Source of the DNA: an uncultured archaeon
Lineage (GTDB): Archaea; Asgardarchaeota; Hermodarchaeia; Hermodarchaeales; Hermodarchaeaceae
DNA length: 32,155 nucleotides
Reading direction: 5' to 3'
NCBI GenBank assembly: GCA_964347205.1
Contig: CAYFXY010000005.1
Coordinates: 5,109 to 37,263, forward strand
Shown here: positions 1-32,155 of the stretch, in pieces
How the letters are laid out: each line of letters begins with the position of its first letter
How positions within the stretch are numbered: the first letter of the stretch is position 1
Program-made: the position numbers and the translations under genes
Notes under the pieces: generated by a model
The model's database searches: none
Seen by the model: only the letters and a program-made list of their open reading frames with translations
Told to the model about the DNA's origin: nothing

Positions 1-109
1 GGAAACGAACCATGTCTGGGTCGAGGGCAAATGTAAGAAATGAGTCTTCGCGTTTTTCAAGATCAAATTTTACAAATACCTTGTCCAAAAAGATAAAAAC
101 AAATGGCTT

Positions 110-382
110 TTGACCTTCTGTAAGTATCATCAAGACCGAGCTGAGCGATATGGATCTTCACCAGATCTATATTGGCGCGCAGGACAGAAAATGCAACGCG
201 ATTACGGATATACCTACAAACGTGTTCCTGAAAGGGATACAAAACTTGATGACGAGAGGTGGAAATTCTTTTTTCAGCGATACAAACCTAACGGCTCAAA
301 AAGCGCAAGCCCCGCACCAATTACAATAGTTCGCGACAAGGATCAAGATGGCGAATGGCGAGTCGATGTTGCAACTGTATAA
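110..382 (+). CDS. hypothetical small protein (90 aa)
   Basis: Open frame with a TTG start. I recognise no motifs. It lies just upstream of the antiporter pair. The coding status is uncertain. Confidence 0.25.
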   Translation: MTFCKYHQDRAERYGSSPDLYWRAGQKMQRDYGYTYKRVPERDTKLDDERWKFFFQRYKPNGSKSASPAPITIVRDKDQDGEWRVDVATV

Positions 383-413
383 TATAGGGGATTACACTAT
401 GGTTGAATAGACA

Positions 414-1719
414 ATGGCATTAGATTTCGTTGCATTTGGTCTCCTTCTCACCGGAATCATAATTATCATTGCATGGATAAGCGAATTTTTTTCACGAATT
501 TCTCGAGTCCCAAACATCGTCTTCTTTCTATTATTTGCCCTTCTTCTCGCACCTTTCATTATTTTTTTTGGAGGTATTTACTTTGACCCCCAACTTTTCG
601 AACTCATCATTAGTGTGAGTTTGGCAGTCATCATTTTCGAAGGAGGTTACAGTTTCAATCGATGCATTTCAACTGTTGAATCGCATCTTCCCGGACACCG
701 CCGAAAGGAGTGCAAACCACTTCCGTTTCGTCAGCTCCTCCCTCATATTCTCCGATTAACCATAATTGCCGGAATCACTACAGTGGTATTGATGACTTTG
801 ATTTTCATCTTTTTCATCGGTTTTCCCCCTTTGCTAGCAGGGTTAGCGGGAACGCTCTGTGCAGTTACTGGCCCTACTGTAATTATCCCGGTACTTCGCG
901 AATTAAAAGTAAATGAAGATGTAGCAGAAACGCTCCAAGGTGAAGGAGGACTAAACGATGCTATCTTTGCGGTTACCAGCGGAGCGATTTTCGCAGCAAT
1001 CATGATTGAAGCCACAGGTTTGATAAACTTCATCTTAATTCCCATCTTGATTATATTCGATTTAGGAATTGGTGTCCTTATCGGTTTAGCTATTGGAGGT
1101 GTTGGCATTTTAATTGCCAAATACATCCGTCCCTTGGCGACCCTACGATTTGGAGCTCTTTTCAATCAAAGCATCTTAGTAACATTGGACCTGATTGGAT
1201 TACTATGCGCAGCAATATTGGCATTTGGTTTAGGAAAACTATTCGGAACAGAAGCAGCAATCATCGCAACGCTAATCGCAGGTATTTTATTAGGTCAACG
1301 TCATCGCTTCGAAAAAGATGGCGAAAATATGAAACTTCAGAACAATGATGAAGCCGAGGAAGGTTGCCTTGCATGGCGCGTATTGCGGTCTGGGAATCAT
1401 CGTCGTTTTTCTTTTGATGTTGGTTGTTCGTCCAATTGCCGTCTTTGTAGCAACAATTCGATCTGACTTTAGCATACGCGAACGAATATTTCTGAGTTTG
1501 TTAGCCCCTCGAGGTGTTGTCATTGCAGCCCTCAGCCTATCCTTTGTCCTTGAAATCATTTTCAACAACCCACTTGGTTTAGGCGAGTTAGCTACACTTT
1601 TGCTATGGTATCTCATTATCATCGTATTTGTTTCAATTCTGATTGAAGGAGGTTTAGCCTCCTGGATCGCTAAAAAGACCGGTGTGATCGAACCAGAGAT
1701 GAAAGAACCCGAAACTTAA
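414..1719 (+). pseudogene. CPA1-type Na+/H+ (cation:proton) antiporter, copy 1, frame-disrupted
   Basis: ORFs 414-1466 and 1345-1719 are in different frames but together align along the intact paralogue downstream. Shared blocks are the MAL(D/E)FV start, IIFEGGYSFNRC, TGPTVI, GEG..NDAI, LIAGILLG, VRPIA.FV and PRG.VIAA. The second frame only opens at 1333, so the switch lies at about 1333-1375. About 37 residues of the paralogue, including one TM helix, have no counterpart. Confidence 0.6.
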
Positions 1720-1822
1720 TCGTGCTAAGAACCACGTCCAAGTGTTTAACCTTTGATAAAAAAGATGAACTTAAAACCCCAATCAATCCTTTTATGCAGA
1801 AAAAGCTGGATTGGGATCGGCT

Positions 1823-3202
1823 ATGGCGCTTGAATTTGTTCTCCTCATTCTCATTCTCGCCGCAGTAATCGCAGGAATCACCTACATATCTCATATTCTA
1901 TCGGAAATAACCCGATTACCACGATTAGTCTTCTATATCATAGTCGGATTACTGATTGGACCACTAGGATTCAATCTGTTAAACCCAGATGTATTAACCA
2001 TTCACCAAGGAGAGCTGCTAGAAGCTATTGTAGCAATAGCTGTAGCAATCATCGTTTTCGAAGGAGGTTATAGTTTCAATCGATGTTTACCTCATGAACA
2101 AGCCTGCTCACCCATTGAGTTTCGAAAGCTCATCGGAAATGTCTTACGATTATCACTCATTGGTGGATTTATCACAGCGGCTCTGATGACTCTCGTATTT
2201 GTATTTCTCATAGGTTTTACACTTCCCTTCGCTTTGTTAATGGGCGTTTTGACGATGATTACTGGACCAACGGTGATTAATCCCATCGTGCGCCGCTTGG
2301 GTATTAGAGAGGATATCGCATTCACTCTCGAAGGAGAAGGGCTAATTAATGATGCGATTGGTGTGATTTTTGCTTCTACAATTTTTAGCGCTATCCTTGC
2401 ATCGCTCTCAGGAAGTGTTTTTCCACTCCCTTTAGTTGTAGGCTACAACCTAGCAATTGGTATCTTAGCAGGTCTGGGAGTAGGGGTACTAGGTGTTATC
2501 ACCTCACAATTAATTGCCCCCCGAATGATAAAGAAATTTGGACAACGAATTGATCAGCATGATCTGTCCCATTTGTCCCGGATTGGAATGATAATAGCTG
2601 CATTCACATCATTTGCCATCGCAGAATTCTTTGCCTTTGAGTCAGGAATCATTGCTGCACTGATTGCTGGCATTTTGCTTGGGAATCGAGACCGATTAGG
2701 TATTGGTCCGGAACCCGATTGGGAAGATTACGAAGCATACGACATGAAACACCACATTGAACAAGGCGTTCACACCTTTCAATCAGATCTGGTCCAATTA
2801 GCAATCGCGGCGGTATTTCTGATGTTAACTGCATTCATTACATTGGACTTGCTGTTAGTTACCTTATTTACACCCTTTTTTCTGGCCGCCATCGTTGTTG
2901 CAGCTTTGTTGATTCTAATCGTCCGACCCATTGCTATCTTTGTTTCTACTTTCCGAGCGAAATTTACATCTCGTGAGAAATTATTCATGAGCTTCTTTGG
3001 TCCCCGAGGAATAGTCATAGCAGCAACAGGTGTGTTTATGGCTATTACTCTCTCAATTCGCTATGCGTTTCCCTTTCCACAGCTTCCCGGTTATATCTTT
3101 ATCATCGTCTTAGTCACCGTAGTTGTACAAGCAAGTGTTGCACCATTAATTGCCAGAGCCTTTGGAATCAGCACTGTAAAATATAACCAAAAAAGTGCTT
3201 AG
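1823..3202 (+). CDS. CPA1-type Na+/H+ (cation:proton) antiporter, copy 2, intact
   Basis: Polytopic membrane protein with the CPA1/NhaP-like blocks listed for copy 1. The ATG at 1823 gives MALEFV, parallel to MALDFV of copy 1. The ORF track starts at a TTG at 1811. Confidence 0.8.
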   Translation: MALEFVLLILILAAVIAGITYISHILSEITRLPRLVFYIIVGLLIGPLGFNLLNPDVLTIHQGELLEAIVAIAVAIIVFEGGYSFNRCLPHEQACSPIEFRKLIGNVLRLSLIGGFITAALMTLVFVFLIGFTLPFALLMGVLTMITGPTVINPIVRRLGIREDIAFTLEGEGLINDAIGVIFASTIFSAILASLSGSVFPLPLVVGYNLAIGILAGLGVGVLGVITSQLIAPRMIKKFGQRIDQHDLSHLSRIGMIIAAFTSFAIAEFFAFESGIIAALIAGILLGNRDRLGIGPEPDWEDYEAYDMKHHIEQGVHTFQSDLVQLAIAAVFLMLTAFITLDLLLVTLFTPFFLAAIVVAALLILIVRPIAIFVSTFRAKFTSREKLFMSFFGPRGIVIAATGVFMAITLSIRYAFPFPQLPGYIFIIVLVTVVVQASVAPLIARAFGISTVKYNQKSA

Positions 3203-3418
3203 AAAAATCGTTAAAGCGCTGCATCAGGGTCAGTTCATTGAATGATGAATTATACTCGGGGTTAAACGAAGCATTCGCTTCTTGAATTCCATTTATTTCT
3301 GGAAATTAGTCAATTTTAAAGGAAAAGCCGAAAGTTTCCCCCATATCATTTCAGTTATCAAATGCCCTCTCATGGTTTAAAGGGACTGGACGCTTAATCA
3401 ATAGCTGGCGGTGCGGAT

Positions 3419-4792
3419 GTGAGGAAACTCAAGAGCAAGGGCTCAACAAAACGAGTCAAGCTCGTGAAGAAAGTTCGGAAAATCGCACCTTATCTAGCTC
3501 CTGTGGTGGATGGCATTGAAGCCGCCCAGGACTTGGACCCAACCATGCAGACCCTGTCACCTTCCTCAAGTCAGACCCGATGTCTCGTCTGCAAAGGTGG
3601 TAAATTGCTCTGTGGGAAGTCTTCCTGTCCTCTCCTGCACCGACTCTATTCTTTTTTAAAGGTAAAACCACTCCTCGATAAATGTGACCTTTCAGGATCA
3701 TCGCCTCCGGGGGTATTTGTAGGAAGATTTGGGTATCCGAAAGTTTATGCAGGACCACTCATTCCTCCAGTCATTGGTGATACATCAATTTATGACTCAC
3801 CTGAAGATTGGATGTATCTTGACCTTGAACAAATTCTCGAGTATCGATATTCTTTAGTTCGAGGTATGCACCGTGTAAGAGTGACTGATCCGGAACAAGC
3901 AGGGCGAATTATTGATGATACTCGTGATATGACTCTTTCTTCAGGACCGGTTGAAACTGAAGTCGTTTTTCGAAAACGTCCTTGCCGTCCACTACGAGTT
4001 GATTCTGAGGTTCAACCAATGGGTCCATCAGCAATGCTTGAACGCTTTATGTTGGGTACCATGAAAGGACACCGACGCCTTGAACGTGCTTATGAAGATA
4101 GGGATTTGAAAGCAGCTCCAGCTGTCGTCAATCTCTATCATAATGATGTGAACCTGACAAAGATTACCCGGGCGTTTAGTATGGGTTGTTTTGGTATCGG
4201 AAACAACAGACGTATGGTGCCCACGAGATGGAGTATAACGGCAGTGGATAGCACTGTTGGAAGACATTATCGCACCCAAATTAAAGAGCAGCCATTTATT
4301 AACGAATTTCGTGTATTCGAAGCGAACTTCCTTGGAGATTATGTAAAAATCTTAATGGGCCCAGAGGCATGGAGCTACGAACTAGTTGAAGCTTGGTACC
4401 CTGGAACAATATGGAATCCGTCAGGGAATCATGTGGGTATTTGTAGTGACTGGGAACCTTACAAAGGGCGTACTACCTATGCATCAATTGGCGGGTGTTA
4501 TTATGCTGTTCGAGTGGTTACAACGGAATACCTTGCGAAAGAAAACCGCCAAGCGTCTGTTATCGTGCTTAGAGAATCTCGACCGTCTCATCTAATGCCT
4601 TTGGGAGTATGGAAAATCCGTGAAATCGCACGAGAAGCATTACAACAACCATTCTTGTCCTTTGATACCCGTGAGGAAGCAATTCAATACATAATGTCAG
4701 GACTTAATATTGATTTGAAGTCTTGGATAGAAGGTGGAAGTCTTTTAGCACGTCAGCTTTATCAAAGACGATTAACTGAATATTTTTCCTAG
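3419..4792 (+). CDS. Nre-family archaeal DNA repair protein with C-terminal PIP box
   Basis: N-terminal Cys cluster CLVCKGGKLLCGKSSCP followed by SPPGVFVGRFGYPKV, as in the archaeal Nre (DUF650/DUF651) family. The extreme C-terminus QRRLTEYF fits Qxx(L/I/M)xx(F/Y)(F/Y). The start is a GTG at 3419. An alternative ATG lies at 3545. Confidence 0.75.
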   Translation: MRKLKSKGSTKRVKLVKKVRKIAPYLAPVVDGIEAAQDLDPTMQTLSPSSSQTRCLVCKGGKLLCGKSSCPLLHRLYSFLKVKPLLDKCDLSGSSPPGVFVGRFGYPKVYAGPLIPPVIGDTSIYDSPEDWMYLDLEQILEYRYSLVRGMHRVRVTDPEQAGRIIDDTRDMTLSSGPVETEVVFRKRPCRPLRVDSEVQPMGPSAMLERFMLGTMKGHRRLERAYEDRDLKAAPAVVNLYHNDVNLTKITRAFSMGCFGIGNNRRMVPTRWSITAVDSTVGRHYRTQIKEQPFINEFRVFEANFLGDYVKILMGPEAWSYELVEAWYPGTIWNPSGNHVGICSDWEPYKGRTTYASIGGCYYAVRVVTTEYLAKENRQASVIVLRESRPSHLMPLGVWKIREIAREALQQPFLSFDTREEAIQYIMSGLNIDLKSWIEGGSLLARQLYQRRLTEYFS

Positions 4793-4793
4793 G

Positions 4794-5246
4794 CTAGATG
4801 AATTTTATTGGAATTCTGTTGAGACCTGTTTTTGAGAATTCGATCAAAATTCCATCTCTTAAGTGAAAAACAAGGATTACCCGGGTTTCTTTAGTAAACA
4901 TCTTCATGTAAGGAAACCGGTGTGTAAGCTTCGTCCAGTAGTCATCGAATTGAGGTGAAGTAGGATAAAGAATTGTCACGTTCGCAAACAGTTGCAGGAC
5001 CTTAGGACCTCCAGCAGATTCGGGAGTAAAAACATCATGAATTTCGAAATGAACAAGCGGATTTTCCATAAGGTTCTTCACCGATACATGTTGTTGTGAT
5101 ATTTCTAGGAACACTTCAAGGGTTTCTGAACTATATTCGTGTGGCGTTGCATTAGGTATTCCGGATTTTGAGGCTGTAGCCATTGTAAGAAATCTATGAT
5201 TACGAAGAAAATCCAGCGCTATTTCTGTGGGTGATTCGAGATTCAT
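4794..5246 (-). CDS. pyridoxamine 5'-phosphate oxidase-like (FMN/F420-binding split-barrel) family protein
   Basis: Pattern ALDFLRNHRFLTMATASKSGIPNATP ... VKNLMENPLVHFEIHD is typical of the PNPOx-like fold. I prefer the ATG at 5246 over the TTG at 5300 used by the ORF track. Confidence 0.6.
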   Translation of the reverse strand: MNLESPTEIALDFLRNHRFLTMATASKSGIPNATPHEYSSETLEVFLEISQQHVSVKNLMENPLVHFEIHDVFTPESAGGPKVLQLFANVTILYPTSPQFDDYWTKLTHRFPYMKMFTKETRVILVFHLRDGILIEFSKTGLNRIPIKFI

Positions 5247-5395
5247 AATTATGTTTAGACCAGGTACTTGATAATAAATGCATTTCAAAAGAAGCCGCAA
5301 GATTCTTTTTGCTAATTTTCATTCACGAGTAACCAAGGGAAGCAGGATCTTCTGCATAAAAACTGTTATTAAGAGACAACTCTTTTGGATTCCGT

Positions 5396-6238
5396 GTGTG
5401 GGATAAAATCCAGCTTTTAATTAAAACCAGTAGACCTGTAGGATGGATCATTGCCCCACTTGGATTTCTTCTCGGGTTTACAGCTTTTGCAGCGGGGTTA
5501 ACGCCTCTCTCGATTTTTCAATTGATTTTCCTCTCATTCCCATACTGCGTTTTTCTTTATGGAACTAATGACATGTATGATTATGAGTCAGATAAACAAA
5601 ATCCACGAAAAACCGTTCCCAATTCAGTTGAAATGAAAAGTACTTTTTTTCCCTTAGTTCAGAAGCTGTCAATTGTTTTTATGGTCACTTTATTGATAAG
5701 TGCGCTCACAACCTTGAATCCTACACATATTCTTGCAATGATCTTGCTTCTCTTCTTCTCCTATGCTTATTCTGCTCCACCCCTCAGATTGAAAGAGCGA
5801 CCCCCGTTGGATTCGATTTCTAATGGGATTCTATACTTTTATGCTCCAGTGTTGCTTGGAGCTAGTTTTAATGCAACCTTATTTGATATTCCAATTCAGG
5901 CTTACTTCATTACAGCGTGTGTTATTGGCATTCATTCCTTTAGTACCGTTATGGATTATAGTGCGGATAAAACAGCTGGTGATCGGACCTTCGCAGTTGT
6001 CTTAGGAAAGCGAACCGCGTCGTTATTCACGTTCATCGTTTTCATTATAGCGTACTTATTTTCAGGATTTCAAGGAATGATTGTGGGATACTTTCTCATC
6101 TTTTGCGCTGTTTCATCGGGCATTATCACAGTGGTGCCCGCAGAGAAATGGGCTCAGTACTTTTTTTACGCGATGGGAATAGGATTCGGGGTGGTAGCGG
6201 TGTTTGAAGTCCTTAGGTATTTAACGTACTTTTATTGA
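5396..6238 (+). CDS. UbiA-family aromatic/isoprenoid prenyltransferase (membrane)
   Basis: Multi-TM protein with the two Asp-rich UbiA motifs, NDMYDYESD and DYSADKTAGD. The start is GTG. The substrate cannot be determined from sequence. Confidence 0.75.
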   Translation: MWDKIQLLIKTSRPVGWIIAPLGFLLGFTAFAAGLTPLSIFQLIFLSFPYCVFLYGTNDMYDYESDKQNPRKTVPNSVEMKSTFFPLVQKLSIVFMVTLLISALTTLNPTHILAMILLLFFSYAYSAPPLRLKERPPLDSISNGILYFYAPVLLGASFNATLFDIPIQAYFITACVIGIHSFSTVMDYSADKTAGDRTFAVVLGKRTASLFTFIVFIIAYLFSGFQGMIVGYFLIFCAVSSGIITVVPAEKWAQYFFYAMGIGFGVVAVFEVLRYLTYFY

Positions 6239-6327
6239 CGGGTACCTAAGGGACTAATCTTTTAGACAGCGTCAAGTACGTGTTGCATTCAAGATCCAAG
6301 TTTGGTTGGAATCAGTTCTTAACATTT

Positions 6328-7545
6328 TTAGAAGAAAATATTCATACAAGCAATACCTCGTGCCACGGGGTTGCTAAGCGGATGAGGGAGATTTTCAATG
6401 ACATGAATAGTAAGGTCATGAACAAAGAAGCGTCCTTTTTTGGTAACTTCTTCTCCGCTAATATAGCCAGTGAGTTTAAGGAGGTTTGCCACAAATCTTA
6501 AGCGCCGGGGAACTGTTTTAAGAAAGGATTTTTCGAGTTTGAGATCGTAAAGCCGGTGAGCAAACTCACGCCAGGAATCGAAGAGTTCTGTGAATTCTAT
6601 TCGATAGCCATAGGTTTGTTTTTCATTCAGGTGCAAAAGATATTCATCGAGGAATGGATTAACAACTTGAATATTCTCTATCTTACTGAAAGCAGAGGGG
6701 CCGAACCCAAAATATTCAGCTGGGTGTTCACTTGGAGCCTTTTGTGCAAGCTCGGGACTGGAAAACACCCACACATTTTCCCTTTCATATCCCATGCTAT
6801 TTAGAATTTCAGCAGCGCTTTCAATCATATCAAAAGATTCACGAGGACTAACACCCGGTTTAGCACGTGCACCAGGGGCTTTGGTAAAAGGATATGTAGT
6901 TATTTGGTCTAGACCGAGATCTGCTAGCCGCGTAATGTCATATAAAAAATCACCACGGTGTTGATGTGGCAAACCCACCATAAGATCAGCATTGACAACT
7001 ATACCGAGATCATGTGCTTTCGTGATGATTTCTCGAATTAATGGCACATCCGTCCTATCGCGTTGCACATTCTCAAGAACTTTCTTTGTTAGGGATTCAA
7101 CACCCATACTTATTCTTGTCACCTCTAGTTGATGAAGTGCTTCGAGATATTTTTCAGTAAAATAAGGAGGCTTGCCTTCTAGCGTAATATCTTCAAGTTG
7201 AACATATTCCTTCAATTTCTGCAAGATCTGAGCAATCTCTTCTTCACGGAGAAGATTTGGAGTTCCTCCTCCAAAATAGACCCATTCTATATCCCCCTCT
7301 AATTCCCGAAGATCAATCTCACGGAGTAACGCTTTTAGATATCTATCCTTTAACTCAGAATCAAAGAGAACGCGATGGAATGGACAGAAGGCACACAAGC
7401 GTTCACAAAAGGGAACATGCAGGTATATTCCCACATGACTCGTTATTACCTCTTTCCAATTTATAAGACAATAATCATAGTTGAGATTTGAAAAACTCGA
7501 TGCTACCATTCTTTTAGCAATTTGGGGAATCATTGTAGTTTCCAC
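6328..7545 (-). CDS. radical SAM protein, HemN/HemW (oxygen-independent coproporphyrinogen oxidase-like) family
   Basis: CERLCAFC (CxxxCxxC) follows YLHVPFC. YFGGGTPN is downstream. The size is about 400 aa. The start is the GTG at 7545 or the ATG at 7533. Confidence 0.75.
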   Translation of the reverse strand: METTMIPQIAKRMVASSFSNLNYDYCLINWKEVITSHVGIYLHVPFCERLCAFCPFHRVLFDSELKDRYLKALLREIDLRELEGDIEWVYFGGGTPNLLREEEIAQILQKLKEYVQLEDITLEGKPPYFTEKYLEALHQLEVTRISMGVESLTKKVLENVQRDRTDVPLIREIITKAHDLGIVVNADLMVGLPHQHRGDFLYDITRLADLGLDQITTYPFTKAPGARAKPGVSPRESFDMIESAAEILNSMGYERENVWVFSSPELAQKAPSEHPAEYFGFGPSAFSKIENIQVVNPFLDEYLLHLNEKQTYGYRIEFTELFDSWREFAHRLYDLKLEKSFLKTVPRRLRFVANLLKLTGYISGEEVTKKGRFFVHDLTIHVIENLPHPLSNPVARGIACMNIFF

Positions 7546-7629
7546 ATCTTTATTTCAGTGGATTAAAGAAATGGAATACCCTAATTGTACCCATCATCCC
7601 TGCGAAAGAAAATTCAGGAAAATAAAAGG

Positions 7630-8106
7630 TTACCCACCCGGTCCTCCATGCCAAGGGACATCTTTCCAGGTGAGGTTCCAAAGATCTTCTTCAGTAAGGG
7701 TTTCCTTTTCGATGACAAGCGAATAAATACGGTTGAGAAGCTTATGATGGCGTTTTTCATCCTCAAGAATATATTCGAGTACTTGTTTTGAACCAGGGTC
7801 GTCAGTTTCCGGGATAATCTTAGTATAGGTTTCTATCGCTTTGGCTTCCAGGCTGATGTGTTCTTGGATATTCTTACCCAATTCGTCTCGTTTCTCTTCT
7901 TCAATGAATGGGGTTTTTGATTCAATTCGAGCAAGAAGCGCGTTGAGTAATAACGCATGTTTGTTTGAATCAATCGCGATGGCTTCGATTAGATACCGCA
8001 CGAGCAGATTCTTGGTGTTTTTGACGCTTGCATTAGCGATTCGGACAATTTTTTCTTCCAGACTGATTTGGTCTTTGAGGAATGCCGTTAGTTGATTCCT
8101 TTCCAT
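7630..8106 (-). CDS. ferritin-like / rubrerythrin-like four-helix-bundle protein
   Basis: Helical 158-aa protein with paired E...E..H-type segments (LEAKAIETY, EDEKRHHKL). It is co-oriented with, and about 85 nt upstream of, the HemW-like gene. Confidence 0.5.
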   Translation of the reverse strand: MERNQLTAFLKDQISLEEKIVRIANASVKNTKNLLVRYLIEAIAIDSNKHALLLNALLARIESKTPFIEEEKRDELGKNIQEHISLEAKAIETYTKIIPETDDPGSKQVLEYILEDEKRHHKLLNRIYSLVIEKETLTEEDLWNLTWKDVPWHGGPGG

Positions 8107-8241
8107 AGATATGTCACCGTCGCTCCCTTCATACTTGCAGCCTTTTCTGTGTTGTCATGTTTTCAAGTTCCTAGATTCTCACTTATCCGAGAGGGTTAAG
8201 AGGCTTTTTTAGCTAGGTTGATGAGAAAGGCGTGAGGAACT

Positions 8242-10329
8242 TTGCCCCCGAAGCTTCAAATCAACGAAGTAACTGCAAAAAGCATTCTCAATCCAAGTAG
8301 AATTAGCGGTGTAACTTATACCATCAATCCCTACGTAGGCTGCCAACATGCCTGCTCGTATTGTTTACATCCTTCTACTCGGATTCTAACAGAAAAAGGA
8401 ATGGAAGAGATTCAAAATGTTGTTCATAAAGAAAATTTACCATTGGTTATCACACATAAAGGAAGATTTCAAAAAATTGAAAGAACCTTTCAGCACCACT
8501 ATGATGGAGTCATTCGGCGTATTCAACTAAGGTATTATCGAGATTTTTCGATAACACCAAGTCATCAAATTTATGCAATCAAACGTACCAATTTAATTTG
8601 CGTAATGGATAGTTTTTCCCTCTGTTATCCAAATAGAACTGATAAGGGAACAAACAAAACAAGAAAGTGTAACGAATGTAAACGCAAACGGAAGGTACAT
8701 CCAAAATTACTTGAAGCTAAGGAACTTGAAAAGGGAGATTTAGTAATTGTGCCTATTCCCAGAGATTCTAAAGACGTAACGAATATTCGTGTTAGTGAAG
8801 TTCTTGCTGAAAGAGAATTTACAGATTTTATAGAGATTGATAAGAACAATTTTATTAAGTTCAAAAGAGGAAAAACTAGAATTCCTAATGAAATTCATTT
8901 AAGCAAAGAATTCTCACGTTTGGCAGGTTACTATGTTTCAGAGGGGAGTGTAATATCCAAATCTGGTCGACCAAATTCAGCAAGTCTGGTCTTTACTTTT
9001 CATGAGAAGGAAGATTTGTTCATTAATGATGTTTTCAGGTTACTAAAACGATTTTTCAATCTAGAACCAAAAATCAGAGCAGGTTCACTAAAAACTACCC
9101 GCGTTGAGATGGATTCGACAATCGTAGCTCGCATCTTTGAAACTTTGTTCGGTGACAGATCCAAAAATATGAAAATTCCTTCCTGGTTTCTTTTTCTACC
9201 TATTCATAAACAAAAGGAATTTCTTAAAGGGGCATTTAGGGGAGATGGAAGCGTTACAGATAATAAAAACCGTCCAACAGATTTTGTCACAACGTCACCA
9301 ATTATTCGCGATGCTGTACAGCTTATATTATTACGATTAGGCATTCCTTCTGTAATCTCAATCGCAAAAAAGGGTAAATTTCGTAAAAATGTTGCATTCA
9401 TCATCTTTCCAGCAGGAACTTTTAGGAAAGAATTTGTTGATATATTTGAACTTAGAAAAAACGTGAAAGAAGGACACAATATCTATGAGGGAAAAACTCG
9501 AGATTTTCTAATAGTTCCAATTAAGGAGATTGTTGACGAAAAATACCTTGGGCCGGTTTATAATTTACAGGTTCAAAATGATCAGACATACTTAGTGAAT
9601 TTTGTCGCTGTTTCGAATTGCTACGCAAGGTTCATGTCACGTTATACAGGTCATCAGGGGGAAAAGTGGGGCAGTTTTGTGGATGTTAAGGTCAACGCTC
9701 CGCGGGTCTTATTAGCTCAGTTACGTAAGCGAAAGAAACCCGTAAAAGACAGAGTCCTTCTTTCCAGTGTGACTGATGCATATCAACCCCTCGAGCGCCG
9801 TTACAAGATAACCCGCTATTGCTTAGAATTATTGAATCGGTATGAACTGCCAATCTCAATTCTTACAAAATCCGATCTGGTGTTACGTGACACAGATCTT
9901 TTTGTGAATTCTGTAGAAGCCGAAGTGGGTATGACAATAATAACCCTTGAGAACAAGGTCCGTCGCATCTTTGAATCCGGGGCTCCATCCAGTAGACGTC
10001 GTATAGAAGCATTGAAACAGCTCAACGCCCAAGGCATACGTACCTATGGTTTTGTTGGCCCTATTATCCCATCACTGAGTACACAGGATCTTGAAGAAAT
10101 TATCCGAAACCTTGCGGATAGCGGTGTTGCTTATGCATTTTTCGATCGATTAAATGTGAAGTATGGCATTCGTCCGGTCATTGAACAGGCTCTGCGAACC
10201 CATTTTGAAAAGGAGGCAAAACCCATTCTTAAGGCATTACGTTCCAGTAGCGAATATTATGAGAGGGTCCGGAATCAGATTATGGATTATTCAATGCAAT
10301 ATGACTTAGACGCCGATATAATTTTCTAA
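8242..10329 (+). CDS. SplB-like (COG1533, DNA photolyase-like) radical SAM protein precursor containing an intein
   Basis: The N-extein ends NPYVGCQHACSY. The C-extein begins CYARFMSRY and continues with SVTDAYQP and ILTKS blocks typical of this family. The spliced product would be 276 aa. The start is TTG with a GAGGA 5 nt upstream. Confidence 0.8.
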   Translation: MPPKLQINEVTAKSILNPSRISGVTYTINPYVGCQHACSYCLHPSTRILTEKGMEEIQNVVHKENLPLVITHKGRFQKIERTFQHHYDGVIRRIQLRYYRDFSITPSHQIYAIKRTNLICVMDSFSLCYPNRTDKGTNKTRKCNECKRKRKVHPKLLEAKELEKGDLVIVPIPRDSKDVTNIRVSEVLAEREFTDFIEIDKNNFIKFKRGKTRIPNEIHLSKEFSRLAGYYVSEGSVISKSGRPNSASLVFTFHEKEDLFINDVFRLLKRFFNLEPKIRAGSLKTTRVEMDSTIVARIFETLFGDRSKNMKIPSWFLFLPIHKQKEFLKGAFRGDGSVTDNKNRPTDFVTTSPIIRDAVQLILLRLGIPSVISIAKKGKFRKNVAFIIFPAGTFRKEFVDIFELRKNVKEGHNIYEGKTRDFLIVPIKEIVDEKYLGPVYNLQVQNDQTYLVNFVAVSNCYARFMSRYTGHQGEKWGSFVDVKVNAPRVLLAQLRKRKKPVKDRVLLSSVTDAYQPLERRYKITRYCLELLNRYELPISILTKSDLVLRDTDLFVNSVEAEVGMTIITLENKVRRIFESGAPSSRRRIEALKQLNAQGIRTYGFVGPIIPSLSTQDLEEIIRNLADSGVAYAFFDRLNVKYGIRPVIEQALRTHFEKEAKPILKALRSSSEYYERVRNQIMDYSMQYDLDADIIF
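8362..9618 (+). mobile_element. intein (419 aa) with LAGLIDADG homing endonuclease domain
   Basis: Block A is CLHPSTRILT with Cys1 at 8362. Block B is ITPSHQIYA. The LAGLIDADG motifs are LAGYYVSEGSV and FLKGAFRGDGSV. Block F is VYNLQVQNDQTYLVN. The terminal residues are VSN, followed by +1 Cys (9619-9621). This stretch looks more A/T-rich than the flanking exteins. Confidence 0.85.
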
Positions 10330-10341
10330 TTTCATCAATAA

Positions 10342-10662
10342 CTAGGTGTCTAAAGGTTCAGTAACGCCAGGAGCCCACCAGAACCAGGTTTTTCGTTTGA
10401 TGCTGAGTTTTCCATGAATTCTCCCTTCTTGCCTAAGCCGGTTGAGCAAGCGACTTGGCGAATCGGGGCAACCGATTTCATGGAGAAGTTGAGCGATTTC
10501 AGTAGTTGTCATTGGACGATTCGTATCATGCAGAATCATCTCAACTGCCTGTGCAGATTGTGTCTTCTTGTGTTTAAGCTCAGGTTTGGGTTCTTCTTTC
10601 AACGAAACTAGCCTCAGGTAAATACCCAGTTGGTAAATAAAAAAAGAGTGGAGTGGGGACAT
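10342..10662 (-). CDS. small winged-helix DNA-binding-like protein
   Basis: The segment MTTTEIAQLLHEIGCPDSPSRLLNRLRQEGRIHG has a helix-turn-helix plus wing pattern. The N-terminal 20 residues are doubtful. A TTG at 10602 is an alternative start. Confidence 0.4.
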   Translation of the reverse strand: MSPLHSFFIYQLGIYLRLVSLKEEPKPELKHKKTQSAQAVEMILHDTNRPMTTTEIAQLLHEIGCPDSPSRLLNRLRQEGRIHGKLSIKRKTWFWWAPGVTEPLDT

Positions 10663-10702
10663 AAAAATCCCCGTCTTGATTCGATTTTATGGCAAAAAAG
10701 GT

Positions 10703-11176
10703 TTAGATGGTCTTCAAATCACCAAGAATCATATCTTGGGTGTCTTTGTCTTCAACTTTGGTTGTTGCTTTCTCAGCAAGCTCAAGGTACTTACTTTTGT
10801 TCTTCTCATCCCCCAATACCGAATAACCTCGAGCGATTGCCTCATACGCGTAAGCGAGGTCCCAATCCTTGATGCCCTCTTTTTTACAGATATCGAGGTA
10901 GGTTGTCCCATAATGGACCGCGCGTTTTCCATCGCCAAGAACGGCGTAGACACGTGAAAGTTGCCAGTCACCGCGTCCAAGGTTGATGGGGGTAGCATCC
11001 CAGCCATTTTTGACGCGAACGCCCCAATGGTAACGTGAAGCATGAGAAGCATTGACTATAGAATCTTTTTCATCGTCGGTGAGTTTTTCTTTGTCTAGGT
11101 AATTCCAAGTTTCGTTAAAGAGATCAACGGCCATTTTTCGATGCCATTTTTCGAGAGAGATTTCTTCATTTGTCAT
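10703..11176 (-). CDS. conserved hypothetical helical-repeat (TPR-like) protein
   Basis: The ATG at 11176 is preceded by GGGAGG 5 nt upstream. The ORF track starts at 11227. The protein is all-helical with motifs ASHASRYHW and GDWQLSRVYAVLGD. The function is unknown. Confidence 0.55.
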   Translation of the reverse strand: MTNEEISLEKWHRKMAVDLFNETWNYLDKEKLTDDEKDSIVNASHASRYHWGVRVKNGWDATPINLGRGDWQLSRVYAVLGDGKRAVHYGTTYLDICKKEGIKDWDLAYAYEAIARGYSVLGDEKNKSKYLELAEKATTKVEDKDTQDMILGDLKTI

Positions 11177-11429
11177 TTCTATACCTCCCGAGTTACACCA
11201 GAATGAATTAGGTTCGCTTAAAAACATCTAGGGTTTTACTAGGTAACATGTGATGTTAAAATTGAATCAATTTTTTTGAAAACCCTAATGGGAATTGTGA
11301 TTCTTGTTACTCTGTCGAAATTTTTATTCATGATGGTGCAAGAATAGAACGAGATACAATAGTTCATTCGAACAATTTATCCATGAAGGGAGCTGTGACT
11401 GGGCGTTCACGAATGGCAAAACTTGGTGA

Positions 11430-11774
11430 ATGGTGAAGAAAATGATTAAGGCTATCTTTATTGTGATTAATGGAGCCTATGCATTTTCCCGGCAATATAC
11501 TGAACAAATTGACCCCCATTTGCTTTCTGGACTGCTTACAGCATTCCGTGTTTCGTCAAAAGAATTTGCTACAGGAGAATTTCGGCAAGCAAAATTTGAA
11601 GGCTCAGAAGTTTTTGTTGATGGACTTACAGAGCGTCCGAATGATTTTGTAGCCATCTTTGCCACACCCGAGGAGCGGGCAGCGGATCTCACGAATCTGA
11701 TGGCGCTTATGGTGAAAAGATTCACACCTGGGATAGCCTGCAAGGCCCCTTTTCAGATTTTGAACCCACCATAG
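11430..11774 (+). CDS. roadblock/longin-like small alpha/beta domain protein (probable 5' part of a split gene)
   Basis: An ATG start follows GGTGA. The pattern IKAIFIVINGAYAF...DPHLLSGLLTAFRVSSKEF...FVAIFATPEE parallels the cytoplasmic tail of the giant protein at 22729-23136. Confidence 0.55.
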   Translation: MVKKMIKAIFIVINGAYAFSRQYTEQIDPHLLSGLLTAFRVSSKEFATGEFRQAKFEGSEVFVDGLTERPNDFVAIFATPEERAADLTNLMALMVKRFTPGIACKAPFQILNPP

Positions 11775-11794
11775 ATCAAATCATCGCTGGTTGT

Positions 11795-12184
11795 GTGTGG
11801 TGCGATACTGAACAAATATTGGAACCCCCCAAGATTACTTTCACCACAGATTTGATTCCCGCAAAGGAAACCGTATACCGAGGGAATACCCTGAATGTCA
11901 AATACTATGTTCATAATAGTAGTGCTCAACCAATTTACTTAACCGCAATTGTCAATGCTATTCCCCAACTCTTCGAGATGGATGGATTAACTGAAAATGT
12001 TGTTTTACGCAGTACTGTGTTTCTGCGAAATCGATCACTTAAACCTGAAAAAGCATATGACACTGCTATTCCAATCAAAGCACGGCGAATTGGTCATACA
12101 GAAATTGCGCCAATTCTTTTCATCACTCAGGGCTCAAAAGCCTTTACGGTGCTAGGAGAAAACCGTGAGGTTGACATTATATAG
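11795..12184 (+). CDS. beta-sandwich (CARDB/DUF11-like) domain protein (probable 3' part of the same split gene)
   Basis: The frame is open from 11645. The upstream in-frame residues HTWDSLQGPFSDFEPTIDQII continue the homology to the giant protein tail (ENWEGRVDQFNGASDLVEEV). The rest shows an alternating beta-strand pattern. Confidence 0.5.
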   Translation: MWCDTEQILEPPKITFTTDLIPAKETVYRGNTLNVKYYVHNSSAQPIYLTAIVNAIPQLFEMDGLTENVVLRSTVFLRNRSLKPEKAYDTAIPIKARRIGHTEIAPILFITQGSKAFTVLGENREVDII

Positions 12185-12223
12185 CTAAAAATAATATACA
12201 CAAATCCCAGTATTTTTTTAGCT
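12183..12223 (+). terminator. A/T hairpin plus T7 run after the split gene
   Basis: AGCTAAAAA (12183-12191) is the exact reverse complement of TTTTTAGCT (12215-12223). The T7 run at 12213-12219 fits the archaeal oligo-T termination signal. Confidence 0.35.
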
Positions 12224-12233
12224 TGACAAACCC

Positions 12234-12497
12234 ATGATACACACTATGTTTTTTGTAGAAATTTTCTATTCCGGGATTGGACTTTGGCTGCAAATGATAC
12301 TTGCCATTTTACTAATTTGTAGTGGAGTCTTGTTCACCGGTTTACTTGTGAAAATTCGTTTTCCGTTATGTGAGGCACTTGTAGGAGTATTCGCTTCCTT
12401 TGTATGGTTTGGAGTATATATTCTGAATTGGCTTTGGGTTGAACCTGAAAGATCCAAAAAAGCACATCGAAAGGCAGAACAGAAGATTTCGAATTAA
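12234..12497 (+). CDS. small membrane protein (about 3 TM helices)
   Basis: Hydrophobic 87-aa ORF with a basic C-terminal tail (RSKKAHRKAEQK). No known motif. Confidence 0.4.
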   Translation: MIHTMFFVEIFYSGIGLWLQMILAILLICSGVLFTGLLVKIRFPLCEALVGVFASFVWFGVYILNWLWVEPERSKKAHRKAEQKISN

Positions 12498-12810
12498 GGT
12501 ACTGATTTTTTTTCACTACTGACTTTAATAACAATTGGAGTGAGTTACTTTGTAGTGACGAGTTTGGTGAGAGCTAGAATGGATTTGTATAGGCATCAGG
12601 CGTTGCGTGTTTCAACATGTCTGACGTTGGAAACAGGTTCAGTGAATGAGGCACGGCTGCGATGTTGAAAGGGTTGCAGAAGGTGGTACCACGATTATAG
12701 AAAGACGCGGATTTTCATACTGAGGTACTTGAAAGGGGTAAACATGATAACTGGTGTCAAAGCCACAGATATACTCATAATTCATAAGATTGAATAATCT
12801 GCATCAATTT

Positions 12811-13624
12811 ATGGAGAATACTAGTCTGATTGAAATTGAGCCATTCAATGATGCGATAACCTGTATTAAAACCGCATCACCATTGGGTGATCAAGCGATT
12901 ATATGCTTAGCAGTTAAAAGACATAGTATTCGATTCGGGGTGCTGGAATGCTGTTGGGGAGCTTCGAACTTTCTTCAGAACGCATCCTGTGAACCGCGTA
13001 TTTGTGACACATAATCATGAAGATCATTATGGCGGGTGTGCGGCTTTTCTTCCCAAGGCAAATATTTTTGCAGGACCAATAACACTTGAATCACTGCAAA
13101 AGCCATATCCGTTACCTGATTTTTTTAAATTTGTTTGGGGACTTCCCGAACCAGTAACAAAGGGACAAGAATTAACGGCATCATCCATTACTGTAAATGA
13201 TTTTGTGTTTGAGGTTGTGGATTTGTCAGGACATTGTGAAGAGATGGTAGGGTTTTGGGAGCCGAAACAAAAATGGTTTTTTTCCTCAGATGCAGTGCCC
13301 CTTCCATCACAGAAGCAGATGGCAATGCCTGAAGAAAACATTCCGAAAATGATAATGCGCATGCAAGAGATTCAGGATAAGAATGCAAACGTCCTTTTCG
13401 ATGGGCACCGAGGACCCATCGTGAATCCCCACGATTACATTGAAACACGAATCCGCTATCTTTCAAACTTGAGAATTCGAATTCGAGAAATGGCTAATGA
13501 AGGAAAAGAGCTTCCTGAGATAAAACACATCTTGAATTTTCCTGAGCCCTGGTACCTGCCAAATACCGAGGGACGATTTACGATTGACCATTTGATTCGA
13601 TCACTACTAGAAGACACCATATGA
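12811..13624 (+). pseudogene. metallo-beta-lactamase-fold hydrolase, frameshifted at an A4 run
   Basis: THNHEDHYGG (HxHxDH) lies in frame 2. The upstream frame-2 residues KDIVFDSGCWNAVGELRTFF are the canonical MBL strand and loop. The N-terminus (MENTSLIEIEPF...AIICLAVK) is in frame 1. The frames join if one A of AAAA at 12916-12919 is removed. Confidence 0.65.
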
Positions 13625-14056
13625 ATGTAGCAAGGATGGTTGCTTTTCGCGTTGACATCCTTGACAATGGTAAGTCCCTGTTAACAACCTAAACAAAACA
13701 GGAAATCAGATCTTTTCTCGCATAATCTAGGGGCGAATATGAGTGAATTGATTGCTAGTTAGATTAACCAATAGTAGGTGGATTCTGAAACGGAATCCCG
13801 AAATTCTAACAGTCAATAATTGCATTAAGGCACTGAAAGTCAAAAGGGTCTACCTTTATCAACGATTTCATATTCTAGGGTTCATAACGAATTGAGTTGT
13901 GTATTTTACAAGGCTTCGTTCACACGAATCAATTGATAAAAAGCTTTATTGCAGTCCGTAAGCTTGTTTGTAAATAGGGGTATGATCTGACACGGATTAG
14001 ATGCGTTCTATACCTCTAATTCGGCTCAGTTACTCTTATACCAAGGTGAGTTACCA

Positions 14057-16681
14057 ATGCGACCATCCAAGACTAAAACCTCACCTTCATCAGATGCTAT
14101 ACAAGAAAGCATAAGTGATCGTCTTTCTCGTCTTGTTGAAGCTACCGGAGCATTAGTAGTTGGAATAGATCGTAAAGGCCGAATTACCCTTTTTAATCGC
14201 AAGTGTGAAGAGGTGAGCGGATATTCTAGAAATAAGGCTTTAGGTAAATCCATATACTCACTACTAATTCCAAAAGAAGAACGCCTCAAAGCCAAAAAGC
14301 ATTTTCAAACCTTACTTGAAGGAAACATGTCGACTCAACAACTAGAAGTTCATTGGATAACCAAGAACGGGGAAAGCCGCCTCTTGCGTTTGAATAACAC
14401 GTATATCACTGATGAGCAGGGGAGAATTGTGGAACTTTTCGGAATTGGCACTGACCTTATCGAAGAAAAGATGGCAAAAGCCTCAATGAGGGACAGCGAA
14501 AAGGCCTATCGGGTATTGTATGAAAATCTTACAGAGGGTTTCATAATTATTGATACAAAGGGATTAATCACCACGGTGAACGAAGCTGCAACCCGAATTT
14601 TCGGATATGCCAAAGATGAAATAATTGGAAAACCCATACAGGAGTTTCTTTACCCAGATGATCGACAATTTGCCCTTGAGATATTTCAACAAGCCATTAA
14701 TACCCAAACTACCGCATCGAAAGGATGGGCATTAAGAGGTATACATAAGGATGGGTCAATCGTCGAATTTCAAATAACGAGCTCTCCAATACTCAGGGAA
14801 GGAGAAGTAGAAGGTATTCAATCAGTGATTCGTGACATCAGTCTGGAGAAGCAGATGGAAGAGGCCCTTAGAGAGTCGGAGGATAAATATCGGTCAATTG
14901 TAGAACAGTCACTTCAGGGGTTAGCCATTTTTCAAGACAATAAGCTTGCATTTGTAAATCAAGCAATAACGGATATCCTTGGTTATACCTCCGAAGAGAT
15001 GATGAGTTTTTCTCTTGATGAAATACGTGATATCCTTTATCCAGAAGATCAGGAAAGACTGTGGAGCCGTTTTGGAAAACAGGCTAAACATGAAGCTGAT
15101 TCGGCGAGATATGAAACCCGAACGCTTCGTAAGGATGGAAGTATTCGCTGGATTGAGGTTTACACAAACCTCATAACATATCAAGGAAAACCTGCAACCC
15201 AAGCAGCAATAATTGACATAACAGAGAGGAAAAATGCAGAGGCGGCCAAAGAAGAATCGGAGTCGCAATATCGAACCTTGGTTGAGACCTCCCCAGATGC
15301 AATCACGCTTACAGATTTGCAAGGAAATATTCTCATTGCAAATGAACAAACCCTTCGCCTTCATGGCTTTAAAACAATTGATGAACTCAAAGGAATGAGT
15401 GCGTTTTCATTAATTGCTCCCGAAGATCAAGAACGAGCTCTGACAAACCTCAAGAGAACCTTGGAAACAGGGTCGATTTCAAATATTGAATACACAATGC
15501 TTCGTAAAGATGGATCACGGTTTAGTGCGGAGCTAAATGCAGCACTATTGAGAGGAGCTAAGGGAGAACCCCGAGCGTTCATTGGAATTACACGAGATCT
15601 TTCTGAACGAAAGGCAGTTGAATCGCGTCTGAAGAGTCTCTTTGATCATGTTCCTGTGGGACTCTACCGGACGACTCCAGATGGCACAATCCTTGATGCA
15701 AATCCAGCATTAGTGGAAATTTTAGGTTTTAGTGAAAAAGAACAACTTCTTGAACGGAAGGCTTCTAGTTTCTATGTTGATCCTGCCGCGCGAAGAATCT
15801 GGGAAGCGACCGTGGCGCGAGAAGCCGTAGTAACTGGTGTGCAAGCTGAATTTCGACGTAAAAATGGAAAAAAAATCTGGGTTGAAATGAACACAAGAGC
15901 TATTCGTGACGCTGATGGGACAGTCTTATTTTATGAGGGCTCATTAAAGGATATTACTGAACGAAAGAAAGCAGAGCTAGAAATTTTAACTTCACAACGG
16001 CGAGCCGAATTTCTCGTCGATCTTATGGCCCACGACTTGAATAACATCAACCAAGGGATCATGTTATCTCTGGAGATCTTAGAAAATGATGATAGCATCT
16101 CAGAGCCAACAAAAGAAAAAGTCAGTTCAGCTCTGGCCCAAGTCGAACGAAGTGCAGAACTAATTGGAAATGTAAAACGATTTCAAATGCTTGATGCTGA
16201 ACCACTCAGCCTTAGCACTCGGGATCTTGCACCAGCTTTTTTTGCTGCAGTGCATGCAGTAGAGAGAGCATTCCCACAGAAAACCCTTCTATTAACAACG
16301 AATATACAGGAGAAGCAATATTTTGTTACTTGCGATGGTTTCCTTACCGAGCTTTTTTTCAATCTTCTCCATAATGCTTTGAAAGCTGATCAAAGTGAAA
16401 TTGTCAAAATAGAGGTTCACGCTGAACCAAAAAATGGTGATTCGATTATTAAAGTTCAAATCATGGATCAAGGACCAGGAATTCCAGATTCAGAAAAAAA
16501 ACGAATATTTGCTCGCTATTCTGAAAGACACGAAGGCGTTCGAGGTTCAGGCATCGGACTTACATTAGTCCAACGGATCATTAACCGGTATGGTGGAAAA
16601 ATATGGGTTGAAGACCGGGTGAAAGGAAAGTATTCCCAAGGTGCGAATTTTGTGATTCTATTACCAAGGGGGGAAGAGTAA
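14057..16681 (+). CDS. cytoplasmic sensor histidine kinase with five PAS domains
   Basis: There are five PAS/PAC-like repeats, each ending in an I(T/S)E(R/E)K-type linker. The H-box is LMAHDLNNINQG, the N-box is LLHNALKA, G1 is DQGPGI and G2 is GSGIGL. There is no TM segment. AGGTGA lies upstream of the ATG. Confidence 0.9.
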   Translation: MRPSKTKTSPSSDAIQESISDRLSRLVEATGALVVGIDRKGRITLFNRKCEEVSGYSRNKALGKSIYSLLIPKEERLKAKKHFQTLLEGNMSTQQLEVHWITKNGESRLLRLNNTYITDEQGRIVELFGIGTDLIEEKMAKASMRDSEKAYRVLYENLTEGFIIIDTKGLITTVNEAATRIFGYAKDEIIGKPIQEFLYPDDRQFALEIFQQAINTQTTASKGWALRGIHKDGSIVEFQITSSPILREGEVEGIQSVIRDISLEKQMEEALRESEDKYRSIVEQSLQGLAIFQDNKLAFVNQAITDILGYTSEEMMSFSLDEIRDILYPEDQERLWSRFGKQAKHEADSARYETRTLRKDGSIRWIEVYTNLITYQGKPATQAAIIDITERKNAEAAKEESESQYRTLVETSPDAITLTDLQGNILIANEQTLRLHGFKTIDELKGMSAFSLIAPEDQERALTNLKRTLETGSISNIEYTMLRKDGSRFSAELNAALLRGAKGEPRAFIGITRDLSERKAVESRLKSLFDHVPVGLYRTTPDGTILDANPALVEILGFSEKEQLLERKASSFYVDPAARRIWEATVAREAVVTGVQAEFRRKNGKKIWVEMNTRAIRDADGTVLFYEGSLKDITERKKAELEILTSQRRAEFLVDLMAHDLNNINQGIMLSLEILENDDSISEPTKEKVSSALAQVERSAELIGNVKRFQMLDAEPLSLSTRDLAPAFFAAVHAVERAFPQKTLLLTTNIQEKQYFVTCDGFLTELFFNLLHNALKADQSEIVKIEVHAEPKNGDSIIKVQIMDQGPGIPDSEKKRIFARYSERHEGVRGSGIGLTLVQRIINRYGGKIWVEDRVKGKYSQGANFVILLPRGEE

Positions 16682-17040
16682 CGGTCTCAATCTTTCTTGT
16701 TGACGATGATGAAACCCTTCATCGGGATTCTATATCATTTTTCCAGATGCAGGGCTATTCAGCCCTTGCAAGTGCATACAATGGTATTGAAGCAGTCCAC
16801 GTCTATTCCAAAATTGATCCCTGACCGGATATTCTATTAATGGATTATCGAATGCCTGTGAAAGATGGAGTCGCAGCAACCAGTGAGATTTAAGAGCTTG
16901 ATCCTTTGTGTAAAATCATTTTTCTGAGCGTCGATGAGTCCGCCTAGGAGGCAGCAATAAAAGCTGGAGCTGTTTCATTTTTAATAAAACCTGTTCGATT
17001 CACAATGCTGTTACAAACAATTATTTCTGTCCTTGAATAA
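16678..17040 (+). pseudogene. CheY-like receiver (response regulator) with three in-frame stops and no start codon
   Basis: The hand translation from 16681 is TVSIFLVDDDE...IDP*PDILLMDYRMPVKDG...SEI*ELDPLCKIIFLSVDESA*EAAIKAGAVSFLIKP...VLE*. All receiver landmarks are present: the DD pair, phospho-Asp in LLMD, Ser in FLS and Lys in IKP. The stops are TGA at 16822, TAA at 16891 and TAG at 16945. No ATG, GTG or TTG lies in frame upstream. Confidence 0.8.
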
Positions 17041-17114
17041 GCCATGGCTGTTGAATTGGGAGAGTTAATTCCACTAATTATTCACAAGTCAGAAATTAAT
17101 AGAAATTTATTGCT

Positions 17115-18272
17115 CTAGCGAATTAAGGTGTTAACTTCGTTGATTACATCTTTTAGCCTTTCAAGACTAGCAAGCACCATGGCTTCGCCGTATTTCCAAT
17201 CCCAAGAACCAAGTCCACATTCGGGTCCTGCAAAGGGAATTCGTTCAAAACCATAGCGATTAATTGCTTTCATTAAGTACTGCTTCATTTCAGCACGAGA
17301 TTGTAGATAGGGATGAAAGTTACCAGATTGAATTTCAGACCAAGCAGCTTTAAGATCAGTGTTGTTAGGGATGGTGGGTCCATCAGTTCGCATGATGGCG
17401 GAACGGATATACTTGTCATTTTCAACCAGCCATTCTGGGGATAAAATGGCTCCAATATGGGCTTCAAGCAGATTCCACTGCGCAAACACTAACTGGTGAA
17501 AAGGTGATGCATGTAAGTGTAACCCTTTGTAGCACCCCCGAGGGATTATCGAGAAAATAGTATTCCACTGAGAAATGAGATGAGAAAGGCGATGATCAGA
17601 TTCAGAATCAACGAAGAAGTCGCCGACACCCTTAACGCCAATCGAAGGTTCATCAAGGGTCAGAACCAAAGGTTTGAAGTATTTTGTTTCGAGGTTAGCA
17701 TTTTTCATATATCCCTGCACAATCCTAGAAAAGGTTTCAATAAGAGATTCTTCGTAATGCGCACTTACCCCCATTCCTCTCCAGAGTCGAATTGCCATTT
17801 CAAATGGGCCAGTGATACATGCCCGATATCTAATTTGCTCGATTGATAACTCGTCGCAAATTGCTTTAGCTTCATTTTTAAGCGCGAGCAATTCCCCAAT
17901 TTGAGCGTTTTCAGGAGGTAAATGAATCGGTGTCCCATCCCAAAGGTACAAGTCGTTGTTTTTTTCAAGACCACTACCATGCCTGATAATCTGATCCAAA
18001 AACTGTGAAAGCATGTCGCGCGAATAGCTACTCTGAACATAGCAGGGAACACTCTGATCGGATCCTAATGCCACTAATTTTCGTTTGAAGGCTTCGTTGT
18101 GCTTCCGAATGAAGTAGAGAGCAGCTTCCGAATGCGTCCCATCTTCAACATCCGCAGCCCCCTGACCATAAAGTTTAGAATCGATATCTCTGAGCGGAAA
18201 GCTACCAACGTCTGTTGTCCGGATAATTTGGTTGTCCAGATTCACTGCATTTAACACCACAGATTGAACCAA
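17115..18272 (-). CDS. MetE C-terminal-domain-like (cobalamin-independent methionine synthase family) methyltransferase
   Basis: TTDVGSFPL lies near the N-terminus, with LHLH in the middle and FAGPECGLGSW near the C-terminus. These correspond to MetE/URO-D-type zinc methyltransferase landmarks. At 385 aa it is a single-domain protein. The TTG start is uncertain. Confidence 0.55.
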   Translation of the reverse strand: MVQSVVLNAVNLDNQIIRTTDVGSFPLRDIDSKLYGQGAADVEDGTHSEAALYFIRKHNEAFKRKLVALGSDQSVPCYVQSSYSRDMLSQFLDQIIRHGSGLEKNNDLYLWDGTPIHLPPENAQIGELLALKNEAKAICDELSIEQIRYRACITGPFEMAIRLWRGMGVSAHYEESLIETFSRIVQGYMKNANLETKYFKPLVLTLDEPSIGVKGVGDFFVDSESDHRLSHLISQWNTIFSIIPRGCYKGLHLHASPFHQLVFAQWNLLEAHIGAILSPEWLVENDKYIRSAIMRTDGPTIPNNTDLKAAWSEIQSGNFHPYLQSRAEMKQYLMKAINRYGFERIPFAGPECGLGSWDWKYGEAMVLASLERLKDVINEVNTLIR

Positions 18273-18347
18273 GTTCAGAGTCTATGGTAGTAAAAGCGAT
18301 TAACGCATTTTAGTCTTAAGCATTAATTGATAGACTTCGTAAGAATG

Positions 18348-19484
18348 CTATTTAGCAGGTTTCTTTTTAGCTTTCTTCTCTGGTTTTTTTGATACATCTT
18401 TCGCTGGCCATCGACTTCCATGCTCTAATGCACGATCAATAGCAATTTCAGCAATCGCACTGGAGTGTTCCAGAATTTTTCCAAATGATTCGAAAATGTT
18501 CTCTAGACAGAACATAGATTTTTGGTGAGGACCGAAAAGCGCACAGCTCTCAGGAGTAAGTTTAGGAAGCAGTTGTTCGCAAAGTTTGACAAGATGTTGT
18601 TCCATGAGTTCTTCGGCTTGTTGCCTCATAGGAACAAAGTGATCGATTTCATTGATAACATGATTCGCTGCTCTATCATCTCCAATGAGCATGGCTTCAG
18701 CAGCTGTTGAATAGATCCGATGTACGTGATTTCCGGTCTTTAAGGTTAAGTTTAGAAGGTCTTTGGGGCACTCCTCATTGCCGAGGGCAATGACGGCCTC
18801 ACCAATATTCTTTGCATGATCAGCAACATTTTCGATACGTTGGATAAACATCAAATAAGTGAGACAGTCCATCGAATCAATACTTAGTTCATTCATAAAT
18901 CGTGGATCTAGTAGAGCAGCGCGAAGTTGTTTAAAGACAAGAAAATAGAATTGATTGACATCTTCATCTAGTCCAATGACAGTCTTTGCGAGTTCAGTAT
19001 CACGAAATTGAAGTGCTGAAAGAGCATCCACAAGCATCGTTGTAGTAATTCGATGGGCAAGGCGCATACTCTTCGGTAAATCCAATTGATTCAGCTTCAT
19101 GAGAGATTGAATGACAATCTCATTGGTGCTAGCATCAATTATTTGTAGCCCAGTTAACATCCGAACACGTTTTCGAACAAGTGTTTGTTGTTCAGGTGTG
19201 AAAACTCCGGTTGAACGAACCCGAATGATTCCAAAATTATTTAGATAGGCAGCGATAAGGCGGCGCTCTAAAATTCCGGGTTCATCCTCTGGATCTGTTA
19301 TAATTTCCTGTTTGGAAGGCTCATCAGTAAATTCTTTAATAGGGTAGACTGCAAGAGAGCCGTCCCGTTGAGGTAAGAGGATTACATGATCAGAGGAATC
19401 AAGTCGGTATTTACTAGCCCAACTTTTGGGTATCGACACGACAAGAGAGGACTTGCCTAAACGCATAATTTTCCGTTTTTCCAT
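18348..19484 (-). CDS. AbrB/SpoVT-domain plus PhoU-domain phosphate uptake regulator homologue
   Basis: The N-terminal MRLGKSSLVVSIPKSWA is an AbrB/SpoVT swapped-hairpin motif. It is followed by two helical PhoU-like repeats and a Lys-rich tail, KKPEKKAKKKPAK. I prefer the ATG at 19484 to the TTG at 19499. Confidence 0.7.
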   Translation of the reverse strand: MEKRKIMRLGKSSLVVSIPKSWASKYRLDSSDHVILLPQRDGSLAVYPIKEFTDEPSKQEIITDPEDEPGILERRLIAAYLNNFGIIRVRSTGVFTPEQQTLVRKRVRMLTGLQIIDASTNEIVIQSLMKLNQLDLPKSMRLAHRITTTMLVDALSALQFRDTELAKTVIGLDEDVNQFYFLVFKQLRAALLDPRFMNELSIDSMDCLTYLMFIQRIENVADHAKNIGEAVIALGNEECPKDLLNLTLKTGNHVHRIYSTAAEAMLIGDDRAANHVINEIDHFVPMRQQAEELMEQHLVKLCEQLLPKLTPESCALFGPHQKSMFCLENIFESFGKILEHSSAIAEIAIDRALEHGSRWPAKDVSKKPEKKAKKKPAK

Positions 19485-19682
19485 GGCTCTACCCTTCAAA
19501 AACTAATTTCAAATGCCGTAGATAGCTACGCTTGGATGCGGTCTATATATCTTACCCACCGTCAATATTTTTGAAAAAAAATCTATGCTGACAATACTTT
19601 CAAGGCTCGCGAGAATAAAGCAATCCTTTTAGGTTTGAAATGGCTGCCAGCTACCAATTAATAGCGTATTTCACATGACCCT

Positions 19683-19695
19683 TTAATTATATAAT
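19683..19695 (+). promoter_or_regulatory. candidate archaeal TATA box for the nucleoside phosphorylase gene
   Basis: TTTAATTATATAA is centred about 30 nt upstream of the ATG at 19720. This is consistent with a leaderless or short-leader transcript. Confidence 0.35.
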
Positions 19696-19719
19696 CTAAT
19701 GTCAAGGAAGCGATAAGCC

Positions 19720-20493
19720 ATGTATGCATCCTTTGAGCCAAAACGGATAATCAAACGCGTTTTCGGTGTTCATCCAGATCAAATAGCCGCAACCGTGCTA
19801 CTTTCCCCATCAAAAAGCATTGTTGCGGATTTAGAAAATCGTCTCAAGGAACCGAAAGTCTTTGGAAATTGGTTTACAGGCGTCTCCGGATTCTTAGATG
19901 ACAATAAATTCTTCACGATACTTAACAATGTACGATATGCTCCAGGTATGGCGGATTGCGTATATTTTCTCCAATTCGCTGAGGTAAAGAATCTCATTTA
20001 CACAGGAACCATCGGTGGTCTGGCACCGGGTATGGAGATTGGAGACTTTGTCCTCGTCACGAATGTTGAACGCGGAGATGGAGCCTCTGGCTATTTTTCA
20101 TCAATCTTCGAACCTGCTGAAGCTTCACTCATGTTAATTGAAATCATCCAACCATTTTTACAATCTGTCGCTGAAGAAGAAGGTTATCAGCTTTATAAGG
20201 GGCGAGTTTTTACTACAGATTCGCTGGCGGCCGAAACAGTCGAGTTCCTCACAGCCTTACAATCCCGGGCGTTTCAGGGCATCGAGATGGAGACTAGTGC
20301 ATTATATGTTGTAGCCAAATATTCAGGTATGCATGCCATAGCAGCTCACGTGGTTTCTGACCTACCCTTAGCTGGAAAGACACTTTTTGATAAGTTGACG
20401 AATAAAGAAAAAGAAAGAAGGGCAAGCGCCCATTCAGCAATGCTAAATGCGCTTTCTCAAGCCATCAAGGCACTGGCCCCGGACGGCGACTAA
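19720..20493 (+). CDS. nucleoside phosphorylase family 1 (PNP/UDP/MTAP-like) protein
   Basis: The GIEMETSAL motif, together with GTIGGL and VVSD blocks, is typical of the PNP_UDP_1 fold. Confidence 0.65.
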   Translation: MYASFEPKRIIKRVFGVHPDQIAATVLLSPSKSIVADLENRLKEPKVFGNWFTGVSGFLDDNKFFTILNNVRYAPGMADCVYFLQFAEVKNLIYTGTIGGLAPGMEIGDFVLVTNVERGDGASGYFSSIFEPAEASLMLIEIIQPFLQSVAEEEGYQLYKGRVFTTDSLAAETVEFLTALQSRAFQGIEMETSALYVVAKYSGMHAIAAHVVSDLPLAGKTLFDKLTNKEKERRASAHSAMLNALSQAIKALAPDGD

Positions 20494-20504
20494 GCGACTC
20501 TGAT

Positions 20505-20936
20505 TTAAGCCTTAGCAACAAAGATGAGAATGACGCCAATAAGCATGAGTAATCCTACGATTGCCGCGTACATTCCGAACATTGTGTAGAGGACAATGAA
20601 GATGAGTGAGAAGACTAGTAATAGTATGGCATAAGTCATATTGTATCGGCGATGAATTCGGAGGCTAAAGATTAGTGTAAGAATTCCAAGAGCTAGATAG
20701 ATCACAGCCTCAATGAGGGCGCTCGGGTTCGGAAAGCCCATTATAGCTAAAACTCCAAGGAGGATAGCTACAAGGGATGCGACAAGACATAGAACAACAC
20801 CAGCAAGTTTCAATCCAGAATTTTTGGCCAAAGTTGTCACCAATCCATCATGCCTGAGAGCTTCCCTTAAAGCCTTATGCTCAGAAAAAGAAACGCCAAT
20901 TAGCATAACTATGAGAATGATAAGGCTAAGTGCCAT
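20505..20936 (-). CDS. polytopic membrane protein (about 5 TM), unknown function
   Basis: Strongly hydrophobic ORF. The ATG at 20936 overlaps the ApgM stop by 11 nt, so the two are probably co-transcribed. The TTG at 20954 and the ATG at 20906 are alternative starts. Confidence 0.5.
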   Translation of the reverse strand: MALSLIILIVMLIGVSFSEHKALREALRHDGLVTTLAKNSGLKLAGVVLCLVASLVAILLGVLAIMGFPNPSALIEAVIYLALGILTLIFSLRIHRRYNMTYAILLLVFSLIFIVLYTMFGMYAAIVGLLMLIGVILIFVAKA

Positions 20937-22194
20937 ACATTGGAGTAAGGTCAAGGAAACTCATTAGAAGTGGCATCATGCCCATACCGAGAATGTGGCC
21001 CAATCCACCTTGAGCACAGGCGCGTTCATTAAATTCGGTTACAGCATCATTTCGTACGGCAGGCCCTGCGAGAAGGAGGGGAACAGGATCGCCAGTATGT
21101 TTGCCATGAGTACTGGCAGTGGTATGATCTCCTGTAATAGCTAGGTGTGTACGATCCTTATCAATACCTTTGAGAAGTGTAGCAACCATATGGTCAAATT
21201 TTTCAATCATAGCGATTTTCTTGTGAGGATCCTTGTCATGAGCTGCACTATCAGTAGGTTTGAAATGCAGAAACACGAAATCATGGGTTTTAAGAGCTCC
21301 AATTGTAGCTGCGGCTTTAGCTTCAACATTTGTATCATAACTTGCTGTGGCTTCCGGAACAGTGAGAATATCCATGCCAACACTTCGTGCCACGCCTTTG
21401 TATAACGCACCTCCTGCAACACATGCAGATGTGATGTCATAGATCTCATTGAGTTGAGGGATTTTGGGAAGGATTCCGGGACCGCGTAACAGAACAATGT
21501 TGGCTTCGGGAAGTCCTGCTTTCTTTCTTTTGGCATTGATTGGAGCTTTTGATAGAACTTTATAGAATTCACGTGTAACATCATTTACGATTTGAGCTGT
21601 TTTTTCAGCTTTAGAAGAACCATCTAGAGAAGCAGCAGTTAATACGGAGTCACTTGCACCATGGGGATCGGTATCAGAAACCGCAGAGGACAAACCTGCG
21701 CCTCGGAGCACCATCACACAGCGATGTTCAACGGTATGCCTAACAATAACTTTGATGTGGGAATGATTTTGCACTTTTATGCCATTGATAAGCTTCGCAA
21801 GTTCAACCCCCTCAGGAAGGTTTCGACCAGCTCTCCGATCGAGGATCTGATATGTCTTGTCTTTTGCTAGTTTCACTGTTGCAAAATTCCCTCGAAAAGC
21901 TATATCAGTTGGTTTGAGATCAAGTCCTGCACCCAATGCTTCGTACGGACCACGGCCAGTATAATAATCAGGTGCATCATAACCAAACAAAGCAAGGTGA
22001 CCTGTGTCACTACCAGGAGGGATCCCGGGAGAAAGCACATGCAATAATCCAGTGGCACCATTCGTTGCAAGTTGATTCAGAGCCGGTTTAGTCGCAGCTT
22101 CTAAAGGTGTTTTTCCTTTAAGCGCTGTAATTGGTCGATCACCGATTCCGTCACTAACGATAAGTACTGCTTTTTGAGAGAACTCCGTTGACAT
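20926..22194 (-). CDS. apgM: archaeal cofactor-independent 2,3-bisphosphoglycerate-independent phosphoglycerate mutase
   Basis: The blocks VLIVSDGIGDRP, KGKTPLEAA.KP.LN.LA and PGSDTGHLALFGYD are characteristic of ApgM. The ATG at 22194 (MSTEF) is preferred. An upstream ATG at 22236 is possible. Confidence 0.85.
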   Translation of the reverse strand: MSTEFSQKAVLIVSDGIGDRPITALKGKTPLEAATKPALNQLATNGATGLLHVLSPGIPPGSDTGHLALFGYDAPDYYTGRGPYEALGAGLDLKPTDIAFRGNFATVKLAKDKTYQILDRRAGRNLPEGVELAKLINGIKVQNHSHIKVIVRHTVEHRCVMVLRGAGLSSAVSDTDPHGASDSVLTAASLDGSSKAEKTAQIVNDVTREFYKVLSKAPINAKRKKAGLPEANIVLLRGPGILPKIPQLNEIYDITSACVAGGALYKGVARSVGMDILTVPEATASYDTNVEAKAAATIGALKTHDFVFLHFKPTDSAAHDKDPHKKIAMIEKFDHMVATLLKGIDKDRTHLAITGDHTTASTHGKHTGDPVPLLLAGPAVRNDAVTEFNERACAQGGLGHILGMGMMPLLMSFLDLTPMYGT

Positions 22195-22294
22195 CGTGAA
22201 GTCTAGCCCCTGTGTTCTGGTCTCTCTCGTAGGCATAAAAAGCTAATCCAAATACCGAAACAGCAAAAAAGCGGGACGTTATCAATGAGTTGAT

Positions 22295-22369
22295 AGTCTT
22301 TTGTGCCGAGGTGGCGGAGTGGCCACGCGACAGCCTGCAGAGCTGTTCTATGTGGGTTCAAATCCCACC
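22295..22369 (+). tRNA. tRNA-Cys (anticodon GCA), CCA encoded
   Basis: The cloverleaf was folded by hand. The acceptor stem is GCCGAGG/CCTCGGC. The D arm is GCG(G)-AGTGGCC-(A)CGC. The anticodon stem is ACAGC/GCTGT with loop CTGCAGA. The variable loop is 5 nt. The T arm is GTGGG-TTCAAAT-CCCAC. The discriminator is T, followed by CCA. Confidence 0.85.
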
Positions 22370-22455
22370 CTCGGCTCCACTTTCTCCTCGTTATTAGATT
22401 TAGTAACCAGTCTTCAAAGAACACAAGGATCTGAAATATGAGTCACGATTAAGGT

Positions 22456-25400
22456 TTATGCCGCGGAGGGCTCTGGAAGTCCCATGGGCGCTAGTTGTAT
22501 CGGGATGAATGCTTTCTTCATTCGTAATTGGTAAATTGCCATAAGTGCTTCTAACTTATCGGTCTTGGCTGCAGCTAGATAGGTACTCAAGATTTGACCT
22601 AAAAAGATGTATTCGCGATCCTTGGTTAATTCCTTTGAGAGTTTGAAGATATCCGATTCAAGAGAGGAGAGGTGAGCGCCGCGTGGTTTGCGAGCGGCTA
22701 CACGATGTGGATGTCGGAGTGAGATAAGAAAGACTTCTTCAACAAGGTCGGAGGCACCATTGAATTGATCAACACGACCTTCCCAGTTTTCGAAATCAGA
22801 TTTGTACCGGCGTTCAAATGCTTGTGTAAACGCTTCGAGCCGTTCACGAAGCTGTTCACTAGGGGTTCCACTAAGCACTAATGCATTTCGAACAAATTTC
22901 CCATCATGAATGAGAATTCGAAATCCCTCATATTGGAGTTCCCTAAGCGTTGTTACTTCGGCTTTGTTGCCATTAGCAAGACCAGGGCTGTCAGCTAAGT
23001 CGTGACCAAAAGTTGAAATGGCTTGCAGGAATCCAGCCACAAGTGTTGCATCTTGACTTTCTTCAGCAAATGGATCAAAGACGCAAATTCCACTTTCTTT
23101 ATGGAGCACTAAAAGCCGGTTGAGATTCGCGACGTCACTGAAGGTATCAGCAATAGCCTGATACTTCGCTAATCTTTTTTGGCGTTTCGGAATGAGAACA
23201 TAGCGACGATATGTTAGCACCGAGCCCAATGGAACTATTACGATAATTGCTGCTATAAGGGCGATGATTGGTAAGTTAGCCATGAGAAGAGACCCGAAGG
23301 ACATGACATTCACGCTAAGAGGACCACCATTGTATTCAAGTGGCATATTCAGCATTGCTGCATAATTTTCTGCGCCTTCGATGGTGAGATAGAAATTGTA
23401 CTCTCCTTCAAGATCTAATAAGCCTTCGAAAGAAATCCAGCCATCATCGCCAACATATCCGACGAGGGGAGGAGGATTGCCACTAGTAGTAGTAATAGAA
23501 AGTGTGACTTTCGTACCGACGGGAAGGAAAGTCATCCCAGGTTGATGACTACTTAGACTCTTTAACGTAGTCGAAATTTGTTGAGAACTTGCGTTTTCAA
23601 GATAGAATTGGATATTCATCCACCATTCTAATCCCTGGTTCGGGACCGCATCAGGAAGAGATAATTCGAGATTATAGCCGATGGAATTCTTGGACCGAAT
23701 CACCAATGTTATTGTTGCTATCGAATCTACAAAATCCCGAGCTTCAGCGTATAAGGTTACGTTATAGGTTCCTGCAGGCAGGTTTGACGTATCCAAGGCT
23801 GGAATCTCGTATAAGCCTAACCCGGGAGTGGCTAAGATTAAGGTCGTATTTCCTAAACCAGGGACCTCTGCGGTAATTGTTCCGTGACTAAGATCTTCAC
23901 CGTTGAGTGCATCGCGAAGAATGACGCGTAAAATCACTGGGTGTTCGCTCGTAGGATATGTCCAGTCTTCATAGAGGACAAGTTGCTGATATTCAGCAGG
24001 GATACTGATATACGAGGGACGCGGTCGGGGTGAAACATTGATAGTATCAGACCAAGTTGATTCATATCCAAATTTTGCAGCATAAATTATTATGTACGCT
24101 GGATCTCCTTCATGGAAAACAAAGGCTCCAATAGGATTCGTGTCAATCGTTATATTGTATAAGCCGGGTTTGGTGGGATCAATGATAGAAAGGTCAACCC
24201 AATCCAATCGTTTGGCGACTCCACGGTTTTCGTGGATAATGTATGGAGCAAGCTGCGCGCCAGTTATCGGCAGACCAAAATCATCTGTGTACCTGATAGT
24301 GAATTGGAGCGTAGTATCGTTGATGAACGGATCTGGATCTGTGAACCAAACATCGGTAATATTGTTGAGACCCGGAAGAGGTTGTCCTTCATAGAAAAAG
24401 ACAATATGTGTACTTCGCGTAAATACTAGAAACTGTTTGGTGACGTTCTGTCCCTCATTAAAGGGTGATGTGACCGTTAGCGTGATGTTGTGTAAGATGT
24501 TAATGGACGCATTCACAGTGAAAAGAAACGCAGTGTAGTATCCCGGGAAGCCTTCGCTCGCCCAGTTATACCATTCGTAGTCCACATTTAGATCGGTTAG
24601 AGAAAGTCCCCATTCAAGGCCACTGGTATCATTATATACTGTCAAAACTGCATCATTGATGGGAAATCCAAATTGATTGTGATAATACACTTCGATTTGG
24701 ACCCAATCACCACGAATCACTGGTTCACCGGGTGGTGGAAACTCATAGGTTACGATCAGGATAGTTTGCATGTAAACCTCGAGCGTTTGAGCATTTAGTC
24801 CTGCCTCCGTTCCATTTGCCCAAAGTATATGGAGCGTATACACACCAGCGTAAGTCGATGTAGCCCAGATTGACCAATTAATTTCAACCATCCCCCCAGG
24901 AGGCACGGGGAGCACAGAATAGTTCAGTGCGTTATATTCATCATTTGAGTCGTAAACAATAAGATAACCAAACCCCGTGGTTGCATTTTCCCCAGAGTCG
25001 TCTTCAACATATCCGCGGGTACGGATTAGATCACTGGCGTTAGCCATTGTGATCACTTGACCCGCCTGATTTAGAACCTCAGAGTATTGCATATAATCCG
25101 GTGATTCACATAATAGAGTCCATTGTCCATCGCCTGCACCATAGATTTCGACCCACCACCCACTGGTGGGAGAATACCTATAGCCCCAAGAGAGATGTAT
25201 GAGCCCGTCATGTAACACTTGATGGACAGTCCAGTCATCTTCTATAGATATGGAGATCACCATGTCAATTGCATTGGTTGGAAAATCAATAACAGTGGTC
25301 ACATTCCAATCAACCCAATCATCATAAGCCCACGCTGTAAACCGTGAAGTAGCAAAGAGTGTTTCATAGAACCAGCCCATCCACGTTACATCATAAGTTA

Positions 25401-26211
25401 AACCAGGACCACCATATGTAACATTATAGTATCGTTTAGCATTCGTCATATTAATTGCCGGTGAATGCCATCCACCATCCCAAAAACCTACTCCAGGCCG
25501 TGGCCAAAGATCAAAAACAGGCGTACCATTAACTGTCATGCCAATTTCACTGGGGTAAATATAGCGATCAAATTGAGTACCGAGAAAGAAATCGATCGAA
25601 GGACCTGAAATAAAATCTAAGTTAGGCCAAGTTAACGAATACCATGCATCACCTTCGTCTTCCCCATCACCATCGGGAGGAACCCCCACATCTTCCATAC
25701 ATACCCACGCCATGGCTGCTCCAGTCATCATCGTTATTGCAAAATAGAATGTGCCAGCGTAAGTCATCGAGGAATCTAATAATATCGGCATAATAGTTGG
25801 GAATGAAGTCCATCGTTCCTCACCTCTTGGAATGTCTATATATTCTTGCATCCATGGGGCGACTTGATTCCCAAGATCAGGTTCTGTCCCTAAACCAGAC
25901 GTTCCGCTTGGAGCAGCAGAATAGATAGTAAAATTGACGTCCCCTTGTGTTTGCGGATTTGGAGGGTCTGGTGAATAGAGATAAAGAGCAAACTCATTGA
26001 TCCGAACAGGAAAACGCCCTGTTAAATTAAAGGCCATGAAAACGATTTCACCAGGATAGGCCTTTTCATCCATCTGCCAGAAATAAATCCAACCTGGCGG
26101 CGCCATCGGATCATAATCTTCCACCATCAGAAAGTCTTTCTTAGTGAGGATGGTTCCAATGCGGGTGAAATTACTAACATCATGATACATCATTCCCTTT
26201 TCAATTGTCAC
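22456..26211 (-). CDS. giant single-pass surface glycoprotein with cytoplasmic roadblock/longin-like and winged-helix-like tail
   Basis: The 1251-aa ORF has about 970 aa rich in aromatic and beta-strand residues, carrying 23 N-x-S/T sequons by my count. One TM helix, LLMANLPIIALIAAIIVIVPLGSVLTY, lies at 23209-23289 and is followed by RRYVLIPKRQKRLAK (positive-inside). The remaining 250 aa form the tail. The GTG start lacks a signal peptide (see the finding for 26208-26430). Confidence 0.8.
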   Translation of the reverse strand: MTIEKGMMYHDVSNFTRIGTILTKKDFLMVEDYDPMAPPGWIYFWQMDEKAYPGEIVFMAFNLTGRFPVRINEFALYLYSPDPPNPQTQGDVNFTIYSAAPSGTSGLGTEPDLGNQVAPWMQEYIDIPRGEERWTSFPTIMPILLDSSMTYAGTFYFAITMMTGAAMAWVCMEDVGVPPDGDGEDEGDAWYSLTWPNLDFISGPSIDFFLGTQFDRYIYPSEIGMTVNGTPVFDLWPRPGVGFWDGGWHSPAINMTNAKRYYNVTYGGPGLTYDVTWMGWFYETLFATSRFTAWAYDDWVDWNVTTVIDFPTNAIDMVISISIEDDWTVHQVLHDGLIHLSWGYRYSPTSGWWVEIYGAGDGQWTLLCESPDYMQYSEVLNQAGQVITMANASDLIRTRGYVEDDSGENATTGFGYLIVYDSNDEYNALNYSVLPVPPGGMVEINWSIWATSTYAGVYTLHILWANGTEAGLNAQTLEVYMQTILIVTYEFPPPGEPVIRGDWVQIEVYYHNQFGFPINDAVLTVYNDTSGLEWGLSLTDLNVDYEWYNWASEGFPGYYTAFLFTVNASINILHNITLTVTSPFNEGQNVTKQFLVFTRSTHIVFFYEGQPLPGLNNITDVWFTDPDPFINDTTLQFTIRYTDDFGLPITGAQLAPYIIHENRGVAKRLDWVDLSIIDPTKPGLYNITIDTNPIGAFVFHEGDPAYIIIYAAKFGYESTWSDTINVSPRPRPSYISIPAEYQQLVLYEDWTYPTSEHPVILRVILRDALNGEDLSHGTITAEVPGLGNTTLILATPGLGLYEIPALDTSNLPAGTYNVTLYAEARDFVDSIATITLVIRSKNSIGYNLELSLPDAVPNQGLEWWMNIQFYLENASSQQISTTLKSLSSHQPGMTFLPVGTKVTLSITTTSGNPPPLVGYVGDDGWISFEGLLDLEGEYNFYLTIEGAENYAAMLNMPLEYNGGPLSVNVMSFGSLLMANLPIIALIAAIIVIVPLGSVLTYRRYVLIPKRQKRLAKYQAIADTFSDVANLNRLLVLHKESGICVFDPFAEESQDATLVAGFLQAISTFGHDLADSPGLANGNKAEVTTLRELQYEGFRILIHDGKFVRNALVLSGTPSEQLRERLEAFTQAFERRYKSDFENWEGRVDQFNGASDLVEEVFLISLRHPHRVAARKPRGAHLSSLESDIFKLSKELTKDREYIFLGQILSTYLAAAKTDKLEALMAIYQLRMKKAFIPIQLAPMGLPEPSAA

Positions 26212-26420
26212 CTGATAATCGGAATCCCTATCCCGATTGGTAAATGTTTGTGAGATATTCCATCGAGTTTGGGTGAGCCGAAGTGAACCAGATGCAGATT
26301 GATGATCCGGAACTCCGGGAGATTGGAGACTAGGAGCAGATAACGAGGAAGGAATGTTGGAACAAATGGTAGTATTAACATAGAAAGTAGAAAGAACGAG
26401 ATGATTTGGATTCGCCTCAT
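26208..26420 (-). CDS. signal-peptide-bearing short ORF, probably the displaced 5' end of the giant gene
   Basis: MRRIQIISFFLLSMLILPFVPTF is a classic n-region plus h-region. Its TGA overlaps the GTG of the giant ORF (GTGA). The giant frame itself stays open upstream to 26430 with Ser/Thr/Pro-rich sequence. Confidence 0.45.
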   Translation of the reverse strand: MRRIQIISFFLLSMLILPFVPTFLPRYLLLVSNLPEFRIINLHLVHFGSPKLDGISHKHLPIGIGIPIIR

Positions 26421-26659
26421 AATTACCACCTTAATCTAATGATTTTGCCAATGCAGCCGCAATGGTGGGGTCCACCAACTCTCAAGAGGGCTAGTTCCCT
26501 CCTCAAAGTACATCTAGAGCCGTGAAATACGCGTTCTTAAGTATTTGTCTAGATGGTTCATAGATGAAAAATAGTTGCATTCCGAACAAGACTCAAGAGA
26601 GTAGCCTATAAGTGAGAAAGACGAGTAGAGTGGTGTATCCAGATAGAGGAGAAGATCAC

Positions 26660-27112
26660 ATGCGAGATTTCGTAAATTTCGTGGCAACCCGAAGAAGTAT
26701 TCGAAAATATCGCGATACGCCAATTTCTCGCAAGCAAATCCTCGGCTTTATCAAAGCCGCAACTTGGGCACCTTCAGCACACAATGCCCAACCATGGCGA
26801 TTCTATATTTTGTCATCAACCTCTACGAAAAAGCGCTTGGCGAAAGCAATGGCTGCAGCGTATCGATTTGATTTAGAATCCGATGGTGAAAAACCAAAGA
26901 ATATTACATCATTGGTGAATGCATCAGTGACACGCTTTTCAAATGCGCCAGTGTTAATTTTGGCTTGCTTATCGATGCAATCAATGGATTCGTATCTTGA
27001 CGAGAAACGCCAACAGGCAGAATATGTAATGGCAGCACAGAGCGTTGCAGATGAAGTGCCGGATGACCCTAAAAGAATTTCACCCGAAGGGATCACGACA
27101 TTCGTTGACTAG
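26660..27112 (+). CDS. nitroreductase-family protein (FbiB C-terminal-like), apparently lacking the C-terminal core
   Basis: RRSIRKY and SAHNAQPWRF are nitroreductase hallmarks. The central RFSNAPVLILAC and EYVMAAQSVA blocks resemble F420-associated nitroreductases. The expected QN..LAA..GLG..W segment is absent. The ATG at 26660 is preferred over the GTG at 26612. Confidence 0.55.
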   Translation: MRDFVNFVATRRSIRKYRDTPISRKQILGFIKAATWAPSAHNAQPWRFYILSSTSTKKRLAKAMAAAYRFDLESDGEKPKNITSLVNASVTRFSNAPVLILACLSMQSMDSYLDEKRQQAEYVMAAQSVADEVPDDPKRISPEGITTFVD

Positions 27113-27166
27113 TGTAGGTTTATTGTTTGCTATAGTTTTTTGTTGAAGAATGGGAGAAGAAAGAGT

Positions 27167-28099
27167 ATGTCTGTTGTTGCCTTAGCTGGTGGAATTGGAG
27201 CAGCTCGATTCCTGGAAGGGTTGATTCGAGTAATCCCCCCCGAAGACCTCACCGTCATTGTAAATACAGGTGATGATATGGCCAATTTCATGGGTTTATA
27301 CATCTCACCGGATCTGGATATTATCACCTATACCCTTGCAGGAATCGTGGATCCCCAAAAAGGATGGGGAATCAAAAATGACACCTTTCATTGCCTTACG
27401 ATGCTTCAGCAGCTGGGTTTTGAAACATGGTTTAGATTAGGAGATCAGGATCTGGGTACTCATATTGCTCGAACAGCCATGTTGCAGCAGGGCTGGTCCT
27501 TATCAAAAGCAACCCGGGTTATTAGTGAATCATTAGGTGTGCAATGCCGAATTCTTCCTATGTCTGATAATTGGATACCCACCCAAATAGTGACAGACGT
27601 GGGACTCATGCACTTTGAAGAATATCTGGTGAAACGGGGAGCTCAAGATACTGTAGAGGATGTTATTTTTGATGGAATTGAATTAGCAAAGCCTAGTCCT
27701 GGAGTACTAGATGCGATCAAGGCAGCTGAAGCACTTATCATCTGCCCCAGTAATCCGATTGTCAGCATCGGTCCAATATTAGCGGTACCAGGAATTAAGG
27801 ATGAGATTATTGGTGCATCTGCTCCCTGTATAGGCGTTTCACCGATTATTGGAGACAAACCCGTAAAGGGACCCGCTGATAAATTGATGATAGGAACAGG
27901 GGTTGAGGTCTCTGCTGTGGGAGTAGCGGAAGTTTATCGCAAGATTATAGATGTGCTTGTGATTGACCAGCAAGATAAGAAGTTAAAACCCCAAATAGAA
28001 GAAAAGGGAATAAAAGTTGTGATTGAACAGACCCTCATGACTTCCATGCAACGAAAAAAGACACTTGCCCGCACTGTCCTAAGAGCTGCGAAACAATAA
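27167..28099 (+). CDS. cofD: 2-phospho-L-lactate transferase (F420 biosynthesis)
   Basis: The blocks VVALAGGIGAARF, VIVNTGDD, SPDLDI.TY.LAG, GWG, LGDQDLGTHI.RT and CPSNP.VSIGPIL are CofD signatures. I prefer the ATG at 27167 to the TTG at 27140. Confidence 0.85.
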   Translation: MSVVALAGGIGAARFLEGLIRVIPPEDLTVIVNTGDDMANFMGLYISPDLDIITYTLAGIVDPQKGWGIKNDTFHCLTMLQQLGFETWFRLGDQDLGTHIARTAMLQQGWSLSKATRVISESLGVQCRILPMSDNWIPTQIVTDVGLMHFEEYLVKRGAQDTVEDVIFDGIELAKPSPGVLDAIKAAEALIICPSNPIVSIGPILAVPGIKDEIIGASAPCIGVSPIIGDKPVKGPADKLMIGTGVEVSAVGVAEVYRKIIDVLVIDQQDKKLKPQIEEKGIKVVIEQTLMTSMQRKKTLARTVLRAAKQ

Positions 28100-28170
28100 T
28101 TCCCAGAATGGGTGAAGAGAAAGGATTAACTTTTATACGGGGCGCACGGCTGATTCAGGCGGGAGCCACA

Positions 28171-29625
28171 ATGATTCAGATCTATAATACGCTCTCACGG
28201 AAAAAAGAAGTATTCAAACCACTTCATGAGGGCGAAGTCCGGATGTATGTGTGTGGACCAACGGTTTATGATTCAAGCCATTTAGGTCATGCCCGGTCTA
28301 TTGTGGCTTTCGATGTTATCCGTCGATACCTTGAATACAAGGGCTTTGATGTCCGCTTTATCCAGAACTTTACAGATATCGATGATAAGATGATTCAACG
28401 GGCCCAAGAACTTGGCAAATCGACCACAGAGTTGGCAACCAAATACATTCAGGAATATTTTGCAGATTTTGATAAATTGGGCGTTAAACGCGCAACGGCA
28501 TTTCCAAAGGCTACAGAGCATATTCCAGATATGATTAAGCACATCCAGGCCTTGATTGAGAAGGGCTATGCCTACGTTGTTAATGGAAGCGTGTATTTCC
28601 GAGTTTTGAAATTTAAGCGATACGGAAAATTATCACGGCAAGAAAAAGGTGAAAGGGATACCCAGGATCCAGAAGCGGGTATCCTTGAGGAGAAAGAGCA
28701 GCCAGAAGATTTTGTCTTATGGAAGGTTATGAAACCGGGGGAACCGACATGGGATTCACCGTGGGGAAAAGGTCGACCGGGCTGGCATATTGAATGCTCT
28801 GTGATGTCTACGAAATACTTGGGTGAACCAATTGATATTCATGGAGGAGGATTAGACCTTGTATTTCCACATCATGAAAACGAAATTGCTCAATCAGAGG
28901 CCTTGACAGGAAACCCCTTTGTTAAATATTGGATGCACAACGGTTTCCTCACCGTCAATAGAGAGAAGATGTCGAAATCCTTAGGGAATTTTTTCACAAT
29001 ACAAGAGATAACTGCAAAATATGATCCAGAAGTTGTTCGCTTATTCTTAATATCATCACAGTATCGGAGCCCCATTGATTTCAGTGATGCTCACCTCGAA
29101 GAAGCGAAAAACCGACTAGCCCGTATTCATAACGCAATTGATATTCTTCAACGGCAACTTCAAGAAAGTCTCATTGCAGAAGCAGAAGACCCAAGAGTTC
29201 CCTCTTCAGCTGATACTGAGCTTTGGGAGAATTTAACGAAATTCCGTATGGAGTTTGAAGCGGCAATGGATGATGATTTTAATACCCCCGTAGCCTTAGC
29301 GGGTTTGAGCAAGTTTTTATCTCAATTGAATTCGGTGTTTGGTCGAAATCAATCGGTGACTGCTGGTACATTGCAAAAAATCTTCGAGACGTTGGATGTA
29401 ATTGGTGAAGTTTTTGGCTTATATCGTTCACGCATGAAGGTAAGTGGAACAGAGGGACTGGACGAATCTAGAGTCGAGGGACTGGTTCAACTGCTGATTG
29501 GGCTTCGTGCGCAAGCGCGGAAAAAGAAAGACTTCAAAACAGCTGATCAGATTCGAGGTCAATTAAAGGCCTTGGGGATTGTTATCGAAGATGAAAAAAC
29601 AGGAACTACATGGAAGTGGGCTTGA
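28171..29625 (+). CDS. cysS: cysteine--tRNA ligase
   Basis: The class I motifs are HLGHAR (HIGH) and KMSKS. The blocks MYVCGPTVYD, WHIECS and HGGG.DL.FPHHENE are CysRS-specific. The MIQIYNTL start at 28171 matches the usual N-terminus. The ORF track starts at the ATG at 28108. Confidence 0.9.
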   Translation: MIQIYNTLSRKKEVFKPLHEGEVRMYVCGPTVYDSSHLGHARSIVAFDVIRRYLEYKGFDVRFIQNFTDIDDKMIQRAQELGKSTTELATKYIQEYFADFDKLGVKRATAFPKATEHIPDMIKHIQALIEKGYAYVVNGSVYFRVLKFKRYGKLSRQEKGERDTQDPEAGILEEKEQPEDFVLWKVMKPGEPTWDSPWGKGRPGWHIECSVMSTKYLGEPIDIHGGGLDLVFPHHENEIAQSEALTGNPFVKYWMHNGFLTVNREKMSKSLGNFFTIQEITAKYDPEVVRLFLISSQYRSPIDFSDAHLEEAKNRLARIHNAIDILQRQLQESLIAEAEDPRVPSSADTELWENLTKFRMEFEAAMDDDFNTPVALAGLSKFLSQLNSVFGRNQSVTAGTLQKIFETLDVIGEVFGLYRSRMKVSGTEGLDESRVEGLVQLLIGLRAQARKKKDFKTADQIRGQLKALGIVIEDEKTGTTWKWA

Positions 29626-30908
29626 TGATGAAGGCGCTAATACTTGCTGCGGGGTATGGAACTCGATTGCATCCACTCACACAATATCGGCCGAAAGCTA
29701 TGCTACCGCTCCTTGGAAAACCCATGCTGCATCATGTAATCGAAATAGTCCGTGAAGCGGGTATGAAAGAGATTGTGCTCGTCGTGGGACATTTTCGCGA
29801 CCAAATTGAGGAGTACTTTGGGGATGGGGACTCGCTTGGAGTTAACATCAGTTATGCTGTACAGGCGGAACCAAAGGGTGAGTTTGATGCAGTTCTTGCT
29901 GCGGAAAAAGAACTCGCTGGCGATGATAGGTTCCTTATGACTGATTGTGATATTATAAGCACAACGGTCCGGTTTCAAGAAACGCTCAACGCCGCAAAAA
30001 CTGATGGCATGGCACTCTCATTAGTAGAAGTTCCAAATCCTTGGCAATTTGGAGTTGTGGCTTTAGATGGGACAAAAATCACAACGATTATCGAGAAACC
30101 GCAAAAGGGTACGGAACCGAGTAATCTAGCTGTAGCTGGCGTCTATGTCTTTTCAAATGCGATTTTTGATGCCATACGAAAGACGCAGGATTTGGAAGTT
30201 GGAATTCAGCAGCTCATCGATGAAGGACACACTGTTTATGGAAGCCATTCGAAAGAGGACTGGGTTGATGTAGGACGCACTTGGAACGTATTAGAGGCGT
30301 CTCCCATTTTATTTGAGCGCCTCCGCCAACAAAAAAAAGGTGAATGGATTGATTCCTCTGCATCGGTCAGTGAAGCAGCACATATTAGTGGGGATGTATG
30401 GATTGGTCCCCATGCGCGAATCTTTCCTGGCGCAGCAGTAGTAGGACCGGTGTATGTAGGAGCAAATGCTATTGTGGGAAACAACTGCCTTATCCGTGAT
30501 TACACCGTTCTGGATAAGGATGTGCGTGTTGGATTTTCCTGTGAGGTGCGGAATACAGTAATTATGCCAGGAAGCAGTATAGGACACTTAGCCTTTGTGG
30601 GAGATAGTATTCTCGGATTTAGTGTTGAGCTTGGAGCCAGCGTAGTTTTATCTAATTATCGCTTTGATGGAGCTGAAGTACACGTAATGCTTCGCTACGA
30701 ATTAGTATCCACACATACTGACAAATTTGGTTCAGTGATTGGAGATTTCGCGAAAGTTGGTTGTGGTGTGGTCACATTACCAGGACGAACAATTGGTTAT
30801 AACTCATGGATTGATCCCGCTATTGTTGTCCAAAAAGATGTGCCCGATAATACTCATTTGCATCTTACACAATCATATACAAAAGAAAAGCGACGCCCAA
30901 CTATCTAA
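29625..30908 (+). CDS. bifunctional sugar-1-phosphate nucleotidylyltransferase with left-handed beta-helix acyltransferase domain (GlmU/ST0452-like)
   Basis: The N-terminal LILAAGYGTRLHPLT motif marks an NTP-transferase fold. The C-terminal third has hexapeptide-repeat character. The ATG overlaps the cysS TGA (TGATG). Confidence 0.75.
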   Translation: MMKALILAAGYGTRLHPLTQYRPKAMLPLLGKPMLHHVIEIVREAGMKEIVLVVGHFRDQIEEYFGDGDSLGVNISYAVQAEPKGEFDAVLAAEKELAGDDRFLMTDCDIISTTVRFQETLNAAKTDGMALSLVEVPNPWQFGVVALDGTKITTIIEKPQKGTEPSNLAVAGVYVFSNAIFDAIRKTQDLEVGIQQLIDEGHTVYGSHSKEDWVDVGRTWNVLEASPILFERLRQQKKGEWIDSSASVSEAAHISGDVWIGPHARIFPGAAVVGPVYVGANAIVGNNCLIRDYTVLDKDVRVGFSCEVRNTVIMPGSSIGHLAFVGDSILGFSVELGASVVLSNYRFDGAEVHVMLRYELVSTHTDKFGSVIGDFAKVGCGVVTLPGRTIGYNSWIDPAIVVQKDVPDNTHLHLTQSYTKEKRRPTI

Positions 30909-32155
30909 TTACCCGACGAAGACTCATCTTTGCATCTTTAAGTAAGGTTTTTGCACGCTTTGGTGCGAGAGCTTCAACAGTAATACGTATTACTGGTTCA
31001 GTTCCTGAAGGACGGATGAGTACCCAACTTGAATCTGAAAAACTGACACGGACACCATCAAGCTGATTCACATCCTCTACATCTAACCACGTTTCAATTG
31101 TTTCAGCTATCTGAGCTATTGCTGGGTTCTTCTGATCATTTGGGCAACTCACGGATGCACGTAATAGATAGGTAGTAGGGAGGTCATCTACCAAACTGCT
31201 TAGGGGCCGTTTCGCCCAATCGAGAAGTTCGAGAATTTTACATGCAGCTAAAGGACCGTCTGGGCAGTAGTGGACTTCGGGAAAAATGAAGGGTCCTGAG
31301 GGTTCTGCCCCAAGCACCGCGTTATGTTTTTTGACTAAGTTAGACACGAATACATCACCTACCCGACAACGCTCGACCCGCGCTCCGTGTTGTTTTGTGA
31401 TGAGATCCACAACGCTTGAACTGGAAACTGTAGTTGCAATGACTTTTCCCCCTCGGGTAGAAAGGTAATAGTCAGCAACTAAGGCAAGAAGGATGTCACC
31501 TGCTAGAACACGACCTTTATCATCTACAGCAAGAATTCGGTCAGCATCACCATCATGAGCGAGTCCAATCTCAGCTCTTGTTGCTTGAACGATTTTACTG
31601 AGGTCATCTAGACACACAAAATGCTGCCATTCTGCAGCAGCGGCACTTTGAATTTTTGAGGGTCCACAGTGCTGAGCATATTCTTTGCCGTTTGGTGGAG
31701 TATTGAGGGTCTCTACATTTGCATTGAGCTTTTGTAAAGCAATTGGAGTTACTAGTCCCCCCACACCGAGAGCTGCATCCAAGACAACATGATGCGAAGA
31801 AGTTACCTCACAAGCTTGAAATAATGCCTTGATATGGAGCGAGATGGGTTCGCAATAACTGAACTTGGCAAAAGATTCCCAAGACACTGATTTAGCAATC
31901 TGCAGATATTGTTCGATTTCGTATTGTTGTGTGATGGAAAATCCGGCACCATCTGGGTTATGGAATTTGAATCCATTATATTCCGGAGGATTATGACTCG
32001 CCGTTACGATTAATGAAGCACTCATCCCCTCTTTTCCTGCTGCATAAGCAATTGTTGGAGTGGGAGCCATTCCCGCTTTATATACTCGAATCCCACCTTG
32101 AAGTAATCCAGCGATTAAAGCGGAGGTAAGCATTGGTCCGGTGGTTCGATGATCA
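30901..32155 (-). CDS. phosphoglucosamine/phosphomannomutase family (alpha-D-phosphohexomutase), 5' end beyond the window
   Basis: The active-site loop is TASHNPPEYNGFK and the metal loop is HDGDADR. The frame stays open through the window edge (..DHRTTGP before the annotated Met), so the true start lies outside. It converges on the nucleotidyltransferase gene with an 8-nt overlap. Confidence 0.8.
   Translation of the reverse strand, partial: DHRTTGPMLTSALIAGLLQGGIRVYKAGMAPTPTIAYAAGKEGMSASLIVTASHNPPEYNGFKFHNPDGAGFSITQQYEIEQYLQIAKSVSWESFAKFSYCEPISLHIKALFQACEVTSSHHVVLDAALGVGGLVTPIALQKLNANVETLNTPPNGKEYAQHCGPSKIQSAAAAEWQHFVCLDDLSKIVQATRAEIGLAHDGDADRILAVDDKGRVLAGDILLALVADYYLSTRGGKVIATTVSSSSVVDLITKQHGARVERCRVGDVFVSNLVKKHNAVLGAEPSGPFIFPEVHYCPDGPLAACKILELLDWAKRPLSSLVDDLPTTYLLRASVSCPNDQKNPAIAQIAETIETWLDVEDVNQLDGVRVSFSDSSWVLIRPSGTEPVIRITVEALAPKRAKTLLKDAKMSLRRVIR

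What the first reader, a model, noticed from the sequence alone, without database searches (positions are those of the whole stretch)
11430..12184. Soluble paralogue of the receptor tail module fused to a beta-sandwich domain, split at an A4 run
ORF 11430-11774 reproduces the pattern of the giant protein tail: IKAIFIVINGAYAF / LLVLHKESGICVF, LLSGLLTAFRVSS / LVAGFLQAISTFG, and FVAIFATPEE / ALVLSGTPSE.

The homology does not continue in the annotated frame. It continues in the frame of the next ORF, which is open from 11645. There, HTWDSLQGPFSDFEPTIDQII matches ENWEGRVDQFNGASDLVEEV.

Re-reading one A at AAAA 11715-11718, or adding one A, gives a single protein of about 251 aa. That protein would be the roadblock/longin-like module plus a CARDB-like beta-sandwich. 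Here the module occurs in a second context, which supports it being an independent functional unit. A small membrane protein gene follows at 12234.
Basis: partly seen in the sequence, partly recalled or inferred. Interest (0 to 1): 0.6.

Follow-up and report, generated by a model that had tools for sequence, protein, structure and literature searches.

The report
Broken Asgard longin plus Ig-like gene
The two small ORFs are one conserved Thor-type Asgard gene, a longin domain joined to an Ig-like beta-sandwich, and this genome's copy is broken by a 25-base deletion, not by a one-base slip at the A run; the architecture is a lineage-specific variant of a domain family already known to be abundant in these archaea.

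Summary
ORFs 11430-11774 and 11795-12184 are two halves of one gene. All 13 congeners read in detail and 20 of 24 database homologues have a single 255-aa ORF; three of the other four are shorter pieces.

A DNA alignment shows one lesion in the window: 25 nt are missing at 11706-11710, between short TAT-type repeats. This removes residues 90-98 of helix alpha2, including the family-wide conserved F94, and shifts the frame. The A4 run at 11715-11718 is ancestral sequence and occurs in frame in an intact orthologue.

- Profile-profile comparison of the N-module family with the giant protein's cytoplasmic tail gives 99.4% probability, E 1.9e-21, over 124 columns.

With a deep alignment, AlphaFold (pLDDT 88) gives a canonical longin fold (Z 12-14 to Fuzzy, TRAPP, VAMP7, Sec22, MON1) and not a roadblock. 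It is followed by a generic Ig-like sandwich.

The module family is large: 5,775 cluster representatives, and about 18 ORFs in this genome.

The rest of the gene is perfectly conservative, so the deletion is either recent or an assembly fault. A multi-lesion pseudogene next door favours real decay.

This scan has already noted intact orthologues in other genomes. Function as a GTPase or receptor-tail docking platform is inferred.

The parts
11442..11708 (+). 5' part of the gene: residues 1-89 of the 255-aa protein. It covers longin strands b1-b5, helix a1 and the first third of helix a2. The ORF lister starts it four codons earlier, at 11430.
   Evidence: 86-96% identical to residues 1-89 of intact 255-aa homologues of the genus (75% to the most divergent, P0028). 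Alignments. Secondary structure from the model.
11706..11710 (+). Deletion junction. 25 nt found in every congener are missing here. They encode residues 90-98, approximately IKTAFISNY, inside longin helix a2. The gap placement is ambiguous because of TAT-type microhomology.
   Evidence: This is the only gap in a 14-sequence DNA alignment. F94 is nearly invariant across 123 family members.
11709..11774 (+). Out-of-frame tail of ORF A (MVKRFTPGIACKAPFQILNPP, then stop). It is not homologous to anything in the orthologues.
   Evidence: ORF A matches orthologues only up to about residue 98 of P0003.
11708..12184 (+). 3' part of the gene, in the -1 frame: residues 98-255. It covers the end of a2, the W-x-G...F motif, helix a3, the CxWC linker and the Ig-like beta-sandwich (residues 140-255), plus the stop. 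NCBI annotates only 11795-12184 as a 129-aa protein.
   Evidence: 57-81% identical to residues 99-255 of intact homologues of the genus. Cmod HMM E 6.5e-73. Sandwich pLDDT 90-96. Exact look-up.
11715..11718 (+). The A4 run proposed as the shift site. It is normal coding sequence (GAA AAG, Glu100-Lys101 in frame B) and is not the lesion.
   Evidence: The same GAGAAAAGATTCAC occurs in frame in the intact orthologue L002. Other congeners have GAACG or GATCG here.
12234..12497 (+). Gene for an 87-aa protein that looks like a two-helix membrane protein with a basic C-terminal tail. It is a conserved downstream neighbour.
   Evidence: tblastn hits directly downstream in 10 of 13 congeners at 37-59% identity. 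No Pfam family. It is not present next to the more distant homologue P0047.
22729..23127 (-). Paralogous longin module in the cytoplasmic tail of the 1251-aa surface protein (about residues 1029-1161 of P0002), lying after its membrane helix.
   Evidence: hhalign 99.4%, E 1.9e-21. Family HMM hit at E 1.4e-8 with a hydrophobic stretch (crude TM check) upstream.

Best explanation
The region holds one gene of a Thorarchaeia-type Asgard archaeon. In every relative examined it encodes a soluble 255-aa protein. Residues 1-125 form a longin domain, followed by a short linker and a 115-residue Ig-like beta-sandwich.

The longin domain belongs to a very large module family that looks mostly Asgard. The same module forms the cytoplasmic tail of the giant surface protein at 22456-26211.

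In this genome the gene is inactivated. A 25-nt deletion at 11706-10 lies between short TAT-type direct repeats 25 nt apart, the pattern that replication slippage leaves. It removes residues 90-98 in the middle of longin helix a2 and shifts the frame. What remains is a truncated longin ORF and an orphan sandwich ORF.

Shown: the gene structure, the lesion, the homology and the folds.

Inferred from what longin domains do in Mon1-Ccz1, TRAPP, AP and SNARE systems: in the intact protein the longin domain is a dimerising platform. It would pair with another longin, possibly a receptor tail, and/or a small GTPase. The sandwich would be a second protein-binding surface. In this organism that function is probably lost, and lost recently.
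For: One gene:
- In all 14 congeners the matches to ORF A and ORF B lie in one open frame.
- The 13 congeners read in detail encode exactly 255 aa.
- 20 of 24 database homologues are 255 aa (the others 261, 229, 229 and 197 aa).
- A more distant 258-aa homologue has the same two domains.

Lesion:
- There is a single 25-nt gap in the window's row and no gap in any other row.
- The junction is ambiguous over 11706-11710, with (T/C)AT and TAT repeats 25 nt apart in the congeners.

Constraint:
- dN/dS is 0.02-0.07 against the congeners, as it is among the congeners themselves.
- The window has no private substitution at any column that is invariant in the 28 orthologues.

Homology to the tail:
- hhalign gives 99.4%, E 1.9e-21, over 124 columns.
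- The chain N-orthologues to soluble paralogues gives 98.9%, and soluble paralogues to tails gives 99.2%.
- Controls: the reversed tail profile gives 1.1% and the sandwich profile gives 0.1%.
- Pure orthologue profile against pure tail profile gives E 7.8e-4 over 106 colinear columns.

Fold:
- The AF2 model has pLDDT 88 and the order b1 b2 a1 b3 b4 b5 a2 a3.
- VIA-align gives Z 13.8 to Fuzzy, 13.6 to TRAPP, 13.5 to VAMP7, 12.9 to Sec22 and 12.4 to MON1A, each over 110-129 residues.
- Family members hit Pfam Fuz_longin_1 (33 of 123, best E 4.5e-9), Longin (15), Clat_adaptor_s (8) and Sybindin (6).
- The sandwich gives Z 10.4-11.4 to transglutaminase, macroglobulin, pilin and TRAP-beta domains.

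Real decay nearby:
- The MBL-fold gene at 12790-13624 has a lost start codon, an 8-nt deletion and a TAC-to-TAG change relative to 5 congeners.
- A hydrogenase/Hdr operon of about 7 kb that lies here in congeners is missing.

Pairing with the tail (weak support only):
- Complex prediction scored 0.39, against 0.00 for the best of 3 controls. The runs agree in at least 66% of contacts and the partner's pLDDT is at least 74.
- The mark was reached by 58 of 80 solved complexes and 2 of 110 mismatched pairs. At 0.60 or under it was reached by only 7 of those 80 solved complexes, and by both mismatches that passed.
- Longin dimers have been solved, so the pass may come from memory.
Against: - No reads were available, so the deletion could be an assembly or consensus fault. 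The MAG is 78% complete in 163 contigs.
- The gene carries only this one lesion and is otherwise perfectly conservative. That fits an artefact as well as it fits a very recent mutation.
- No same-species genome is available for comparison; the closest homologues are 81-96% identical.
- The functional part is inference. No small-GTPase gene lies next to this gene in the window or in the congener loci.
- The protein itself matches no Pfam family.
- The complex prediction gives only weak support.
Confidence: 0.8

Rival explanations
1. Assembly or consensus artefact. The organism carries the intact 255-aa gene, and the 25-nt gap arose when the MAG was built.
For: - Apart from the gap the gene is flawless, with no private change at invariant positions and dN/dS like its relatives.
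- The gene is kept in all 14 congeners searched.
- The MAG is fragmented: 163 contigs, 78% complete.
Against: - A 25-nt loss between 3-nt repeats is not a typical homopolymer or short-read consensus error.
- The neighbouring MBL gene carries three independent lesions of different kinds. Real gene decay in this stretch is therefore plausible.
- NCBI's record carries the same ORF B, but this is the same assembly, so it is not independent.
Confidence: 0.2
2. A -1 ribosomal frameshift or transcriptional slippage at the A4 run 11715-11718 joins the two frames into a working protein of about 251 aa.
For: The two frames overlap from 11645 to 11774, so a -1 shift anywhere in that stretch would join them.
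Against: - No relative has the two-frame arrangement. All have one ORF.
- GTG AAA AGA is not an X XXY YYZ slippery heptamer, and four A's are far fewer than known transcriptional slippage runs (established knowledge).
- The A run is ancestral in-frame sequence.
- Any joined product would lack residues 90-98 of helix a2, including the nearly invariant F94.
Confidence: 0.03
3. A functional split. The truncated longin ORF and the stand-alone sandwich ORF (from GTG 11795) both still work as separate proteins.
For: - ORF B retains the whole sandwich, residues 127-255.
- Both halves are still conservative.
Against: - ORF A loses two thirds of helix a2 and all of a3, which pack against the sheet in every longin.
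- No split form exists among the 24 database homologues or the 14 congeners.
- The conservation is explained equally well by the lesion being recent.
Confidence: 0.05

Closest known systems
Asgard longin-domain proteins (the Roadblock/longin expansion of Liu et al., bioRxiv 10.1101/2020.10.19.343400; Tran et al. 2024, PMC10933270)
   Same: - It is an Asgard, single-longin, lineage-specific multidomain protein.
- The papers describe many longin families, patchy distribution and architectures not seen in eukaryotes.
- Atlas neighbours include Asgard longin-Arf/Ras and longin-V4R fusions.
   Different: - Neither paper was found to mention a longin joined to an Ig-like sandwich, nor longin tails on giant surface proteins, in the passages read.
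- Tran et al. state that longin homologues were reported in Loki and Odin. Here about 18 longin ORFs lie in one Thor-type genome.
First longin domain of Fuzzy / MON1 / HPS1 (Pfam PF19036, tri-longin RabGEF subunits)
   Same: - It is the Pfam family hit by most members of the module family (33 of 123, best E 4.5e-9).
- It includes the top structural match, Fuzzy at Z 13.8, with MON1A at 12.4 and BLOC-3 at 12.3.
   Different: - Those proteins have three longin domains and act as heterodimeric GEFs. This protein has one longin plus a sandwich.
- The 255-aa protein itself does not reach any Pfam threshold.
- No Rab-like partner was identified.
Medium subunits of adaptor complexes and delta-COP (longin plus mu-homology domain)
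   Same: The order of folds is the same: an N-terminal longin, then an all-beta domain. Foldseek's best full-length rows are delta-COP and AP-2/AP-1/AP-3 mu chains (E 7e-7 to 1e-4).
   Different: - Those alignments have rmsd 17-24 A.
- Their Z (11.1 for 2xa7_M) is no better than for mu longin domains alone (12.0 for 9c58_M).
- The mu-homology domain is about 270 aa with two subdomains (established knowledge). This domain is one 115-aa sandwich whose best matches are transglutaminase, macroglobulin and TRAP-beta domains.
Ig-like / E-set beta-sandwiches (TRAP-beta, macroglobulin MG domains, CARDB)
   Same: The fold matches at Foldseek E 1.6e-6 to TRAP-beta and 6e-5 to CARDB 3idu, and at Z 10.4-11.4 with rmsd 2.2-2.9 A over 97-117 residues.
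   Different: - There is no sequence-family membership: no CARDB, TRAP_beta or DUF11 hit at E up to 10.
- Those domains are mostly extracytoplasmic. This protein has no signal peptide or membrane helix.

Membership tests
Longin domain (SNARE-like fold) | Order b1-b2-a1-b3-b4-b5-a2-a3, with no helix before b1 | tested here: met
   The AF2 model (pLDDT 88) has E2-9, E12-18, H25-42, E49-52, E55-61, E69-74, H80-102, H113-125.
Longin domain (SNARE-like fold) | Structural superposition on solved longin domains over most of the domain | tested here: met
   Z 11.5-13.8, rmsd 2.4-3.4 A, 110-129 residues aligned to Fuzzy, Trs23/Bet5, VAMP7, Sec22, delta-COP, MON1, AP mu and SR-alpha.
Longin domain (SNARE-like fold) | Match to longin-type sequence profiles | tested here: inconclusive
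   The 255-aa protein has no Pfam hit. Its homologues hit Fuz_longin_1 (33 of 123), Longin (15), Clat_adaptor_s (8) and Sybindin (6).
Roadblock/LC7 | An N-terminal helix before the first hairpin and a single C-terminal helix | tested here: not met
   The model starts with a strand at residue 2 and ends with two helices. MglB and roadblock matches cover only residues 1-104 at Z 10.6-11.2. Robl_LC7 was hit by 1 of 123 members.
GAP-type longins (FLCN, NPRL2, SMCR8/C9orf72) | A Gly-Pro motif just before strand b2 (PMC12290439) | tested here: not met
   Gly11 is invariant in 123 sequences. In the 18-row alignment shown in full (A3) it is followed by A, I, V, E, Q or L, never P, and the tail has G-I. 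No member hit Pfam NPR2 at E 0.01.
GAP-type longins (FLCN, NPRL2, SMCR8/C9orf72) | A catalytic arginine finger beside the GP motif | not tested
   A basic residue (R/K17) recurs in b2 in 17 of the 18 aligned sequences. Its spatial equivalence to the finger was not examined.
AP mu / delta-COP medium subunits | A C-terminal mu-homology domain (about 270 aa, two beta subdomains) | tested here: not met
   The C-domain is a single sandwich, residues 140-255. Two-domain alignments to mu chains have rmsd 16.6-17.7 A and no gain in Z over the longin alone.
Tri-longin RabGEF subunits (Mon1, Ccz1, Fuzzy, HPS1) | Three consecutive longin domains | tested here: not met
   There is one longin domain only, followed by a beta-sandwich.
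CARDB (PF07705) | Match to the family profile | tested here: not met
   No hit at E up to 10 for the whole protein or for residues 120-255. The likeness to 3idu is at fold level only.
Programmed -1 frameshift site | The two-frame arrangement and slippery site conserved in relatives | tested here: not met
   All 13 aligned congeners and the full-length database homologues have one uninterrupted ORF. The window differs by a 25-nt deletion.

The most novel reading that the evidence does not exclude
In its intact form, this genus-specific longin-plus-sandwich protein is a minimal adaptor. Its longin domain docks on the longin tails of the giant surface glycoproteins, or on a small GTPase. Its Ig-like domain recruits a second client. 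That would be a one-chain functional analogue of eukaryotic medium adaptor subunits, linking the Asgard cell surface to intracellular machinery.
Probability: 0.1. Interest if true: 0.75.

Novelty: new variant of a known kind. Interest (0 to 1): 0.3.

Why it matters
For this window the result is mainly corrective.
- The apparent homopolymer frameshift is a 25-nt deletion in a conserved gene.
- The two annotated ORFs should be merged and flagged as a disrupted gene.
- The stretch is not evidence of recoding.

More broadly, one longin module is reused in a Thor-type Asgard genome in several settings. It forms the inner tail of giant surface proteins, and it is the head of soluble proteins with varied C-terminal domains. 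That makes one question directly testable: do soluble longins pair with receptor tails, or with the many Asgard small GTPases? The architecture itself is one more lineage-specific shuffle of a domain already known to be abundant, so the surprise is moderate.

Tried and rejected
- Pairwise BLASTP of ORF A or frame B against the giant tail was not significant. Profiles were needed.
- Pfam on ORF A, frame B, the intact orthologue and the tail gave nothing above threshold.
- The first AlphaFold run, with 28 near-identical orthologues, left the N-domain at pLDDT about 35. It resolved only with the 123-sequence family alignment.
- The search for a second, intact copy in the same genome found none. 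The sandwich HMM hits only this locus.
- The exact look-up of ORF A in the protein collection found nothing. ORF B is present only from this assembly, so there is no independent sighting of the deletion.
- The CxWC linker plus His227, invariant within the genus, was considered as a metal site. It is absent from the more distant homologue P0047, so it is not a family feature.
- The mu-adaptin reading was considered and set aside.
- The NPRL2-like and GAP-longin reading was considered. The GP motif is absent and there is no NPR2 hit.
- Literature searches for Asgard with 'mu homology domain' found no paper. Searches for adaptor medium subunits found nothing relevant.
- Synonymous sites are saturated against all congeners. 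dN/dS therefore cannot date the lesion.

Full report
**The observation.** ORF A (11430-11774, 114 aa) and ORF B (11795-12184, 129 aa) lie in different frames, and ORF B's frame is open back to 11645. Neither ORF, nor the giant protein's tail, matches a Pfam family. Plain BLASTP between them and the tail of the 1251-aa protein (22456-26211, minus strand) is not significant.

**One gene in all relatives.** I ran a six-frame search of 40 related genomes.
- The matches to ORF A and to ORF B lie a few bases apart, in one open frame, in all 14 genomes of the same genus.
- The sandwich half was not found outside the genus.
- In the 13 congeners I cut out, the gene is exactly 255 codons from MIKAIF.
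- The large protein database returned 24 homologues. Twenty are 255 aa; the others are 261, 229, 229 and 197 aa. They are named only 'hypothetical protein', from Promethearchaeota, Thorarchaeota or Hodarchaeota MAGs. The organism is therefore an Asgard archaeon of Thor type.
- A more distant 258-aa protein from a JGI sediment metagenome (record GBSed, so probably Guaymas Basin) is 41% identical and has the same two domains.

**The lesion.** In the DNA alignment the window's row has a single 25-nt gap, and no other row has any gap.
- Frame A follows the orthologues up to Leu89 (CTT, 11706-11708).
- Frame B follows them from Tyr98 (TAT, 11708-11710).
- The gap can be placed anywhere from 11706 to 11710 with about equal fit. 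The congeners carry (T/C)AT and TAT at the two ends, 25 nt apart. This is the pattern expected of a slippage deletion between short direct repeats, which is an inference.
- The A4 run at 11715-11718 encodes Glu100-Lys101. It is present identically and in frame in the intact orthologue L002. It is not the break.
- Residues 90-98 are lost. They sit in the middle of helix a2 and include F94, one of only four positions that are invariant or conserved in at least 90% of 123 family members. A one-base correction or a ribosomal slip would therefore not restore a normal protein.

**Real or artefact.**
- Apart from the gap, the window's copy is as constrained as its relatives. dN/dS is 0.02-0.07, although synonymous sites are saturated.
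- It has no private substitution at any column that is invariant in the 28 orthologues.
- The lesion is therefore either very recent or not real. No reads and no same-species genome were at hand.
- Several nearby observations favour real decay:
  - The MBL-fold gene 0.6 kb downstream has a lost start (ATG to CTG at 12826-12828), an 8-nt deletion after 12899, and TAC to TAG at 12908-12910, relative to five congeners.
  - A stretch of about 7 kb lies between the membrane-protein gene and the MBL gene in congeners. It encodes a NiFe hydrogenase and HdrA-like proteins, and it is missing here.
  - Only a 39%-identical paralogue of the hydrogenase large subunit is found elsewhere in this 78%-complete MAG.
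- I put the odds at about 3 to 1 for a real deletion.

**Homology with the receptor tail.**
- A profile of the orthologues alone against a profile of giant-protein tails alone gives E 7.8e-4 over 106 colinear columns, at only 25% probability, because the orthologue profile has almost no diversity.
- Adding soluble paralogues, but no tails, gives 99.1% locally and 99.4% with the tool (E 1.9e-21, 124 columns).
- The chain holds link by link: orthologues to paralogues 98.9%, paralogues to tails 99.2%.
- A reversed tail profile gives 1.1% and the sandwich profile gives 0.1%.
- A family HMM built without tails hits the window's giant protein at E 1.4e-8.

**The family.**
- An exhaustive profile search found 5,775 cluster representatives at E 1e-3 or better and 1,037 at 1e-10 or better.
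- In most of the 150 hits listed, the module sits at the N-terminus of a 120-700-aa protein. In some it is internal in a protein of 1,500-2,200 aa.
- This genome has about 18 ORFs with the module. Two show a hydrophobic (membrane-like) stretch upstream of the module in large proteins.

**Folds.**
- With the 123-sequence alignment, AlphaFold gives pLDDT 88.
- Residues 1-125 have the longin order of elements.
- An all-against-representatives structural search puts longin domains on top: Fuzzy 13.8, TRAPP 13.6, VAMP7 13.5, Sec22 12.9, delta-COP 12.4, MON1A 12.4.
- Roadblock proteins score lower and cover only residues 1-104.
- Members of the family hit the Pfam longin families Fuz_longin_1, Longin, Clat_adaptor_s and Sybindin. 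Robl_LC7 is hit once.
- Residues 140-255 form a confident Ig-like sandwich. Its matches are generic: TRAP-beta, macroglobulin, transglutaminase, pilin, cohesin and CARDB domains.

**Comparison with known systems.**
- Foldseek's best full-length rows are delta-COP and AP mu chains. Their rmsd is 17-24 A, and their Z is no better than for the longin alone. I read this as the same order of folds, not membership.
- The GAP-longin signature (Gly-Pro before b2, PMC12290439) is not present. Gly11 is invariant, but no proline follows it in the alignment shown in full.
- Liu et al. (bioRxiv 10.1101/2020.10.19.343400) already describe the large, patchy longin/roadblock expansion in Asgard archaea, with unusual domain fusions.
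- I found no mention of this particular fusion.
- Earlier notes of this scan record the intact 768-nt orthologue in five other genomes. One follow-up reached the same verdict, a lineage-specific shuffle.

**Mechanism (inferred).**
- Longin domains act as dimeric platforms for small GTPases and for other longins (PMC10933270).
- The intact protein most likely pairs through its longin domain and uses the sandwich as a second binding surface.
- A complex prediction of the orthologue's longin with the window's receptor-tail longin gave weak support. The score was 0.39, against 0.00 for the best of 3 controls. The runs agreed in at least 66% of contacts and the partner's pLDDT was at least 74.
  - The mark was reached by 58 of 80 solved complexes and 2 of 110 mismatched pairs.
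  - At 0.60 or under it was reached by only 7 of those 80 solved complexes, and by both mismatches that passed.
  - Longin dimers have been solved, so the pass may be from memory.
- No GTPase gene neighbours this gene. A paralogous 277-aa longin gene in a sister genus is directly followed by a small-GTPase gene.
- Gene order is conserved within the genus: winged-helix gene, 174-aa helical protein, this gene, then the 87-aa membrane protein. At this short evolutionary distance that is weak evidence of a functional link.

**Verdict.** The proposed break point and mechanism are wrong. The feature is a probably real, recent pseudogene of a genus-specific longin plus Ig-like protein.

Noticed in passing
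window 12790-13624: The MBL-fold gene is a multi-lesion pseudogene relative to 5 congeners. Its start ATG is CTG at 12826-12828, 8 nt are missing after 12899, and TAC is TAG at 12908-12910.
   Followed up: partly
window 12500-12790, versus L072:3300-10700: In at least 5 congeners about 7.6 kb separate the longin-sandwich gene from the MBL gene. In the congener G001 that I annotated (L072), most of this stretch is a minus-strand operon for a NiFe hydrogenase large and small subunit, MvhD/FlpD, and two HdrA-like Fe-S flavoproteins. That stretch is absent at this locus in the window. Only a 39%-identical paralogue of the large subunit is found elsewhere in this 78%-complete MAG.
   Followed up: partly
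L041:350-1599 (sister genus) and L063:435-1259 (own genome, contig C18): A paralogous 274-277-aa longin protein is followed directly, and overlapped, by a Ras/Rab-like small-GTPase gene in the sister-genus contig. This is a possible longin-GTPase gene pair. The own-genome neighbour was not inspected.
   Followed up: no
own genome, 18-20 ORFs (for example C39:3-1862, C21:27772-28857, C24:20317-24636): The same longin module heads proteins with quite different C-terminal parts. One is a protein of more than 617 aa with a long charged, coiled-coil-like tail. Others are 215-424-aa soluble forms. The module also forms the tail of at least three large membrane proteins in this one genome.
   Followed up: partly
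orthologue residues 124-130 and 222-228 (window about 11786-11806 and 12080-12100): A-G-C-x-W-C-D in the linker and A-R-R-I-G-H-T in the sandwich are invariant in the 28 aligned orthologues, all but one of which (P0028) belong to the genus. Neither is conserved in the 41%-identical homologue P0047. This may be a lineage-specific metal or redox site.
   Followed up: partly
window 10342-10662 (-): A 106-aa protein matches the TBPIP/Hop2 winged-helix domain above Pfam's cut-off (E 1.9e-5, 24.9 bits against 22.8). It is syntenic with the 174-aa helical protein and the longin gene in most congeners.
   Followed up: no
window 11795-12184: The public record annotates only the sandwich half, as a separate 129-aa protein starting at an internal GTG. 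The annotation hides the disrupted gene.
   Followed up: yes

Follow-up and report, generated by a model that had tools for sequence, protein, structure and literature searches.

The gene at 22456-26211 raises the question of why a large, sequon-rich surface protein would carry a folded module at the inner face of the membrane, and what that module might do there. In the window analysed (the whole stretch of 32,155 nucleotides), the main open reading frame (ORF) lies on the minus strand and encodes 1251 aa, with GTG as the first listed start. An initial reading of the DNA letters (the sequence-only reading) had proposed that a glycosylated ectodomain, a single transmembrane (TM) helix, a roadblock- or longin-like module and a winged helix are joined in this one polypeptide. 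The features that we assign to the gene, and to a related gene elsewhere in the window, are as follows:

26352..26420, minus strand: signal peptide MRRIQIISFFLLSMLILPFVPTF, in a frame other than that of the main ORF, inside a small ORF (26208-26429) with an ATG at 26420
26325..26355, minus strand: approximate site of a deletion and frameshift, located by three-frame translation and alignment with ortholog N-termini
23290..26211, minus strand: ectodomain, residues 1-974 of the listed ORF (~970 aa)
23212..23289, minus strand: single TM helix, residues 975-1000, with a Kyte-Doolittle maximum of 2.87 over 19 residues
23161..23211, minus strand: basic juxtamembrane stretch YRRYVLIPKRQKRLAKY, residues 1001-1017, a positive-inside signal
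22714..23160, minus strand: predicted cytoplasmic longin/roadblock-class domain, residues 1018-1166 (AF2 and Foldseek)
22666..22713, minus strand: basic linker with a near-invariant P1168-H1169 motif and a short strand, residues 1167-1182
22495..22665, minus strand: winged-helix-like domain, residues 1183-1239, with H1, a short strand, H2, H3 and a wing strand (DSSP)
22456..22494, minus strand: short, low-confidence C-terminal tail and stop codon, residues 1240-1251
11430..12184, plus strand: soluble longin-like gene, whose intact orthologs are 255 aa long, with a longin-like N-terminal domain and a beta-rich C-terminal half

T, G, Y, W, and N are abundant in the ectodomain, in which a Pfam search identified no domain. 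Our recount gave the same 23 N-x-S/T sequons (x not P) as the sequence-only reading, every one of them within residues 14-873 (~1 per 42 residues), and likewise none in the 251-aa tail. Shuffled versions of the ectodomain are expected to contain 7.4 ± 2.4 sequons, and 23 were reached in none of 2000 shuffles. In archaeal S-layer and surface glycoproteins the chain stops with a short anchor (TM or PGF-CTERM), whereas here a conserved 250-aa folded cytoplasmic module is predicted to follow the TM. The two are alike in their signal peptide, their large beta-rich ectodomain and their sequon density, which in heavily glycosylated archaeal surface proteins is comparable to that found here (PMC11284389). 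The NCBIfam model halo_surf_glyco (TIGR04216) scored 9.5 bits, against a cut-off of 400.

The TM helix that we located differs by a single residue from the one proposed earlier (23209-23289), and the protein contains no second segment of such hydrophobicity on the Kyte-Doolittle scale. Its inner flank, YRRYVLIPKRQKRLAKY, has 7 K/R among 17 residues, in agreement with the basic flank already noted, and there are none in the outer flank. The tail is predicted to be cytoplasmic because orthologs carry a signal peptide, the sequons are confined to the ectodomain, and the flank obeys the positive-inside rule; the topology check called for by the sequence-only reading thus puts the tail inside, and not outside, the cell. 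With an N-terminal signal peptide (out of frame here), ectodomain sequons, one TM, and a positive-inside flank, the protein has the features of a type I single-pass glycoprotein.

The listed 1251-aa ORF itself has no signal peptide. Upstream of the listed start the main frame is open, to ~26340, and gains one further sequon (NIS), but it has no start codon. The signal peptide is found in another frame, where MRRIQIISFFLLSMLILPFVPTF aligns with the N-termini, that is, the signal peptides, of the full-length orthologs L001, L009, and L011. Compared with the orthologs, ~45 aa of a low-complexity linker are absent at 26325-26355, and it is due to this deletion and frameshift that signal peptide and ectodomain are out of frame in this assembly. 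The gene is therefore interrupted; an error of sequencing or assembly may be responsible, or this copy may be decaying.

An AF2 model of the tail, built from a 32-sequence alignment, had a pLDDT of 90.5 and a pTM of 0.83. In this model, YRRYVLIPKRQKRLAKY forms a helix, and the next helix (α0, residues 2-12 in tail numbering) continues directly, with no loop, into the first strand of the module. DSSP then assigned β1 (13-20), β2 (26-28), α1 (38-56), β3 (72-77), β4 (80-86), β5 (90-96), α2 (102-124), and α3 (131-149), with two helices after β5; α1 has the signature D-x2-L-[IV]-x-G-F-L-x-A-[IV]-x2-F. The alpha/beta module proper maps to residues 1030-1166 (22714-23124), close to the ~22729-23136 first suggested. 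All 50 of the 50 Foldseek matches listed from the PDB were roadblock proteins (dynein LC7, LAMTOR/MP1-p14, Rag C-terminal domains, Streptomyces 3kye) or longin proteins (MON1A-CCZ1, AP sigma, COPI zeta, Sec22b, Ykt6, Fuzzy), with modest E-values from ~1e-3 (longins to 8e-3), probabilities of 0.91-1.0 (mostly 1.0), and target TM-scores of 0.69 or below. The roadblock order is α-ββ-α-βββ-α. The modelled order reads as longin-type (ββ-α-βββ-αα) after a juxtamembrane helix more than as classic roadblock, and follows the β-β-α-β-β-β-α-α described for longins (PMC3747258). The earlier proposal of a roadblock/MglB or longin module is supported in fold class, and it is the longin alternative that the element order favors.

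Searches of Pfam, NCBIfam, and PDB sequence families with the protein, the tail profile, and relatives gave no match. This includes the curated longin families of Pfam (Longin, Fuz_longin_1, Clat_adaptor_s etc.) for the protein, and roadblock PF03259 for the protein and the 32 modules. Fuz_longin_1 was seen below threshold in 1 of 32 modules (E 0.26) and in a stand-alone relative of the domain (E 0.053, most of the profile covered). The GAP-type longins (FLCN, NPRL2, SMCR8, and C9orf72) carry a GP motif in the loop before β2 (PMC12290439). That motif is missing here: the turn before β2 reads K-x-S-G-[I/V/T/L], in which the glycine (G1041) is near-invariant (136/138 modules) and the next residue is I, V, T, or L, not P. 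The modules have one conserved arginine, R1108 in β5, present in 127 of the 138.

MglB and the stand-alone roadblock/LC7 proteins (dynein LC7, LAMTOR2/3, 3kye) share the alpha/beta sandwich class, and roadblock/LC7 proteins are among the best Foldseek matches (target TM-score 0.45-0.68), but the tail is longin-ordered in the model, has its own TM tether, is fused to a winged-helix-like domain and a ~970-aa ectodomain, and leaves PF03259 unmatched. The highest target TM-scores were those of longin SNAREs and adaptors (Sec22b 1ifq, 0.65-0.69; AP sigma, 0.49-0.66). Longin SNAREs (Sec22b, Ykt6, VAMP7) and the AP sigma and COPI zeta small chains are membrane-associated trafficking proteins. In the SNAREs, the longin domain is N-terminal and cytosolic, and is followed by the SNARE motif and a C-terminal tail anchor, whereas here the TM precedes the longin domain, a SNARE motif is not evident, and the protein is mostly extracellular. 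Tri-longin Rab GEFs (Mon1-Ccz1, Fuzzy-Inturned, HPS1-HPS4) occupied Foldseek ranks 2 (9lol_B), 17, 26, 29, and 39; they differ in having three longin domains, not one, and the match to Fuz_longin_1 is sub-threshold. NPRL2/NPRL3 of GATOR1 combine an N-terminal longin with downstream winged helix-turn-helix domain(s) on a single chain (PMC3747258), and the two proteins form a heterodimer with an arginine finger and the GP motif (PMC12290439); many NPRL2-like longin families and fusions are encoded in Asgard genomes (bioRxiv 10.1101/2020.10.19.343400). The tail, with its longin-order domain followed by an α-β-α-α-β domain, resembles them in architecture only: NPRL2/3 are soluble, whereas here the module is the predicted cytoplasmic tail of a type I glycoprotein, in which the GP motif is missing. 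GATOR1 chains, RagA excepted, were not among the Foldseek matches listed.

Block-averaged pLDDT in the winged-helix-like region is mostly >90. Foldseek returned winged-helix proteins, including SarX, LexA, and the RPC39 winged helix, only at non-significant E-values of 0.8-9 (one usable model). Of the claim that the last 70 aa form a small winged helix, the topology was reproduced (residues 1183-1239) and a significant Foldseek match was not obtained; the assignment is made from the modelled topology alone. The mean net charge is ~+0.9 for the whole domain and 0.0 for H3, which is hydrophobic with conserved positions E, I, L, A, I, Y, and L, and the basic, polar recognition helix and wing typical of DNA binders are not present in this region. 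DNA docking, raised earlier as a possibility, is therefore unlikely, because the domain is near neutral and its third helix hydrophobic.

The gene at 11430-12184 had been described as a second copy of the tail module. Its N-terminal ~125 aa are indeed homologous to the alpha/beta domain of the tail (hhalign, A2 vs A4: probability 89%, E 2e-6, 122 columns), and it is the best non-self match of the tail profile among the window ORFs (E 2e-4); BLASTP found nothing significant. The winged-helix part is absent, and the gene is not a single intact ORF, but two ORFs in different frames where intact orthologs are single proteins, because ~25 nt (IKTAFISN) are missing near 11712-11720.

A profile search for the tail module, as suggested by the sequence-only reading, recovered 917 clusters (50% identity representatives) when the cut-off was E<=1e-3, and 461 when it was E<=1e-10. 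When the fused regions were tabulated, in most of 149 representatives the N-terminal region was rich in sequons (as many as 108) and a TM came next, with its detected end 7-30 aa ahead of the module. The module itself is ~220 aa long and conserved whole as one unit. A TM placed as in this protein, 10-25 residues ahead of the module, occurs in most family members. All named members and genomes are Asgard archaea, except for one bacterial-labelled MAG contig, and the family thus appears Asgard-specific. Ectodomains vary between paralogs (one has FG-GAP and Ig-like domains), and tandem paralog arrays are present. The tail is far more conserved than the ectodomain: among Hermodarchaeota orthologs, identity is 33-66% in the ectodomain, 62-89% in the longin-like domain (82-89% in the five closest), and 57-84% in the winged-helix-like domain. 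Within 138 modules, the most conserved elements are α1 and β5. The protein is the Hermodarchaeota-type ortholog in a very large, unnamed family of type I single-pass surface glycoproteins, whose architecture is new and whose fold is known. A full-text literature search found no description of this architecture and, together with the empty family searches, it upholds the view that this is not a described signalling family. The tail did not model as an unrelated fold, the protein did not match a characterised family, and the tail was not placed outside the cell, three outcomes that the sequence-only reading had named as contrary to its own.

That reading had also proposed a check for neighboring Ras/Arf-like GTPase genes. 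Ras-superfamily GTPase genes lie <=4 genes away in ~6 of ~11 independent ortholog groups, a weak signal from a count made post hoc and partly explained by synteny among close relatives; one such gene follows 60-93 bp downstream in the same orientation. There is no GTPase gene, MglA-like or other, within the 32-kb window, and none adjoins any Hermodarchaeota ortholog. For a tie between the family and small GTPase genes, this is suggestive and no more.

We consider the best explanation, at a probability of roughly 45%, to be that this surface glycoprotein is akin to a receptor or adhesin, and that its longin domain, close to the membrane, serves as a platform on which a partner docks, probably a small GTPase. 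Such a protein would consist of a Sec-type signal peptide, a fast-evolving and, as predicted, heavily N-glycosylated ectodomain, the TM, the basic helix, and the ~220-aa cytoplasmic module. The variable ectodomain would bind a target outside the cell, e.g., partner cells, polymers, or particles. As a rule, dimers of longin/roadblock domains provide platforms for GTPases by way of β3/α1 and the single-helix face (PMC3747258). The longin domain here, only ~17 residues from the membrane, might likewise pair through β3 and α1 with that of a second chain, as longin and roadblock domains generally do, and the conserved α1 face would become a platform for a partner from the cytosol, most probably a small GTPase of the Ras superfamily. 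The winged-helix-like domain, which comes after the short Pro-His linker and is modelled as compact and packed against the longin-order domain, would enlarge this protein-docking surface and not bind DNA. The cell surface might thereby be coupled to processes under GTPase control in the cell, e.g., those of the cytoskeleton, membrane shape, or surface-protein organization.

It is possible, if on present evidence less persuasive, that these are passive coat proteins or adhesin anchors, in which case they would be structural components of the glycocalyx and the module would only oligomerize, or tether them to a scaffold beneath the membrane (the actin cytoskeleton, for example), serving their spacing, sorting, or turnover with no GTPase and no signalling. 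Asgard cells have no ordered S-layer and instead bear numerous, complex and irregular surface proteins (PMC9834061), which a very large family with variable, sequon-rich ectodomains would suit; longin/roadblock domains are primarily dimerization modules (PMC3747258), and the operon partner is not consistent, with none in the window. Yet a simple anchor would have no need for a 220-aa two-domain module that stays at 62-89% identity when the ectodomain has fallen to 33-37%, the most conserved surface, α1, is the partner-binding face of known longin/roadblock platforms, and GTPase genes recur nearby in several independent groups.

That the gene is dead or mis-assembled here, i.e., that the frameshift is real, export of the 1251-aa product fails, and a functional family is represented at this locus by a copy in decay, strikes us as unlikely. 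The signal peptide in another frame and the missing linker fit such decay, as do internal deletions relative to orthologs in two more window genes, the 255-aa longin-like gene and a nitroreductase (26612-27112). However, the reading frame is uninterrupted over 1251 codons, with high conservation (as much as 89% in the tail), orthologs at the equivalent syntenic position are intact, and three lesions in 32 kb resemble an assembly or consensus problem more than selection. We regard as highly improbable a membrane-tethered transcription factor, whose winged helix would bind DNA at the membrane or after proteolytic release and report ectodomain occupancy. The wHTH topology of the C-terminal domain, and the fact that its only interpretable, if non-significant, Foldseek matches are winged-helix proteins, speak for it. 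Against it are the charges of the domain (~+1) and of its putative recognition helix (0, with conserved hydrophobic positions), the model, in which it and the acidic longin domain form a single rigid body (pTM 0.83), and its near-identity across hundreds of paralog clusters, which would give no promoter specificity.

Eukaryotes control small GTPases with longin/roadblock domains, and Asgard archaea encode many small GTPases and longin/roadblock proteins. The docking-platform reading can be extended to a broader proposal, about which we are more doubtful, that Asgard archaea have massively expanded single-pass surface receptors, in which a built-in platform of longin and winged-helix domains, on the inner side of the membrane, recruits or regulates Ras-superfamily GTPases. 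If true, the platform would be a prokaryotic forerunner or analogue of the coupling of eukaryotic receptors and cargo to GTPase and adaptor machinery, and the receptors would have roles in contact between cells, in the dynamics of protrusions, or in the sorting of surface proteins. Since one member (WP_371805894.1) occurs in the cultured Ca. Lokiarchaeum ossiferum, direct experiments are possible. Through the family, the cell surface may be connected with eukaryote-like machinery inside the cell: hundreds of glycoproteins sharing a longin-type module would join two puzzles, that of the Asgard surface proteins and that of GTPase and longin roles, and they would offer both candidate identities for Asgard surface densities and a concrete membrane site for the action of eukaryote-like GTPase regulators.

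The open reading frame (ORF) that encodes the surface protein is real, and its two main features are as follows.

22456..26211, minus strand: main ORF of 1251 aa
23212-23289, minus strand: transmembrane (TM) helix, residues 975-1000, the sole strongly hydrophobic segment of the main ORF

The sequence-only reading had counted 23 N-x-S/T sequons in an ectodomain of ~970 residues and none in the tail. Our recount gave the same figures: the sequons range from residue 14 to residue 873, none was found in the 251-residue tail, and shuffling the 970-residue ectodomain left 7.4 ± 2.4 sequons, with 0 of 2000 shuffles reaching 23. The single TM helix was also recovered, and the coordinates proposed for it and for the alpha/beta module of the tail proved right to within a few codons. 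The helix is directly followed by YRRYVLIPKRQKRLAKY, and its outer flank is without basic residues. The protein has the architecture and topology of a type I surface glycoprotein.

The tail had no match among Pfam, NCBIfam, or PDB sequence families; profile searches against PDB sequences returned nothing for either the tail or the ectodomain, and Pfam scans of 32 modules and 15 relatives revealed no consistent family. AlphaFold2 run with an alignment of 10 close orthologs gave a pLDDT of 46.8 and an unusable alpha/beta domain; with an alignment of 32 diverse modules, it gave a pLDDT of 90.5 and a pTM of 0.83, with these elements.

Elements of the tail in the AlphaFold2 model (tail numbering; 1 is protein residue 1018)
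2-12, helix, joined without a break to strand 13-20: longin-like domain
26-28, strand: longin-like domain
38-56, helix: longin-like domain
72-77, 80-86, and 90-96, strands: longin-like domain
102-124 and 131-149, helices: longin-like domain
short strand: between the two domains
166-178, helix, and a one-residue bridge: winged-helix-like (WH) domain
187-197 and 202-214, helices: WH domain
218-220, strand: WH domain

After a juxtamembrane helix, the first part of the model follows the order bb-a-bbb-aa, which is that of longin domains (PMC3747258), and the second part has winged-helix topology. In a Foldseek search against the PDB, all 50 listed matches were roadblock or longin proteins (E 9e-4 to 8e-3; probability mostly 1.0, range 0.91-1.0), with target TM-scores mostly of 0.42-0.69 for single-domain targets. 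The roadblock matches include dynein LC7, LAMTOR/MP1-p14, the C-terminal domains of Rag proteins, and a Streptomyces roadblock protein, and the longin matches MON1A-CCZ1, AP sigma, COPI zeta, Sec22b, Ykt6, and Fuzzy. Since the matches are all of these two kinds, the model supports placing the tail in the longin/roadblock fold class, at modest E-values and as a matter of fold, not of sequence-family membership. The roadblock- or longin-type tail that had been proposed from the sequence is thus supported.

The end of the tail had been read as a small winged helix that might dock DNA or protein. The topology stood in the model, whereas DNA docking did not fare well: the region is close to neutral, and its third helix, H3, has a net charge of 0 and conserved hydrophobic positions, which speaks for protein docking or packing and against DNA binding. 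A Foldseek search with the pLDDT 46.8 model reached winged-helix proteins at non-significant E-values only.

A second copy of the tail module had been claimed at 11430-12184. This gene encodes a separate, highly conserved, soluble protein of 255 aa, and the claim holds for half of it. Homology to the longin-like domain of the tail covers its first ~125 residues (hhalign probability 89%, E 2e-6, 122 columns; E 2e-4 when the tail profile was run against the ORFs of the window; not significant by BLASTP), but the C-terminal half is rich in beta structure and lacks a winged helix. Stand-alone and soluble versions of the domain were also picked up by the tail profile near tail-family genes at other loci, one of them with a sub-threshold match to Fuz_longin_1. 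The other strand encodes, ~770 bp upstream of this gene, a 106-aa protein (10342-10662, minus strand) with a TBPIP/Hop2-type winged-helix match (E 1.9e-5), and between the two is a 174-aa ORF (10703-11227) of no known family.

When 1.84 billion cluster representatives were searched exhaustively with phmmer, 917 relatives passed a threshold of E ≤ 1e-3, of which 461 also passed E ≤ 1e-10, with the ~220-aa module aligned whole and in one stretch; a word-indexed search with the 32-sequence profile gave essentially the same nine close orthologs again. Most of the best 149 representatives share a common plan, in which a sequon-rich N-terminal region (up to 108 sequons) is followed by a TM helix and the module. 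In these, 7-30 residues separate a detected TM helix from the module, after which the protein ends or continues into an extension of ~190 or ~390 aa. Short forms of ~250 aa (TM helix and module) also occur, at least some of which are fragments. Named members are all from Asgard archaea (Hermod-, Hod-, Odin-, Hel-, Loki-, and Promethearchaeota), including Ca. Harpocratesius repetitus and the cultured Ca. Lokiarchaeum ossiferum (WP_371805894.1, 2640 aa), with one exception. This is a contig binned as the bacterial MAG Candidatus Deferrimicrobium (L031, DATKTP010000001.1); it carries a family member nearly collinear with Helarchaeota loci and is probably misbinned.

Conservation is uneven along the protein: identity between the window protein and its Hermodarchaeota relatives is 33-66% in the ectodomain, 62-89% in the longin-like domain, and 57-84% in the WH domain. 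Across 138 modules, it peaks in helix a1 (D-x2-L-[IV]-x-G-F-L-x-A-[IV]-x2-F) and strand b5; in known longin/roadblock dimers, a1 is part of the dimer interface and of the GTPase-binding face (PMC3747258). Some genomes hold three tandem paralogs. The ectodomains of paralogs are unlike each other, one having FG-GAP and Ig-like domains and most having no Pfam domain. At two loci (L032:1-6630 and L034:3-6630), three paralogs (~595+, 759, and 758 aa) follow one another on one strand, and the former locus also encodes, 4 kb downstream, a soluble protein of 281 aa that shares the longin-like domain.

We examined 110 loci (35 from reference genomes, 69 from metagenomes, and 6 from exact look-ups) for neighboring GTPase genes. 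A Ras-superfamily GTPase gene lies within 4 genes of a tail-family gene in ~6 of ~11 independent ortholog groups. Measured against a share of small GTPases of ~2% of Asgard genes, this proximity is above chance; it is suggestive only, as the groups were drawn post hoc and synteny between related genomes accounts for much of the signal. In one group, represented by two 95% identical loci (L033 and L035) counted once, the GTPase gene is on the same strand, 60-93 bp downstream of the tail-family gene. The Loki subfamily has the gene for a GTPase of ~360 aa ~1 kb upstream, two genes off and usually divergent. Across the 110 loci, none was seen in the window's own ortholog group or in the Hod, Hel, and tandem-array groups. 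Loki-subfamily genes that encode the ~190-aa C-terminal extension (L038, L041, and many of L042-L105) have strongly conserved neighbors: the next gene upstream encodes an ATP-grasp_5 protein and the one beyond it the Arf/Ras/Roc GTPase, while a convergent gene downstream encodes a ~421-aa protein without annotation.

A conserved 185-aa protein (L020:8916-9994, minus strand; also at L018, L019, L021, L023, and L026) was considered as a soluble longin and WH paralog and rejected, since hhalign found no relation to the tail module. Its alpha/beta N-terminal domain has I-D-G-P-F before the second strand, recalling the GP motif of GAP-type longins, and its C-terminus has a wHTH-like segment. In 5 of these 6 related loci, its gene abuts or overlaps a co-oriented gene for an Arf-like GTPase of 175 aa.

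Sequences close to the tail (73-88% identity) are found in MAGs labelled Hermodarchaeota or Promethearchaeota, across which synteny is conserved: PhoU-like, PNP, ApgM, and tRNA-Cys genes downstream of the surface-protein gene, and nitroreductase, CofD, CysRS, NTP-transferase, and PMM genes upstream. No small GTPase gene is among these neighbors in the window or the syntenic MAGs. The tRNA-Cys(GCA) gene (22305-22379, plus strand) lies 76 bp past the surface-protein stop codon, 6 kb from the cysteinyl-tRNA synthetase gene (28108-29625, plus strand), an arrangement kept in Hermodarchaeota relatives. Elsewhere in the window, a 695-aa radical SAM protein (8242-10329, plus strand) contains an intein with a LAGLIDADG homing-endonuclease domain (Pfam LAGLIDADG_3, Intein_splicing), and an 874-aa histidine kinase (14057-16681, plus strand) has at least five PAS domains with C-terminal HisKA and HATPase_c; no adjoining response regulator was seen. 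The phosphoglucomutase/phosphomannomutase ORF (30901-32133, minus strand) starts only 22 nt inside the window; its match to domain I opens at profile position 55, and its N-terminus appears truncated or shifted.

The 5′ end of the surface-protein gene appears damaged. As listed, the main ORF opens at an arbitrary GTG and lacks a signal peptide; upstream, its frame stays open without a start codon. Three further features bear on the state of these genes.

26208-26429, minus strand, ATG at 26420: upstream ORF of 73 aa beginning MRRIQIISFFLLSMLILPFVPTF, in a different frame from the main ORF
26612-27112, plus strand: nitroreductase of 166 aa, missing ~45 internal residues relative to the 211-aa syntenic ortholog at L001
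L001:9890-9910: NN gap with duplicated flanks that splits the surface-protein ortholog into two called genes

The syntenic orthologs at L001 (GCA_012974985.1) and at two other loci, L009 and L011, carry an N-terminal signal peptide of the same type, followed by a low-complexity linker of 50-60 aa and a conserved ...RLTQLTWNISQ... segment. Because the orthologs join these parts, we infer a deletion and frameshift near 26325-26355 in the window. The gene at 11430-12184, frameshifted as well, has lost ~25 nt near 11712-11720, encoding IKTAFISN, relative to intact orthologs. The nitroreductase brings the count to three lesions in 32 kb, suggestive of a problem of assembly or consensus or of a genome in decay; the relatives compared reach ~77% nucleotide identity at most. 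Whether the surface-protein gene is dead or mis-assembled in its source genome is a question orthogonal to its function. The two called genes at L001 (~1091-1094 aa and 274 aa) were considered as a Rosetta-stone pair and rejected as a scaffolding artifact, and the public annotation of that MAG thus misrepresents the architecture.

By analogy with established longin/roadblock platforms, the variable ectodomain would engage partners outside the cell, and the membrane-proximal longin domain would dimerize into a platform where a partner from the cytosol (most likely a small GTPase) would dock, with the WH domain as an auxiliary protein-binding or stabilizing unit. Signaling through the tail is predicted on the same grounds. 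A passive role as coat or anchor is a plausible alternative for such a surface protein. The winged-helix topology could also fit a membrane-tethered transcription factor, but the charge and conservation of the domain speak against this, and we consider it unlikely.

The nearest known domain combination to the longin and WH domains of the tail is that of NPRL2/NPRL3 of GATOR1, in which wHTH domains follow a longin domain (PMC3747258); in Asgard archaea, Liu et al. reported many NPRL2-like longin families and fusions (bioRxiv 10.1101/2020.10.19.343400). Unlike NPRL2/3 and other GAP-type longins, of which the GP motif is a mark (PMC12290439), the tail module has no GP motif and is tethered to the membrane behind a large ectodomain. 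Element order and fusion to a TM helix set it apart from the MglB and LAMTOR roadblocks, the placing of the TM helix before the longin domain sets it apart from longin SNAREs, and the folded 250-aa cytoplasmic module distinguishes the protein from S-layer glycoproteins. Full-text literature searches did not find the combination of ectodomain, TM helix, and longin/WH module described; the family may stand unnamed among the 130 asCOGs of the Roadblock/LC7 superfamily (bioRxiv 10.1101/2020.10.19.343400). The evidence supports a new architecture on a known fold class, in a large, unnamed, and so far exclusively Asgard family of predicted function. The family ties the unexplained surface proteome of Asgard archaea (PMC9834061) to their unexplained expansion of GTPase-regulatory folds, and one of its members is available in a cultured organism.
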